NCBI GenBank assembly: GCA_015061665.1
Contig: SUWC01000002.1
Coordinates: forward strand, 5,227 to 69,226
Reading direction: 5' to 3'
Length of the DNA: 64,000 nucleotides
Source: Lentisphaerota bacterium
GTDB lineage: Bacteria; Verrucomicrobiota; Kiritimatiellia; RFP12; UBA1067
Positions within the stretch are counted from its first letter, which is position 1. Each line of letters opens with the position of its first letter. The notes below the pieces were generated by a model, which was not told the DNA's origin, searched no databases, and was given only the letters and a program-made list of their open reading frames with translations. Below, piece by piece: positions 1-64,000 of this stretch. Position numbers and translations under genes: made by a program.

Positions 1-1742
1 AGAAGGGGCAGAAGGTCGTCGCAGGCGACTGCATCGCCGACGGCCCCGCGACGGACCAGGGCGAGCTCGCGCTCGGCAAGAACCTGCTCGTCGCGTTCAT
101 GTCCTGGCGCGGCTACAACTTTGAGGACGCCATTCTCATCAACGAGCGCATAGTGCGCGAGGACATGCTCACGTCGCTCCACATCGTCACGTTCGAGTGC
201 GGTGCGCGCGACACGAAGCTCGGCCCCGAGGAAATCACGCGCGACATTCCGAACGTCAGCGAGGACGCGCTCAAGAACCTCGGCCCCGACGGCGTTGTGC
301 GCGTCGGCGCGGAGGTGAAGCCCGGCGACATCCTCGTCGGCAAGGTCACGCCGAAGGGCGAGACCGAGCTCTCCCCCGAGGAGCGCCTCCTCAGGGCGAT
401 CTTCGGCGAGAAGGCCGCCGATGTCCGCGACACGTCCCTTACGGTTCCGCCGGGAACGACGGGCGTCGTCATGGGCGTCAGGGTCTCCACGACGGCAGAC
501 CAGGGCCTTGAGTCCGACGAGAAGGACGCGAAGAAGGCCAAGCGCGACGCGGAGAAGAAGCGCAAGAACCAGCTCGCGAAGCTTGAGAAGGCGCTCATCG
601 GCAAGCTCGCCGAGACGATCATGAACGAGAAGCTCCCCGTCGACATCACCGACTCGGAGACGGGCGACGTGATCGTTCCCGCGAACAAGAAGATCAAGAA
701 GTCCCAGCTCGCCACGCTCGCAAAGGCGCATTCGCACTGGGAGATGGCCGAAGGTCCGTCCCGCGACAAGGTCGCCGGCATCATGGATCCGTTCGAGGCC
801 GACTTCGCTGCCATCGAGGATGCGTCGTCCGACGAAGAGGGCGGCGGTCTCTTCGGCGACTTCGCCAACGAGGGCGAGGTCGTGAAGTCCGTTACCGTCT
901 ACCTCGTCGACAAGAAGAACCTCTCCGTCGGCGACAAGATGGCGGGACGCCACGGCAACAAGGGCGTCGTTTCGCGCATCCTCCCGAGCTGCGACATGCC
1001 GTTCCTCCCCGACGGACGTCCGGTCGACATCGTGCTCAACCCGCTGGGCGTGCCTTCGCGAATGAACCTCGGACAGCTCTTCGAGACGTACCTCGGGCTT
1101 GCCTGCCGCTATCTCGGGTTCCACGCCGCGACGCCGGTGTTCGACGGCGTCCAGGAAAGCGAGATCGACGAGCTGCTCACAAAGGCCCGTGCGGTCCAGG
1201 AGAAGGACGAAGGCGCGCAGAGCTGGATCTGCCCTGAGGGCAAGACCGTCCTCTACGATGGCCTTACGGGCGAGCCCTTCGCCCAGAAGGTAGTCGTCGG
1301 CGTGATCTACATGCTCAAGCTGCACCACCTCGTCACGGACAAGATGCACGCGCGTGCGGTCGGTCCTTACTCGCTCGTCACGCAGCAGCCTCTGGGCGGC
1401 AAGGCCCAGCTCGGCGGCCAGCGCATGGGCGAAATGGAGGTGTGGGCCCTCGAGGCGTACGGTGTGGCCTACGCCCTGCAGGAGCTCCTCACCGTCAAGT
1501 CCGACGACGTCAACGGACGTTCGCGCATCTACGAGTCGATCGTCAAGGGCACGAACATCCTCGACTCCGGGATGCCCGAGTCGTTCTCGGTGCTTATCCA
1601 CGAACTCCGCGGCCTCTGCCTTGACACGCAGCTGCTCGGCGGAGAGGTCGAGCGCCGCAGGAAGGCCGAGACGCCCGCCGCGACGCCGGCAACCGCCGCC
1701 ACTGCGGCAGACGACATGCTTTCGGGCGCGCTGAATCTGTAA
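1..1742 (+). CDS. rpoB: DNA-directed RNA polymerase subunit beta, C-terminal part (5' end lies outside the window)
   Basis: The frame is open from the window edge ([15 protein letters not shown]...) into ORF 99..1742. Conserved RpoB blocks are present: [28 protein letters not shown] and [25 protein letters not shown]. It is followed directly by rpoC. Confidence 0.97.
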
Positions 1743-1766
1743 CCATCTTCCAGGAGACATCACGAA

Positions 1767-6139
<4,373 letters not shown>

Positions 6140-6140
<1 letters not shown>

Positions 6141-7261
6141 TGAAGACGACGCAGTTCTGGTATCCGCTCCCTGAACGGCTGATAGCCCAGCACCCCGCAG
6201 AGCGGCGAGGCACCGAAAAGATGATGGTGCTTCACCGCGACACGGGAGTGCTGGAACACCGCCACATAGCGGATATCGTGGAATACATAACCGAGAAAGA
6301 CCTTCTTGTCGTCAACGACACGAAGGTCTTTCCCGCTCGTTTGATAGGCGAGTGGCCCGATACGCACGGCGCAGTCGAGGTTCTTCTCGTCTCGCCTGCG
6401 CCGGTCGACGGCGAGATGCCGTCCGAGTCTCTCCCCGAGGCCGCGCTCAAGGGAGGCGGCACCATAGAATGGAACTGCATCGTCGGCTCGGGACGGAAGT
6501 GCCGCGAAGGGCAGGTCGCGAAGTTCGGCCCCAATGGAGAACTGACCGCGACGCTCGTGCGCCCTCTGACCGGCATAGGATCGTGGCGCATCGCGTTTTC
6601 GTCCGGGCGCCCCATGTCGGAGCTCCTTGACGAGTTCGGACGCACGCCCGTCCCGCCCTACGTGAAGCGCGAGGGGACGGATGCGGAGGAGAAGGCAGAC
6701 CGCGAGCGCTATCAGACAATCTACGCAAAGCACGTCGGGTCCGTCGCAGCTCCGACCGCCGGCCTTCACTTTACGCCTGAGATCTTCGCCGCGCTGGACG
6801 CAAAGGGCGTCAGGCGCGTTGCCGTCACGCTCCATGTCGGCCCCGGCACGTTCCGTCCCGTCAAGGCGGAGAACATCGAGGACCACGTGATGGACTACGA
6901 GGCGTTCACCGTTCCGCCCGAGACGGCCGATGCGATCAACGAATGCAGGGCGAGGGGCGGCCGCATATTCTGCGTCGGCTCGACGACGGTGCGGACGCTT
7001 GAGACCGTCGCGGCCGCGGTTGACGGAAAGGGCGGCAGGCTTGTAGAGCCCGGGAGCGGCGCTTCGAACATATTCATCTATCCGCCGTACAAGTTCAAGG
7101 TCTGCGACTGCATGCTCACGAACTTCCACCTTCCGCAGTCCACGCTGCTGATGATGGTCTCCGCGCTCGCAGGGCGCGAGCGCATGCTCTGCGCGTACGC
7201 AATGGCAGTGCGCGCTGAGTACAAGTTCTTCTCCTACGGCGACTGCATGCTCATAGTCTGA
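6140..7261 (+). CDS. queA: S-adenosylmethionine:tRNA ribosyltransferase-isomerase
   Basis: 373-aa ORF with the N-terminal YPLPERLIAQHP block and the C-terminal FFSYGDCMLI block typical of QueA. Its start overlaps the rpoC stop by 1 nt (TGATG). Confidence 0.9.
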
Positions 7262-7268
7262 AGGGAGG

Positions 7269-8120
7269 TTGGAAATGGATGCTTCTGTCAACATCGCCAT
7301 ACTAGGCAGCGGCCCGGCAGGCCTGACTGCGGCAATATACGCCGCACGAGCGGGGCTGAACCCCGTCGTCCTCGAAGGCGTAGAGCCGGGCGGCGAGCTG
7401 CTGAAGTCGAGCCACGTCGCCAATTTCCCCGGCTTCAGGGGCGTGGTGACGGGCGCAGAGGTGATTGGCGCGATCCGCGCGCAGGCGGAGGCGCTTGGCG
7501 TCGAGTTCAGAATGGACGCCGTGGAGTCCGTCGACTTCTCGAAGGAAGGCGCCCTCAGGCTTTCCACGATGATGGGCGAGACGATAGTCGCAAGGTCAGT
7601 CGTCGTCGCCACTGGTGCGGGCGTGTCGAAGACGGGGCGTCCCGGCGAGGCGAAGTACTTCGGCCGAGGCATAAGCGCATGCCTGACGTGCGACGGCGCG
7701 TTCTACAAGGGACGCCGCGTCGCGATTGTAGGGGAGGGCGCGGCCGCCGCGGGAGCGAGGGCGTACCTGGCGCGCTGCGGGGCCGAGATCGCGGCGGAGG
7801 TCGCGGTGCCAGACCTTGCGGAGTTCCTCGGCGACGGCAAGGTCCTGACCGGAATAAGGAAGACGGACGGAGAGTCCGTTTCCTGCGACGGCGCGTTCCT
7901 CGTCACGGCGAGGCGTCCCCAGACGCAGTTCCTCGGCGATGCGCTTGCGCTTGACGAGGGAGGGCATGTCGTCGTGAGCGAGACGAGGACGTCGGTCCGC
8001 GGCGTTTTTGCCGCGGGCGACTGCGCCAGGCCCAGGTTCAAGCAGGCCGTCGTGGCGGCGTCGGACGGCGCGATTGCCGCGATGGAGGCGTCGTCGTACC
8101 TTGCGGGGCTTCGTCAGTAA
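7269..8120 (+). CDS. Thioredoxin-disulfide reductase-like flavoprotein
   Basis: FAD-binding GSGPAGLTAAIYAARAG motif, a GGEL..ANFPGF block, the redox motif CLTCDGAFY and a C-terminal GVFAAGDC block. The NADPH-domain region looks shorter than in classical TrxB. Confidence 0.7.
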   Translation: MEMDASVNIAILGSGPAGLTAAIYAARAGLNPVVLEGVEPGGELLKSSHVANFPGFRGVVTGAEVIGAIRAQAEALGVEFRMDAVESVDFSKEGALRLSTMMGETIVARSVVVATGAGVSKTGRPGEAKYFGRGISACLTCDGAFYKGRRVAIVGEGAAAAGARAYLARCGAEIAAEVAVPDLAEFLGDGKVLTGIRKTDGESVSCDGAFLVTARRPQTQFLGDALALDEGGHVVVSETRTSVRGVFAAGDCARPRFKQAVVAASDGAIAAMEASSYLAGLRQ

Positions 8121-8146
8121 ACAACATTCATGGGGACGGCAGCGTC

Positions 8147-9010
8147 ATGCAACTGGAAATCACATCGCCTTCGAATCCGAAACTCAAGCACATCGTAAAG
8201 CTGCGCAGCTGCTCGGCGCGCGAGGAGTGCGGCGAGATGATCGTCGAGGGCTTCCGCGAATGCCGGCGGGCGCTCGACAACGGCTACAGGCCGAAGGCCA
8301 TCTTCCATTGCCCGGACTTCTACCTCAAGAACGAGAACGAGCCCGCGCTCGTCGCGGAGTGCGAGGAGAAGGGGGCGGTCGTGTACACATGCTCGAAGAC
8401 GTGCTTTGCGAAAATCGCGTACAAGGAGCGTCCCGACGGGCTGCTGATGATCGGTCCGCACGTCTCGATTTGCCTTTCCGACCTCAGGCTCCCCGAGAAC
8501 GCGCTCGTAATCGTAACCGAGGCGATAGAGAAGCCGGGCAATCTCGGCACGATCCTGCGCTCGGCGGATGCGGCCAAGGTCGCGGCCGTCATCGTGTGCG
8601 ACAGGACGACTGACGTACACAACCCCAACGTAGTCCGCGCCTCGACGGGCACGATGTTCTCCGTCCCGATAGTCGAAGCGTCCTCCGAAGAGGCGCTCGC
8701 ATGGCTGAAGTCTCGCGGCTTCAAGATACTTGCCGCTACGCCGCACGCCGAGAAGCTCCATTTCGAGGTGGACCTCACTGGCAATGTCGCGATAGCTCTT
8801 GGAGCGGAGCAGTACGGGCTCACGGCCAAGTGGATGGACGGCGCGGAGCTGCGCGTGCGCATTCCGATGCTGGGACTTGCCGATTCGCTCAACGTCTCCG
8901 CCGCGGCCACGATACTGGTCTACGAGGCAGTGCGCCAGCGCATTGCAGCGGGGATAGACAAGGTTCCCGACGCAGTGCCTTGGCACGGCGAGGGCGCGCA
9001 CGACCACTGA
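8147..9010 (+). CDS. TrmH/SpoU-family RNA 2'-O-methyltransferase
   Basis: SPOUT motifs are present: PGNLGTILRSADAA, NVVRASTGTMFSVPI and IPMLGLADSLNVSAAATILVYE. Confidence 0.85.
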   Translation: MQLEITSPSNPKLKHIVKLRSCSAREECGEMIVEGFRECRRALDNGYRPKAIFHCPDFYLKNENEPALVAECEEKGAVVYTCSKTCFAKIAYKERPDGLLMIGPHVSICLSDLRLPENALVIVTEAIEKPGNLGTILRSADAAKVAAVIVCDRTTDVHNPNVVRASTGTMFSVPIVEASSEEALAWLKSRGFKILAATPHAEKLHFEVDLTGNVAIALGAEQYGLTAKWMDGAELRVRIPMLGLADSLNVSAAATILVYEAVRQRIAAGIDKVPDAVPWHGEGAHDH

Positions 9011-9035
9011 CACTGACGCTCATAGGGTTTTCGAG

Positions 9036-9779
9036 ATGTCACACCTCATAGAAATACGCGACATGCACAAGGTCTACGCCATAGGCGACGAGCCTGTGCG
9101 TGCGCTTGACGGCGTAAGCGTGTCTGTTGACGAAGGGGAGTTCGTCGCCATAATGGGCTCGTCGGGGTCGGGCAAGTCCACCATGCTGAACATACTCGGC
9201 TGCCTTGACGTCCCGACTTCCGGCTCGTACCTTCTCGACGGGACCGAGGTCGCTGAGCGAACGCCGACCGAACTCGCAAAGATCCGCAACGAGAAGCTGG
9301 GATTCGTCTTCCAGAACTTCAACCTCCTCCCGCGCACGAGCGCGCTGGAGAACGTCGAGCTGCCGGACCTCTACATGGGACGCCTTTCGCATTCGGAGCG
9401 CCGCGAGCGCGCGATGCAGCTCCTCGCGCGCGTCGGGCTGCGCGGACGCGAGGGCCACACTCCCGCGCAGCTTTCGGGCGGACAGCAGCAGCGCGTCGCG
9501 ATCGCGCGCGCGCTTATGAACAACCCGCCCGTGGTATTCGCCGACGAGCCGACCGGAAACCTCGACACGAAGAGCTCGATCGAGATCATGGACCTCTTCA
9601 GCGAGCTTTCCAACGAAGGCATAACAATCGTCATGGTCACGCACGAGGACGACATAGCCGCGTACGCCAAGCGCCACATCGTGATGCGCGACGGGAAGAT
9701 CATGCGCGACGACAAGGGGGAGGGCGGACGCAAGACCGTGGACGAGGTCGCAAGGCTTGTGAAGGAGGCGCTGTCGTGA
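9036..9779 (+). CDS. ABC transporter ATP-binding protein (MacB/LolD type)
   Basis: Walker A GSSGSGKST, signature LSGGQQQRVAIARAL and Walker B VVFADEPTGNLD. The stop overlaps the start of the permease gene. Confidence 0.92.
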   Translation: MSHLIEIRDMHKVYAIGDEPVRALDGVSVSVDEGEFVAIMGSSGSGKSTMLNILGCLDVPTSGSYLLDGTEVAERTPTELAKIRNEKLGFVFQNFNLLPRTSALENVELPDLYMGRLSHSERRERAMQLLARVGLRGREGHTPAQLSGGQQQRVAIARALMNNPPVVFADEPTGNLDTKSSIEIMDLFSELSNEGITIVMVTHEDDIAAYAKRHIVMRDGKIMRDDKGEGGRKTVDEVARLVKEALS

Positions 9780-11002
9780 ACTTCGGGATGATATTCAAGG
9801 TAGCGGTCCGCGCGATTGCGCGCAACAAGACAAGGTCCGTCCTGACCTGCATCGGCATCATCGTCGGCATCGCCGCAGTCATTGCAGTGATGGCGATCGG
9901 ACAGGGCGCGCAGACGATGATGGTGCGCGAGATTTCGTCCATGGGCAACAACCTCATGATGGTCTTCCCCGAAAGGCGCAATTCCGGTCCCGTTTCGGGC
10001 GGCATGGGACAGGGGCAGACGATGACGGCCGGAGACGCCGAGGCGATAAGGCGCGAGCTTCCCCATCTCATAAAGGGCGTGAGTCCCCAGGTCCGCACGA
10101 CCGCGCAGGTCATGTACGCCGCGAAGAACTGGAACGTCAGCATCCAGGGTGTGTCGCAGGACATCACGATGATCGGCAACTGGACCGTCTCCGACGGACG
10201 GTTCTTCAACGAGGACGAAGTCCGCCTCTGCTCGCGCATCTGCGTCGTCGGCACGACGGTCAAGCGCAACTTGTTCCAGGACGAGGATCCCGTCGGCAAG
10301 ACGATACGCATCAAGAACATGACCTTCAAGGTCGTCGGCGTTCTCGGCTCGAAGGGCGCGAACAACTGGGGACAGGACCAGGACGACGTGATCATGGCGC
10401 CCTACACCTCGGTCCAGCGCTACCTTCAGCGCTCCAAGTTCAGCAACATCAACATGATGAACCTTTCTCTCGTGTCGATGGACGACCTTGAGGAGGCGAA
10501 GCGCGAGGTCGCGGCGATCCTGCGCCAGCGGCACCACCTCGCCGACTATCAGGACAACGACTTCGAGACGAGGGACACGACCGAGATCATGAACACAATC
10601 GGATCGGTTACCGGCCTCATGACGGTCCTCCTGACGGCGGTCGCGGCAATCTCGCTCCTTGTCGGCGGAATCGGCATCATGAACATCATGCTCGTCTCGG
10701 TCACTGAGCGCATCAAGGAGATCGGGCTGCGCATGGCCATAGGAGCGACGCCGGCGAACATTCTTTCGCAGTTCCTGCTTGAGGCCGTGGTGCTTTCGAC
10801 CGTAGGCGGCGCGTTCGGAGTCGCGCTCGGAATCGGTGGCGCCGAGTTCATCGGATGGTGGAAGGGCTGGCCGATCCTCATCCAGGTTCCGTCCACCATA
10901 GCGGCGTTCTTCTTCTCGTCGTTCGTCGGCATGTTCTTCGGTTTCTATCCGGCATACAAGGCATCCCGACAGAACCCGATCGACTGCCTTAGGTACGAGT
11001 AG
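9776..11002 (+). CDS. ABC transporter permease, MacB/FtsX family
   Basis: 408 aa with an N-terminal TM helix, a large extracytoplasmic domain and a C-terminal FtsX-like 3-TM bundle (..LLVGGIGIMNIMLVSVTERIKEIGLRMAIGA..). It is translationally coupled to the ATPase. Confidence 0.9.
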   Translation: MNFGMIFKVAVRAIARNKTRSVLTCIGIIVGIAAVIAVMAIGQGAQTMMVREISSMGNNLMMVFPERRNSGPVSGGMGQGQTMTAGDAEAIRRELPHLIKGVSPQVRTTAQVMYAAKNWNVSIQGVSQDITMIGNWTVSDGRFFNEDEVRLCSRICVVGTTVKRNLFQDEDPVGKTIRIKNMTFKVVGVLGSKGANNWGQDQDDVIMAPYTSVQRYLQRSKFSNINMMNLSLVSMDDLEEAKREVAAILRQRHHLADYQDNDFETRDTTEIMNTIGSVTGLMTVLLTAVAAISLLVGGIGIMNIMLVSVTERIKEIGLRMAIGATPANILSQFLLEAVVLSTVGGAFGVALGIGGAEFIGWWKGWPILIQVPSTIAAFFFSSFVGMFFGFYPAYKASRQNPIDCLRYE

Positions 11003-11081
11003 CGATGAAAACCCTTCTTTCGACAGCTTTCCTCTGTTCCGCTTGTCAGGCAGATGCAAGGCGAGCGACGCGACCCGTGAT

Positions 11082-11702
11082 TCACAGGGTGCCGAATATG
11101 CGGTCGCCTGCGTCGCCCAGTCCCGGTACTATGTAGAAGTGCGAGTTGAGCCGCTCGTCCTTCGCTGCGGTGAACACGGGGACGTCTGGATGCTCAGCCT
11201 CAACCTTCGCGATGCCCTCCGGCGCGGCGATTAGGTTCAGGAATACGATTCGCCGGTAGCCGAGCTTCTTCAGCTGCGAGAAGGCGTCGCATGCGCTTCC
11301 GCCGGTGGCGAGCATCGGGTCTATTACTACTGCGAGCTCGTCCCCCTTCGCGCGCGGAACCTTCGCGTAGTACGGCACTGGTTCGGCCGTCGTCTCGTTT
11401 CGCTGCATGCCGAGGACCCCGACCTTCGCATAGGGAAGGACGCGCAGCATCGCGTCAAGCATGCCCATGCCGGCGCGGAGAATCGGGACGATCACGATGG
11501 AGTCCTCGATCTTGACGCCTGTCGTCTTCGCCACGGGCGTAGTTACGGGTATCTCGACCGTGCGCAGGTCCTTCAGCGACTCGATGGCAAGGAATTCCGT
11601 TATCTCGTTGACTAGTTCGCGGAACTGCTTGGGCTTCGTGTTGATGTCGCGCATAAGGGTTACGCGGTGCTTTACGAGCGGATGTGTCAGCACTGTGTGC
11701 AT
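11082..11702 (-). CDS. upp: Uracil phosphoribosyltransferase
   Basis: 206 aa with HPLVKHRVTLMRD at the N-terminus and the PRPP-binding block VVIDPMLATGGSA. The C-terminus YIVPGLGDAGDRIFGT is typical of Upp. Confidence 0.93.
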   Translation of the reverse strand: MHTVLTHPLVKHRVTLMRDINTKPKQFRELVNEITEFLAIESLKDLRTVEIPVTTPVAKTTGVKIEDSIVIVPILRAGMGMLDAMLRVLPYAKVGVLGMQRNETTAEPVPYYAKVPRAKGDELAVVIDPMLATGGSACDAFSQLKKLGYRRIVFLNLIAAPEGIAKVEAEHPDVPVFTAAKDERLNSHFYIVPGLGDAGDRIFGTL

Positions 11703-11739
11703 GGTCGTGTCCCTTTCTGTTCAAAGCCTTGCCGCTGGC

Positions 11740-12846
11740 TCAGGCCTGCAGCCCGATTGCCTTTATGACCTCCGCGAGCGACGTCACGCCGGAGGAGACC
11801 TTGTCCATCGCATCGTCGCGCATGGACGACATGAGCCCCGTCTCCGGGGAGAAGAACTCGAAGATACCTATGCGCCCTGCGTAGCCGCGACCGCCGCATT
11901 TTGGGCAGCCCACGGGCTCGCGTCCGTTCGCGCCCTCGCGCGAGCAGTCAGGACAAAGCCTTCGCACCAGGCGCTGGGCGACTGCAAGCCGCAGCACGGC
12001 GGGCACGAGCGACGGGTCGAGCCCCATGTCCGTCAGGCGCGTTACAGTCGACTTCGCGTCGTTTGTGTGGAGGGTGGAAAGCACGAGATGCCCCGTGAGC
12101 GCAGCCTTGACCGCCGCGTCCAGCGAGTCCGCGTCGCGAATCTCGCCTATCATCACGACGTCTGGGTCGTGGCGGAGGAGGGACTTCAGGGCCTTCGCGA
12201 AATTCACCTTGTCCGCCGAGTCGACCTCGGCTTGAGCAACGCCAGGTATCTCGTATTCTATTGGGTCCTCGACTGTCAGGATATTGCGCGGCTCGCCTTT
12301 TAGAAGCTCCTGGATCGCAGCATACAGCGTCGTAGTCTTGCCGCTTCCGGTCGGACCGGTCAGCAGGACTAGCCCGTGCGGACGCCGCAGCACGCCGTCG
12401 AAGATGTCCCTGTCGCGTTTGCACATCCCGAGGTCGTCGATGCCTAGTCGCCGTCCGCCCGTCTCCAGGAGGCGCAGCGTCACGCGTTCGCCGTGCCGGA
12501 CCGGCAGAGTGGCCATGCGAACGTCCAGCGGACTCTGCGAGGCCGATCCGACGCCTGGCATGCGCCAGACGAATCCGCCGTCCTGCGGGGCGCGTCGCTC
12601 TGCGATGTCCAGCGAGGCAAGTACCTTCAGTCGGCTAACGACGGCGTTCTGCATTGCCGAGGGAATGCGCAGAACCTCCTCCAGCTCGCCGTCGATTCGG
12701 AACCGCACTCGGACGTATCCCTCGGCTGGGTCGAAGTGGACGTCAGAGGCATGTGTGAAAAGCCCGGCCCGCAGAATGCGGTCCACCAGCATCACAGGGT
12801 CGGTCAGTGTTTCGGCGCGCTCCAGAAGTCCGTTCGCGGCTGGCAT
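11740..12846 (-). CDS. Type II/IV secretion system ATPase (GspE/PilB family, short form)
   Basis: Walker A GPTGSGKTTT, Asp/His boxes (RHDPDVVMIGEIRD, TGHLVLSTLHTNDA) and a C-terminal tetracysteine motif (CPDC...CPKCGGRGY). Confidence 0.85.
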   Translation of the reverse strand: MPAANGLLERAETLTDPVMLVDRILRAGLFTHASDVHFDPAEGYVRVRFRIDGELEEVLRIPSAMQNAVVSRLKVLASLDIAERRAPQDGGFVWRMPGVGSASQSPLDVRMATLPVRHGERVTLRLLETGGRRLGIDDLGMCKRDRDIFDGVLRRPHGLVLLTGPTGSGKTTTLYAAIQELLKGEPRNILTVEDPIEYEIPGVAQAEVDSADKVNFAKALKSLLRHDPDVVMIGEIRDADSLDAAVKAALTGHLVLSTLHTNDAKSTVTRLTDMGLDPSLVPAVLRLAVAQRLVRRLCPDCSREGANGREPVGCPKCGGRGYAGRIGIFEFFSPETGLMSSMRDDAMDKVSSGVTSLAEVIKAIGLQA

Positions 12847-13463
12847 CAGAAACTCCCTTCTTTTGGAATGGCCACTGCGCCCTGGCGGAGTACGACAGGC
12901 GAGTCGCCGTCGAAGCGGACGACTGTAGACGCGACTCCGCCCGGGCTTTCGCCGTCGTCGACCACTATGTCCGCAGAAAGTCCGACGTCCTCCAGCGCCG
13001 CCTTTGCGTCCGTCGCCGCCTTTGCGCCGGAGAGGTTCGCGCTAGTGACGCGCAGAACCCCGCCGCAGGCCGTGATGAGGCGGCGCGTCCAACCATGGGC
13101 CGGCACGCGGAAGCCCTCGGTCTGCGCGAAGGCGCCGCCCTGCGCAGACGGGTCCCGCGCGAGCACCATCGTCAGCGCGCCAGGCCAGAAGTCGCGCGCG
13201 AGCTTGGCGGCCCTGCCGGAGAGCGCAAAGCCGGCGTCCGTCACGGACTTTGCGTCGGCGGCGAGAAGGGCGATCGGCTTCTTCGCCTCGCGCCCCTTTA
13301 TGGTGTAGAGCCTGTCGACCGCCTGCGGGAACGCCGGGTGCGCGGCGAGCCCGTACACCGTGTCGGTCGGGATTACAGCGACACCGCCCGCGTTGAGGAT
13401 GCGCGCGACTTCGCCCAGAGCGTGTTCGTCGCACGCGACCATGCGGAAATATGCGTCTTCCAC
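12846..13463 (-). CDS. tsaC: L-threonylcarbamoyladenylate synthase (YrdC/Sua5 domain only)
   Basis: 205 aa with the VIPTDTVYGLAA and RLYTIKGREAKKPIALL blocks of the YrdC fold. Its stop shares 1 nt with the start of the downstream gene. Confidence 0.85.
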   Translation of the reverse strand: MEDAYFRMVACDEHALGEVARILNAGGVAVIPTDTVYGLAAHPAFPQAVDRLYTIKGREAKKPIALLAADAKSVTDAGFALSGRAAKLARDFWPGALTMVLARDPSAQGGAFAQTEGFRVPAHGWTRRLITACGGVLRVTSANLSGAKAATDAKAALEDVGLSADIVVDDGESPGGVASTVVRFDGDSPVVLRQGAVAIPKEGSF

Positions 13464-13479
13464 GGACGAACCCTCTCGC

Positions 13480-14592
13480 TTACAGCTTCTTGAGGACGCC
13501 GCGGATCGAGCGCTCGCGCGCCTCGATGGACTCGCAGAGGCGGAACTGGACTCGCGCGCGGTTTAGGTTCTGCTCAGGCTGCGTGGTCTTGAAGTAGACG
13601 TTTCCGGCGAGGTAGTCCTGGAAGAAGCGCAGGCCGAGCTCGAAGGGCAGGAGCCTGATCGAGTCGAAGAGGTACTCGCGGTCTGCGTCCGTCATGAACG
13701 TGCCGGCCTCCTTCATGTATCCCTTGCAGAACGCCGTCGCGAGGTCCTCGTCGAAGACCACCTTCGTGAGGTTCGTCTCCTCTTCGCCTGCGGGGTTGCA
13801 GATCGAGCGCAGCGCGTCGCCGAAGTCGATGTGGATGAGGCCGGGCGATACGGTGTCGAGGTCGATCATCGCCGTGCCCTTGCCGGTCACGTCGTCGATC
13901 ATGATGTTGTTGACCTTCGGGTCGCCGTGGAACATGCGCTTCTTGAGCTCGCCCTTCTTCTCGGCCTTTTCGAGGCACAGCGCCAGCTTGCGGCGCTCCG
14001 TGATGAACTTCGCGAGGCGCTTGGCCTCCATCGACGCGCCGAGCAGCGCCTTCGCCTGCTTCGTCTTCAGCGTCGCGTCGTACTTGGCGAGGTAGTCGGA
14101 CGTGATGTGGAAGCCGGGAAGGGGGTCCTTTACGGTCGTGGGGTCGAGGTCGCTTATGAGGTAGTGGAAGTGTCCGAGCGCCGAGCCGCACTCCATGGCG
14201 TGCTCCGGACCCTGCGCCACGTCGAAGGCATGGGCGGACATGATGCGCGTGATCACGCGCCACACGTCGCCGTTTTCGTCCGTTACGTAGTCCTTTGCGT
14301 CCTTGGTCTTGATTATGCGCGGCATCTGCCACACGCGGTCGTCGGTTCCTGACTTCGCGTCGGCTTCGAGCTTTTCATGGCAGTGCTTCGTGATTTCGTG
14401 CATGTTCGCCATGATGATCTCGGGCTTGGGGAACACGTTCCTGTTCACGCGCTGGAGGATCACCTGGGTCTCCGTGAACGTGTTTCGGTATATCGCGAGG
14501 AACGTGTCGTTGATGTTGCCGTTGCCGAACGGCTGGAGTGAGACGAGCCTGCCCTTTACGTTGAACTTGTTTATGAGGATGCTGAGTTCCAT
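13480..14592 (-). CDS. APH-fold phosphotransferase (N-acetylhexosamine 1-kinase-like)
   Basis: 370 aa with FGNGNINDTF near the N-terminus, the catalytic loop HGDPKVNNIM and the metal-binding IDLDTV. The pattern resembles NahK-type sugar kinases. Confidence 0.6.
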   Translation of the reverse strand: MELSILINKFNVKGRLVSLQPFGNGNINDTFLAIYRNTFTETQVILQRVNRNVFPKPEIIMANMHEITKHCHEKLEADAKSGTDDRVWQMPRIIKTKDAKDYVTDENGDVWRVITRIMSAHAFDVAQGPEHAMECGSALGHFHYLISDLDPTTVKDPLPGFHITSDYLAKYDATLKTKQAKALLGASMEAKRLAKFITERRKLALCLEKAEKKGELKKRMFHGDPKVNNIMIDDVTGKGTAMIDLDTVSPGLIHIDFGDALRSICNPAGEEETNLTKVVFDEDLATAFCKGYMKEAGTFMTDADREYLFDSIRLLPFELGLRFFQDYLAGNVYFKTTQPEQNLNRARVQFRLCESIEARERSIRGVLKKL

Positions 14593-14593
14593 A

Positions 14594-16261
14594 TCAGAAT
14601 CTGCCTCTCTTCGTGTGTTTTCTTGTTTTTGGGGTGTGGCCCTTGGGCTCTTTGCCCTTGCGGCCCCTGAAATTCCTTTCGGACAGACCGACCGGTATGA
14701 AGTCTATGCGCCGCTGCGAATAGTCCACCTTGTCGACCGTGACCTTCATCGTGTCGCCGATGCGCCAGCTGCGCCCGCCTGCGCTGAGCGTCTGGTCGCT
14801 TTCGTTGAAGCGGACGAACGAGCGCGAGAGCCGGCTGATGTGTATCAGGCCCGAAGTCGCTATGGACGGTATTTCGACGAAGCATCCGAACGGCGTGCAC
14901 TTCGATACGACCGCCTCGTATTCGACAGGCGTGCGCGAGTCGATCTCGGCCTCAAGGAGCCTGTACTTTTTGATCTCGAGCAGCGAGCGCTCGGCCTCGG
15001 TCGCGATCTCCTCGCGTTCGCTCGTGTGCGCAGCCCACCTTTCGAGCAGCTTCTGCGGCACTCTTCCCTTGCCGTTTTCGAGGTAGGCCGCGAGCTGGCG
15101 GTGGAGCGTGAGGTCGGGGTAGCGCCTGATCGGCGAGGTGAAGTGGGCGTAGAAGCGCTTGGCGAGGCCGAAGTGCCCCATCTCGGAAGCGTCGTAGACG
15201 GCGCGCTTCATGGAGCGCAGCACCATCGTGGCGATCGTCGGGTAGAGCGGGTTGCGCTTGATAGTCTGGAGGAACTGCGCGAAGACCTTCCTGTTCTCGA
15301 GGTTGCCGCACTTGACCCCGATCGCGCCGAGCTCCGAGCGCAGCATCAAGAGCTTCTCGGGGTCGGGGGTGCCGTGGAAGCGCGCGAGGATCTTTATGCC
15401 GTTCGTCCACAGCTCCTTCGCGACCGCCTCGTTCGCGGCGACCATGCATTCCTCGACCATCTGGTGCGACTCGTCGTACGGACGCGACACGATGCCCGTC
15501 ATCTCGCCTTCGGCGTCCAGCACGACTTCGGTCTCAGGCACCTCCAGGTCGAGCGCGCCTTCCGCGAACCGAGCCGCGCGAAGCTGGCGCGCGAGGTCGT
15601 TTATCGCGCGGATGGTCTTTGCCGCCGTCTTTGAGGGCGGCTTGGCGAAAAGCGGTATGCGGCGCCTTTTCGCGCCCTTGATCTCGGGCTCCGCACCGTT
15701 GATGACGCTCATGACCTGCTCGTATGTGAAGCGGGCGGACGAGCGGATGACGGACTTCGCGAACGAGGCCGCGACCATCTTGCCGGACTTGTCGTACGTC
15801 ATGAAGACGGAGAACGCAAGCCGGTCCTCTCCGGGGACGAGCGAGCAGAGTCCGTTGGAAAGCGCCTCGGGCAGCATCGGGACAACCTTGCCCGGGAAGT
15901 AGACGCTCGTCGAGCGCTTGTAGGCCTCGCGGTCCAGCGCGGAGCCGGGGCGGACGAAGTGCGACACGTCGGCGATGTGCACGCCGAGGACGCGGCGCCC
16001 CCGCCTGTCTTTTTCAAGGGAGAGCGCGTCGTCGTAGTCCCGCGCGGTAACGGGGTCGCACGTGAAGATGAACTTCTTCCTCAGGTCGAGGCGCTTGCCC
16101 GCGTCCTTGAGGAACGAATCGCTCCTGTCGGCCTCTTCCTGCACTTCGCGCGGGAATGCCTTTGGGAGCTTGTAGAACTTCATCACCGCGGGAATGTCGT
16201 CCAGCGGCGTCTTGCCGGGCTGGGCAAACCGCCCGCCCTTGTCGTCGTAGTCTTTTGCCAT
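14594..16261 (-). CDS. rnr: RNase II/R-family 3'-5' exoribonuclease (short form: RNB + S1 + basic tail)
   Basis: RNB-domain blocks (CDPVTARDYDDALS, HIADVSHFV, GHFGLAKRFYAHFTSPIRRYPDL), a C-terminal S1-like segment and a Lys/Arg-rich tail. No N-terminal cold-shock domains are visible. Confidence 0.8.
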   Translation of the reverse strand: MAKDYDDKGGRFAQPGKTPLDDIPAVMKFYKLPKAFPREVQEEADRSDSFLKDAGKRLDLRKKFIFTCDPVTARDYDDALSLEKDRRGRRVLGVHIADVSHFVRPGSALDREAYKRSTSVYFPGKVVPMLPEALSNGLCSLVPGEDRLAFSVFMTYDKSGKMVAASFAKSVIRSSARFTYEQVMSVINGAEPEIKGAKRRRIPLFAKPPSKTAAKTIRAINDLARQLRAARFAEGALDLEVPETEVVLDAEGEMTGIVSRPYDESHQMVEECMVAANEAVAKELWTNGIKILARFHGTPDPEKLLMLRSELGAIGVKCGNLENRKVFAQFLQTIKRNPLYPTIATMVLRSMKRAVYDASEMGHFGLAKRFYAHFTSPIRRYPDLTLHRQLAAYLENGKGRVPQKLLERWAAHTSEREEIATEAERSLLEIKKYRLLEAEIDSRTPVEYEAVVSKCTPFGCFVEIPSIATSGLIHISRLSRSFVRFNESDQTLSAGGRSWRIGDTMKVTVDKVDYSQRRIDFIPVGLSERNFRGRKGKEPKGHTPKTRKHTKRGRF

Positions 16262-16376
16262 TGACTAAATTATATCAAAAATCCCGAAAGAATGTGCGAT
16301 GACAGTTCCGGCGGAAAATATGATACAATCTAGGCATTGCACCAACACGGAAAACCAACAGAGGAGGAATGCACGG

Positions 16377-17603
16377 ATGACGATTTGTGAAACGATTACA
16401 AAGCGCTTCTTCGCGCTCTGCGCGGCATTTGCCCTTGCGCACGGCGCTGCGAACGCTTCGGACGCGGCCGCGGACAGGGAGTTCTGGGTCGACACGATGG
16501 TGCGCATCGTAAACCCCGTAGTGACGAATCTCGCGTCCGGCACGCTCCACAGGAACATGCCCAGACGGCCGAAGACCTGGACTGACCCCGTCGCTGAGCT
16601 CGAGGCGTTCGGCCGCGTCATGACGGGGCTAGGCCCTTGGCTGGAGCTGCCAGACGACGCTACGCGCGAAGGCGCGCTGCGGGCGAAGATGCGGGAGGAC
16701 GTGGTCAAGGCGCTTGACAACATCACACGTCCGGATTCGCCGGACAGGATGCCGTTCGAGAAGCCGGGGCAGACGCTCGTCGACGCGGCGTTCCTCGCGC
16801 AGGGTCTCATGCGCTGCCGCACCATGGTTTGGGACAGGCTTGCGGACGGCGTGAAGAGCAATGTCGTAGATTCCCTGAAGGCGACGAGGAAGATGAAGCC
16901 GTACGAGTCGAACTGGCTGCTCTTTGCGTCGGAAATCGAGGCGTTTCTCCTTGAGACGACGGGCGAATGCGACGAGAAGCGCCTGAGGTACGGAATCGAC
17001 GCGTTCATGACGCGGAAGGGGTGGTACGTCGGCGACGGAATCTACGCCGACGGAAAGGACTTTGCCGTTGACGGATACAACTCGTTCGTAATCCAGCCGA
17101 TGATCTGGGATGTGTCGAACGTCCTTGCGCGCCACGGGATGAAGGACGGCGAGGAGTACGTCAAGAAGGCGAAGGCTCGGCTGCGGCGCTTCGCCGACAT
17201 ACAGGAGCGCATGATCGGCCCCGACGGGACGTATCCGCTTTTCGGACGATCCATCACCTACCGCTTCGGCACGTTCCACGGGCTCGCCCTCGCGGCGCTG
17301 CTCGGTCCGGAGAGCCATCCGGCGAAGCCAGGCGCGGTGAGGGGCGCGCTCACCGCGGTCCTGCGGCGGCAGACGGGTCCGGAGAACTTCCTCCCCGGCG
17401 GGTGGCTTCGCGTCGGCTTCAACGGCGAGCAGCAGATGCTTGCCGAGGGCTACATCGACTACGGCAGCGTCTACATGTGCGCTGCGGTGTTCCTGCCGCT
17501 CGGCCTGCCGGCGGACAGCGCGTTCTGGTCCGAACCGGAGAGCGACTGGACGCAGCGCGCCGCGTGGTCGGGGCGTCCCGCGCGCATCGACCACAGGTTC
17601 TAG
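16377..17603 (+). CDS. DUF2264-like secreted protein
   Basis: The start was moved to the internal ATG (Met27 of ORF 16299), which is preceded by GAGGAGG and gives a signal-peptide-like N-terminus (KRFFALCAAFALAHGAANA). The family call is from memory of DUF2264 proteins found next to glycan-degradation genes. Confidence 0.55.
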   Translation: MTICETITKRFFALCAAFALAHGAANASDAAADREFWVDTMVRIVNPVVTNLASGTLHRNMPRRPKTWTDPVAELEAFGRVMTGLGPWLELPDDATREGALRAKMREDVVKALDNITRPDSPDRMPFEKPGQTLVDAAFLAQGLMRCRTMVWDRLADGVKSNVVDSLKATRKMKPYESNWLLFASEIEAFLLETTGECDEKRLRYGIDAFMTRKGWYVGDGIYADGKDFAVDGYNSFVIQPMIWDVSNVLARHGMKDGEEYVKKAKARLRRFADIQERMIGPDGTYPLFGRSITYRFGTFHGLALAALLGPESHPAKPGAVRGALTAVLRRQTGPENFLPGGWLRVGFNGEQQMLAEGYIDYGSVYMCAAVFLPLGLPADSAFWSEPESDWTQRAAWSGRPARIDHRF

Positions 17604-17650
17604 TCCGACCGCAAGCTTCCCCGTTGCCTTTAATCGCGGATAATGATATA

Positions 17651-18394
17651 ATGGTGGTTGTGAAAAAATCAGAATCGAAAAAGATCAAATACAGCCGCAT
17701 TCTCCTCAAACTCTCCGGCGAAGCGCTCGGGAACAAGGAGACGGGCGAATGCATTGACCAGAAACGCCTTGCCTTTATGGCGGAGCGCGTCAAAAAAGTG
17801 CGCTCTCTCGGCGTTCAGGTCGGCATAGTCCTTGGCGGCGGAAACATCTTCCGCGGGCTTTCGGGCCAGGGCAAGGGCGTCGACCGGGTGACGGGCGACT
17901 CCATGGGAATGCTCGCGACCGTCATCAACGGCCTGGCGATGATGAACGCGCTTGAGTCGGTAGGCGTGCCGGCGCGCGTGATGACGGCGCAGGACATGCC
18001 GAGGATCGCGGAGTCCTTCGTCCAGCGCAAGGCCCTTAGGCACCTCGAGAATGGCGACGTGGTTATATTCGCGGGCGGAACGGGCAATCCGTTCTTCTCG
18101 ACCGATTCGGCAGCCGCGCTCCGCGCGAGCGAGATTGGCGCCAGCGCGCTGCTCAAGGCGACGAACGTCGACGGCATATACACGGCCGACCCGAAGAAGG
18201 ACCCCAAGGCGGTCAAGTACGATTCGCTCGACTACTCGACGGCGCTTGCGAAGCGGCTGAAGGTCATGGACTCTGCTGCGTTCGCCCTCTGCATGGAGAA
18301 CGAGATCCCGATCGTGGTGTTCGACTTTTTCGACGGGAACGCGCTCGAGCGCGTAGTGAAGGGCGGCAAGGTCGGAACGATCGTGAGCGCCTGA
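17651..18394 (+). CDS. pyrH: UMP kinase
   Basis: The internal Met84 of ORF 17402 gives a 247-aa protein with YSRILLKLSGEALG, GIVLGGGNIFRG and ATNVDGIYTADPKKDP blocks. The upstream part of the track ORF overlaps the previous gene and is non-coding in this frame. Confidence 0.93.
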   Translation: MVVVKKSESKKIKYSRILLKLSGEALGNKETGECIDQKRLAFMAERVKKVRSLGVQVGIVLGGGNIFRGLSGQGKGVDRVTGDSMGMLATVINGLAMMNALESVGVPARVMTAQDMPRIAESFVQRKALRHLENGDVVIFAGGTGNPFFSTDSAAALRASEIGASALLKATNVDGIYTADPKKDPKAVKYDSLDYSTALAKRLKVMDSAAFALCMENEIPIVVFDFFDGNALERVVKGGKVGTIVSA

Positions 18395-18430
18395 AGGAAG
18401 GCACCTGACATTTAGAAAGGCAACATAAAG

Positions 18431-18994
18431 ATGGAAACCACAGCAGAAGTCATTAACGACGCCAACGTCAAGATCCAGAAGAGCTTCGATGCGCTCAAGG
18501 CCCAGTTCGCCGGCCTTCGCACCGGCAAGGCTTCCCCCGCGATGGTCGACCAGATCAGGGTTGACTACTACGGCGCACCCACGCCGATCAAGAACCTCGG
18601 CACGATTTCCACGCCCGAGCCCCGCCAGATCAAGATCACCCCGTTCGACCCGACCGTCCTGGCCGAGATGAACAAGGCGATCCTCGCCGCGAACATCGGC
18701 GTCACGCCGCAGACTGACGGCAAGGTTCTCCGCATTACGGTTCCCGAGCTCAACGAGCAGCGCCGCAAGGAGATCGTCAAGGTCGCGAAGACGCAGGCCG
18801 AGGCCCAGAAGGTCGCGATGCGCAACGTCCGCCGCGATGCGAACGAGACGGCCAAGAAGCTCGAGAAGGACAAGAAGATTTCCGAGGACGAGCTCAAGCA
18901 GGCCCTGGACAAGATCCAGAAGGCGACCGACGCGGGAATCGCGAAGATCGACGCCGAGCTCAAGGCCAAGGAAGCCGAAGTGATGTCCGTCTAA
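18431..18994 (+). CDS. frr: Ribosome recycling factor
   Basis: 187 aa with typical Frr blocks (VDYYGAPTPIKNLGTISTPEPRQIKITPFD, RNVRRDANE). It shows the classical pyrH-frr linkage. Confidence 0.95.
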   Translation: METTAEVINDANVKIQKSFDALKAQFAGLRTGKASPAMVDQIRVDYYGAPTPIKNLGTISTPEPRQIKITPFDPTVLAEMNKAILAANIGVTPQTDGKVLRITVPELNEQRRKEIVKVAKTQAEAQKVAMRNVRRDANETAKKLEKDKKISEDELKQALDKIQKATDAGIAKIDAELKAKEAEVMSV

Positions 18995-19022
18995 CGGTCT
19001 TACCTCAAGGAGGGTAGTTGAC

Positions 19023-19922
19023 ATGGCAGAAGAAACAGTGAAGCCCGTAAGCCTGAGTCCGATCAGCGCCGCTAAGCCGCCCGTCGCCAATCCCATGGGC
19101 GCCGAGGCGTCCGAGCATGCGGCGACGCTCAAGCTCAAGCCCGTGATCCGCAAGCCTACCATCGGCGGCGGCACGCCTATCGCGGCAGGAATCAAGCTCC
19201 CCGCCGCCCCCGCGGCAGCTAAGCCGGCCGCCCCCGCCGCTCCCGCCGCGCCTGCAGCCGCCGAGCCGCCCGTGATGGAGCAGCTCAAGACGGTCACGCA
19301 GAAGCTCAAGGGCGTTACGCAGCAGATTCCCCAGCAGGCGATTCTCCGCAAGACGGGAATCATCGCGGACCAGGCCCTTACCGATGCTCAGAAGCAGGCC
19401 TCCAAGGCCCGCACGGCCCGCATTTCGCTTTCTGACGCCATGGGCGTCGCCCCCGTGAAGAACGAGGCGGCTCCCATGAAGACGATCCGCATCAAGCGCC
19501 CCAGCGCGCCTGTCCCCACTCCCGCAACGGTCGCTCCCGCGATTGCGCCGGAAGCGGGCGCCGCGCAGCCCGAGGTCCAGAACGGGGCTCCCGCCGTTGA
19601 CGAGGCGACCGTCACCCAGCGCAAGACCCTCAGGGTCTCCCGCCCCGGCGCTCCTGGCCGCGGGCCCAAGTTCGGCGTCAAGAAGCCCGGCGCACCCGCT
19701 GCGGACAAAGCCGATGGAGCCGTTGCCGACATCCCCGAAGTTGCCGACATCCCCGACATGCCAGCCGTGTCCGCGCTGTCGATGCAGCCGGAGAAGGAAG
19801 GCGTCGAGGATGTTCCCGCCTTCGTCGGAGTCCTTGGACTGATCGTTCAGGTCGCCGCCTGCATAGTCATCGGCGTTCTTGGTTGGTGGCTCTACCAGGA
19901 TACCCAGGTGGCTACTTTCTAA
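19023..19922 (+). CDS. Pro/Ala-rich protein with a C-terminal TM anchor
   Basis: 299-aa ORF with low-complexity PAAPAAAKPAAPAAPAAPAAAEPP tracts and a hydrophobic C-terminus (FVGVLGLIVQVAACIVIGVLGWWLY). No family was recognised. Confidence 0.5.
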   Translation: MAEETVKPVSLSPISAAKPPVANPMGAEASEHAATLKLKPVIRKPTIGGGTPIAAGIKLPAAPAAAKPAAPAAPAAPAAAEPPVMEQLKTVTQKLKGVTQQIPQQAILRKTGIIADQALTDAQKQASKARTARISLSDAMGVAPVKNEAAPMKTIRIKRPSAPVPTPATVAPAIAPEAGAAQPEVQNGAPAVDEATVTQRKTLRVSRPGAPGRGPKFGVKKPGAPAADKADGAVADIPEVADIPDMPAVSALSMQPEKEGVEDVPAFVGVLGLIVQVAACIVIGVLGWWLYQDTQVATF

Positions 19923-19934
19923 ACTGAAGCAAAG

Positions 19935-20819
19935 ATGCGCAAGTGGACCGCGATTGCGTTCGCAACCGTCCTTGAGACGGTTTCCGATCCGCTTGCGCTT
20001 CTTTTGACGGCAAGCGCTCTGACGCTTGCCGTTTTGTCTCCCCGCCTTCACTACCACCAGTTCGGCGAACCCTCGCGCATGGCGCGCGAGGCAGGACTGT
20101 CCGCCATGCTTGTCTTCGGCCTTGCATACGTTGTCTTTGGAGCGGTGAAGGCGATCAGGCGCGAGATTGAGTCCGGCACGATACAGATGGCTCTTTCGCA
20201 CCCCATCTCGCGCGCCTCTTTCTTCACGGCCAAGGTCGCAGGCGTTTTCGCCTCGTACATGGTGTTCTTCATCACGGTGTTCTGCGCTTCGCTTGCGGCG
20301 GTGCGCGGGTCGGAGATCGGAGCCGAAATCGCCTCCGCCAACGGGACGCTGCCGCTTATGTGGGGGCCTTCCTTCGCGTTCGCCTTCTCGGCGCTTGCCG
20401 TCGCCCCGATCGTCGCCGCCGCGCTGAACAGGTTCATGGGCTTCAGGTTCGTCCCTACGTGCGCGATGTGCGCGCTCGCAGTCTCAGTAGCGTCGGCATT
20501 CTACCGTCCGGACCTCGCCCTTGCGCTGCGCTATCTCGGGGCGGCATCGGCGCTTCCTTTCCCAGCCGCCGTGTTCGTGTCCGTCGCAGGCGCGGCAGCT
20601 GCGAGGCTCAAGGACCACGCAGCCGTCTCCGTCTCGCTTTTCGCGATCCTGCTTTCGCTGCCTATTCTCGGCAACTACTACCTTCCGAACGAACTGACTG
20701 ACGGCGGTTCCGTGTCGCCAGGCTATCTGGCAATGTCTTTTCTGGCGGCGATGCCCCTTGCCGCCGCTGCGCTTGTTGCCGGCGTCCAGTTGTTCAAGGG
20801 GCGCGACATGGCGGAGTGA
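19935..20819 (+). CDS. ABC-2-type transporter permease-like membrane protein
   Basis: 294 aa with multiple TM segments and an E.GTIQMALSHPISR motif like ABC-2 permeases. Its stop overlaps the following ABC ATPase. Confidence 0.55.
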   Translation: MRKWTAIAFATVLETVSDPLALLLTASALTLAVLSPRLHYHQFGEPSRMAREAGLSAMLVFGLAYVVFGAVKAIRREIESGTIQMALSHPISRASFFTAKVAGVFASYMVFFITVFCASLAAVRGSEIGAEIASANGTLPLMWGPSFAFAFSALAVAPIVAAALNRFMGFRFVPTCAMCALAVSVASAFYRPDLALALRYLGAASALPFPAAVFVSVAGAAAARLKDHAAVSVSLFAILLSLPILGNYYLPNELTDGGSVSPGYLAMSFLAAMPLAAAALVAGVQLFKGRDMAE

Positions 20820-21598
20820 CGATGAACGAAAACGCTATAGAACTCAAGGGCGTCTCCAAGACCTTTCGCGATTTCTGGCTGCGTCCGACAGTGAAGGCCG
20901 TCGACGGACTCGACATGACGGTCCGAAAGGGAGAGGTGTTTGGCCTTCTCGGCCCGAACGGAAGCGGAAAGTCGACGACAATCAAGATCATACTCGGACT
21001 CCTGACGCCGTCCGCCGGAAGCGTCACGCTTTTCGGCCTGCCGCCGAAGTCCGTCGAGGCGCGCAATCGCCTTGGCTACCTCCCCGAGCTCAGCTACCTT
21101 CACCCGTTCCTGACGGCGCGCGAGACTCTGATGTACTATGCGGGGCTCTGCGGACTCGACAGGCGCGTGTCGCGCGAACGCACTGACGAACTCCTCGACA
21201 TGATCGGGCTTTCCGACGTCGCGAAGCGCCCTGTCGGCGGCTTCTCCAAGGGCATGGCCAGGCGCGTCGCGCTTGCAAGCGCGCTGGTCGGGCGTCCCGA
21301 GCTGCTGATCCTCGACGAACCGACGTCCGGGCTCGACCCTGTTTCGACCAACGAGGTGAAGACGCTCGTCAAGACGCTCGCGAAGGGCGGGATGACCATC
21401 CTCACGACTTCGCACCTGCTCGCCGACGCAGGCGACATGTGCGACAGGGTGATGATACTCGACCGCGGCAAAACCGCCGCGGAAGGGTGGATGGACGAGC
21501 TCGGCACGTCGCTGGAGAAGTTCTTCCTCGCCAAGGTCGGCGAGGGACGCGATTTCAAGATCGCCCCGTTCCTGCTTGAGGCGGGAGGCGAGTCTTGA
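20816..21598 (+). CDS. ABC transporter ATP-binding protein
   Basis: Walker A GPNGSGKSTT, signature-like FSKGMARRVALASAL and Walker B LLILDEPTSGLD. Confidence 0.9.
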   Translation: MTMNENAIELKGVSKTFRDFWLRPTVKAVDGLDMTVRKGEVFGLLGPNGSGKSTTIKIILGLLTPSAGSVTLFGLPPKSVEARNRLGYLPELSYLHPFLTARETLMYYAGLCGLDRRVSRERTDELLDMIGLSDVAKRPVGGFSKGMARRVALASALVGRPELLILDEPTSGLDPVSTNEVKTLVKTLAKGGMTILTTSHLLADAGDMCDRVMILDRGKTAAEGWMDELGTSLEKFFLAKVGEGRDFKIAPFLLEAGGES

Positions 21599-22845
21599 AG
21601 GCGTTTCTTGAAATCGTCCGGCTTGAGCTGAGGCGCCTGTCGCGCTCGAAGGCGCTGGCCGCGCTTGCGGCGGTGTCGCTAGTCTGGATGTTCGCGTTTC
21701 CGCACTTCGTGAAGAGCGACGGAACGGTCACGGGCGCGCGCGAGCTGTATGTCCATTTCTCGCTCGGCGGCGTCTTCGTCATCTGCCTCGTCGCGCTTGC
21801 GGCCTCGGCTGCCGGCTCCCTGTCGCACGAGCGCGCGCAGAAGCGCCTGCAGCTTACCGCCGTGCGTCCGGTGCGCATCTTCACGCTCGCGCTTGCTCGC
21901 TCGGCGGCGCTGACGCTTGCGGGCGCCCTCGTGCTCGCGCTGTCGGCCGCGGTCCTCGCGTTCAACGTCGACCTTTCGCGCCCGTGCGACAAGGTGCTGT
22001 CGCCTGTCATGGAAAGCCCGAGGGCCGAAGCCGAGAAGATGTACGACTACTACATGGCGAGCCCCGAGACGCCGGACGACGTGAAGAAGGCGAAGAAGTC
22101 CGTCGTGCTGCGCCTTCTCACGCAGCGCGCGTTCGACAACTACATGTCCATTCCGGCGGGCGATACCGCCTCGTGGACATTCGACGCTCCCGAGGAGGGC
22201 GAGCTCGCTGTGCGCCTGCGCTTTACGAACGACTTCGAGACGCGGCAGGACGTCGTGGGTGAGTTCCGGCTAGGTTCTCGCAACGGAGTAATGACGAACA
22301 TCACGCAGGCAGTCGTCCGAGTGCCGCTTTCGGAACGCGGTGGCGCCGCGGCAGGCGAGAGGGGCGTCCTGAACTTCAGGAACAACGGCGACGCGGGGTT
22401 GATGCTGCGCCCGAGAAGGGACATCAACCTTCTCGTGAAGGCCGATTCGTTTGGCTGGAACGTTGTCCGGGCTTACCTCGAGCTCGTCTCCATCCTCGCG
22501 CTGACTATTTCGTTCGGAGTGTTCCTTGGCGCGGGGCTCGGACGCTCCGTCGCAGTCTTCACGATGGTTTCGGTGATCTTCGTGTCCGTCGCAAGCTCGG
22601 ACATAATCGAGCTTTACCCCGACCAGCTGGAGAAGGACAGCAAGGACAGCGTCGGCCTTGCGATAACGAGGACTGTCGAGCGGATGACGCGTCCGGCGGT
22701 CTCGTTCCGTCCTCTTGCCGCGCTTGCCGCCGACGAGCGCGTGGAGCCTCGCGAAGTGGCGTCGGCGCTTGCGGTGGACCTTGTGGCGTTTCCATTCGTC
22801 CTTTCGTTGCTCTCCGCTTTTGCGATTGTCCGCAAGCAAGAGTGA
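21595..22845 (+). CDS. Polytopic membrane protein (probable partner of the preceding ABC ATPase)
   Basis: 416 aa with hydrophobic N- and C-terminal segments around a soluble central domain. It overlaps the ATPase stop by 4 nt. Confidence 0.5.
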   Translation: MKAFLEIVRLELRRLSRSKALAALAAVSLVWMFAFPHFVKSDGTVTGARELYVHFSLGGVFVICLVALAASAAGSLSHERAQKRLQLTAVRPVRIFTLALARSAALTLAGALVLALSAAVLAFNVDLSRPCDKVLSPVMESPRAEAEKMYDYYMASPETPDDVKKAKKSVVLRLLTQRAFDNYMSIPAGDTASWTFDAPEEGELAVRLRFTNDFETRQDVVGEFRLGSRNGVMTNITQAVVRVPLSERGGAAAGERGVLNFRNNGDAGLMLRPRRDINLLVKADSFGWNVVRAYLELVSILALTISFGVFLGAGLGRSVAVFTMVSVIFVSVASSDIIELYPDQLEKDSKDSVGLAITRTVERMTRPAVSFRPLAALAADERVEPREVASALAVDLVAFPFVLSLLSAFAIVRKQE

Positions 22846-22915
22846 AAGTCTTAACATTCCCTTAACTTTCGCCGGATATAATATGAGGCGTCAAACAAAG
22901 AAAGGAGTCTGCAAT

Positions 22916-23791
22916 ATGAAAAACAGAAAAGTTATGCTTGCGGCGCTTTCGTTCGGCGCCGTCGCGATGCTGGCCGTCACGACCGCCTGCGCAAAGGGCG
23001 AGCCGAAGGGCGACAGCTCGACAAAGACGTCCGAGAGCTCGGTCGTCACCAACGAGAACGGAAGCGTCTCGCGTACGTTCACCGAATGCAACGTAACGAC
23101 GAACGGCAGCATGGTCACCGAGCGCAGGCGCGAGACGCGCACGACGATGGATACGGACGGCAACGTCCTCGAGTCGTCCACGAGCGAGTATGCGCAGAGC
23201 TACACCGTCGGCGACTTCATGCCCGCCGAGCCGCGCCCCTCGATAAAGGACAAGCCGGCCGCAGAAGGGGAGGCCTCGTCTGCGGAGGGCGGTTCCGATT
23301 CCTTCATGGGGCTCAAGTTCGGCGACGTAGTGGAGGCGAAGGAGTTCACGTCCGACCCGACTGAGCCGACGCTCCTGCGCACGACGTTCGTCCCGAAGAA
23401 GGCGCTTGCCGAGTTCGACGACTACTACGTCTACGTGACGCCGAAGTCGCACAAGGTCGTCAAGGTCTATGCGTGCGCGAAGAACGCGGTCGACCCCGGT
23501 GCGAGCTGGCGCAGGCACTACCTCATCGAGGCCCTCGAGAAGCGCTACGGCACCTGGGCGCGTCCGCGCAGTTCGTTCCGCCCCATCTACTCGTTCGACA
23601 TCGGCGGCGGACGCTACGTGACCGCCTGCCTCGCCGGCGCGAGCTGCGACTACGAGACGGTGCTGGTCGGATGGGATGACGCCATGCTGACCGTAGCCGC
23701 GAACGAGACGGAGGAGCTTCGCAACGAGGCGCGCAAGAACGCGCGCGAGAAGCGCAAGGCGCGCGTAAGCGACGCGGCGGCGGCATTCTGA
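22916..23791 (+). CDS. Putative lipoprotein
   Basis: The internal Met68 of ORF 22715 is preceded by AAAGGAG. The N-terminus MKNRKVMLAALSFGAVAMLAVTTAC looks like a lipoprotein signal peptide. No family was recognised. Confidence 0.55.
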   Translation: MKNRKVMLAALSFGAVAMLAVTTACAKGEPKGDSSTKTSESSVVTNENGSVSRTFTECNVTTNGSMVTERRRETRTTMDTDGNVLESSTSEYAQSYTVGDFMPAEPRPSIKDKPAAEGEASSAEGGSDSFMGLKFGDVVEAKEFTSDPTEPTLLRTTFVPKKALAEFDDYYVYVTPKSHKVVKVYACAKNAVDPGASWRRHYLIEALEKRYGTWARPRSSFRPIYSFDIGGGRYVTACLAGASCDYETVLVGWDDAMLTVAANETEELRNEARKNAREKRKARVSDAAAAF

Positions 23792-23820
23792 GATTTCTGG
23801 TCCTATAGGAAGAAACAAAC

Positions 23821-24546
23821 ATGCTAGAAGTAAAGAACCTGAAGAAGAGCTTCGGCGACTTCGAGGCGGTGAAGGGGATTTCCTTCACCGTCCCGAAGGG
23901 CGAAGTCCTGGGCTTTCTCGGTCCCAACGGAGCGGGAAAATCGACAACCATGCGCATGATCACCGGCTTCCTGCCGCCTAGCGCCGGAACGGCCGTGATA
24001 TGCGGGCACGACATATCGTCCGACCCCATCGGCGCCAAGAAGTGCCTGGGCTACCTGCCCGAGGCGGCTCCGAGCTACCGGCAGATGGTCGTCGAGGAGT
24101 ATCTGCGCTTCATCGCCGAGATACGCGGCTTCCGCGGAGCGGACGCGAAGCGCCGCGTGGACGACGTCATCGCGCGCGCGCGGCTCGAGACCGTCGCCCG
24201 CAAGACTATCGAGACGCTTTCCAAGGGCTACCGCCAGCGCACCGCGATGGCCCAGGCCATCATCCACGACCCGAAGGTACTCATCATGGACGAGCCGACC
24301 GACGGACTCGACCCCAACCAGAAGCACACGGTCCGCGAGATGATCAAGGAGATGTCCGCCGAGAAGGCCATAGTCATCTCAACCCACATCCTCGAGGAGG
24401 TAGACGCGGTCTGCACCCGCGCCATCGTCATTTCAGGAGGCGAGATCAAGGCCGACGGCACGCCCGCCGAACTCAAGGCGCTTGACCCGTCCGGACGCCT
24501 CGACGTCGTGTTCCGCAAGCTCACATCTGCGGAGGAAGGCAAATGA
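23821..24546 (+). CDS. ABC transporter ATP-binding protein (GldA-like)
   Basis: Walker A GPNGAGKSTT, signature LSKGYRQRTAMAQAI and Walker B VLIMDEPTDGLD. It is followed by a GldF/GldG-like gene. Confidence 0.9.
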   Translation: MLEVKNLKKSFGDFEAVKGISFTVPKGEVLGFLGPNGAGKSTTMRMITGFLPPSAGTAVICGHDISSDPIGAKKCLGYLPEAAPSYRQMVVEEYLRFIAEIRGFRGADAKRRVDDVIARARLETVARKTIETLSKGYRQRTAMAQAIIHDPKVLIMDEPTDGLDPNQKHTVREMIKEMSAEKAIVISTHILEEVDAVCTRAIVISGGEIKADGTPAELKALDPSGRLDVVFRKLTSAEEGK

Positions 24547-27119
24547 AAAACATATTTACGATCTTCAAGCGGGAGTTCAAGTCATACTTCGACTCTCCCG
24601 TCGCATACGTGTTCCTCACGGCGTTCCTCGCGCTCGTCGGATTCATGACGTTCGCCGTCGCGTTCTTCTACGAACGCAGGCAGGCGGACCTCACGCCGTT
24701 CTTCTTCTGGCACCCCTGGGTCTATCTGCTGCTTGTTCCTGCGGCGACGATGGGCCTCTGGGCTGACGAGCGCAGAAGCGGCACGATCGAGCTCCTGCTC
24801 ACTCTGCCGATCACGACGGCCCAGGCGCTCGTCGGCAAGTTCCTCGCCGCGTGGGCGTTCATAGGGCTCGCCCTAGCGCTGACGTTCCCCGTGCCCGTCA
24901 CGGCGGCCTACCTCGGCTCGCCAGACTGGGGCGCGGTCGTCTGCGGGTATGTTGGCTCGTTCCTGCTCGCGGGCGCTTCGACTGCAATCGGCGTTTTCGC
25001 GTCCAGCCTCTCCCGCTCAAGCGTCGTCGGATTCGTCTCGGCGCTCGCGATGACGTTCGCGATGCTCATCATCGGCTTCGACCCTGTCATAGGCGCGGTG
25101 GCGCGCTGGGGGGTGCCGACGGCGATAACGGACGGCATCGCCGCCTGCTCGCTCCTGTCGCACTTCGACGCGCTGAGGCGCGGCGTGCTCGATCTCGCGG
25201 ACATCGGCTACTACGTCGGCGCGGCGGTGTTCTTCCTCGCTGCGGCAAAGACGGTGACGGACGGCCTCCGCGGCGCTGGCAAGGGACTCGCGGCCCTCGG
25301 CGCGGTCGCGGCGATCGTGATTGCCGGCGACGTGGTGATCGCAAACCTTCCGCTCCGCGTCGACCTCACTGAGGAGCACCTCTATACGCTCTCGGGCGGC
25401 TCGAAGGCGGTCCTCGGAAAGCTCGACCGCGACGTCACGCTCAAGTTCTACTTCAGCTCGTCGGCGGCCGACATGCCCATGCAGTACAAGACGTATGCAC
25501 AGCAGGTCGAAAACCTCCTGAAGGAGTACGACCGCGCGGCCGGCGGGCGCATCGTCGTCGAAAAGTACGACCCGAAGCCCGACTCCGACGCGGAGGAGTG
25601 GGCGCAGCGCTACGGCGTCGAGCCGCAGACCGTCAACCCGTTCGGCTCGCCCGTATACTTCGGACTTGTCGCGACGTGCGGCGACCGCGAGCAGGTCATG
25701 GGCACGGTCTCGCCCAGCGCGGAGGCGACGCTCGAGTACGACATCACGCGCCTCGTCACGCGCGTCGCATGGCCTGAGCGCCCCGTCGTGGGAGTCATGA
25801 CGTCCCTGGACGGCGTGATAGCGGATGCGCCGAATCCCATGATGCAGATGCGCCGCCAGCAGCCGCAGGGCTGGGCTTCGTTCACCGAGCTCGGCAAGGA
25901 CTACGACGTGCGCCAGATTCCAGTCGACGCCACGGAGATCGACGCCGACGTGAAGACGCTGATCGTCCTCCACGCGAAAAACCTCTCCGACGCCGCGCTC
26001 TACGCAATCGACCAGTTCGTCTGCAGGGGCGGAAGGCTCATCGCGTGCGTCGATCCGTTCAGCGCGAAGGAGATGATCGCGCAGTCTCAGCAGCAGAACA
26101 TGATGATGGGCGCAGGCGGCGCGGGCCCCTCGACGCTCGGCAAGCTGTTCGAGGCGTGGGGCGTGAAGTTCGACGACAACAAGGTCGCGTGCGACCTTTC
26201 CGCCGCAACCAAGCTCGGGGACGGACGCGGCGGATACGACGCGAACCCGGCGTTCCTCTCGCTCGGCGAGGGAGCGATGGCCAAGGACGACATGCTTGTC
26301 CAGCAGCTCGGGCAGATCATGCTTCCGTTCTCCGGTGCGTTCACGTTCGACGGCAAGGACTCCGGCCTTGCGTTCACGCCAGTCATCACGACGTCGAAGG
26401 ACAATTCGTCGCTCGTCGACGCGTCCATGCTTCGCTATGGAATGGGCCTCTCCAACAAGGACATGAAGCCCGACGGAACTGCGCGCGTCGTCGCCGCCCG
26501 CCTGAGCGGAACGTTCAAGACGGCCTACCCGAAGGGGCCCGACGGCACAAACGACGTCTCCAACGCCGTCGCCGAGGGCAAGAGCTCCGTGCTGCTTGTC
26601 GGCGACTCGGACTTCCTCGCAGACGACTTCTGCGTGAGGATGCTGCGCACGCCTTTCGGCAACATCGCCCAGCCGCTCAACGACAACATCGCCCTCTTCT
26701 CCAACGTCATCGAGCAGTTCGCGGGACGCGAGGAGCTCATCGGCGTGAGGACGCGCGGCAAGAGCGCACGTCCGTTCACGCGCGTCGACAAGCTCGAGGC
26801 GGCGGCCATGCAGCGCTGGCAGGCGAAGGAGGCCGACCTCCAGCAGAAGCTCCAGGAGACGCAGCAGCGCATCAACGAGCTCCAGCGCCAGAAGACTGGC
26901 AGCGAGCGCGCGCTCCTCTCGCGTGAGCAGCAGGAGGAAATCGTGAAATTCCGCAAGGCTCAGGCAGACACGCGCCGCGAGCTGAAGAACGTCCGCAAGG
27001 AGCTGACCGCCGACATCGACTCGCTCGGCATGACGCTCAAGTGCGTGAACATCGTGCTTATGCCCGTTCTCGTCGTGTTGTTCGGCCTTCTCAGGGGCCT
27101 CGTAAGGAGAAACAAGTAA
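24543..27119 (+). CDS. Fused ABC-2 permease (GldF-like) and GldG-like auxiliary domain
   Basis: 858 aa. The N-terminal ~240 aa is a multi-TM ABC-2 permease (ERRSGTIELLLTLPIT). The remainder is a large extracytoplasmic domain with a coiled-coil region and a C-terminal TM, as in GldG-type proteins. Confidence 0.7.
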   Translation: MKNIFTIFKREFKSYFDSPVAYVFLTAFLALVGFMTFAVAFFYERRQADLTPFFFWHPWVYLLLVPAATMGLWADERRSGTIELLLTLPITTAQALVGKFLAAWAFIGLALALTFPVPVTAAYLGSPDWGAVVCGYVGSFLLAGASTAIGVFASSLSRSSVVGFVSALAMTFAMLIIGFDPVIGAVARWGVPTAITDGIAACSLLSHFDALRRGVLDLADIGYYVGAAVFFLAAAKTVTDGLRGAGKGLAALGAVAAIVIAGDVVIANLPLRVDLTEEHLYTLSGGSKAVLGKLDRDVTLKFYFSSSAADMPMQYKTYAQQVENLLKEYDRAAGGRIVVEKYDPKPDSDAEEWAQRYGVEPQTVNPFGSPVYFGLVATCGDREQVMGTVSPSAEATLEYDITRLVTRVAWPERPVVGVMTSLDGVIADAPNPMMQMRRQQPQGWASFTELGKDYDVRQIPVDATEIDADVKTLIVLHAKNLSDAALYAIDQFVCRGGRLIACVDPFSAKEMIAQSQQQNMMMGAGGAGPSTLGKLFEAWGVKFDDNKVACDLSAATKLGDGRGGYDANPAFLSLGEGAMAKDDMLVQQLGQIMLPFSGAFTFDGKDSGLAFTPVITTSKDNSSLVDASMLRYGMGLSNKDMKPDGTARVVAARLSGTFKTAYPKGPDGTNDVSNAVAEGKSSVLLVGDSDFLADDFCVRMLRTPFGNIAQPLNDNIALFSNVIEQFAGREELIGVRTRGKSARPFTRVDKLEAAAMQRWQAKEADLQQKLQETQQRINELQRQKTGSERALLSREQQEEIVKFRKAQADTRRELKNVRKELTADIDSLGMTLKCVNIVLMPVLVVLFGLLRGLVRRNK

Positions 27120-27928
27120 TGAAGACATCTAATCTGGTAGTTCTCGGAACCGCCGCCGCCGCGCTCATCGTCGCGGCGGTGGCCACAAGCGGCAGCGGAC
27201 GCAGTCGCCAGCCGCAGCTGAACGGCAAGCGGATCGTCGGGGACTTTGCGGTTGCCGACGCCGCAAAGGTCGACATCGGCGGCAAGGTCGTCCTGTCGTC
27301 CGGCGAAGGCGGATGGAAGATCGACACGATGCAGGACTATCCCGCAGACACGTCGAAGATTTCGGAAAACCTCATGAAGCTTCAGGAGCTCAAGGTGGGG
27401 CAGGTCGTGCGCGGCAAGGAGCTTGCGGAAAAGACGCCCGTCAAGGTCACCGACGCCTCGGGCAAGCCGCTTGCCGAAGTCACCCTCGGCGAGCGCCACG
27501 AAAAGTGGGGCATGGGTCGCTACGCCGAATTCTCGGGCGCTGCGGTTCTCGTTTCGGACACGCTCGACGCATTCGGCGACGACCCGAAGTCGTGGTGCGA
27601 CACCAAGATAGTCGACGAGCCGCGCATCAGCTTTACAAAGCTTGCTGCGCCTGACCTTGCCGACGACGTCACGGGCTTTGCCACGGGCGTGGTCGCGAAG
27701 GTCAAGATCGGCGACGACACGAACCGCGTCGCGACCGTCGGCGCGAAGGTGAAGGACGGAAGCGGACGCTACCTCAAGGTCGACGGAATGAAGTGGATAT
27801 TCGAGGTCCCCGATTATTCCGTCAGCTCGCTGCTTCCCAAGCCCGAGGAACCAAAGTCCGAAGAGCCGAAGGCGGAGGATGCCAAGCCCGAAGAGCCGAA
27901 GGCGGAGGAGCCGAAGCCCGAGCTTTGA
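27119..27928 (+). CDS. DUF4340-like protein with a Pro/Glu/Lys repeat tail
   Basis: The internal Met27 of ORF 27041 overlaps the upstream stop (TAATG). It has an N-terminal TM helix. Its position after a GldG-like gene matches the usual DUF4340 context. The C-terminus is KPEEPKSEEPKAEDAKPEEPKAEEPKPEL. Confidence 0.45.
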   Translation: MKTSNLVVLGTAAAALIVAAVATSGSGRSRQPQLNGKRIVGDFAVADAAKVDIGGKVVLSSGEGGWKIDTMQDYPADTSKISENLMKLQELKVGQVVRGKELAEKTPVKVTDASGKPLAEVTLGERHEKWGMGRYAEFSGAAVLVSDTLDAFGDDPKSWCDTKIVDEPRISFTKLAAPDLADDVTGFATGVVAKVKIGDDTNRVATVGAKVKDGSGRYLKVDGMKWIFEVPDYSVSSLLPKPEEPKSEEPKAEDAKPEEPKAEEPKPEL

Positions 27929-27961
27929 TTTCGAGAGGGCGATTATGGTAAACTATGTCAA

Positions 27962-29056
27962 ATGACAAAGAAAAGAAAGATATTCTGGTGGCTTGCCGCC
28001 GCATTGGCCCTTGCCGTCGTCGCATTCGCCGTGTATTGGCTTCGGCCGCGCAAGCCCGCCTTTGCATTTGACCCTGCCGAGCATCGTTACGCCGCGGTCA
28101 ATGTCGTCGCGTCGTACATCGCGATGCTTGAAAAGCCCGACGCGAAGACGGCTCTAATGTCCGACAAGGGCTCAGAGCTCCTGCGCCCCTATTTCGAGCA
28201 CGCCGGCATCGAGTGCTCCGCGCCCGACACAAAGGGCGAGTTCGACATCGTCGTGGTCACTGCGTCCGCCCCGCGCGACTGGAAGTCGCTGCTTGCAGCT
28301 GCGGGGAGCGACGGTGCGCTGATGTGGCTCATGGACGTCCGCGAGACCACGATTGCCGCTTTCCGCGGCAGAATCGCCGCGTTTCCGTGTCCCGATGCGC
28401 ATTTCTGGATGCCTGGCGAGACGGACTGGGTGCTTTCGGGCCGCGTCAAGAAGTCCGAGGTCAGGCTTGCGGACATGCTGGAGCTGTTTGCGCGGGACGG
28501 CGCGTTCATGGATCTCGCCAACGCCTCGTGCGACACCTTGAGCGATGTCTTCGCGAGCTTTGCCGGATACCGCGCGACGGTTGAGCCTGCGTTCGTCGGC
28601 AACCTCGAGGCGAAGGTGCGTCCGGAGTTCTTCGTTACGCAGGACGTTCCGGACATTCCGTGGATCGTCTCCGACGAGGAGGTTGACGAGGATATCGTCG
28701 CGCAGAACGCGCGCGAATCGCGGTCGAAGCAGATCGTCCGCCGCACGGTGATCGAGGGGAACATGCTTTCGCGCGAAGGCAAGATCGACGCGGCGATCGG
28801 CAAGTGGGCAGGCGCATACCTGCACAACCCGCACGACACGATGCTGCTCGACCGCATATACCGCCTTGCGGTCAACGCGCGCACATTCCAGAAGGTCGGC
28901 AACATAAAGGCGGCCGCGAACTGCTACGACACCATGATCGGCATTCGCCCGACTGACGCGGCTGCGATGTCCGAGTACGGCGAGTGCATGCGCCTTCTCG
29001 GCGAAAAGGAGCTTTCCGAGAAGGCGTTTCAGAGAGCGAAGGAACTGGCCAGGTGA
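27962..29056 (+). CDS. Membrane-anchored TPR-repeat protein
   Basis: 364 aa with an N-terminal TM (IFWWLAAALALAVVAFAVYWL) and C-terminal TPR-like repeats (..AAANCYDTMIGIRPTDAAAMSEYGECMRLLGEKELSEKAFQRAKEL). Confidence 0.5.
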   Translation: MTKKRKIFWWLAAALALAVVAFAVYWLRPRKPAFAFDPAEHRYAAVNVVASYIAMLEKPDAKTALMSDKGSELLRPYFEHAGIECSAPDTKGEFDIVVVTASAPRDWKSLLAAAGSDGALMWLMDVRETTIAAFRGRIAAFPCPDAHFWMPGETDWVLSGRVKKSEVRLADMLELFARDGAFMDLANASCDTLSDVFASFAGYRATVEPAFVGNLEAKVRPEFFVTQDVPDIPWIVSDEEVDEDIVAQNARESRSKQIVRRTVIEGNMLSREGKIDAAIGKWAGAYLHNPHDTMLLDRIYRLAVNARTFQKVGNIKAAANCYDTMIGIRPTDAAAMSEYGECMRLLGEKELSEKAFQRAKELAR

Positions 29057-30201
29057 TGAAGCTGGAGATTACGTCGTTCTGGACAGCTTCCGCACTCGGG
29101 ACAGGCAATGAGGAGACGCTTGCCAATCTGCTTGCGGGCAGAGCGCCCGGTATGCGCGAAATCTCCGGCGACATTCCTGAACGCGCGATCTGGTTCGGTT
29201 CGGTTCTCGCCGACTTGCCTGAAATCGCCGAGCCGCGCTGGAACATGCGCACGAACAGGCTGCTGGCTCTTGCGTCCGACGCGCTCAAGGACGAAATCGA
29301 GTCGCTTGTCGCTCGCTACGGGCGCGACCGCGTTGGAATCGTGCTCGGGTCGAGCAACACCGGAATCGACGAGGCCGAGGGATTCATAGACAAATGGCTC
29401 GACGACGGAGGGTCGGAAGAAGCGCCTGCCGTTCCTCCTCCCGATGGTTTTGAATTTACCATGATCGAGCTTGGCACCACGGCGCTTTTCCTCAAGGAGC
29501 GCCTTGGCGTGGACGGTCCGGCGTACACCGTCTCCACGGCCTGCTCTTCGTCCGCGAACGCCTTCGCCTCCGCTGCGCGCCTGATAGAGACGGGCGTGTG
29601 CGACGCGGTGGTGACAGGAGGCGTTGACGGGCGCTGCCGCTTTGCGATGAACGGATTCGCCGCGCTCGGCGCGCTGAGCGAGGGCAGGTGCCGTCCGTTC
29701 GCGCCTGACAGGGACGGCATAAACCTTGGCGAGGGCGTAGGTCTCTTTCTGCTGGAGCGTCCTTCCGGCGCAGCGGCGCCTCGCGAAGGCGGTGCAAGGC
29801 GCGTCTTTCTTGAAGGCGTCGGCGAGTCGAGCGACGCATACCACGCTACGGCGCCCGATCCGTCAGGTGCGGGCGCACTTCGCGCCATGCTAGGAGCGGT
29901 GGAGGCTTCGGGGATGCCGCGCGAGGCGTTCGACTACGTGAACTTCCACGGAACGGGCACTGTGGCAAACGACGACATGGAATCAAGGGCGCTTGCCGGT
30001 TTCACAGCGTCCGCTGCGTCGGGGTGCAGTCCCAGGTCCGAGTCGACGAAAAGCCTCACGGGGCACTGCCTTGGGGCGGCGGGTGCAGTCGAGGCGGCGA
30101 TATGCGCGCTGCTCATCAAGGACGGACGCTGCGGCGCTGCGCTTAGCAACAGTTTTGCGTTTGGAGGTTCAAATGGAACAGTCGCACTCTCAGGATCGTG
30201 A
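29056..30201 (+). CDS. Beta-ketoacyl-ACP synthase (KAS I/II-like)
   Basis: The internal Met25 of ORF 28984 overlaps the upstream stop. It has the active-site Cys block VSTACSSSANAF, and His blocks NFHGTGT and KSLTGHCLGAAG. Confidence 0.8.
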   Translation: MKLEITSFWTASALGTGNEETLANLLAGRAPGMREISGDIPERAIWFGSVLADLPEIAEPRWNMRTNRLLALASDALKDEIESLVARYGRDRVGIVLGSSNTGIDEAEGFIDKWLDDGGSEEAPAVPPPDGFEFTMIELGTTALFLKERLGVDGPAYTVSTACSSSANAFASAARLIETGVCDAVVTGGVDGRCRFAMNGFAALGALSEGRCRPFAPDRDGINLGEGVGLFLLERPSGAAAPREGGARRVFLEGVGESSDAYHATAPDPSGAGALRAMLGAVEASGMPREAFDYVNFHGTGTVANDDMESRALAGFTASAASGCSPRSESTKSLTGHCLGAAGAVEAAICALLIKDGRCGAALSNSFAFGGSNGTVALSGS

Positions 30202-30649
30202 CATAAGGCAGATGGACATTACGCGCCTTGTCCCCCACCGCGGGAAGATGCTTCTGATCGACGAAGTCGTCGGATACGACCGCGAGAACGTGGCGCTTAC
30301 CGCAGCGTTCGCCGCGAAGCGCGAGTGGCTGGGCAACTACGCGGCCATCGAGTACATGGCGCAGACGGCTGCCGCGCTTGTCGGGGCGGCTGACATAGAC
30401 GGAGGATGGACAGGCGAGCCGCGTCCAGGGTTCCTGCTTGGGACGCGCAAGCTAGACCTCCGCTTCGATGCGTTCAAGGAAGGCGAACGATATCTGTGCG
30501 TCGCGAAGAATGAGTTTGCGGACGGCGAGGCGGCAAGTTTTGCGTGCGAAGTGAGGAACGCTGCGGGCGAGGTCATTGCGACCGCGATTTTGAATGCCTA
30601 CCGTCCGTCCAAGGACGCGGCGTCTTTTCTTGAAAGGAATGCCTTATGA
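30173..30649 (+). CDS. Hotdog-fold 3-hydroxyacyl-ACP dehydratase-like protein
   Basis: The start is at the ATG after GGAGG (Met61 of ORF 29993); an alternative start is ATG 30212. LVPHRGKMLLIDEV and YAAIEYMAQTAAA resemble FabA/FabZ-like dehydratases found next to KAS genes. Confidence 0.6.
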   Translation: MEQSHSQDRDIRQMDITRLVPHRGKMLLIDEVVGYDRENVALTAAFAAKREWLGNYAAIEYMAQTAAALVGAADIDGGWTGEPRPGFLLGTRKLDLRFDAFKEGERYLCVAKNEFADGEAASFACEVRNAAGEVIATAILNAYRPSKDAASFLERNAL

Positions 30650-31833
30650 TCAGGATTGCTTTTGTCTTGGCGGCTTTGCTGCCGTTTGCGGGGTTGACCG
30701 AGCCAATAGGGGTGACCGCCAACGGGGATGCGCGCTTCAAAAGGGCTGCGGATGTCTCGAGGCGCATTTCCGAGCAGTTCCTCTCCACCGATCCTACGGC
30801 ATACAAGCCGCAGGGCTACAGGGGCGGCAAGGCCTACGGCGGAGGCGAAATCATCCATTACGCCACCGTGTCGCTTTGGGTGAACGCCCTTGAATGCGCG
30901 CGCTTCGCATCCGACACGAACCTTGAGAGCCGTCTCGTCGAAGCCTTTGCGAGGTGCCGATCTCGTCCGTCGGTGATGAACGAAATGCGCCATGTCGATC
31001 TCTCCATAGTAGGCGCGGTGCCTTTGGAAGTCGCGATTCTGACCGGCAGCGCCGAAGACGCGAAACTCGGTCTTCGCTATGCCGACCGCCAGTGGTCCGA
31101 GCCCAAGGATGGCTATGACTGGGGGGACAGGTGGTACGACCCGATTGCGCTTTCAGAGCGGCATGCGTGGTGGGAGAAAGGCTACACGCCTGAAACGCGC
31201 CTCTGGATTGACGACATGTACATGATAACGGTTCTTCAGTCCCAGGCGTATCGACTCACTGGCGACGAAAAGTACATCGAGCGCGCCGGAAGGGAAATGT
31301 GCCTGTATCTGGAGAGGCTTCAGCGCGAGGACGGGCTTTTCAACCATTCCCCGAGCGCGCCCTATGCGTGGGGGCGCGGGAATGGATGGATGGCGGCTGG
31401 CATGGCGCTGAACCTCAAGTACCTGCCAGAGAAGAGCGAATGGCGCGGCAGGATACTGGACGGCTACAGGAAGATGATGACGGCGCTTGTCGCAAACCAG
31501 AGAAAGACTGGGCTTTGGGGACAGCTTGTGGACGACGCTGCGTCGTGGGACGAAACGAGCGGTTCCGCAATGTTCGCCTTTGCGATTGCCGAAGGCCTTT
31601 CCCACGGCTGGCTCAACGGCATTGCGGAGCGCGCCAAGCTGGAGTCCTCGGTCGACCGTGCTTTTGACGCGCTTTGCGGAAAGCTCGACGAGTATGGGAA
31701 CCTTGCCGGCGTCTGCGTCGGGACGGGATGGAAAAACGACCACGGCTATTACTTGAGCCGTGGCCGTTGCAATGGCGACCCCCATGGACAGGCCCCGCTC
31801 CTTTGGCTTTGCGGGGCGTTGATGAGGCCATAG
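30646..31833 (+). CDS. Glycoside hydrolase family 88/105 (unsaturated uronyl hydrolase)
   Basis: 395 aa with a signal-like N-terminus and the RLWIDDMYM and WGRGNGW blocks characteristic of YteR/UGL-type alpha/alpha-barrel hydrolases. Confidence 0.75.
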   Translation: MIRIAFVLAALLPFAGLTEPIGVTANGDARFKRAADVSRRISEQFLSTDPTAYKPQGYRGGKAYGGGEIIHYATVSLWVNALECARFASDTNLESRLVEAFARCRSRPSVMNEMRHVDLSIVGAVPLEVAILTGSAEDAKLGLRYADRQWSEPKDGYDWGDRWYDPIALSERHAWWEKGYTPETRLWIDDMYMITVLQSQAYRLTGDEKYIERAGREMCLYLERLQREDGLFNHSPSAPYAWGRGNGWMAAGMALNLKYLPEKSEWRGRILDGYRKMMTALVANQRKTGLWGQLVDDAASWDETSGSAMFAFAIAEGLSHGWLNGIAERAKLESSVDRAFDALCGKLDEYGNLAGVCVGTGWKNDHGYYLSRGRCNGDPHGQAPLLWLCGALMRP

Positions 31834-31860
31834 CGGTCGCCTGGGGGCGACGCGGAAGCG

Positions 31861-32784
31861 TTACTCGAAAAGCCAGGTCGAGAGATAGCGCTCGCCCGTG
31901 TCGGGAAGGAGCGCGACAATCGTCTTGCCTGCGAATTCGGGACGCTTCGAGAGTTCCAGTGCCGCCCAGAGAGCCGCGCCGGACGATATGCCGACGAGAA
32001 GCCCTTCCTCAGCGGCCGCTGCGCGCGCAGTCGCGCCTGCGTTTTCGGCGGAAGCCTTGATGACCTCCGTGAGGATCGAGGTATCCAGCACCTTCGGGAC
32101 GAATCCCGCGCCGATGCCCTGAAGCTTGTGGGGGCCGGGCTGTCCGCCGGAGAGGACCGGCGAGGTGTCGGGCTCCACCGCGAATATCTTTACGTTAGGG
32201 TTCTGTTCCTTGAGGTACTTGCCCGTTCCCGTTATCGTGCCGCCCGTTCCGACGCCTGCCACGAACGCTGCCACCTCTCCGCTTGTCCCATCCCATATTT
32301 CCGGGCCGGTCGTGCGGTAGTGGTACTGGGGGTTCGCCGGATTCTCGAACTGCTGCAGGATTACGGAGCCTGGCGTGGAGTCGCGGAGTTCGTTTGCCTT
32401 GGCGATTGCTCCCTTCATCCCCGCCGCGCCGGGCGTGAGGACGATTTCCGCGCCGTATGCGGCCGCGAGCTTGCGGCGCTCGATTGACATCGTCTCGGGC
32501 ATGGTAAGGATAAGGTGATATCCCCTGACCGCGCTGACGAGGGCGAGTCCGACGCCGGTGTTGCCGCTCGTGGGCTCGATGATCGTCGCGCCTGGCTTGA
32601 GGGTGCCTGACTTCTCGGCCGCCTCGACCATCGCAAACGCGATTCGGTCCTTGACGCTTCCGCCCGGGTTGAAGAACTCGACCTTTGCGAGCACCTTCGC
32701 TCCGCCTTTGTTGAGTTTGCCGGAGATTTCCACGAGCGGCGTTCCGCCCACCTTCTCCAGAATGTTCTTTGCGATCTTGCTCAT
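31861..32784 (-). CDS. cysK: Cysteine synthase A (O-acetylserine sulfhydrylase)
   Basis: 307 aa with the [17 protein letters not shown] and [10 protein letters not shown] blocks. Confidence 0.92.
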
Positions 32785-32836
32785 TCTTTGATCCTTTCGT
32801 TTGATATTATACCATAGTTGCTGCTTGGGTGATTTG

Positions 32837-34132
32837 TCAGATTGCCTCCAGCGCTCGGTCGAGCTCCGCGATTATGTCGTCTATGTGCTCAAGGCCGATG
32901 GAGAGGCGGATTAGCTCGGGAAGGACTCCGCCCTTGCGGAGGTCCTCGTCGGAGAGCTGCGAGTGCGTTGTCGATGCCGGGTGGATGACAAGCGACTTCG
33001 CGTCGCCCACGTTCGCGAGGAGCGAGAATATCTCTCCGTTGAGCGCGTCCGCGAAACATCGGGCCTGATCGGACCCTCCCTTGACGCCGAAGACGACCAT
33101 TCCGCCTGCGCCGTTGGGCAGGTACTTATCCGCGAGCTTGGGATTGGTGAGCGAGGGGTACTTGACCCACGCCACTTTCGGGTGGCTCTGGAGGTGCTTC
33201 GCGACGGCGAGCGCGTTCTCGCTGTGGCGGGCGATGCGCAGTGGCAGCGACTCGACTCCCTGGAGGAATATCCACGCGGCGTCAGGCGCGAGCGTGGGAC
33301 CCTGGTTGCGGATGCCGACCGTGAGAAGCCTGATGGAGAATGCGATCGGCTTCAGCGGATCGGGGAGGTCGTGCGCGAAGCGGAGCCCGTGGTAGCCCGC
33401 GTCCGGCTCGTTGTAGAGCGCGAACTTCGGGTTGCTCCAGTCGAAGCCGCCTTTCTCCACCACTACGCCGCCGATTCCGGCGCCGTGTCCGCCGATCCAC
33501 TTCGAGAGCGAGTGGATTACGAGGTCCGCGCCGTGGTCCAGCGCGCGAAGTAGCGGCGGCGGCGTGAACGTTGCGTCGACGACGAGGGGCAGTCCGTGTC
33601 GGTGCGCGACCTCGGCGTATTTCTCGATGTCCGCGATGTCAAGGGACGGGTTGCCGACGGATTCTACGTAGACGAGCCTCGTCTTGTCGTTTATCGCCGC
33701 CTCGACCGCGTCGAAGTCGTTGACGGACGTGAACCTCGTCGTGATCCCGACGTTCGGAAGAATCGCGTCGAACTGGCTGAACGTTCCGCCGTAGAGGTTC
33801 GAGGCCGCGACGATCTCGTCGCCGGCGCGTGCGATGTTGGTGATTGTGAAGTAGATCGCCGCCGTGCCAGAGGAGAGCGTCTGCGCAGCCGCTCCGCCCT
33901 CGAGTGCTGCGATGCGCTTGGCGAGAACGTCGTTCGTCGGGTTCATGAGCCGCGCGTAGATGTTGCCGAGCTCGCGCAGTCCGAAGAGGTCGGCGCCGTG
34001 CTTGGAGTCGCGGAAGTTGTAGGCCGTCGTCCTGTAGACGGGAACCGCCCTTGCGTATGTGGCGGGGTCTCCGTGCGCGCTCTGACCTGCGTGGACTGCC
34101 AGCGTTTCGATGTGGAATTTTCTGTCGCTCAT
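32837..34132 (-). CDS. metY: O-acetylhomoserine/O-acetylserine sulfhydrylase
   Basis: The internal Met20 of ORF 32837..34189 is preceded by AGGAG. It has [12 protein letters not shown] and the PLP-lysine region [11 protein letters not shown]. The length (431 aa) is typical for MetY/MetZ. Confidence 0.88.
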
Positions 34133-34255
34133 GTTGTGTTCTCCTTTCGTGCGTTTGAATGAGCCTATTATAGCATTCCTCCGCGCCATTGAATAATCGG
34201 AAACAGTCCCGACCGTTCATAGGTCGCGCCTATGGCTGATTTATGTTGGCGGTTT

Positions 34256-34264
34256 TGATATAAT
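34256..34264 (+). promoter_or_regulatory. Extended -10 promoter element (TGATATAAT) upstream of the GH16 gene
   Basis: An AT-rich nonamer in GC-rich DNA lies 39 nt upstream of ATG 34303. AAAGGAG is at 34289-34295. Confidence 0.4.
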
Positions 34265-34302
34265 ATCAGTTGTCGGCTTAACTGAACGAAAGGAGCGTCC
34301 AC

Positions 34303-35166
34303 ATGTTGCGTGCAATATCGACCATTCTGGCGGTGTCGCTTTTCGCGTCAGCGCACTGTGCTAACGCCGCGCCTGCTCGCAAGGCGCGCGCCATGGCGAA
34401 GCCCGCGCAGGCCCCGGTCGTCTGGAAGCTGCAGTTTACCGAGGACTTCAAGGGCACGAACCTGAACGAGAAGCTGTGGTCGCGCATCGACCGCGGCCAA
34501 TCCGACTGGAACAGGAACATGTCGCTCAGGGAAGACCTCGTGACTGTCAGCGACGGACAGCTCCACGCCTACGGCGTGAAGAACGCGGATACGTCGTCCG
34601 ACTCCCGCAGCTTCCTCACCGGCGGAGTCTCAACGCATGGACGCTTTGCCGTCAAGTACGGCAAGATCGAGGTGAAGTGCAGGCTAGAGGCCGCAAAAGG
34701 CGCGTGGCCCGCGATATGGATGATGCCTGAAAAACCGTCGGAGGGATGGCCCCGCTGCGGAGAAATAGACATAATAGAACGGCTCAACTACGACTCTTTC
34801 GTATACCACACCGTCCACTCCGGATGGACCGCCCAGCATGCCGGCGACCCGCCAAGCAGCGGGAAGGGCGAGATCAAGGCAAAGGACTGGAACGTCTTCG
34901 GGCTAGAGTGGACCCCAGAGCGCATCGTGTGGACCGTGAACGGCAAGCCGACGCACTCCTACGCCAACGTCGGCGACGATCCGAGCCGATATCCCTGGAC
35001 CGAGCCTTTCTACCTCATGATTGACATGCAGCTCGGCGGCAAATGGGTCGGATCTGTCGACGAGGCGACGCTTCCGGTTGCAATGCACGTCGACTGGGTG
35101 AAGTTCTACAAGGGGACCAGAAAGGGCAAGCCGCTCACCGAGTTCGTCCGGCCAGGAAGGAAATGA
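34303..35166 (+). CDS. Glycoside hydrolase family 16 (beta-glucanase-like), secreted
   Basis: Signal peptide (ILAVSLFASAHCANA), the catalytic GEIDIIE motif, and WPAIWMMP and EWTPERIVWTVNG blocks. Confidence 0.85.
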   Translation: MLRAISTILAVSLFASAHCANAAPARKARAMAKPAQAPVVWKLQFTEDFKGTNLNEKLWSRIDRGQSDWNRNMSLREDLVTVSDGQLHAYGVKNADTSSDSRSFLTGGVSTHGRFAVKYGKIEVKCRLEAAKGAWPAIWMMPEKPSEGWPRCGEIDIIERLNYDSFVYHTVHSGWTAQHAGDPPSSGKGEIKAKDWNVFGLEWTPERIVWTVNGKPTHSYANVGDDPSRYPWTEPFYLMIDMQLGGKWVGSVDEATLPVAMHVDWVKFYKGTRKGKPLTEFVRPGRK

Positions 35167-36019
35167 TCCGCCGCCACAGGCTTGATTTGGCGTATTCCGG
35201 CGGAAGGGCGATTCCTGCCCGCTTCGCGCGCTTGCGAAGCATGTCGAGCGCGATGTCCGCGCGCTTCCTCGCATACCGCCTGCGCCAGCCGCCTTCGGGG
35301 AAGAGCGCTCGCACGTGCTTGATCCCCGTGATGTAGCTGTCAGCCTTTTTCTGCGTGAACGACGAGCGCAGGATGGACGGCGCGCCGCCGTTCAGGCAGT
35401 AGACGTAGAGCGGGTGCCGTATGAGCGCGAAGGATTCCGCAACGCCGAAGACCTCGGTGATGAAAGGCCAGTCCTCGAAGTAGATGCCCTCGATGAACCT
35501 GCGGTTGCGAACGAGATCCGCCGAATAGAACTTGTTCCACGCGGACGACTGCATCTTGCGCTTTCCTATGAGGTTGCGCAGCGGCTTGCCGAACCTGCGC
35601 ACTTCGCTCGGCAGCGGCGCGCGGTCGCCAGGGGGGAGCGCGTCGACGACGTAGCGCTCGCTGGCGGCGAGAGGACACCCTGTCCGCCGCACCGCGTCGA
35701 GGAACGCTGAGACAGCGTAGCTCGGCAGATAGTCGTCCGAGTCGACGAACATCACCCAATCGCCGGTGAACACCTCAAGGCCCGAGTTGCGCGCGCCCGA
35801 AAGCCCCCTGTTCTCCTGCGTGATCACCTTTATGCGCGGATCCCGCGCGGCGAAGTTTCGAAGTATGTCGCCAGAGGAGTCCGTCGAGCCGTCGTTTACG
35901 CAGATGACCTCTAGCTCGCCGTAGTCCTGCGTCAGCACGGACTCCAGGCAGCGTGCGAGGAACCTCTCCACGTTGTACACCGGGATGATGACGGACACCA
36001 GGTCTTTTCGCTTTTCCAT
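35135..36019 (-). CDS. Family 2 glycosyltransferase
   Basis: The internal Met51 of ORF 35135..36169 is preceded by GGAGG. Motifs are VSVIIPVYNVERFLARCLESVLTQ, NDGSTD and DSDD. The 3' end overlaps the convergent GH16 gene by about 30 nt. Confidence 0.85.
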   Translation of the reverse strand: MEKRKDLVSVIIPVYNVERFLARCLESVLTQDYGELEVICVNDGSTDSSGDILRNFAARDPRIKVITQENRGLSGARNSGLEVFTGDWVMFVDSDDYLPSYAVSAFLDAVRRTGCPLAASERYVVDALPPGDRAPLPSEVRRFGKPLRNLIGKRKMQSSAWNKFYSADLVRNRRFIEGIYFEDWPFITEVFGVAESFALIRHPLYVYCLNGGAPSILRSSFTQKKADSYITGIKHVRALFPEGGWRRRYARKRADIALDMLRKRAKRAGIALPPEYAKSSLWRRIISFLAGRTR

Positions 36020-36044
36020 CGGAAATCCTCCGCCCTGTATGCCG

Positions 36045-37412
36045 TCAGTCCGCGCTGCGCGGCAGATCTGCCGCGCCGGTGCGCACTCCGGCGAAGGACG
36101 CGCTGATCTTAAGCGGACGCCCAGAGCCGACCTTGCGGCGGAAAACGGCGACTGCCGCGCCCTGCTCAAGCGAACCGCTCGAGCAGAGGAGCTCGCCAGG
36201 TCCGTCGACAGTGAAGGCTACCTCGCCTGCGGCGGAGGGAACGACGATTCCATCCTCGTCCACCAGCTCTGCGCGCGCGAATCCGACATCGCCGTCTGCG
36301 AGCGACTTGGCCTCGGTCGTGACCTTGACCGCGAACGGCGCGCCGGCCGTCTTGCGCCATCCTTCGCCAATGGGGTGTCCGTCGCGGAAGACGATGAACT
36401 TTATTTCGCCTGGCTCGAAGGGGACCGTCCATTCGAAGCGGCCGGATTCCTGGTCGCGCTGGATTCTGCCGGCGGACTCGCCGTTGACGAATAGCTCCAC
36501 CTCATCGCCTGTCGCCATGCAGCCGACCTTGACGCTCTCGCCCTCTGTCCAGTTCCAGCGCGAAATGTCGTAGACGGTCGTGAATCGGCCCCAGCGGTAC
36601 GTGCGCTCGAAGCGTCCGATCTCGTTGCCATCGCCGTCGAAGCGGACGATTTCCGCCGTCGCCATCTCGCCTTCTACGGACTTCAGCTCGGCCTTGGCCG
36701 TCTGGGCCGCGACTTCCTGCGCGACTTTCTCGGCGGCGGCCTCCGAGGCGACGATCTCCTTGACCTGCTGTTCCACGACTGCCTTTGTCGCCTCGTCCGG
36801 GGCCAGGACGTATCCGCGAAGCTGATACGGCATCCAGCCTTTTGTCCACGAAAGGTCCTTGAACGGTTCCTCGAACGCGCCCTCAAGCGGGAGGATGTCG
36901 TCCGTAGTGCCTGCCGTGCGGTCGGGTCCCTTGGAATATAGCGTCGGGTTTTCGGCCTCGCCGTTGCAGATGTAGACGTAGTCGCAGCCCCATGGGTCCT
37001 TCACGACGCGGCGGATGTAAGGTCCGTTCCAGCCGCGCTTGACGACGCGGTCTGACGCGAGGATCTCAAGCCCCTCCTCGGTCGTCGGATAGGAGCCGAC
37101 GTGGTAGCGGTAGCGCCCGAGCGCCGTTGCGAGGGCGTCGACGGACTTGCGCGCGTCTATGAGCGCGCGGGGCATGAACTTGCGACCGCCCTTGCCGGCG
37201 ACGGAGAGGATGGATGCGCTCAGCATGAGCAGGCCGATGATCACGACTGCGTAGAAGACGATGCCGCGCTTCATTGCGGGGGCCTTGAGTCCGTTCAGCT
37301 CCGCCTTCTTCATCTCGTACTCTCTCGCTATCGCCTTTATCGCCGCGCTTCTCCTCTTCTTCGACGGATCCTTCGCGGGGAACTTCTTTCTCATCTCGTT
37401 GAAGTCGACCAT
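36045..37412 (-). CDS. GspG/pseudopilin-like N-terminal domain fused to GH2-accessory-like beta-sandwich domains
   Basis: 455 aa with a basic N-terminus, one TM (GIVFYAVVIIGLLMLSASIL), then a T2SS-G-like block (ALGRYRYHVGSYPTTEEGLEIL..DPWGCDYVY). The C-terminal ~200 aa resembles the Ig-like and C-terminal domains of GH2 enzymes (VELFVNGESAG..FEWTVPFEPGEI..; ELVDEDGIVVPSAAGEVAFTVDGPGEL). Confidence 0.55.
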   Translation of the reverse strand: MVDFNEMRKKFPAKDPSKKRRSAAIKAIAREYEMKKAELNGLKAPAMKRGIVFYAVVIIGLLMLSASILSVAGKGGRKFMPRALIDARKSVDALATALGRYRYHVGSYPTTEEGLEILASDRVVKRGWNGPYIRRVVKDPWGCDYVYICNGEAENPTLYSKGPDRTAGTTDDILPLEGAFEEPFKDLSWTKGWMPYQLRGYVLAPDEATKAVVEQQVKEIVASEAAAEKVAQEVAAQTAKAELKSVEGEMATAEIVRFDGDGNEIGRFERTYRWGRFTTVYDISRWNWTEGESVKVGCMATGDEVELFVNGESAGRIQRDQESGRFEWTVPFEPGEIKFIVFRDGHPIGEGWRKTAGAPFAVKVTTEAKSLADGDVGFARAELVDEDGIVVPSAAGEVAFTVDGPGELLCSSGSLEQGAAVAVFRRKVGSGRPLKISASFAGVRTGAADLPRSAD

Positions 37413-37541
37413 TGGTGTCTTCCTTTAGTATTTGTGACTTGGACAATATTATAGCAAAACCGCGCAAGAGGTGTGCGGATTTGACTTACAAGGGGGGGAT
37501 GTGCTATTATTCTACTAATACCGAATAAGGAAAAAGACAAA

Positions 37542-38909
37542 ATGAGCGACATCCCATACAAGTTCTACCTTGACCAGAAAGACGTTCCCACGGCATGGTA
37601 CAATGTCCGCGCCGACATGAAGAAGAAGCCGGCGCCGCTTCTCGACCCCGCGACGCTCAAGCCCGTTACCGCTGATCAGCTCGAGCGCGTTTTCTGCAAG
37701 GAGCTCGTCCGCCAGGAGCTTGACGAGGATAACGCATGGTTCGACATCCCGGGTCCCGTGCAGGACTTCTACCGCATGTTCCGTCCCTCGCCCCTGATCC
37801 GCGCGTACTTTCTTGAGAAGGCCCTGGGCACGCCTGCGCACATCTACTACAAGTTCGAGGGCAACAACACCTCGGGCTCGCACAAGCTCAACTCGGCGAT
37901 CGCCCAGGCCTACTACGCCAAGGCGGAGGGACTCAAGGGCGTGACTACCGAGACTGGCGCTGGGCAGTGGGGCACGGCGCTTTCGATGGCGTGCGCGTTC
38001 TTCGGCCTCGACTGCCGCGTTTTCATGGTCAAGTGCAGCTACGAGCAGAAGCCGTTCCGCCGCGAGGTGATGCGCACCTACGGCGCGAGCGTTACGCCTT
38101 CGCCTTCCATGGATACCGAGGTCGGCCGCAGGATCAACGCCGAGCACCCCGGCACCACGGGTTCGCTCGGCTGCGCGATATCCGAGGCCGTCGAGGCCGC
38201 TGTGACGAGCGAAGGCTACCGCTATGTCCTCGGCTCGGTCCTCGCCCAGGTGCTGCTCCACCAGTCCATCATCGGGCTCGAGACGCAGACGGCCTTCCGC
38301 AAGCTCGGCGTCAAGCCAGACGTCATCATCGGCTGCGCAGGCGGCGGTTCGAACCTCGGCGGACTCATCTCGCCCTTTGTCGGCGAGAAGCTGCGCGGCG
38401 AGGCGGACTACCGGTTCATCGCCGTCGAGCCCGCGAGCTGCCCGAGCCTCACGCGCGGACGCTACGCCTACGACTTCTGCGACACGGGCAAGGTGTGTCC
38501 GCTCCAGAAGATGTACACGCTCGGCTGCGACTTCATTCCGAGCGCAAGCCACGCGGGCGGCCTTCGCTACCACGGAATGAGCGCGACGCTCTCCGAGCTC
38601 TACGACCAGGGGGTCATCGAGGCGACGAGCGTGAAGCAGACGGACGTCTTCGAGGCCGCGCAGTTCTTCGCGCGCGTCGAGGGCATTCTGCCTGCGCCCG
38701 AGTCGAGCCACGCAATCCGCGCTGCGATCGACGAGGCCAAGCGCTGCACGCGCGAGGGCAAGTCCGAGAACATCGTTTTCGGACTCACCGGAACGGGCTA
38801 CTTCGACATGTACGCCTACCAGGCCTTCAACGACGGCAAGATGGGCGACTACATTCCGACCGACGACGAACTCGCCGCAAGCTTCGCCAAACTCCCCAGG
38901 ATCGGCTGA
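37542..38909 (+). CDS. trpB: TrpB2-type tryptophan synthase beta-like PLP enzyme
   Basis: 455 aa with the PLP-lysine block GSHKLNSA and GCAGGGSNLGG. The length and N-terminal extension are typical of the TrpB2 subgroup. Confidence 0.85.
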   Translation: MSDIPYKFYLDQKDVPTAWYNVRADMKKKPAPLLDPATLKPVTADQLERVFCKELVRQELDEDNAWFDIPGPVQDFYRMFRPSPLIRAYFLEKALGTPAHIYYKFEGNNTSGSHKLNSAIAQAYYAKAEGLKGVTTETGAGQWGTALSMACAFFGLDCRVFMVKCSYEQKPFRREVMRTYGASVTPSPSMDTEVGRRINAEHPGTTGSLGCAISEAVEAAVTSEGYRYVLGSVLAQVLLHQSIIGLETQTAFRKLGVKPDVIIGCAGGGSNLGGLISPFVGEKLRGEADYRFIAVEPASCPSLTRGRYAYDFCDTGKVCPLQKMYTLGCDFIPSASHAGGLRYHGMSATLSELYDQGVIEATSVKQTDVFEAAQFFARVEGILPAPESSHAIRAAIDEAKRCTREGKSENIVFGLTGTGYFDMYAYQAFNDGKMGDYIPTDDELAASFAKLPRIG

Positions 38910-38911
38910 AG

Positions 38912-39334
38912 ATGAAGGTCCTCGTTCTCAACGGACCCAACCTCAACATGCTCGGGCTCCGCGAGCCCGAGCTGTACGGAAAGGGCACGTACGCAGATCT
39001 GGAGACGTTTGTCTCGGAGACGGCCTCGCGCCTCGGCATCGAAGTCGAGATGCGCCAGACGAACCACGAGGGGACGCTTGTCGACTGGATTCAGCAGTCC
39101 CGCGGCGTTTTTGACGCGATCGTCCTGAACGCCGCGGCCTACACGCACACGTCGGTCGCGGTCCTTGACGCGCTCAAGGCCGTAAAGGCGCGCTGCGTCG
39201 AGGTCCATCTCACCGACCCGAAGACGCGCGAGGAATTCCGCCACGTGTCGTATGTCGGCATGGTCGCCGAGAAGACTTTCGCGGGACTCGGCTTCGGCTC
39301 ATATTCCGCCGCGCTTGAATATCTTGCGGGGTGA
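38912..39334 (+). CDS. aroQ: Type II 3-dehydroquinate dehydratase
   Basis: 140 aa (the tail of track ORF 37967..39334) with MKVLVLNGPNLNMLGLREPELYG, NHEG and NAAAYTHTSVA blocks. Confidence 0.93.
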   Translation: MKVLVLNGPNLNMLGLREPELYGKGTYADLETFVSETASRLGIEVEMRQTNHEGTLVDWIQQSRGVFDAIVLNAAAYTHTSVAVLDALKAVKARCVEVHLTDPKTREEFRHVSYVGMVAEKTFAGLGFGSYSAALEYLAG

Positions 39335-39338
39335 CGCC

Positions 39339-39590
39339 ATGCCGCTTTACGTATACGAGGCGCGCGAGCCCGAGAGTGGATGCGCGAAGTGCGCGCACGG
39401 ATTCGAGATAATGCAGTCGCTGAAGGACGAGCGGCTGACCGCGTGCCCCGACTGCGGCGCGCCCGTCATCCGCGTCATCCAGGCGCCCGGGCTGACCCAT
39501 TCCAAGACCGACCTCCACTACCGCGCCAAGCGCGCCGGCTTCCACACTCTCAAGAAGGTCGGCAAAGGCGAGTACGAGAAGATGTACTGA
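39339..39590 (+). CDS. FmdB-family zinc-ribbon protein
   Basis: The internal Met30 of ORF 39252 gives MPLYVYE..CAKC..(x19)..CPDCG, the typical FmdB/CxxC-CxxC small protein. Confidence 0.8.
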   Translation: MPLYVYEAREPESGCAKCAHGFEIMQSLKDERLTACPDCGAPVIRVIQAPGLTHSKTDLHYRAKRAGFHTLKKVGKGEYEKMY

Positions 39591-39636
39591 TGCATTTCCC
39601 AAGATTCGCCCAAAGTGCGGATTTCCACGGAGCAAT

Positions 39637-41079
39637 ATGCAGACGACACTACTAGAAAGCACGATAGCAGGTTCTTGGCACCCTGGGGCGCCGGACGAAA
39701 TCCGCGCGATTGCTGCGGACTGGGAGAGCCGCGTCGCGTCCGATGCGGGGACCTCGTCGACGCCGAACGTCCTCATTCTGCCCCACGCGGGCTGGTCGTA
39801 TTCAGGCGAGACGGCGTGGCGGGCGGTCCGCCTGGTGAAGGGCGCAAAGTTTTCGCGCGTTGTCCTTCTCGCGCCGAGTCACCGCGCATGGATCGAGAAC
39901 CGCCTTGTCGCGCCCGAAGCTTCCGCAGTCTCGACGCCGCTCGGCGAAATCCGCATCGACAACGATTTCATCGACCGCATGGCGCTCGTCGCGCCGGTCG
40001 CCAGAAACAGCAAGGTGCATCTCGCTGAGCATGCGACGCAGATCGAGTATCCGCTCCTTCAGCTTGCGCTCGGAGAAGGCTTCTCCCTTGTCCCGCTGAT
40101 CGTCGGCTCGCTTGGCGCAGACCAGATGGCGATGTGCGCGAGGGCGCTTTCGCGGATGATGGACGCGGATACGCTCCTCGTCGTGTCGTCCGATTTCACG
40201 CACTACGGGGACGATTTCTCGTATGCGCCCTACGGAACGAAAGGTGGAGTCAGCGTGCGCGAGCGAGTGTCTTCAGTGGATGCGGAGGCGCTTTCGTTCA
40301 TCGAGAAGGGCGATGCGGTCGCGTTCGCTGCGAATGTCCGTGAGACGGGCGCGACGATCTGCGGACACGTTCCGATCGAGCTCGCGCTGCGCGCGTTCCC
40401 GAAAGGGACGTCGCTTACGTGCGTCCACTACGGAACGTCCGGCGATGCAGAAGGGGATTTCACGCGATTCGTCTGCTACGCGGCTGTGGCAGGGCGTGCG
40501 TCTTGGCCTGGTGATGGGACGCAGGTTCTCGACGCGGAGGCGCGAGCGTTCCTTCTGCGTGTTGCGCGCGAGTCGATGGAATGCGCCGTCAAAGGCATCA
40601 CCTACTCCATTCCCCATTCCCCATTCCCCGTTCCCCGTTCCCCTCTCTACACGAAAATGGGAACGTTCGTCACGCTCAACGACAGGACGACTGGCGCGCT
40701 GCGCGGTTGCATTGGGGAGATCATGCCGATGCGTCCGCTCGTCGACGCGGTTGCGGCGCGCGCTGTCGATTCCGCGCTGCACGATCCGCGCTTCATGCCG
40801 GTGACGGAGCGCGAGCTTGCGAACCTGCGCGTCGAGGTTTCCGTCCTGACGCCGCCGAAGCCCGTCGCGTCGTGGCGGGACATCGTGCTTGGACGCGACG
40901 GAATGACGCTTGAGAAGGGGAATGCGTTCGCGGTGTTTCTTCCGCAGGTCGCGCCCGAGCAGGCGTGGGACCTTCCGACGACGCTTTCCTATCTTGCGCA
41001 GAAGGCGGGGCTTTCCCCTGACGCCTGGCGCGACGGCGCGAAGTTCGAGACCTTCCAGGCCGAGGTCTTCCACGAGTGA
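39637..41079 (+). CDS. Fused MEMO-like (AmmeMemoRadiSam protein B) and AMMECR1 (protein A) domains
   Basis: 480 aa. The N-terminal half has MEMO blocks (ILPHAGWSYSG, SSDFTHYG, TICGHVPI). The C-terminal half has AMMECR1 blocks (GTFVTLN..GALRGCIG, DPRF.PV, LRVEVSVLT). Confidence 0.85.
   Translation: MQTTLLESTIAGSWHPGAPDEIRAIAADWESRVASDAGTSSTPNVLILPHAGWSYSGETAWRAVRLVKGAKFSRVVLLAPSHRAWIENRLVAPEASAVSTPLGEIRIDNDFIDRMALVAPVARNSKVHLAEHATQIEYPLLQLALGEGFSLVPLIVGSLGADQMAMCARALSRMMDADTLLVVSSDFTHYGDDFSYAPYGTKGGVSVRERVSSVDAEALSFIEKGDAVAFAANVRETGATICGHVPIELALRAFPKGTSLTCVHYGTSGDAEGDFTRFVCYAAVAGRASWPGDGTQVLDAEARAFLLRVARESMECAVKGITYSIPHSPFPVPRSPLYTKMGTFVTLNDRTTGALRGCIGEIMPMRPLVDAVAARAVDSALHDPRFMPVTERELANLRVEVSVLTPPKPVASWRDIVLGRDGMTLEKGNAFAVFLPQVAPEQAWDLPTTLSYLAQKAGLSPDAWRDGAKFETFQAEVFHE
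40609..40643. repeat. Heptanucleotide tandem repeat (ATTCCCC x3, GTTCCCC x2) inside the AMMECR1 half of the CDS
   Basis: The read sequence is c-ATTCCCC-ATTCCCC-ATTCCCC-GTTCCCC-GTTCCCC-tc. It encodes IPHSPFPVPRSP. Confidence 0.9.
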
Positions 41080-41089
41080 CAGAAAGCCG

Positions 41090-41124
41090 CCGAGCCAATA
41101 AGGTTTTTTGGTGTCTTGGCTCGG
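41090..41124 (+). terminator. Hairpin downstream of the MEMO-AMMECR1 gene (possible terminator)
   Basis: CCGAGCCAA pairs with TTGGCTCGG (9-bp stem) around a 17-nt T-rich loop. There is no clear 3' U-tract. Confidence 0.3.
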
Positions 41125-41238
41125 TATCGCGCGAAGAAGGCGATGGGTAGCGACTGAGAAGTCGACTGCTCCACGCCCAGGGTCCAAATGCGCACACCAT
41201 GCTGATTTTCCCGCCGGCGAACACCTTTTCCCGATATA

Positions 41239-41247
41239 TGATATAAT
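41239..41247 (+). promoter_or_regulatory. Extended -10 promoter element (TGATATAAT) upstream of the oxidoreductase operon
   Basis: The AT-rich TGaTATAAT stands out in GC-rich DNA 24 nt upstream of ATG 41271. AGGAG lies at 41261-41265. Confidence 0.45.
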
Positions 41248-41270
41248 ATACGTTTAATACAGGAGAAATC

Positions 41271-41504
41271 ATGGAACAGGAGAATCAGTCGATCGTGACG
41301 CATCCGGAGATCGAAGCCGATGCGTGCAAGGGATGCGGACGCTGCGCGGCGGCGTGTCCGCGCCACTGCCTTGAGATCAAGCATGGAACGCTCAACGCGG
41401 CGGGCATCGAACCCGTGGCCTACAAGGGAGATGGCTGCATCGGCTGCGGCATCTGCTTCTACAACTGTCCGGAGCCGTATGCAATAAAGGTGGTGAAGGC
41501 ATGA
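41271..41504 (+). CDS. 2-oxoacid:ferredoxin oxidoreductase delta subunit (2x[4Fe-4S] ferredoxin)
   Basis: 77 aa with two CxxCxxCxxxCP motifs (CKGCGRCAAACP, CIGCGICFYNCP). It overlaps the alpha subunit start. Confidence 0.85.
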   Translation: MEQENQSIVTHPEIEADACKGCGRCAAACPRHCLEIKHGTLNAAGIEPVAYKGDGCIGCGICFYNCPEPYAIKVVKA

Positions 41505-42562
41505 CCAAGTTCGTAAAAAGCAACGAGGCCGTCGTGATGGGAGCCCTCTATGCGGGCTGCGACCTCTACTTCGGATATCCGATCACGCCCGCCAGCGAAA
41601 TCGCCCACGGCGCGGCCAAATGGTTCCCGATGCTGGGCAGGACGTTCGTCCAGGCCGAGTGCGAGACCGCGTCCATCAACATGATGTTCGGCGCCGCCGG
41701 CGCGGGCAGGCTCTGCATGACCGCGACATCCGGCCCCGGCTTCTCGCTTATGCAGGAGGGCATCAGCTACCTCGCGGGCGCGGAGCTCCCCGCCGTCGTT
41801 GTCAACGTGAACCGCGCCGGCCCGGGGCTTGGCAACGTCTATCCGGAGCAGTCCGACTACACGCCCGCTGTCAAGGGCGGCGGACACGGCTCCTACCAGA
41901 CGTTCACGCTCGCGCCCGCCAGCGCCCAGGAGATGTTCGACCTCACCATGAAGGCGTTCGAGATGGCGTCCAAGTGGCGCACTCCCGCGGTCGTCTTCGC
42001 TGACGGACTCCAGGGCCAGATGATGGAGACCGTGCAGCTCCCCGAAAAGGAGATGCCGCGCCCCGACTTCAGCGAATGGGCAGCCCAGGGCGAGCCTAAG
42101 ACAAGGCAGAACCTCGTGAAGTCCATCTACCTCGATGCCAAGCAGCAGGAGGAGTTCAACGACCACCTCCAGGAGAAGTACGCGCGCATGGCGGCCGACG
42201 CCATGGGCGAAAGCTACCTCGCGGACGACGCGGAGCTGCTTATCGTCGCGTTCGGAATCTCCAGCCGCATCGCGCGCACAACGGCCGAGGCGCTGCGCAA
42301 AGAGGGCGTGAAGGCGGGCGTGTTCCGTCCGATCACCCTCAACCCGTTCCCCCGCGAACAGCTCGCCGCCGTCGCGAAGGGAAGAAAGGTGATGACAATC
42401 GAGCTGGACGCCGGACAGTTCGCTGACGACGTCAGGCTCAACCTCGCGAAGGCGGGGCTCGGAACGGAGGCGGCAGGCGTGACGATGATCCACCGCATGG
42501 GCGGAGAGGTCGTGTCGGTCGACGACGCAGTCGCGAAGGCGAAGGAGGTTCTTGCGAAATGA
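41501..42562 (+). CDS. 2-oxoacid:ferredoxin oxidoreductase alpha subunit
   Basis: 353 aa with GNEAV-like N-terminus (SNEAVVMGALYAGC..YPITPASEI) and TSGPGFSLM blocks. Confidence 0.88.
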   Translation: MTKFVKSNEAVVMGALYAGCDLYFGYPITPASEIAHGAAKWFPMLGRTFVQAECETASINMMFGAAGAGRLCMTATSGPGFSLMQEGISYLAGAELPAVVVNVNRAGPGLGNVYPEQSDYTPAVKGGGHGSYQTFTLAPASAQEMFDLTMKAFEMASKWRTPAVVFADGLQGQMMETVQLPEKEMPRPDFSEWAAQGEPKTRQNLVKSIYLDAKQQEEFNDHLQEKYARMAADAMGESYLADDAELLIVAFGISSRIARTTAEALRKEGVKAGVFRPITLNPFPREQLAAVAKGRKVMTIELDAGQFADDVRLNLAKAGLGTEAAGVTMIHRMGGEVVSVDDAVAKAKEVLAK

Positions 42563-43959
42563 AAGTGATTGAACAAAAGGGAATGTACCAGGAGTTTCCG
42601 CGCTGCGGAAAGCCCCACGCCAGGACTACGCACTACTGTCCGGGATGCGGACACGGCATCATCAACAAGCTGATCGCCGAGGCGTGCGCCGAAATGGGTC
42701 TCCAGGACCGCACCATATTCGTCGATCCCGTCGGATGCGGCGTGTTCACGTACTACTACTGGGACGCCTCCCACATATCAGCGGCGCACGGACGCGCCTC
42801 CGCCGCAGCGACAGGCGCGTCCAGGGCGCGCCCCGACGCCGTCACGATCGCCTACCAGGGCGACGGAGACCTTGGCGCAATCGGGTTCAACAACGCGTTC
42901 CAGGCGGCCTCGCGCGGAGAGCACTTCGGCTGCATATTCGTCAACAACTCGCTCTACGGCATGACGGGCGGGCAAATGGCCCCGACGACCCTCGAAGGCG
43001 AAACGACGACAACGACTCCGTTCGGACGCGACCCCGCGCTCACGGGCCATCCGCTCCACGTCTGTGAGGTCTTCAACCAGCTCAAGGCCCCCGTCTACAT
43101 CGCTCGCGTCTCCGTTGCGGACACGAAGCGCATCATGCAGGCAAAGCAGGCGATCCGCAAGGTTTTCGAAATCGAACGCGACAAGAAGGGCTACGCCCTC
43201 CTCGAAATCCTCGCGCCCTGCCCGACGAACTTCAAGATGACCCCCGACAAGGCGGCGGCATTCTGCATGGACGAGATGGAGAAGGAATTCCCGCTCGGCG
43301 TCTTCCGCGACGAGACCAGGGAGCCGCTCTCCGTCAAGCCCATCCCGCAGGTCGCGTCCTGCAGCGAGCTCTTCCAGGAGAAGAACGTAGTTCCAGCGGC
43401 GGTGGACGACCCGAAGTTCGCCGAGCGCAGGTTCAAGTTCGCAGGGTACGGCGGACAGGGCATCCTCTCGCTCGGGCTCTGCGTCGCCGAGGCAGCGCGC
43501 CTTGAGCGACGCCACACGCTTTGGTTTCCGAGCTATGGACCCGAACAGCGCGGCGGAAGCGCAAACTGCTCCGTCGTCGTCTCCGGAACGCCCATCGGCG
43601 CGCCCACGGTCGAGCATCCCGATGTCCTCGTGTGCATGAACCAGCCCGCATACGAGCGCTTCGTCGGCGACGTGAAGAAAGGCGGGACGATCATCGTCGA
43701 CGAAACCGTCCCCGTCAGCGTGCAGCCGCCTGAAGGCGTAACGCTCATCCGCTGGCCCGCGATCAGGATGGCCGACGAGTTCGGCGTCCCGAAGGCTGCC
43801 AACACCATGATGCTTGCCGCGCTCAAGAAGTTCAAGCTCACGGGTCTCTCGGACGAGAACCTCGAGGAGTCCCTTGTCGCAAGCTTCAAGAAGAAGCCAG
43901 CGCTGGGCGAGAAGAACCGCGAGCTTCTGCGCAAGGCCGAAGCCCAGGTCGCAAAGTAG
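42559..43959 (+). CDS. 2-oxoacid:ferredoxin oxidoreductase beta subunit fused to gamma subunit
   Basis: 466 aa. The N-terminal half is a TPP-binding beta subunit (YCPGCGHG, GDGD..AIG, NNSLYGMTGGQ). The C-terminal ~190 aa is gamma-like (FKFAGYGGQGILSLG..SYGPEQRGG). Confidence 0.85.
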   Translation: MKVIEQKGMYQEFPRCGKPHARTTHYCPGCGHGIINKLIAEACAEMGLQDRTIFVDPVGCGVFTYYYWDASHISAAHGRASAAATGASRARPDAVTIAYQGDGDLGAIGFNNAFQAASRGEHFGCIFVNNSLYGMTGGQMAPTTLEGETTTTTPFGRDPALTGHPLHVCEVFNQLKAPVYIARVSVADTKRIMQAKQAIRKVFEIERDKKGYALLEILAPCPTNFKMTPDKAAAFCMDEMEKEFPLGVFRDETREPLSVKPIPQVASCSELFQEKNVVPAAVDDPKFAERRFKFAGYGGQGILSLGLCVAEAARLERRHTLWFPSYGPEQRGGSANCSVVVSGTPIGAPTVEHPDVLVCMNQPAYERFVGDVKKGGTIIVDETVPVSVQPPEGVTLIRWPAIRMADEFGVPKAANTMMLAALKKFKLTGLSDENLEESLVASFKKKPALGEKNRELLRKAEAQVAK

Positions 43960-43987
43960 CGTCGTCTGAGCAGCGACAGAAAATGGA

Positions 43988-44021
43988 GACGCGGCTTCCA
44001 GCCGCGTCTTATATTATATTT
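43988..44021 (+). terminator. Rho-independent terminator closing the core operon
   Basis: GACGCGGCT-tcc-AGCCGCGTC (9-bp perfect stem, 3-nt loop) is followed by TTATATTATATTT. It lies 29 nt after the stop at 43959. The same hairpin sequence family recurs in the island repeats. Confidence 0.8.
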
Positions 44022-44113
44022 GCTTCACATAGAGGGCGAGCGTTAGCGAAGCCCCGTTCCTTCCACATCATCTTGTGCTTCTCCCGCCCCGTAACACATC
44101 ATGCTGTGTGGTG

Positions 44114-44297
44114 CCAATAATATACCAAATAATTAGCAGCCGCACAAGTGACCTTCTACAATATGTTGTGGAATAGTCGCATCTGTGTTCTATCCCATCC
44201 GTTTTGAGATGGAATATTTAGTGGAACAGCATGCCTCTAAGTAATAGTGCAAGGGCTTACCGACATTTTGCTTGCTAATCACTTGGTATATTATTAG
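44114..44297. repeat. Imperfect ~27-bp inverted repeat pair flanking a ~129-bp AT-rich spacer
   Basis: Arm 1 is CCAATAATATACCAAATAATTAGCAGC (44114-44140). The reverse complement of arm 2 is CTAATAATATACCAAGTGATTAGCAAGC (44270-44297). About 24 of 28 positions match. Confidence 0.75.
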
Positions 44298-44487
44298 CAG
44301 TGACCCTAATAGGGGTTATGTATGGAAGGGGAACTTCTATCTAATTGCGCCTGTAAAATGGGCGAAATGTCAAGTTTGGATGCATACTTGACGGGGCGAG
44401 AGCGTTTCGCGAAACGGCTTCCGCTGTTGTTTTTGCGGGTTATGTTCTCAAAGGATTGAATATCGCCGAGTATTATTGCCGCTGGCC

Positions 44488-44520
44488 GTGTAGAAGTTTC
44501 AGGCAGGATTGAGAAGAAGG
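44488..44520 (+). repeat. Island repeat family, short copy (GTGTAGAAG-TTTCAGGCAGGATTGAGAAG module)
   Basis: It shares the GTGTAGAR iteron and the CAGGATTGAGAAG module with the copies at 44843, 45781, 49341 and 49843. Confidence 0.8.
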
Positions 44521-44533
44521 TAGAGTCTCGCTA

Positions 44534-44562
44534 TTGAGCCAATTGCCCAAAAATGCTACAAT
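44534..44562 (+). promoter_or_regulatory. Sigma70-like promoter (TTGAGC - 17 nt - TGcTACAAT)
   Basis: The -35 is TTGAGC (44534-44539) and the extended -10 is TGCTACAAT, with the hexamer at 44557-44562. It lies 34 nt upstream of ATG 44596. A near-identical module (TCTCGCTATTGAGC..CCCAAAAATG) is repeated at 45127-45165. Confidence 0.6.
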
Positions 44563-44595
44563 ATAGCTAATGAATGCTGATTAGGGCTGCAGAAA

Positions 44596-44835
44596 ATGAC
44601 AAAGACATTTAGAGCTCTTCGGATGGAAGACGAAAAGGAAGACTATTCCTGGGCTTTGGCCCTTGACGACTCAGAGCGCCTGAAAATCGCGACAAAGCTT
44701 GTCTGCGACCTTTGGTCGGCGGCGCACAACGGGTCTCCGTTCCCGCCTATGAACCGAACAGTCTATAGCTATATACCTGTTGCCGCAAAGAACGCAGAGT
44801 GCGCAGAGAATTTAACCACGAATTACACGAAATGA
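44596..44835 (+). CDS. Small hypothetical protein (79 aa)
   Basis: The ORF lies downstream of a good promoter. No domain was recognised. The pattern F..L..EDE..DY.....L...ERL resembles small proteins often seen beside toxin-antitoxin genes. Confidence 0.45.
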   Translation: MTKTFRALRMEDEKEDYSWALALDDSERLKIATKLVCDLWSAAHNGSPFPPMNRTVYSYIPVAAKNAECAENLTTNYTK

Positions 44836-44842
44836 CAATAGC

Positions 44843-45126
44843 CGTGTAGAACGTGTAGAGCGTGTAGAGTTTTCAGACAAGATTAACAGGATTTGCAGGA
44901 TTGAGAAGTTGGCTTGTAATCGACAGAATGTGAATTGCAGGGGGTCCGTCGCTCCGCGACGGACCATGGATAGTGAAAGAATGTTAATGAGTGCCGACAG
45001 AACCATGGAGACGCGGCATCTTGCCGCGTCAAGGACTGAGCAATTGAACACTCTAATTAATGGCGCCTGCGGCGCGACCACGAATAAACACGAACCGCTG
45101 TGATCTGCGTTGCGACATTTAGCGAC
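44843..45126 (+). repeat. Island repeat family, long copy 1 (3x 9-nt iterons, CAGGATT module, three hairpins)
   Basis: Iterons CGTGTAGAA/CGTGTAGAG/CGTGTAGAG lie at 44843-44869. Hairpin stems are at 44943-44965 (10-bp stem), 45010-45030 (9-bp stem) and 45063-45075 (5-bp stem). The core (about 44930-45073) is almost identical to 49397-49553. Confidence 0.9.
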
Positions 45127-45136
45127 TGTCTCGCTA

Positions 45137-45165
45137 TTGAGCTAAACGCCCAAAAATGGTATGAT
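45137..45165 (+). promoter_or_regulatory. Sigma70-like promoter (TTGAGC - 17 nt - TGgTATGAT)
   Basis: It is a duplicate of the 44534 promoter module and lies 41 nt upstream of ATG 45206. Confidence 0.55.
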
Positions 45166-45205
45166 ATTTATATAACGTAGTGAGGCACAGTATTAATTTG
45201 AAGAT

Positions 45206-45397
45206 ATGGCGGAACTAGACGACAGATTCTCGGAAGAGGCGAAGCTGCTTGCGCGGCTTGCGCCCAAGGCAAGCATGGAGGCTGTTCGCGCGGCCTGGGC
45301 GCGCGGCTTGTCAGTGACTGTTCTCGAGAACGGCAAGATCGTCAGCATCGCGCCTGACGGCACGCGGACGTTTGTCAAGGAGCTTCAGCCGCTATGA
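45206..45397 (+). CDS. Small antitoxin-like protein (63 aa)
   Basis: It overlaps (ATGA) the start of a P-loop zeta/COG4185-like toxin fragment. A small upstream partner is typical for such modules. Confidence 0.45.
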   Translation: MAELDDRFSEEAKLLARLAPKASMEAVRAAWARGLSVTVLENGKIVSIAPDGTRTFVKELQPL

Positions 45398-45552
45398 CAA
45401 AGCGTTTCAGAATGATCGCCGGCCCCAATGGATCCGGCAAGTCTACCCTTGCCGGCCTGCTGCGTCGGGACTACGCCGTCAACTTCTATACTATGCTTAA
45501 TGCCGACGACTTCGTTCCTTGGTCAGATTGCAAATGTGGAGGTGTCCCATGA
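45394..45552 (+). pseudogene. Truncated zeta-toxin/COG4185-like P-loop kinase (only 52 codons remain)
   Basis: My own translation is MTKRFRMIAGPNGSGKSTLAGLLRRDYAVNFYTMLNADDF..., which has a Walker A motif and then stops after 52 codons. Full-length relatives are about 200 aa. Confidence 0.6.
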
Positions 45553-45776
45553 GTGAGGCGAAGGCAGCGGAAATCGCCGAGTTGGCGGACATGATATTGA
45601 ACGGCTATGCCGTGACAAGGGATGGCGAGAATTTCAAGGTAGTAAACCTTCGCACCGGCAAGGCCGCGTACATAATGTCTTCAGGCGAGTTGAGCGAGAC
45701 TAACATGGATGATGTCGAGTCTGAGATCGCCGTCCGCATCGTGAATGAAAACCGCAGATACATTTGCGCAGCCTGA
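45549..45776 (+). CDS. Small hypothetical protein (75 aa)
   Basis: ATG 45549 (Met11 of ORF 45519) overlaps the stop of the toxin fragment (ATGA). No domain was recognised. Confidence 0.4.
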   Translation: MSEAKAAEIAELADMILNGYAVTRDGENFKVVNLRTGKAAYIMSSGELSETNMDDVESEIAVRIVNENRRYICAA

Positions 45777-45780
45777 GAAC

Positions 45781-45960
45781 GTGTAGAAGTTTCAGGCAGG
45801 ATTAACAGGATAGATAAGTAGCTTGTTGTCTCATGATTGTGAATTTCAGGGGGTCCGCGCGCCTGATTTCTCCGTCCCTTTAGTCCCGTCTGTCCCTTGT
45901 GTCCCGTTAACCTGAAATTGAACAGACAGGATTAACAAGATTTACAGGATTGAGAATAGC
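45781..45960 (+). repeat. Island repeat family, variant copy (iteron, CAGGATT modules, GTCCC x4 at 9-nt spacing)
   Basis: GTGTAGAAGTTTCAGGCAGGATTAACAGGAT begins 5 nt after the stop at 45776. The GAATTTCAGG...CCTGAAATTG inverted pair encloses ccGTCCCtttaGTCCCgtctGTCCCttgtGTCCCg. The copy ends with ACAGGATTAACAAGATTTACAGGATTGAGAA. Confidence 0.8.
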
Positions 45961-45965
45961 CATTG

Positions 45966-45995
45966 TTGAAGTACTGAGGTTGGATATGGTATAAT
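45966..45995 (+). promoter_or_regulatory. Sigma70-like promoter (TTGAAG - 18 nt - TGgTATAAT)
   Basis: The -35 is at 45966-45971 and the extended -10 has TATAAT at 45990-45995. It lies 20 nt upstream of ATG 46015. Confidence 0.55.
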
Positions 45996-46014
45996 TTATG
46001 CGAAAGGAAAATTT

Positions 46015-46203
46015 ATGCGAGTGCTGACAAAAGAACAATATGACGAGATCCGCAGCTCAAAAGTGTATCAGATGATCATGAACGAGCCGCCGCCGGACCA
46101 TACTGCTCTGAACAGGGATGCCGAAGCCTTTGCAAAGTGGATTGCGCGTATTCATAAAAAAGAGCGCAAAAGCATGTTCGAGCCCTCAATGGAGCGTGTA
46201 TGA
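46015..46203 (+). CDS. Small protein, putative antitoxin partner of the GNAT toxin (62 aa)
   Basis: Its stop overlaps the GNAT gene start (ATGA). It does not look like the canonical DUF1778/RHH partner. Confidence 0.45.
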   Translation: MRVLTKEQYDEIRSSKVYQMIMNEPPPDHTALNRDAEAFAKWIARIHKKERKSMFEPSMERV

Positions 46204-46790
46204 AGTTCATTGAGCCAGGTACTGGCGAATTCACGTTGGAGCATTTGACTGATTCTGAAGAGAATCGGAGGCTTATTTGTAATTTCGCGTCCGGCAACAA
46301 CGCGTTCGGACTGGAACAGTATTTGAAAGATCTGGCATTGGAAGATGAACATCTTTGGGAGAGCCGTACTTATCTCGTCAAGGATTCGTTCACAAGAGAT
46401 TTAGCATGCTACTTTTCGCTCAGGACATGTTTGGTTCCTCTTTCAATTGGGAATGGCAAATTCTTTACTATACCGGGTGTTGAGTTGGCTAATTTTGCCG
46501 TAAATGAGGCGTATAGGCAAGCCGAAAGGGAAAAAGGGCGAGTGACGAAGAAGATTGGTGCCTATGTGTTTTCCCAGTTCATCCTTCCAATCTCAAGGCA
46601 TGTGGCTGAATTTGTCGGAGCGAAGTGGTTGTGCATTTATGCGATCCCCGAGGCGAAGTTGCTGGAGTATTATAGCCGACTTGGGTTTAGGCGTCTCGAC
46701 AGATTGCAGGAAAATTTTGTATATGGGCATGTGAAGCCGGAGTACGACCAGAATTGCATCTTCATGTATCAAAGTATTAAAACCGCTTGA
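46200..46790 (+). CDS. GNAT-family acetyltransferase, TacT-like toxin architecture
   Basis: 196 aa. N-terminal F.SGNNAFGLEQYLKDLALEDE, then LACYFSL, IPGVELANFAVNEAYRQ and WLCIYAIPEAKLLEYYSRLGFRRL match the layout of TA-type GNAT toxins. Confidence 0.6.
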   Translation: MKFIEPGTGEFTLEHLTDSEENRRLICNFASGNNAFGLEQYLKDLALEDEHLWESRTYLVKDSFTRDLACYFSLRTCLVPLSIGNGKFFTIPGVELANFAVNEAYRQAEREKGRVTKKIGAYVFSQFILPISRHVAEFVGAKWLCIYAIPEAKLLEYYSRLGFRRLDRLQENFVYGHVKPEYDQNCIFMYQSIKTA

Positions 46791-46845
46791 GTCTCCTGTT
46801 TTACCGCCGCCCGCGCTTCGCACGGGAATGTAAACGAGGGTAACT

Positions 46846-47517
46846 TTGGCGGTTGCTTTCGCTATCGGGAGTCTCGGTGTTTGGGAGAAAATCTCAAAAA
46901 TGCGATTCTCCAGAACTCCAAAACTCCCAGCAGCGAAAGCAATAACAGAAAACATCAATCTACTTATGAAATCATCAGTCGAAATCACTCTAAAATCACT
47001 CTCGCTCACCTCTATTCCTGAAAAGGCATTGCTAATCTCCCGCAACCTTCTCACCGTCGAGATGATCTGGCCTAAGGTTGGTACGCCGAGGAAGTCCGCG
47101 ACGCGGCAGATCACGATGAAGAAGGGTAAGTGCGACTTCACCGCCGAGCCGTGGGCAAAGCGCGTGCTTTTCCGCGAAGACATCGACGGACACACGGCGT
47201 TCACGGTTTCCATCGCCGAGCCGGTGACGATGCAGAAACTTCATCGTTTGCTGCAGCTGACGGCAAAGGCGGCGCTTAAGGAAGGTGCGGACATGATTGA
47301 CGCTGCGCTTGTGTCGTATGGCGACATTGCTGCTGCGCCGGTGGATGCGCTTGCGACGATGGTTGCCGAAAAGGACGCGCCGCGCATCATCGTGCAGGGT
47401 ATTCTTGACTATGACGAACTCCCGGCGGCTGGCGAGGAAAAGGAAGTCGTTATACCCCTCACCCGCCCGAAACTTGGCAAATCGGTCGGTAGTCTCACAC
47501 TCGTTGTTAAAGGTTAA
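46846..47517 (+). CDS. Hypothetical protein (start uncertain; up to 223 aa)
   Basis: The track ORF starts at a TTG. In-frame ATGs lie at 46900 and 46966. The stop overlaps the next gene start by 1 nt (TAATG), which supports a real operon. No domain was recognised. Confidence 0.45.
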   Translation: MAVAFAIGSLGVWEKISKMRFSRTPKLPAAKAITENINLLMKSSVEITLKSLSLTSIPEKALLISRNLLTVEMIWPKVGTPRKSATRQITMKKGKCDFTAEPWAKRVLFREDIDGHTAFTVSIAEPVTMQKLHRLLQLTAKAALKEGADMIDAALVSYGDIAAAPVDALATMVAEKDAPRIIVQGILDYDELPAAGEEKEVVIPLTRPKLGKSVGSLTLVVKG

Positions 47518-48050
47518 TGAAACGCATCACCACACTCGGTAAAGTCCTTCAGGTTCTCACTTTCTACAAGTGGGCGTTTGGGGATTTGACCGATCAGGAC
47601 TCAGATGTCGGTCTGCTCGCCGAGTATCTTGTCGGCGATATCCTTAACTGCCTGCCGCCGACTCGCAAGGTGCAAGCGCCGTTCGACCTTATCATGAAGG
47701 ATGGCACGACAATTGAGGTTAAGGCCACGACGCACAAGCGTGAAAAGAAAGGCCGCACACCTTACTATTGCTGGGATGTCTCCACTCAGTCCGAAATGCT
47801 GAAGGGGAACCGTCCGATTGCCGACTACTGGGTGTTCTTGATTGCTTCTTTCCCGCGCGAGACCTCACGTACTCCGCGCGTCGTGCAGGCATTCGACACA
47901 AAGAACTGGAAGTGCTATGTCGTCTCCGGCGAAAAGCTCCGCACGGCGGGTTGCACAAAGTATGTCTCCGAATCGACTTTGAAAAGGCTTGATGTTGTGG
48001 CGTTCTCCCTTGGGGAGCTGAAGAAGAGGCTTAACCACGAAATACACTAA
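47517..48050 (+). CDS. PD-(D/E)xK-like nuclease-fold protein (177 aa)
   Basis: Motif order is GLLAEYLVGD (E), APFDLIM (D), then TTIEVKAT (E-x-K), with spacing typical of restriction-endonuclease-like folds. The call rests on motifs only. Confidence 0.45.
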   Translation: MKRITTLGKVLQVLTFYKWAFGDLTDQDSDVGLLAEYLVGDILNCLPPTRKVQAPFDLIMKDGTTIEVKATTHKREKKGRTPYYCWDVSTQSEMLKGNRPIADYWVFLIASFPRETSRTPRVVQAFDTKNWKCYVVSGEKLRTAGCTKYVSESTLKRLDVVAFSLGELKKRLNHEIH

Positions 48051-48060
48051 ATACACGAAA

Positions 48061-48387
48061 GTGGTAAACACGGCTAAAATCTTTCTCGCACTAACGGCTC
48101 TCGCGCTATCCGGTTGCGTGAGCTTGGACCTGGCGAGTGCAGCCGATGCGGACGAGAACTCGAAGATTCAGTTCCGTGACGTCTCGAGCGCCTACTGCTG
48201 GGACTGGGGAAAGTCCGCGCAGGAGCTGCTGCACGAACACCTCCAGAGCGCGGACGGAACTGTAGACGAACGCGGGATGCAGAGCATCGTCATATCGCAG
48301 ATCTGGTGGGAAGTGCTCGCCACATTGGGCTCGCTCGGAATCGCCAAGCCGTCCGAATACACCATCGTGCTGGAGGCTGGTGAATGA
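48061..48387 (+). CDS. Small lipoprotein (108 aa)
   Basis: GTG start. Signal peptide with lipobox (IFLALTALALSGC). The stop overlaps the DUF2235 gene start (ATGA). Confidence 0.55.
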   Translation: MVNTAKIFLALTALALSGCVSLDLASAADADENSKIQFRDVSSAYCWDWGKSAQELLHEHLQSADGTVDERGMQSIVISQIWWEVLATLGSLGIAKPSEYTIVLEAGE

Positions 48388-49346
48388 AGCTAGCGGTGTT
48401 TTTCGACGGAACTTGGAACGAGCCCTCGACGCGAACGAACGTCTGGAAGCTCAAGCAGGACCTCGACTGCTCCGCAGCCACGGACACGAAGGCGACCTAC
48501 ATCGAGGGAATCGGAACCGTGAAGGGCAAGGAACTCCTCGCCGGTGCGTTCGCGACAGATCTGCCGCGTCAGCTCGGACTCGGCTACAGCTGGCTCGTGA
48601 AGAAGATCCTGAACGCTCCGAAGGACGAGAAGATCTCCATCTACCTCTTCGGCTTCAGCCGCGGCGGATACATCGCGCACGCGCTCAGCTGGCTCCTCTC
48701 CGAAGTCGGAGTTCCTACTCGCTTCGCCTCAGCCATTCCGATTGCCGAGGCATACGCGAAGAAGGATGCGAAGGCGCTGGATAAACTTAAGAAGGGCGGG
48801 GTACTATCGTCGCCGAAAATCGCCATGCTCGGACTCTGGGACGCGGTGTCGTCTCCGCACGACTTCTATCGCGGCTACCACGACGGACTCCGCGCGGGAT
48901 CAGTCGCGCGCATCTACCACGCGATGGCTACGGACGAAAGGCGCAAGCTCTACGGCGCGATGCAGTACGCAAGCGACAGGGCGGTGGTGCAGCGGTGGTT
49001 CTCTGGGGTGCACATGGATGTCGGCGGTGGGTATCCGGAGTGCGAACTCTCGGACGTAACGCTCGACTGGATGAAGCGCAAGGCGGTCCGATGCGGGTTA
49101 TCCTTCAAGACGCCGCTCCCGAAGCGTCCGCGCAGCTACGACTTCTCAACGCTCGCGGCGGTACACAACGAAGAGACGCCGCTCGATCCGATCAGGAAGC
49201 GCACCTTCCACGCAGGCCAGTCAATCGACCGCTCCGTCCGCGACCGCGTGAAGACCTCCCCGGGCTACTTCCCCGCCATCGCCGAAGTTCCCTCGCTTCT
49301 CATCGACTGGCTGAAAGGGCTTGTTTCCGGTAGGGCGATCGTGTAG
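48384..49346 (+). CDS. DUF2235-family alpha/beta hydrolase (Tle1-like lipase fold)
   Basis: 320 aa with N-terminal VFFDGTWN, the nucleophile elbow GFSRGG, and later LGLWDAVSS and HMDVGGGY blocks, as in DUF2235/T6SS Tle1-type phospholipases. Confidence 0.7.
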   Translation: MKLAVFFDGTWNEPSTRTNVWKLKQDLDCSAATDTKATYIEGIGTVKGKELLAGAFATDLPRQLGLGYSWLVKKILNAPKDEKISIYLFGFSRGGYIAHALSWLLSEVGVPTRFASAIPIAEAYAKKDAKALDKLKKGGVLSSPKIAMLGLWDAVSSPHDFYRGYHDGLRAGSVARIYHAMATDERRKLYGAMQYASDRAVVQRWFSGVHMDVGGGYPECELSDVTLDWMKRKAVRCGLSFKTPLPKRPRSYDFSTLAAVHNEETPLDPIRKRTFHAGQSIDRSVRDRVKTSPGYFPAIAEVPSLLIDWLKGLVSGRAIV

Positions 49347-49746
49347 ATGTTTTGGACAGAATTTACAGAATTGAGAGTGGTTGTAGTCGAATGATTGCGA
49401 ATTGCAGGGGGTCCGTCGCTCCGCGACGGACCATGGATAGTGAAAGAATGTTAATGAGTGCCGCAAGAACCATGGAGACGTGGCTTCCAGTCGCGTCAAG
49501 GACTGCACAATTGAACACTCTAATTAATGGCGCCTTTGGCGCGACCACGAAAACCGGCGAATCGATGAGTCGCCTGACGGCGACTTGGCGCTGTCGTGTC
49601 CGCACCCAGCCTCGGCTTCGCCAGGCGGTGCGTACACGCCATCGCCAACCCTGCGGGGCACATCGCTTCGCCGGACACGAATGCCCGTCTTCGCGGGACA
49701 CGAATAAACACGAACCGCTGTGAACCGCGTTGCGATACTCAGCGAC
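49341..49746 (+). repeat. Island repeat family, long copy 2 (with a ~147-nt GC-rich insertion)
   Basis: A GTGTAGA iteron overlaps the stop at 49344-49346. Hairpin stems lie at 49410-49432 and 49477-49497. Relative to copy 1, an extra segment (about 49552-49698) sits between ...GCGACCACGAA and CACGAATAAACACGAACCGCTGTGA. Confidence 0.9.
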
Positions 49747-49842
49747 GAACAGCAGGATTGAACTGGTAGGGACGGCGTTCTACCGCCGTCCGCATGGTAG
49801 GGCGGGCGCGCCGCGCACGCCGCAAAGAGCGATGATTATAGC

Positions 49843-49905
49843 CGAGTAGAACATGTAGAACGTATAGAAGTTTTAGACAAGAATTTACAGGATTGAGAAG
49901 TTGCC
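49843..49905 (+). repeat. Island repeat family, 5' module only (3 degenerate 9-nt iterons and a CAGGATTGAGAAG module)
   Basis: CGAGTAGAA/CATGTAGAA/CGTATAGAA is followed by GTTTTAGACAAGAATTTACAGGATTGAGAAGTTG. It marks the junction to the most AT-rich DNA. Confidence 0.8.
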
Positions 49906-50123
49906 AGGTGATTGTAAATTGCTGCTGCTGAGATGAATTGAGATTGCCGATAAGGTGGGGTGAAGATTATGAAGAGTGTGGGAATGGTTAGCGATAACAG
50001 TCTGGCCGCGGTTCGGCGTTGGAGGCTAGGTTGGGAAAGTGTCCACATAGTATTGCGGGCTATTCGCAATCGCATTGAGTCAAACCATAAATAAAGTGCT
50101 TTAAGTGGTCTTTTGGCATTAGA

Positions 50124-50729
50124 ATGGATTATAATAGAACCATAGGCGAAACGGTGCAGGAGCGGATTAAAAGTATCCGCAGTGTCAATGATTTTACCGC
50201 AAATGTAATCAACCTTATAGAGACAAATAGTAGTAATAACATAGAGGAGATACTGAAAGAGTATCGATATGCAACAGAGTTGTTGTTGACGTTTGTTGAA
50301 GATCCAAGTGCAATACAAAGGTTAAAAGAGGTTGAATTACACGTCCAAAAGGCCTGTAAAATGGCCTTGAATAAGGCATTTGAAATTTTTTATGATCGAT
50401 ATGAGAACTATTATGAGAGATTAACCAGAATTAGTAGGTTCACAAATGTTGCTAGGAAGTCGCTTCTTCGGTTGCGAACTGAAATGGATGCTGCAAGAAT
50501 TTATGAAAAGGTGGCGGCGATTGAGCAGATAGAGGATTTTGATGAATATACGAAGCAAGCTGTTGTTATACAGAAAAGTATAATAGAGATTTCGAGATTA
50601 ACAGAAATCGCGCTTGTTGAGTGTGAGAAATTTGTAAAAGATAGAAGAAAAAGAGCTGTTCTCCTAATACTAGCAATCATACTTGGCGGCGGTATCGGTA
50701 TAGCAGTGGCCGTTTTAATTGGCTGGTAG
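50124..50729 (+). CDS. Tail-anchored helical protein A (201 aa)
   Basis: A predicted all-helical soluble domain is followed by a single C-terminal TM (AVLLILAIILGGGIGIAVAVLIGW). No family was recognised. Confidence 0.55.
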   Translation: MDYNRTIGETVQERIKSIRSVNDFTANVINLIETNSSNNIEEILKEYRYATELLLTFVEDPSAIQRLKEVELHVQKACKMALNKAFEIFYDRYENYYERLTRISRFTNVARKSLLRLRTEMDAARIYEKVAAIEQIEDFDEYTKQAVVIQKSIIEISRLTEIALVECEKFVKDRRKRAVLLILAIILGGGIGIAVAVLIGW

Positions 50730-50735
50730 TTTGCA

Positions 50736-51323
50736 ATGAAAAAGAAAGTGCGATCTATCTATCTTATAATAAGCGAAACTCTTTCGTTTATTAGGTTTGA
50801 GAGCACTGATAAAAAATTGGTAGCCAGATTAACTGCTTTGGTGCAGAACATTGTTACGTCGCAATGGGTCAATGCAATTGATGGAAATTATAGTGTAATC
50901 TATTCTCGCCTAGTGCCGATAGCCGTTGAGTTGTTATTTTATAAATTGAAGATGCTGATTGAGATTGTTGACATGTATAAGCGCGAATATGTAGGCCATG
51001 CAACAAAAGTAGCACCTTTTGTTAAGAATTTTGAGGACATTGAACCGGCTTTGGAAAAAGGTCGATCTTTTATTAATAAAATTTTAAATAAACCTGATGT
51101 GTGGGATGGGACAGTTTACGATGAATTGGGGTTGTTAATTAATGAAATAACTTGTTGCAAGAATAACTTACAGAAACAATATGGGATGTGGCGATACGAA
51201 GTCAAAGCAGACAAAAGAGCGAGTTTGTTAGTTCCTGTGTCGGCAAGCGTGCTGTCAGCTTTAATATTCGCCGCATTAGTCAAGTTGTGGAAAATCGTAC
51301 AAATATATATGCCGAATTGCTAG
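50736..51323 (+). CDS. Tail-anchored helical protein B (195 aa)
   Basis: It lies 6 nt after protein A and has the same architecture: a helical domain and a C-terminal TM (ASLLVPVSASVLSALIFAALVKLW). No family was recognised. Confidence 0.55.
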   Translation: MKKKVRSIYLIISETLSFIRFESTDKKLVARLTALVQNIVTSQWVNAIDGNYSVIYSRLVPIAVELLFYKLKMLIEIVDMYKREYVGHATKVAPFVKNFEDIEPALEKGRSFINKILNKPDVWDGTVYDELGLLINEITCCKNNLQKQYGMWRYEVKADKRASLLVPVSASVLSALIFAALVKLWKIVQIYMPNC

Positions 51324-51361
51324 GAAATGGGAATGTTCTAGCCCGCACAACAACTACGCAT

Positions 51362-51481
51362 GCTGTTGGCGTTGCGTTGGATGATTGAGCGGATGAGAGG
51401 TAATGCGAGACGGCGAATTAACGGTTGAGTGCTGGGATTGCGAGCTGATGGCAAATATGAGAGGAGAGAGAAATGGCGAAT
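51362..51481 (+). repeat. Direct repeat, left copy (~120 bp, polysaccharide-gene leader plus ATGGCGAAT)
   Basis: GGCGTTG.GTTGGATGATTGAGCGGATGA...CGGCGAATTA.CGGTTGAGTGCTG...GATGGCAAATATGAGAGGAGAGAGAAATGGCGAAT matches 56851-56966 with a few substitutions and a 4-nt indel. Confidence 0.9.
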
Positions 51482-51598
51482 GTGATTACATACGGAACGT
51501 TTGATTGGTTTCATGTCGTGCATCTGCGGCTGCTGCAGCGGCCACGCAGCGTAGTGCGAAAAGGACTTCTTTACCATGGGGTCCATTTTACTCTCTGA
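51473..51598 (+). pseudogene. N-terminal fragment of a glycerol-3-phosphate cytidylyltransferase-like gene
   Basis: My own translation is MANVITYGTFDWFHVVHLRLLQRP.... It matches the TagD N-terminus (ITYGTFD..H.GH..LL) for about 23 residues, then diverges and stops after 41 aa. Compare the intact tagD at 61720. Confidence 0.65.
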
Positions 51599-51715
51599 CC
51601 CTTTTACTCTCTTGGCAGGTTGTAGTGCTTGCTGCTGTTATTGGCGCTACAATTATTAGCACGGCTATTATTATAGGACATTTTCTTCCACGCAAAATAT
51701 AAAGAAGGGCGTTAT

Positions 51716-52162
51716 ATGGCCAAGGCTATCGAAGAAATGCTAAACTTTAAAGGTTATTTTCTGGAGGATCATGCTGATATGATCCCAGAAAATGTATGTG
51801 GAGTTTATTGTGCGTATGCATGCTCTTTAAATGCAGAAACAAATAAATGGGTGGGCACCGATATCGTCTATTTCGGCAAATCGGGTGGCGATGTTCGTGG
51901 ACGAGTAAATGATCATAAAAAAGTTGGCGACAATGCGCGTAGAACATTGACGAATGGTGAGAAATTGCTTTATTGCTACGCAAAGACCGATAATGAGATT
52001 GAATGTGAGAAAGCATTAGTTGCTGCGCACAAAGATTTGCCACGGTTGGCAAATACTCTATTAACTGACGGCTATGTTGGGCCAAAGATTTCCTTGACAA
52101 TAAAGGGAGATTGTTATGGGATTAAATCTGGAATCGAATTTGAGGCTAACAAAGAAGACTAG
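51716..52162 (+). CDS. Stand-alone GIY-YIG nuclease-domain protein (148 aa)
   Basis: The motif order GVYCAY (GIY) ... IVYFGKSGGDVRGRVNDH (YIG, Arg, His) ... ECEKALV (Glu) ... ANTL (Asn) fits the GIY-YIG catalytic core. Confidence 0.6.
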   Translation: MAKAIEEMLNFKGYFLEDHADMIPENVCGVYCAYACSLNAETNKWVGTDIVYFGKSGGDVRGRVNDHKKVGDNARRTLTNGEKLLYCYAKTDNEIECEKALVAAHKDLPRLANTLLTDGYVGPKISLTIKGDCYGIKSGIEFEANKED

Positions 52163-52243
52163 GCCGCACAATTGCGCGAGATGTGGGAAAGCTCTGTAAT
52201 TGCTGAATGATACATGATGGAGTCGAGGAATCGGCCCAAATGA

Positions 52244-52390
52244 ATGCGAAGGAAATGCGATGGGCATAAAATCAACGTAGGTATAATTGGTTGTGGTTTT
52301 GTGGGCGGAGCCCTCAAAGCTTAGCTGGAAGAGAACAACAATGACGCGAAGACCTTTGTGAGTGATCCGCCGAAGGGGGATTCTCACTAA
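52244..52390 (+). pseudogene. Fragment of a Rossmann-fold NAD(P)-binding sugar-nucleotide enzyme, with an in-frame stop
   Basis: My own translation is MRRKCDGHKINVGIIGCGFVGGALKA*LEENNNDAKTFVSDPPKGDSH*. It has a GxGxxG dinucleotide-binding N-terminus and then a premature TAG at 52322-52324. Confidence 0.5.
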
Positions 52391-52481
52391 CGAATAGCAA
52401 TATATTAATATTTAGTAATAAAAGTATATAGAATGGTCGGTCACTATTAAGGCATTTGCAGAAATTGAAAGGAAGTGTTAG

Positions 52482-52856
52482 ATGAATATTGAAATGTCAT
52501 CTGGAGATTATAAGATTATTGCTTCAGGATTTGCTATGTCAGTTGCAAATAATCCGTTGGATATATATTTAAAGGACGATGCTGGTGCTCAGCTTTATCA
52601 CATAAGGTTTAGATTTATAAGTGACAATCAGAATCCAAATTCTGTGATTCGTTCAAATGGAATAGATAATGGAGCAGGTGTTGAACTTTTGCTTGTAAAC
52701 TTTGAGCATTCTCTGGGTCGTGGAATAGTAACACCAATGGCGATAGCATCAAGACAGGGACAAGATGCCTTATTCTTAACATTTACAGTTAATACATATA
52801 GAGGGGTTGAAGCGAAACAGGTTGCTTTCACTATTTATACACGAGAAGTGAGGTGA
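52482..52856 (+). CDS. Small soluble hypothetical protein (124 aa)
   Basis: AAAGGAAG lies upstream of the ATG. The sequence looks beta-rich, with no TM helix and no recognisable motif. Confidence 0.5.
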   Translation: MNIEMSSGDYKIIASGFAMSVANNPLDIYLKDDAGAQLYHIRFRFISDNQNPNSVIRSNGIDNGAGVELLLVNFEHSLGRGIVTPMAIASRQGQDALFLTFTVNTYRGVEAKQVAFTIYTREVR

Positions 52857-52862
52857 TGTATC

Positions 52863-53282
52863 ATGCCGCACGAGGATGTTGAGGGTAGGATGAGCGGAAC
52901 TGGGTTTGAGACTAAATCTGTTGGTAGCTCTGTTTCGGTGGTGACTTATGAAGTTTCAAGCCGTTTGGAGGAAGAGCACATATTCCCAACAAAGCACAAG
53001 GTAGAATGCGCATTTAGGGAGTATGAACGAAACAAAGATAGTACGGATTGGTTATCATGGTTGGGACTTTCTGTCGGAGTCCTAGTTTCAATACTAACCA
53101 GTGAAACTAAAGATATATTTGGTGCATCCGCAAAATTCTGGTCTGCAGTTCTATATGCGTTCTTAATTCTATCAATTATTATGTTAGGTAAGTCGGCGTA
53201 TAAGAGGTTTAGGGTTAGGAAAAAACTAACATTTACATACTTTTATTCGGGTCTTAAAGAGCGTGATGATTATGGGACTTGA
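52863..53282 (+). CDS. Two-TM membrane protein (139 aa)
   Basis: It starts 6 nt after the previous stop and is preceded by GAGGTGA. TM1 is WLSWLGLSVGVLVSILT and TM2 is FWSAVLYAFLILSIIMLG. It has a basic C-terminal tail. Confidence 0.5.
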   Translation: MPHEDVEGRMSGTGFETKSVGSSVSVVTYEVSSRLEEEHIFPTKHKVECAFREYERNKDSTDWLSWLGLSVGVLVSILTSETKDIFGASAKFWSAVLYAFLILSIIMLGKSAYKRFRVRKKLTFTYFYSGLKERDDYGT

Positions 53283-53418
53283 TGCCGATGAAGTGGGCAT
53301 TATTGTTATGATGAGAAGCGTGTTGGTGAAGCCATGTCAAGAGGAGATATGGACTGTGCGAGAATAAGCTCTATTGCACAAGTGAATCGAATACACAGTT
53401 TGTGATTTGATTGGTAAA

Positions 53419-53583
53419 ATGACAGCGAGTCGCCGCATATTCCTTAATATAGTTGCCACATACGGGCGGTCGCTGTATGCGCTGGTGTGCGGACTGTTTA
53501 TTAGCTGGTGGGTGTTGGCGGCGTTGGGTAAGGAGGATTTCGGACTGTATGGCGTTGTTGGCGGGGTGATGGTGGTTCTCTAG
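53419..53583 (+). pseudogene. N-terminal fragment of a Wzx-type flippase gene
   Basis: My own translation is MTASRRIFLNIVATYGRSLYALVCGLFISWWVLAALGKEDFGLYGVVGGVMVVL*. It parallels the N-terminus of the intact flippase at 58988 (..GLYTSRVVLRVLGVEDYGLYNVIGGII..) and is cut after 54 aa. Confidence 0.65.
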
Positions 53584-53615
53584 TGTGCTTAGTTAATTAC
53601 TATGGAGGTTGACTT

Positions 53616-54317
53616 ATGAGCGAACAGAATAATCTTAAGGTCGGTGAAATAAATAAAACATATGTGTACGGTGCCGTGAGATGTGTTGGTGCATTGAAAC
53701 CTGTTTTTGATGCCCAGCAGAATGGTTTCCTTCCTCCTGAATTGACTGTAGCGGGGACAGGATTTTGGATTAAGGACTTTGGTTGCTTTGTTACATGCGC
53801 GCATGTTGTAGATCAATATTTGGGACGAACGATTGATGAGTCTGGAATGTTAGTCGTTGGTGGAAACGGACAGTCGTATGAACGAGCAACAATTGGGGTT
53901 ATTGATTATCAACATGATTTGGCGTTGCTTAATATTAACTTTACTCACAAGGATGATTTTAAAAAGGAAGTAATGACAGGACTTTCAATTGCGGGTAATG
54001 ATCCTAGTATTGGGCAGGGTATTGCATACGCAGGATTCCCATTTGGCAATAAATTGTTAGATGCTAATCATACGCCCACATATTCTGAAGGTGTTGTAGG
54101 AAAGGCAATCCTTCATACTCTTAGGCGTACGGAGATTCAGTTTACTGGGCCTGTCGTTGGTGGGTATTCTGGTTCTCCGGTAGTATTAAGGGAATCTCCA
54201 GATAAATTGGTAGGTGTCCTGTCAAACGGCCCTATGGATCATGGAAACACGGGTAACATTTTTAAAGGGATTCATTGGAAACACGTATTGGCACTGTGTG
54301 AAGTGTCTGGAAAATAG
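53616..54317 (+). CDS. Cytoplasmic trypsin-like (S1/Trypsin_2-type) serine protease (233 aa)
   Basis: The catalytic triad blocks appear in order: TCAHVV (His), HDLALLNI (Asp) and GGYSGSPVV (Ser). There is no signal peptide. GGAGG lies 8 nt upstream of the ATG. Confidence 0.75.
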   Translation: MSEQNNLKVGEINKTYVYGAVRCVGALKPVFDAQQNGFLPPELTVAGTGFWIKDFGCFVTCAHVVDQYLGRTIDESGMLVVGGNGQSYERATIGVIDYQHDLALLNINFTHKDDFKKEVMTGLSIAGNDPSIGQGIAYAGFPFGNKLLDANHTPTYSEGVVGKAILHTLRRTEIQFTGPVVGGYSGSPVVLRESPDKLVGVLSNGPMDHGNTGNIFKGIHWKHVLALCEVSGK

Positions 54318-54343
54318 TTTTAACGTTAAAGAGGCATAAGGTT

Positions 54344-55768
54344 ATGACTTTTACAGTAAAGAATGTTGGACCAATTACGGATATAAGCATAAAACTGAAC
54401 AAGTTAACGATGCTTTGTGGTAAGAATAATTCCGGCAAAACATATTTACTGTATGCGATGCATAGCCTTTTGTCGTATATAAGACGAAGAGTGACATATG
54501 AGTTTTCAGATGCCGATAAAGAAAATTTTTGTAATACAGGGAGATGCTCAATTAGCGTGAGGGATATTGTTCAATCATACGCAAGCATGTTTAATGAAGG
54601 ATTTAAAATTACCTATTCTGAAGTTTTGGCTAGGGATCTTGCTTTACCAAAGTCGAAAACAGAATCGAGTGAAGTTTTCTTGTCCCTAGATAAAGGTATA
54701 AATGAGGTGATTTTAGAATTGATCACTTCCGAGAGTAGGAGTGTTCGTGGTAGATACACTAAGGATTTCCGATTGTGTATAGGTCATGATGAAAACAGTG
54801 AAAATGTAGTGTGTGAGTATCTTCCCCAGCAAACAATGGATTCTCAAGGTGCGGATCCGTTATTTCCGTTGCAAAAGTCAGCATTTGAAGCCGTGGAGTG
54901 GTTATTCCCTATCTTTGTTCAGCGGTTTCTTTTAAGACCATTTATCATAACATGTGAGCGGAATGGTGTTGCAATGTTTGGCGCAGAGTTGCGATTGTTT
55001 AATTCGTATATTTTTGATGCAGGCAATGTAGAGTTTGAGAGATTACAGAAGTTGAAGCAGAAGTTCGAGTTCAAGGGGTATCCACTACCGATTAGGAGAG
55101 AGCTTGAGTTTGCTATGAATGTTCGTGATATAGAACAGCGAACAGGTGCTTTGGCTAAAAATGATACGCTCCTCATATCCTTGGCTGGGCTGACAGGAGG
55201 AAGTTACTCGACATCTGATGACATGTCTGGACGGGTTAGTTTCATCCCGACAGAAGAATCTCAAAAAAGTCTGGCTATTTCAGAATGCTCAAGTTCTGTT
55301 AGATCTTTAGTGGAACTTGATTATTATATTCGTCACATGTCAGGGAAAAATGACTTGTTGATTATTGATGAGCCAGAATTGGATTTACATCCTTCAAATC
55401 AGCGCAAATTTGCCAGATTGATAGCAAGAATTGTTAACGCAGGGACGCGCGTGCTTGTTGCTACGCATAGCGATCATTTCGCGCGAGAGATTAACAGTCT
55501 AATTGCGGCTTACAGTGAAAGGGATGATGTTCGTCGACGGAATATGAAGATATTACAGTGTAATCAGGACGAGTTGATGTCATCAAATGATGTCTCATGT
55601 TATGTTATAACACGAGATTCCATAACACCTATGGAAATTGAGCCAGGGTTTGGCTATCCCATTAAAAGTTTTGATGATGACATCCAGAGGTTTAATGATG
55701 CGTACAATGAATTGAGGTCTAGCATCGTACATGATGAGGAGTCAGAAGACTGTTACGGAGATAGCTGA
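54344..55768 (+). CDS. ABC-type (AAA_15/AAA_21-like) ATPase (474 aa)
   Basis: Walker A GKNNSGKT at residues 26-33, a long helical insert, a signature-like ISECSSSVRSL, Walker B LLIIDEPELDLHP and H-loop VLVATHSDHF. It lies 26 nt after the protease gene. Confidence 0.8.
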   Translation: MTFTVKNVGPITDISIKLNKLTMLCGKNNSGKTYLLYAMHSLLSYIRRRVTYEFSDADKENFCNTGRCSISVRDIVQSYASMFNEGFKITYSEVLARDLALPKSKTESSEVFLSLDKGINEVILELITSESRSVRGRYTKDFRLCIGHDENSENVVCEYLPQQTMDSQGADPLFPLQKSAFEAVEWLFPIFVQRFLLRPFIITCERNGVAMFGAELRLFNSYIFDAGNVEFERLQKLKQKFEFKGYPLPIRRELEFAMNVRDIEQRTGALAKNDTLLISLAGLTGGSYSTSDDMSGRVSFIPTEESQKSLAISECSSSVRSLVELDYYIRHMSGKNDLLIIDEPELDLHPSNQRKFARLIARIVNAGTRVLVATHSDHFAREINSLIAAYSERDDVRRRNMKILQCNQDELMSSNDVSCYVITRDSITPMEIEPGFGYPIKSFDDDIQRFNDAYNELRSSIVHDEESEDCYGDS

Positions 55769-55772
55769 TTAT

Positions 55773-56447
55773 ATGAAGAAAGAATTAGAGTGCCTTAAAG
55801 AACTGCTGGCGCAAAAAGTTATGCGGTTTAATAAAGGGCTATGTAAACAATGTTACTACCCTGATTCTGTGCCGATAGTATTTGATGTCTCGAACGGGCA
55901 TTTTGTTCTTAAAGAATGTGAAAAAGCACTCCTTAATCATATACCATTGTGTAACCTTGGAGAAGATACACTGATCTTGAAGCCAGATAATTTTAATATT
56001 AGATTTTACAAAACTGGCACGTATAACAAAGCATGCGATTATCTCGTGCTCACGTATGACAAGGCCAACAAGCCTCATGCTGTTTTTGTAGACCTAAAGA
56101 CGGATATATATGACCAGCCCAATCCCGAAACCTGCGAGTTTAAGACCAATTCTGAGCGAGATGCTCTGTGCGGATTGCAATTTTGCGGTGCCCGGTCTCT
56201 ATATAAGTTGTTGGCACTGATGACAAGAACGTTAAGTAAATGCCGAGCGTTTGACTCATATCAAGAACATTATTGGGTTCTGTATAAGAATTATTTAAAT
56301 GGATGTGGTGTTATTGGTGCGGTGCCGACCTTAACCGAGGGGAGTGGAGATGCGGTAAAAACATTTCGCAGGTCTAGCTTACTGTCATCGATTTATGCTC
56401 GTAAAGTGAAGAATAATGAGTCAATTGATATTGCGTGTTTGTTATGA
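55773..56447 (+). CDS. Nuclease-like protein (224 aa from ATG 55773; the track ORF starts at 55731)
   Basis: ATG 55773 lies 4 nt after the ATPase stop. Two motif readings are possible. One is PD-(D/E)xK-like (..CDYLVLTYDKANKPHAVFVDLKTD). The other is a degenerate N-terminal HNH-like pattern (CKQC ... GH ... LLNHIPLCN). No firm family assignment was made. Confidence 0.5.
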   Translation: MKKELECLKELLAQKVMRFNKGLCKQCYYPDSVPIVFDVSNGHFVLKECEKALLNHIPLCNLGEDTLILKPDNFNIRFYKTGTYNKACDYLVLTYDKANKPHAVFVDLKTDIYDQPNPETCEFKTNSERDALCGLQFCGARSLYKLLALMTRTLSKCRAFDSYQEHYWVLYKNYLNGCGVIGAVPTLTEGSGDAVKTFRRSSLLSSIYARKVKNNESIDIACLL

Positions 56448-56469
56448 CAGAATACTGAGAGTGCAAACG

Positions 56470-56745
56470 ATGAACTATCAGATCAAAAATATATTCGATT
56501 TCTTTGTCATTCGCACGGATAATTGGACATGTGCTGAATTTGAAAAAGCCATTCTTCGGGATTATCCTAATGAAGGGTATCCTTTTGTCAAAGAACTAAT
56601 CCTGGAGGCGGATGAATTGGGCTATTGGCCTAAGGTTATAGAGCGATACATTAGGACAAATTACATAGCGCATGGTAATGTCTCTTCAGAACTTGATCGA
56701 ATAGCGAATCGCATACTTGGTGCAGATTATAAACCAAGCATATAA
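56470..56745 (+). CDS. Small hypothetical protein (91 aa), last gene of the four-gene operon
   Basis: ATG 56470 (Met19 of ORF 56416) lies 22 nt after the previous stop. It is helical-looking and acidic, with no recognisable motif. Confidence 0.45.
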   Translation: MNYQIKNIFDFFVIRTDNWTCAEFEKAILRDYPNEGYPFVKELILEADELGYWPKVIERYIRTNYIAHGNVSSELDRIANRILGADYKPSI

Positions 56746-56782
56746 CGCACGTTGAGCCACTGACAATTAATGGCGATGCAAG

Positions 56783-56917
56783 ATGAAAACATTTGGTATA
56801 GTTAGCTATGACATCTACTGCAACTTTACGAACTATGGTTCGGCGTAGCAGGGCTGGGCGTTGGGTTGGATGATTGAGCGGATGACAAGCAGTGTCGGGC
56901 GGCGAATTAGCGGTTGA
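56783..56917 (+). pseudogene. N-terminal fragment of a polysaccharide pyruvyl transferase-like gene, with an in-frame stop
   Basis: My own translation is MKTFGIVSYDIYCNFTNYGSA*QGWALGWMIERMTSSVGRRISG*. The NYGS.LQ.WAL pattern is typical of pyruvyl-transferase N-termini. A TAG interrupts it at 56846-56848. Confidence 0.5.
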
Positions 56918-56966
56918 GTGCTGCGGCAGCAGATGGCAAATATGAGAGGAGAGAGAAATGGCGAAT
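56851..56966 (+). repeat. Direct repeat, right copy (~116 bp)
   Basis: See the left copy at 51362-51481. This copy ends with the first three codons (ATGGCGAAT) of the intact FdtA-like gene. Confidence 0.9.
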
Positions 56967-57872
56967 ATGAAAACATTAGACGATGTAAAAATAATACAGC
57001 TGCCAAAGATAGCGGATCCTCGTGGCAACTTGTCTATCATTGAGCAGATAAAGCATATACCGTTTGAGATACGGCGAGCTCACTGGATATATGATGTCCC
57101 TGGAGGTGTAGATCGTGGTGGTCACGCTTTCAAGGAGACAGAGGAATTTATAGTGGCTCTGTCAGGGAGTTTCGATGTCGTTGTTGCTGATGGCGAACAG
57201 AAAAAGACTTTCTCATTGAACAGATCTTACTTCGGGTTATATGTGCCGAGTGGTATGTGGCGGACGATGGCCAATTTCTCAACCAATTCACTCGCATTGG
57301 TGCTTTCGTCAACTGAATACAATGAAAATGATTATGTGTCTGATTACGAAGAGTACAAGTGTTGGCGGAGTGATCCCTCAAATGTTCCCACAAAATCGGA
57401 TGCCAGAACTTCGCTGAAGGTGAATGAGCCGACAAATAGGCACATGTTGATAGAGGGAAGGAGCGTTTTTGATTGTTCGCTATGCGAATTGAATAAGATG
57501 CACGACATAGAAGGCAATCTGACATTCATGTACGAGAATGTTCATGTGCCGTTCCCTATCAATCGTGTATTTTATTCTTACGATATTCCGGGTGGCGAGG
57601 ATAGAGGCGCACATGCCCACAAGAAATGCCATCAGTTCTTGATAGCTGCCAGCGGCTCGTTTGAGGTTTTGTTGGATGATGGAGTAAATAAGCGCACGGT
57701 GCTTCTGAATCGACCGTTTTATGGACTTCATGTTCCACCAGGCATCTGGGCATCTGAACAAGGATTCTCTTCGGGCAGCATTTGCTTGGTGCTGGCCAGT
57801 CATGGTTATGAAGAAGATGATTACATTCGGAGTTATGACGACTATTTGGAATATCTAAAGGCAAAAAGATAA
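56958..57872 (+). CDS. Tandem double-cupin FdtA/QdtA(WxcM)-like sugar 3,4-ketoisomerase
   Basis: 304 aa with two homologous halves. The first is ..DPRGNLSIIE..IPFEIRRAHWIYDVPGGVDRGGHAFKETEEFIVALSGSF.. and the second is ..EGNLTFMYE..VPFPINRVFYSYDIPGGEDRGAHAHKKCHQFLIAASGSF... Confidence 0.75.
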   Translation: MANMKTLDDVKIIQLPKIADPRGNLSIIEQIKHIPFEIRRAHWIYDVPGGVDRGGHAFKETEEFIVALSGSFDVVVADGEQKKTFSLNRSYFGLYVPSGMWRTMANFSTNSLALVLSSTEYNENDYVSDYEEYKCWRSDPSNVPTKSDARTSLKVNEPTNRHMLIEGRSVFDCSLCELNKMHDIEGNLTFMYENVHVPFPINRVFYSYDIPGGEDRGAHAHKKCHQFLIAASGSFEVLLDDGVNKRTVLLNRPFYGLHVPPGIWASEQGFSSGSICLVLASHGYEEDDYIRSYDDYLEYLKAKR

Positions 57873-58972
57873 TGGTAAAATTATTGGATTTGCAGGCCAT
57901 CACCGCCATGCATGGTGATGAATACAAGGCTGCGGTAAGCCGCGTGATAGATTCCGGCTGGTTTCTTCAGGGGAATGAGAACAAACGATTTGAGGCTGAC
58001 TATGCCAAGTACATAGGCACGGAACATTGCATTGCGGTAGCCAATGGCCTTGACGCGCTCTATCTGCTTATGCGGGGGTATAAGGAGATGGGGTTGATGA
58101 ATGATGGTGATGAGATTATTGTTCCAGCCAATACCTATATTGCAACCATCATAGCAATTACGAGAAACAATCTTGTTCCTGTATTGGTAGAACCGACATG
58201 GGAGCATCTTGAGATTGACGTAGACAAAATCGAAAGCGCAATCACACCAAAGACGAAGGGCGTGATGATCGTTCACCTATATGGACGCATCGCCTATAAT
58301 GACAATCTGGGTGAGATTTGCAAGAAATATGGGTTGAAGTTGATGGAGGACTGTGCGCAAAGCCACGGATGCGTCTGGAAGGGCGTAAAGGTTGGCGCGT
58401 TAGGCGATTGTGCCGCGCATAGTTTTTATCCTGGCAAGAATCTTGGTGCATTTGGCGATGCTGGCGCAGTGACTACAAATGATGCAGAGCTGGCGTCTGT
58501 CATCAGAGCATTGGCGAATTACGGTAGTCAGAAAAAGTATGTCTTTAAGTATGTTGGTATGAATAGTCGCATGTCCGAACCAGATGCGGCTGTCCTTGAC
58601 GTGAAGTTGAAGTATCTTGATGATGATAACAAGGCTCGTCAGAAGCTCGCCGCTTATTACTATGAGCATATTAGCAACCCATTAATTAAATTGCCGAAGC
58701 GCATATCCGATGAGAATAACGTCTATCATCAATTCCCGATCTTCTGTGAACGGCGTGATGAGTTGCAGGAGTATTTGAAGGAGAATGGAGTCCAGACGCT
58801 AATCCATTATCCCATACCTCCCCATAAACAAGAATGTTACAGAGGATGGAATGCTCGTAGCTATCCGATTACGGAGAAGATTCATCGAGAAGAGCTTAGC
58901 ATACCGATGAATCAAGTTGTAAGCGTAGAAGAAGCAAAAGAAGTAGTTTCTGCGCTAAACAGTTTCAGGTAA
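57872..58972 (+). CDS. DegT/DnrJ/EryC1-family PLP-dependent sugar aminotransferase
   Basis: 366 aa with the blocks GNENKRFEADYAKYIG, DCAQSHG and SFYPGKNLGAFGDAGAV (PLP-lysine). Its start overlaps the previous stop. Confidence 0.9.
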   Translation: MVKLLDLQAITAMHGDEYKAAVSRVIDSGWFLQGNENKRFEADYAKYIGTEHCIAVANGLDALYLLMRGYKEMGLMNDGDEIIVPANTYIATIIAITRNNLVPVLVEPTWEHLEIDVDKIESAITPKTKGVMIVHLYGRIAYNDNLGEICKKYGLKLMEDCAQSHGCVWKGVKVGALGDCAAHSFYPGKNLGAFGDAGAVTTNDAELASVIRALANYGSQKKYVFKYVGMNSRMSEPDAAVLDVKLKYLDDDNKARQKLAAYYYEHISNPLIKLPKRISDENNVYHQFPIFCERRDELQEYLKENGVQTLIHYPIPPHKQECYRGWNARSYPITEKIHREELSIPMNQVVSVEEAKEVVSALNSFR

Positions 58973-58987
58973 CTAGCAAGCTGAATC

Positions 58988-60511
58988 ATGTCAGATAATT
59001 CTCGTATAGCTAAGAATACGATATTCATGTATATGCGCATGGCCATCACCATGCTGGTGGGGCTGTACACATCGCGTGTGGTGCTTCGTGTCCTTGGTGT
59101 AGAGGATTATGGTCTGTACAATGTTATTGGGGGCATTATCGCACTGTTCGCGGTGCTGAACAATGCCCTAATGAATTCCACATCCCGATTTGTAACTGTT
59201 TCATTGGCAAAGGGAATAATTGCGGAGACTCGTCAGACTTTCAACATGGCGTTTTTGATGCACTTTGCTGTAGCATTGTTCTTAATAGTGATAGGTGAGA
59301 CCGTCGGCCTATGGTATCTTCATAACAAGTTGGTAATCCCCGTTGGTCGTGAGTTCGCAGCAGGCTGGCTATATCAGTTTACAATTATTACTGCGGTATT
59401 AGGGACGATAAATGTTCCATACAATGCCTGTATCGTAGCGCACGAGAAAATAAATGTTTTCGCAATATTACAGGTGATAGATGCCGTGTTGAAGTTGGGC
59501 ATCGTTTATGTTATCCAGGTTGCACCATATGACAAGCTGATATATTATGCTGTGCTGATGCTGTTGGTAATTGTGTTTAATTTTCTATTTAACTACATCT
59601 ACTGCCAGAGGAGATTTCCAGAAGTCAAGTTTGTGTTTTACTGGAGTCGCAATAGATTCAAGGAGGTTCTGAAGTTTATTGGCTGGGCGCTAGTGGGCAA
59701 CTTCTCCAACATGTTCTACACACAGGGTATCAATCTGATGCTTAATGCCTTTTGTGGCCCAGCAGTCAATGCGGCTCGTGGTATAGCGGTTCAGGTGCAG
59801 GGTGTTGTTGCGCAGATGGCAAACAATGTCCAGACGGCTATAAATCCACAGATACTTAAAACATATGCGGTGAACGACTTGGATAGAATGCACATGTTGA
59901 TTTGTGCCAGCTCGAGGTATTGCTACTATTTGCTGTTTTTGTTCTCATTGCCGATTATGCTTGAGGCAAATTTCATTCTGCATCTTTGGCTAGGTGTAGT
60001 GCCGGAACATACAGTTAACTTCATTCGATTGACCTTGATGACAGTATTACTGGACGCATTTATTAATCCGATGTTTACGGCTAATCTTGCTTCTGGACGG
60101 CTCAATCTTTACTATATACCTGTATCTATGATATCAGTGTCTTTCATGTTCATAACATATTTTGCAATCAAATATACCTTGATGCCAGAAAGTACATTCT
60201 TGTGCTACTTGGCAATGGTAGCTTTGGGCGTAATTATACGTGTATTTGTAATGCGGAAGCAAGTTAAATTAAACCCAATTCTTTATATTAAGACGGCCAT
60301 ATTGCCTGCAATTGTGGTAACACTATTAGCGTCAGCTTTGCCTGTAGCATCTCACTTGTTGGTACAAGGGAATGTTGCACGCCTTTTCGTGACGGGCATA
60401 ATATCTGTTGTTTCAACAGCAATTGTGGTTTGTTATGTTGGTATTACAAAGCTAGAACGGCAATTTGTAATCCAATTTGTTAAAAATAAATTGCATAGAC
60501 AGTTCGTTTGA
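58988..60511 (+). CDS. wzx: Wzx-type polysaccharide flippase (MOP superfamily)
   Basis: 507 aa, about 12-14 TM segments, with an N-terminal KNTIFMY..MLVGLYTSRVVLRVLGVEDYGLYNV block. Confidence 0.8.
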   Translation: MSDNSRIAKNTIFMYMRMAITMLVGLYTSRVVLRVLGVEDYGLYNVIGGIIALFAVLNNALMNSTSRFVTVSLAKGIIAETRQTFNMAFLMHFAVALFLIVIGETVGLWYLHNKLVIPVGREFAAGWLYQFTIITAVLGTINVPYNACIVAHEKINVFAILQVIDAVLKLGIVYVIQVAPYDKLIYYAVLMLLVIVFNFLFNYIYCQRRFPEVKFVFYWSRNRFKEVLKFIGWALVGNFSNMFYTQGINLMLNAFCGPAVNAARGIAVQVQGVVAQMANNVQTAINPQILKTYAVNDLDRMHMLICASSRYCYYLLFLFSLPIMLEANFILHLWLGVVPEHTVNFIRLTLMTVLLDAFINPMFTANLASGRLNLYYIPVSMISVSFMFITYFAIKYTLMPESTFLCYLAMVALGVIIRVFVMRKQVKLNPILYIKTAILPAIVVTLLASALPVASHLLVQGNVARLFVTGIISVVSTAIVVCYVGITKLERQFVIQFVKNKLHRQFV

Positions 60512-60535
60512 TAGGCAGATGCCTATAACAGAGAT

Positions 60536-61717
60536 ATGAGATTGTGCGAGCATGATAAGTGTACTGGGTGTGGGCTTTGTAAAGCAGTATGTCCACGTGC
60601 TGCAATATCGTTTGAAGTAGATTCATTGGGTTTTCGCTATCCTAAGATTGATATCCGTGAATGTATTGATTGTGGACTCTGTGCTAAGAAATGCCCTTCG
60701 ATCAACCCCGTAAAGCGAGAACTTGGCAATGAATGTTATCTCGCTTGGGCTAAAGATGACGACATTCATTATGAAAGTTCGTCTGGAGGAGTTGCGTATT
60801 TATTGCAGCATCACATTATTGATCTTGGTGGGTATGTTGTGGGCTGTGTTTGGGATTCAGAGTTTAACGCAAGATTAGTTGTCATAGACAATGCAAATGA
60901 TTTGGCGAAATCTGTTGGATCGAAATATGTTCAGAGTTATGTTGATGACGGTGCGTGGAAAGAAATCAAAAAGCGGGATTCAAAAGGTCAGCAGGGCGTA
61001 TTTATTGGGTTGCCGTGCCAAGTGGCAGCGGCAAAATCCTTCTTGAATGGTAGTTCAAATGTTCTGTTTGTGGATTTGTTGTGTCGCGGAGGCTGTTCGC
61101 CTTCCTGCTTGAAAGCTCATTTATCGTATCTTGAGGAGAAGAATAAATTCCATAATGTTAGAGATGTTAAGTTCAGAGGTGGAAAGTATGATTGTAGTCT
61201 CACACTTTGGAACGAGAGAGGTTTGATTTATAAAGGTGGACAATATACTGACAAATACTTCTACTCTTTTATGAAGCATGGACTCTTCCATGAGTCTTGC
61301 TATCACTGTCAGTATGCCAATTCAAAAAGAGTATCAGACATCACATTGGCCGATTTTTGGGGTATAGATTCCGAGTTTGTCAAGAGTAAGCACAAAATGA
61401 ATGGGATGAACCTTGTGCTAATTCATTCTGGAAAAGGACGAACCTTTTGGGATACAATTAAAGATAAGATTGAGTTTTATAAGCGCCCATTTGAGGAGGC
61501 GATCCGAGGGAACGACACATTGAGAGAACCGACTTTATCGCCATGTGACAGAGAAATGCTTTTGTCATTAATTGAGAATGTAGGCTTTGAAAGAGCAGTG
61601 AGTTCTGATGAGCAGTATAAGCGAAACATACGTGCACAGAGGGTAGGTTATGTAATCAAAGCCATAAAGAAGATAATTCCGAGGCCTTTACTTGAATTTA
61701 TAAAAAGACACATATAA
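60536..61717 (+). CDS. FrhB/F420-dehydrogenase-beta-like Fe-S protein of polysaccharide loci
   Basis: Two N-terminal ferredoxin motifs (CTGCGLCKAVCP, CIDCGLCAKKCP) are followed by a FrhB-like C-terminal domain. This family usually accompanies pyruvyl transferases. Confidence 0.7.
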   Translation: MRLCEHDKCTGCGLCKAVCPRAAISFEVDSLGFRYPKIDIRECIDCGLCAKKCPSINPVKRELGNECYLAWAKDDDIHYESSSGGVAYLLQHHIIDLGGYVVGCVWDSEFNARLVVIDNANDLAKSVGSKYVQSYVDDGAWKEIKKRDSKGQQGVFIGLPCQVAAAKSFLNGSSNVLFVDLLCRGGCSPSCLKAHLSYLEEKNKFHNVRDVKFRGGKYDCSLTLWNERGLIYKGGQYTDKYFYSFMKHGLFHESCYHCQYANSKRVSDITLADFWGIDSEFVKSKHKMNGMNLVLIHSGKGRTFWDTIKDKIEFYKRPFEEAIRGNDTLREPTLSPCDREMLLSLIENVGFERAVSSDEQYKRNIRAQRVGYVIKAIKKIIPRPLLEFIKRHI

Positions 61718-61719
61718 TC

Positions 61720-62127
61720 ATGATTACCGGATATACAACAGGGGTGTTTGACATGTTCCATATTGGACATCTCAATATACTCCGTAGGGCAAAAGAAAAA
61801 TGCGACTACTTGATAGTCGGTGTCAGCACAGATGAGTGTGTGGAGAGCTACAAGCATCACGCACCGATGATACCATACGAGCAGAGAGCCGCCATAGTAG
61901 GTGCTATCAAGTATGTAGACGAGGTTGTTCCTCAGATATCAATGGATAAGTTGGAGTTCCTGAAGCATCGCCACTTTGATGTAATGTTTCATGGCGACGA
62001 ATGGAAGGGAACGGAGTTATATAAAAAATACGAGAAGGAATTTGCGGAGTATGGGGCAAGGATAGAATATTTACAGCATACAGAAGGCATCAGTTCAAGT
62101 GTGTTGAGAAAGAAAATCAATGGATAA
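61720..62127 (+). CDS. tagD: Glycerol-3-phosphate cytidylyltransferase
   Basis: 135 aa with GVFDMFHIGHLNILRRAKEKCDYLIVGVSTDE (HxGH motif) and a C-terminal ISSS..R block. Confidence 0.88.
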   Translation: MITGYTTGVFDMFHIGHLNILRRAKEKCDYLIVGVSTDECVESYKHHAPMIPYEQRAAIVGAIKYVDEVVPQISMDKLEFLKHRHFDVMFHGDEWKGTELYKKYEKEFAEYGARIEYLQHTEGISSSVLRKKING

Positions 62128-63625
62128 TATTGTAGTCATTACGCAGAATGTAAAGCTGGAGTCTCTGTCCATTCTCAAGGATAAACTACAGCCGGGAAGT
62201 GTGCTGATTGTTTCAACGCAGTTCGTTTTTGAGAACGAGCGGGAGATCATTGACAGAGTCTTGGGCGCAAAATGCGAGTACGTGGACTTTGCTGATTTGT
62301 TGACTGATGCAGAAAGACAGAAGTGCGACGAAGAAGCTTTTGATGATTCATTTAGGAGCGTCAGTCAGTATTATGGGCGGATTAAAACTCTTAAGAATGA
62401 ACGCATCGTTGCTCATATAGAGGAAAAATTCCCTTGTGTCAATCGCTTACTGGTATGCGACGACCTTGGCATTGATGCTGCGGTGTGGAAAGCGAGAGGC
62501 TTTAAGCCGGTATGTTGCGAGTATTATCATATAGAAGTGCCTTCACACCTAACTGGTACGATTGGCCGTATTTGGCGACATATTAAAGGGCAGGTCGGAG
62601 TAATAAGGCGATATTTAGGCAGTGATATTTGGCAAACAAGGTTTAAAGGGCAGAAGCATCTGTTTTTCGGTAGCACGAATCGCATAGGATATCGTTTGGA
62701 TCTTGAATTTAAGAAAGCGTCAAAGTGGGAGAATATCAAATTTATAGTGGCATTCTATAGCATCAAGTTGCTCCATTTCATGCCTAAAAACGCCACGATA
62801 AGGATAACTACGCTACATGAAGATATTCATTGGAGATTGCCCGATCATAAAAACTTCAATGTAAAGAAAATACAGGATGGATATCTGCCTCCAAACTATA
62901 CAAGCAAATACTTGTATTATTATGGAAGCGGAACGGAGTTCTATGCATGGGATGAGATAGGGTGTCATACATTTCAGTACCACCACCTCAAGTATGCCAT
63001 TATGCCGTTTCGTAAAAAGCTCTATCTGCCAGAGCCCAGGTTCCCGCAGAAAGTGAAAAGAGTGTTGTGTGTGGCGAGCGGCGCTGGCGACTGGACGGCC
63101 ATCAAGAACCGTAGCGATGAGGATATGATGCTATGGGCATTCGGAAAGGTTGCGGCGCAATTCCCTGAAATAGAGTTTGTGTATCGTTGCCATCCTGTCT
63201 GGGTCCATCCTCAACATCAGGGGGTGAACTCAATAAAAAGAGCTGCGGAATACTATGATTGGCTAAAGTTGCCAAACCTGAAGTTGTCTGGTAACATACC
63301 CGATGCCAATCAAGGTGGCCAGTTCGTCTTATCATACAAGCGCAGTTCTTTTGAGGATGATTTGAAAGATGTAGATTTGGTATTTGGTGAGCATTCAGTG
63401 TCGATGCTGGATGCTGGATTCAAGAACATTTTGTTTGCATCTTGTAATGTGACAGGCCATAGGAATTTCTGGGAAGACATAACGAAGCTTGGATTCCCCC
63501 ACTGCGAGAGCGTTGAGGACATTGTTGAGATAATTAAGAAAGTCGAAATGCCAGCATTCAAGGCGGAGTATATGCAGGCTGTAAAGAACTATAATGAAAT
63601 GACGGATAGAGATGTGAGGAATTAA
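62120..63625 (+). CDS. Hypothetical protein, possibly a GT-B-like glycerophosphotransferase or capsule polymerase
   Basis: 501 aa. It overlaps the tagD stop. The C-terminal half (..RVLCVASGAGDW..IEFVYRCHPVW..) is reminiscent of TagF/Capsule_synth-type folds. The call is weak and based on context. Confidence 0.3.
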   Translation: MDNIVVITQNVKLESLSILKDKLQPGSVLIVSTQFVFENEREIIDRVLGAKCEYVDFADLLTDAERQKCDEEAFDDSFRSVSQYYGRIKTLKNERIVAHIEEKFPCVNRLLVCDDLGIDAAVWKARGFKPVCCEYYHIEVPSHLTGTIGRIWRHIKGQVGVIRRYLGSDIWQTRFKGQKHLFFGSTNRIGYRLDLEFKKASKWENIKFIVAFYSIKLLHFMPKNATIRITTLHEDIHWRLPDHKNFNVKKIQDGYLPPNYTSKYLYYYGSGTEFYAWDEIGCHTFQYHHLKYAIMPFRKKLYLPEPRFPQKVKRVLCVASGAGDWTAIKNRSDEDMMLWAFGKVAAQFPEIEFVYRCHPVWVHPQHQGVNSIKRAAEYYDWLKLPNLKLSGNIPDANQGGQFVLSYKRSSFEDDLKDVDLVFGEHSVSMLDAGFKNILFASCNVTGHRNFWEDITKLGFPHCESVEDIVEIIKKVEMPAFKAEYMQAVKNYNEMTDRDVRN

Positions 63626-63630
63626 TAGTT

Positions 63631-64000
63631 ATGACAACAATTCTTTGTACATTATACAACAGCCTTTATCTCGACAAAGGTCTGGTTTTGTATGATTCTC
63701 TTTGCGAGTGTGCAAAGGACTTTAAGCTGTATGTCCTATGCATGGATGACAAATGCTACGAAGTGTTGACAGCCTTGAAACAGGAGCACCATATCCCTGT
63801 TCGGCTGTCCGATTTTGAAAAGGGTGACGCGGCTTTGCTAGAAGCAAAGGGTAATCGCCCGATGGGTGAGTACTGCTGGACGTGTTCTTCATCGTTTATC
63901 AGATATGTGCTTAATCACTATAAGGAAGAAAGCTGCACGTATATTGATGCTGACATGTATTTCTATAATGATCCAAAAGTGCTAATAGATGAGATGCTGG
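63631..64000 (+). CDS. Nucleotide-diphospho-sugar glycosyltransferase (partial; 3' end outside the window)
   Basis: My own translation is MTTILCTLYNSLYLDKGLVLYDSL...CTYIDADMYFYNDP. It has a GT-A-like N-terminus with a DxD motif and is open to the window edge. Confidence 0.5.
   Translation, partial: MTTILCTLYNSLYLDKGLVLYDSLCECAKDFKLYVLCMDDKCYEVLTALKQEHHIPVRLSDFEKGDAALLEAKGNRPMGEYCWTCSSSFIRYVLNHYKEESCTYIDADMYFYNDPKVLIDEML

Follow-up and report, generated by a model that had tools for sequence, protein, structure and literature searches.

Four genes, g1 to g4, lie on the forward strand of the window, by which is meant the whole 64,000-nt stretch of the Lentisphaerota bacterium contig that was analysed (Table 1). 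They are tightly packed, with gaps of 26, 4 and 22 nt between g1 and g2, g2 and g3, and g3 and g4, respectively, when internal ATG codons are used as the starts of the last two genes. The longest open reading frame of g3 begins at 55731 and encodes 238 aa, compared to 224 aa from the internal ATG at 55773, and that of g4 begins at 56416 and encodes 109 aa, compared to 91 aa from the internal ATG at 56470. The internal starts are considered correct because the homologues of g3 are 224 aa long and all four homologues of g4 are 91 aa long; the packing given in the first-pass annotation thus agrees with both reading frames and homologue lengths. Shine-Dalgarno-like motifs were observed before g1 (GGAGG, 8 nt from the ATG) and g2 (AGAGG), and that of g3 (GGAG) lies within the 3' end of g2. 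No terminator-like site was detected in any of the three gaps in a promoter and terminator scan of positions 53000-57200, in which the counts of both kinds of site were the same as in shuffled sequence. That these are genuine genes and not chance reading frames follows from the strong Pfam and PADLOC matches of g1 and g2 and from the conserved homologues that all four genes have elsewhere.

Table 1. Genes of the operon and the truncated gene upstream of it, with positions in the window
Feature	Position	Strand	Length	Assignment
Flippase stub	53419..53583	+	54 aa	Wzx-type flippase gene stub, N-terminal, truncated; context, not a component
g1	53616..54317	+	233 aa	predicted cytoplasmic S1 (trypsin-like) serine protease, stand-alone; facultative 5' accessory cassette
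g2	54344..55768	+	474 aa	component A, predicted ABC ATPase, PD-T4-4_A / PDC-M47A family
g3	55773..56447	+	224 aa	component B, predicted divergent PD-(D/E)xK nuclease (restriction-endonuclease fold)
g4	56470..56745	+	91 aa	all-helical orphan, co-oriented; probable passenger

The operon region is AT-rich, as had been described earlier, with a GC content of 38-42% against about 64% in the first 44 kb of the window. The dead fragments of polysaccharide genes that had been reported nearby are represented by the flippase stub, which over 51 aa shares 41% identity (E 1e-10) with the N-terminal end of the intact flippase encoded at 58988-60511. The operon lies between this stub and intact WxcM, DegT and Wzx genes. 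The stub suggests that the defence genes were inserted into a polysaccharide locus rather than belonging to it. No tRNA gene was found in the window. The host genome, anaerobe-like and with a GC content of about 64%, was met repeatedly in different metagenomes. When the orphan genes upstream were compared to PADLOC, the sole match was a marginal one to PycTM, for 52863-53282.

The g2 product matched the PADLOC profile PD-T4-4_A over nearly its full length (E 2e-89; residues 1-458 of 474, profile positions 1-455 of 460) and also PDC-M47A (E 2e-76). Its Pfam matches were AAA_15 (7e-25) and AAA_21 (2e-14). The Walker A motif (G26-T33, including K32), the Walker B residues D342 and E343, and the H-loop residue H375 were all invariant in an alignment of 8 proteins of this ATPase component (A). 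By these motifs g2 is a predicted ABC-type ATPase of the kind found in OLD, Septu, PARIS and Gabija, which upholds the first-pass annotation, and the full-length match to an anti-phage ATPase family bears out its view of the locus as one of defence. Septu itself was rejected: partial PtuA matches reached only about 1e-12 to 4e-13 compared to 2e-89 for PD-T4-4_A, the NCBIfam PtuA model, whose cut-off is 500 bits, gave 27.6 bits, and no HNH match was found in g3.

The second component (B), encoded by g3, is much more divergent. No variation was seen within the g3 family at E48, D89, D107-x-K109 or Q136. The same columns were compared in 68 proteins encoded downstream of A homologues: D89 never varies, and E48, K109 and Q136 are each kept in 90% or more. 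Of these 68 partners, 63 matched PDC-M47B and 49 matched PD-T4-4_B. Alignment of the g3 family with canonical B proteins by hhalign gave a probability of 98.5% (E 2.5e-15). At the level of single profiles, g3 matched PDC-M47B weakly (4e-6 and 3e-4) and over residues 35-111 only, 10 of 14 g3 family members matched this profile, and no match of g3 to the PD-T4-4_B HMM was obtained at E<=1. The AF2 model of g3 has a pLDDT of 85.5. Foldseek found no significant neighbour of this model in the PDB; the best was BsmI (E 0.04), and the further weak, non-significant matches included the restriction endonucleases EndoMS, BsaWI, MspI, OkrAI, EcoO109I and AvaII. The assignment of g3 to a nuclease fold is thus based on its motifs and on the profile-profile comparison, and by these g3 is a predicted PD-(D/E)xK nuclease effector. 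Its earlier description as nuclease-like held for D89 and D107-x-K109. The accompanying CxxC...H...N...H pattern, suggestive of an HNH or zinc-finger protein, was discarded, as no HNH match was found in Pfam and conservation of the cysteine pair does not extend beyond the close clade. The g3 subfamily is rare, with 16 close homologues, and a profile search of 1.84 billion sequences recovered 93 cluster representatives.

Taken together, g2 and g3 are predicted to form a divergent member of the known PD-T4-4 / PDC-M47 two-gene anti-phage family. PD-T4-4 from E. coli ECOR58 (Vassallo et al. 2022) and the PADLOC candidate PDC-M47 have this two-gene layout as well: a gene for an ABC ATPase of about 460-475 aa is directly abutted by one for a small PD-(D/E)xK nuclease, whose E...D...(D/E)xK...Q core is shared with g3. 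The first-pass annotation had proposed an undescribed system; for the ATPase-nuclease core this cannot be maintained, since it belongs to the PD-T4-4 / PDC-M47 family and is related to WonAB. Several features nevertheless set the window locus apart from PD-T4-4. B of the g3 subfamily exceeds canonical B by about 40 aa (224 compared to about 185 aa), so that the subfamily carries extra N- and C-terminal segments; it is very divergent and has DxK where most partners have ExK; and the operon includes a protease gene before A and a 91-aa gene after B.

The pair itself is widely found on its own. In 86 distant loci A and B occur without a protease and in the same layout, the stop codon of A being abutted by an ORF of about 185 aa. 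Relatives of A and B are also carried on prophage-like contigs and small plasmids, and in the 4.26-kb Klebsiella plasmid pKPN6 they are the only cargo. PD-T4-4 was selected for defence against T4 (PMC9519451) and has been described as a complex of a PD-(D/E)xK protein with a P-loop NTPase (bioRxiv 10.1101/2025.07.10.664194). WonAB of the Vibrio cholerae WASA-1 prophage, an OLD-type ABC ATPase with a nuclease of variant restriction-endonuclease fold, is similar in organisation to PD-T4-4, requires the ATPase motifs and the nuclease lysine, causes abortive infection via translation arrest, and has its nuclease WonB degraded by Lon (PMC12137116). It is likened here to the window operon by its published description and is at present the experimentally studied system that best guides ideas on the mechanism, although it has no dedicated protease gene. 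The target of WonB is probably RNA, a feature of WonAB that is not carried over to the window family.

The g1 protein belongs to Pfam Trypsin_2 (E 2e-12). Its motifs TCAHVV, HDLALL and GYSGSPVV contain His63, Asp101 and Ser185, which are invariant in an alignment of 43 g1 homologues, and no hydrophobic segment could be read at its N-terminus. As previously annotated, g1 is thus a predicted intracellular protease with an intact catalytic triad. No extra domain was found in a Pfam search, and g1 is a bare 233-aa protease domain. Its PADLOC matches were at the domain level, to RT-Protease_XI (6e-15), PDC-M35A and LmuA; the protease portions of RT-Protease_XI and of PDC-M35A are matched by all 43 aligned relatives as well, and LmuA by 36 of them. 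An S1 trypsin-like domain in an immune context is shared with the LmuA-protease variants of Lamassu, the RT-protease of type XI retrons and the recently described protease-effector modules (PMC12642450). However, the protease is one part of a longer profile in RT-Protease_XI and LmuA, and the modules either fuse it to a sensor or pair it with particular effectors. Lamassu/ABC-3C was rejected, as LmuB was not among the best 25 of 137 PADLOC matches of g2 and the match of g1 to LmuA was confined to the protease portion of a single profile (4e-6; positions 17-183 of 425). No LmuB/LmuC, RT, MBL, Pepco or EACC1 partner was detected in the window operon with Pfam or PADLOC.

The distribution of the protease next to A and B is uneven. 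Among the five close-clade lineages with a readable upstream side, the protease lies upstream of the ATPase in four and is replaced in the fifth. The four are the window, L001/L002 (protease 86% identical), L144 (80%) and L008 (a stub at the contig edge); they are the only independent lineages found with the order protease-A-B, all on short metagenomic contigs. This order recurs with gaps of 23-26 nt and down to 66% identity in A. The protease is missing from L003-5, L011, L012, L013 and all 86 distant A+B loci. The A protein of L003-5 is 84% identical to that of the window, the closest among the relatives fetched from other organisms, and the L003-5 lineage nests inside the protease-bearing clade, suggesting that the cassette was lost or replaced there. 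In L003 no protease remnant was found in the 349-nt gap upstream of A, where the DNA becomes homologous to the window again only some 20-25 nt short of the start of the ATPase gene. The protease of L001 is 86% identical to g1 but its B only 56% identical to g3, and these incongruent identities suggest shuffling of the cassette. The co-localisation that had been proposed thus held by half for the protease, a recurrent neighbour in one sub-clade that is absent from L003-5 and the distant loci, and failed for g4. Of a described core with unconserved extra genes, the outcome named beforehand as speaking against the proposal, the core and g4 provide clear instances and the protease half of one.

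By number of matches the protease family, with at least 139, far exceeds that of g3, with 16. Elsewhere, without A or B, the protease was located within a type I restriction-modification (R-M) operon in 13 of 36 genomes; the clearest of these place it between hsdS and hsdR, where it overlaps its neighbours or is separated from them by 1-10 nt. Other neighbours were Mrr, GmrSD with an EcoRI methylase, a C5 methylase, a Schlafen-type helicase, and an Eco57I-type methylase with a PLD-SNF2 helicase. A plasmid search for the g1 protease returned no match, and nothing relevant on proteases lying within type I R-M operons, on Trypsin_2 in defence islands or on PDC-M47 was found in the collection of papers searched. 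The slot between hsdS and hsdR is the place that prrC occupies in type I R-M operons such as EcoprrI, and its use by the protease family suggests a function linked to the system that harbours it. PrrC differs in being an ABC-ATPase-fused anticodon nuclease rather than a serine protease, and in the window the neighbour of g1 is a PD-T4-4-like pair, not an R-M system.

The explanation that we consider likely is that g2 and g3 are a divergent PD-T4-4/PDC-M47 pair, that g1 is a 5' protease cassette recruited to it, giving a three-gene variant, and that g4 is a passenger. By analogy with WonAB, the ABC ATPase would probably dimerise and hold and control the small nuclease B; upon infection, the ATPase-dependent complex would free the nuclease activity and the infected cell would be stopped by abortive infection. 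The protease would be a co-transcribed cassette recruited in this sub-clade, most likely acting on, or alongside, the neighbouring nuclease machinery. This role is suggested by the way its family nests tightly in further immune operons built on nucleases, most notably between hsdS and hsdR, and we put the chances of such a link at about even. Two options may be envisaged. Proteolysis by g1 may control the abundance or activation of the nuclease, as Lon does for WonB, or g1 may be a back-up effector that is released when the primary system is blocked.

A protease with no functional coupling, placed beside the PD-T4-4-like pair by defence clustering and serving as a single-gene defence or in some other function, is a less probable explanation but a serious one. 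The size of its family and its many unrelated neighbours would fit such independence, as would its absence from the nested L003-5 lineage, the incongruent identities, and the fact that A and B act without a protease in the published systems (PMC9519451, PMC12137116). Moreover, homologues of the protease (60-73% identity) occur without A or B in a different module, composed of a 168-aa protein, a 60-aa protein and the protease, so that the adjacency of g1 could be plain clustering in a defence island. Against this, the same order with 23-26 nt gaps, and with no terminator-like site between g1 and g2, was kept in four lineages across considerable divergence of A, and wedging between hsdS and hsdR is what one sees with a co-expressed partner rather than with a chance neighbour.

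It is unlikely that the operon is a zymogen-type module, in which the protease, after sensing by the ATPase, would cleave and activate a latent effector, g3 or g4. Proteolysis-gated effectors with trypsin-like proteases and diverse sensors, including ABC-3C ATPases, are indeed widespread, the modules recently described including protease-MBL, Pepco and EACC1 (PMC12642450), and the extra terminal segments of the longer B could be read in this way. However, the longer B is also found where the protease is absent (L003-5, L011-13), the protease is not fused to a sensor, and no MBL, alpha/beta-hydrolase, Pepco or EACC1 family was detected in g3 or g4 with Pfam, PADLOC or NCBIfam. Nor does g4 resemble such an effector, being not conserved, all-helical unlike the beta-barrel of Pepco, and without a match to any family in those three collections.

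The four genes had also been taken as one system. The tight packing on one strand would suit four obligate parts of an undescribed four-component defence system, and all four genes are kept in the near-identical metagenomic copies L050-L057; these copies come from the same organism, however, the core belongs to a described family and the protease is facultative, which makes this reading very improbable. Moreover, g4 is absent from every other A+B locus examined. Only 4 homologues of it were found (73-97% identical), one of which, P0139 in L148, stands among unrelated genes. The structural check that had been suggested was informative for g3 only in part, as reported above, and for g4 gave a five-helix bundle of modest pLDDT (68.5) with no fold match. 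Although g4 is probably co-transcribed with the operon, its distribution marks it as a lineage-specific passenger rather than part of the system. Least probable of all is a non-defence role in the adjacent polysaccharide locus, such as protein processing or export: relatives in L001, L144 and L147 do adjoin polysaccharide genes, as the window operon does, but g2 matches a validated anti-phage ATPase family over its full length, A+B relatives travel on prophage-like contigs and small plasmids, L001 also adjoins McrBC and an AAA_13 ATPase, and the flippase stub indicates insertion rather than membership.

The core of the window operon therefore adds a rare and highly divergent nuclease subfamily to the systems of PD-T4-4 and WonAB type. 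The PADLOC profiles used barely detect this subfamily, so counts of the PD-T4-4 family are probably too low. Of greater interest is the protease, a cytoplasmic S1 enzyme of about 230 aa wedged in nuclease-based immune operons of many phyla. HsdR is kept in check by ClpXP, and WonB by Lon; an operon-encoded protease would thus be a directly testable instance of an immune system that brings its own means of controlling its nuclease by proteolysis, or of backing it up. On a tentative further reading, which we hold to be possible but not the probable one, the bare protease family is a portable accessory of nuclease-based immune operons, controlling or backing up the neighbouring nuclease by proteolysis, and the window holds a true three-component PD-T4-4 variant. 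The protease might then be a dedicated restriction-alleviation or safety protease, or a guard effector released upon inhibition of the system. Were this so, the family would represent an unrecognised and widespread class of immune-system accessory.

Judged from its sequence, the locus is a divergent defence pair of the PD-T4-4/PDC-M47 type together with a facultative protease cassette. The four reading frames and their spacing (26, 4 and 22 nt) are as described in the first-pass annotation, and Shine-Dalgarno-like motifs are found 5' of the protease gene g1 (GGAGG), the ATPase gene g2 (AGAGG) and the nuclease gene g3 (GGAG, within the 3' end of g2). The internal ATG starts chosen for g3 and the small orphan g4 are correct, since nearly all homologues of g3 are 224 aa and all 4 homologues of g4 are 91 aa in length.

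Coordinates of features in the window and in related loci (each locus in its own coordinates)
Locus	Feature	Coordinates	Strand	Length
Window	2-oxoacid:ferredoxin oxidoreductase	42559-43959
Window	Mosaic zone	44000-50000
Window	Truncated P-loop ORF	45394-45552
Window	Tle1-like phospholipase-domain gene	48384-49346
Window	Two neighbouring orphans	50124-52162		~200 aa each
Window	DUF6864 gene and following gene	52482-53282		124 aa, 139 aa
Window	Wzx-type flippase stub	53419-53583		54 aa
Window	g1, protease	53616-54317	+	233 aa
Window	g2, component A	54344-55768	+	474 aa
Window	g3, component B	55773-56447	+	224 aa from internal ATG
Window	g4	56470-56745	+	91 aa from internal ATG
Window	Polysaccharide/glycan cluster	56958+
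Window	Intact Wzx-type flippase	58988-60511
L001	Polysaccharide/glycan cluster	9158-16139
L144	Polysaccharide/glycan cluster	6244-10275
L147	Polysaccharide/glycan cluster	5747-9531
L144	AAA_21 + DUF4276 pair	602-2381
L003	Small gene + MBL-fold gene	5545-6301
L004	Small gene + MBL-fold gene	3539-4295
L005	Small gene + MBL-fold gene	2343-3099
L006	Small gene + MBL-fold gene	2179-3541
L145	168 aa-60 aa-protease module	6311-7702
L146	168 aa-60 aa-protease module	3337-4728
L147	168 aa-60 aa-protease module	1146-2531
L149 (pKPN6)	A+B pair	1622-3680
L014, L020, L022, L023, L025, L026, L028, L037, L040, L043, L044, L045, L047	Protease within type I R-M	~7000-7690 in most

In the PADLOC search, the PD-T4-4_A profile covers g2 from end to end (2e-89) and PDC-M47A matches at 2e-76; AriA, GajA, Old and PtuA give far weaker matches with partial coverage. 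The ABC-like ATPase suggested previously is borne out by the Pfam families AAA_15 and AAA_21 and by the invariant residues K32 (Walker A), D342/E343 (Walker B) and H375 (H-loop). Its sequence places g2 in the PD-T4-4/PDC-M47 A family. For g3 no Pfam family was found, and its group is very small: 5.8 billion clustered proteins include 16 homologues, and 1.84 billion representatives searched by profile yielded just 93. E48, D89, D107-x-K109 and Q136 are invariant within this group, the pattern of a PD-(D/E)xK nuclease. Additionally, 86 loci of distant A homologues (A identity 25-34%) were fetched, and in almost all of them an ORF of ~185 aa abuts the stop of A. These ORFs, taken from 67 distant loci, were aligned jointly with g3; among the 68 sequences scanned, PDC-M47B was matched in 63 and PD-T4-4_B in 49, so the two PADLOC names denote one family. 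In this alignment D89 of g3 does not vary, and conservation is at least 90% at E48, K109 and Q136. When the g3 family was compared, profile against profile, with 41 canonical B proteins that the HMM of g3 had missed, the probability was 98.5% (E 2.5e-15) and the catalytic columns coincided. Homology to B and the conserved catalytic motif support g3 as a predicted nuclease, and the ATPase-nuclease core of the operon, earlier put forward as a candidate undescribed defence system, belongs to the PD-T4-4/PDC-M47 kind. AF2 models g3 with confidence (pLDDT 85.5), and the model has no significant neighbour in the PDB; its weak matches include several restriction endonucleases. This agrees with what has been published on the partner nuclease, whose restriction-enzyme (PD-(D/E)xK) fold is described as a new version or a variant (PMC12137116).

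PD-T4-4 was found by functional selection for T4 resistance and is located in an ICE-like element (PMC9519451), and its class combines a PD-(D/E)xK nuclease with a P-loop NTPase in higher-order complexes (bioRxiv 10.1101/2025.07.10.664194). The Vibrio cholerae system WonAB, whose organisation is described as similar to that of PD-T4-4, depends on its ATPase motifs and on the lysine of its nuclease, causes abortive infection by translation shutdown with the chromosome not degraded, and has an unstable nuclease, WonB, that is removed by Lon (PMC12137116). By analogy with both systems, A would form a dimer complexed with B, the nuclease g3 would be under ATP-dependent control, and the outcome would be abortive infection. 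The A+B pair itself is autonomous, since neither protease nor g4 turned up within 5 kb in any of the 86 distant loci, and since pKPN6 (NC_009652.1), a 4.26-kb ColE1-type plasmid of Klebsiella pneumoniae and one of nine plasmids with A homologues, carries only replication-control genes, A, and a B of 210 aa (1.7e-18 against the canonical B HMM). On this plasmid the pair, annotated as 'AAA family ATPase' and 'hypothetical protein', is accompanied only by Rop and an HTH protein.

The protease is a bare Trypsin_2 domain (Pfam). Its triad is intact, with His63, Asp101 and Ser185 invariant across 43 homologues, and no N-terminal hydrophobic segment is present, in agreement with the first-pass annotation of a protein without signal peptide. 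Its likeness to the protease domains of PDC-M35A, the retron type XI RT-protease and one Lamassu LmuA variant is at domain level only. The protease-A-B order recurs at L001/L002 (protease 86% identical to g1, A 80% to g2, B 56% to g3) and at L144 (80%, 66% and 61%), and at L008 the protease is a 27-aa C-terminal stub at the contig edge (93%; A 80%, B 72%). At L003-5 (A 84%, B 79%), L011, L012 and L013 it is not present. Neighbour joining places L003 within the protease-bearing clade for A and B alike, and only ~20-25 nt upstream of the ATPase start does its DNA again show homology to the window; the slot of the protease is therefore a cassette lost or replaced in L003. Upstream of the block lie a second ATPase pair (AAA_21 + DUF4276) directly adjoining it at L144 and AAA_13 ATPase and McrBC genes at L001; it is therefore found in defence islands in other organisms. 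Downstream of B, L003-L006 (the L006 contig begins inside A, its upstream side being unreadable) carry a 49-52-aa gene and then a metallo-beta-lactamase (MBL)-fold protein with weak Anti-Pycsar Apyc1 and Lactamase_B matches. MBL-fold proteins are known both as protease-activated effectors and as anti-defence enzymes.

Beyond the operon clade, the protease belongs to a far larger family (139+ matches). Proteases 60-73% identical to g1 end a three-gene module, after genes of ~168 and ~60 aa without known family; the module contains no ATPase or nuclease, and its islands also carry SIR2_2, PDDEXK_3, DUF2971 and ORF6N genes. Among 36 protease genome loci (30-51% identity to g1), none has A, B or g4, and in 13 the protease, here 36-51% identical, is enclosed by a type I R-M operon, in the cleanest cases in the order hsdM-hsdS-protease-hsdR, the genes overlapping or spaced 1-10 nt apart. 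The hosts span many phyla, Patescibacteria, Omnitrophota, Gammaproteobacteria and Planctomycetia among them, and the literature searched yielded no description of such nesting. At others of these loci the protease lies beside Mrr, GmrSD with an EcoRI methylase, an Eco57I-type methylase with a PLD-SNF2 helicase, a C5 methylase or a Schlafen-type helicase. From gene neighbourhoods only, it is about evenly balanced whether g1 acts with the adjacent nuclease system. If so, it could limit or license the nuclease, like Lon on WonB, or, like PrrC, which sits nested in EcoprrI, serve as a back-up effector. The main rival makes g1 an independent gene, uncoupled from A+B and present here through the clustering of defence genes. 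Zymogen-type activation, in which a protease activates a latent effector (PMC12642450), loses support, as B has its long form even where the protease is absent.

Only 4 homologues of g4 exist (73-97% identity). Near-identical copies of the window locus in other metagenomes retain it, one homologue (75%) lies among unrelated genes, and it is missing from every other A+B locus examined. The predicted five-helix bundle (pLDDT 68.5) gave no informative match in a fold search, and g4 is treated as a probable passenger. One obligate system of four genes is therefore poorly supported: the reading frames, spacing, ATPase, predicted nuclease and protease of the proposed defence operon stand, but not the four-gene unit, with g4 absent from other A+B loci and the protease facultative.

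The low-GC setting noted before was confirmed, as the operon lies in a 38-45% GC block (50-64 kb) joined to ~44 kb at roughly 64% GC. Directly upstream is a flippase stub whose sequence repeats the N-terminal end of the Wzx-type flippase that lies intact 5.4 kb further downstream (41% over 51 aa, E 1e-10), suggesting that insertion into a polysaccharide gene cluster, or recombination within it, brought the defence genes here. Given this stub and the intact WxcM/FdtA, DegT and Wzx genes downstream, the defence genes are located within a polysaccharide locus; a polysaccharide-related role for them is poorly supported. No tRNA was found in the window, and no integrase or transposase Pfam match among the ORFs scanned, the mosaic zone included. 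The upstream edge of such clusters recurrently adjoins protease(-A-B) relatives in different organisms and may be a hotspot of gene insertion. Just upstream of the operon, the gene of the DUF6864 protein (Pfam 1.5e-19) is followed after 6 nt by one whose product has a membrane segment at its C-terminus and matches PADLOC PycTM marginally (E 0.003), a pair that may be a further small defence candidate. Two orphans, each with a hydrophobic segment at the end and without detectable relation to each other, lie near a 148-aa protein with a GIY-YIG match below threshold (E 0.05); PADLOC matched none of the three. The mosaic zone (46-60% GC) between the block and the last gene of the high-GC core, the oxidoreductase, holds a T6SS Tle1-like gene (1.4e-38), a truncated ORF with 'GPNGSGKST' and several orphans.

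The main value of the locus lies in a portable R-M-associated protease and in the B subfamily represented by g3, which standard profiles barely detect.
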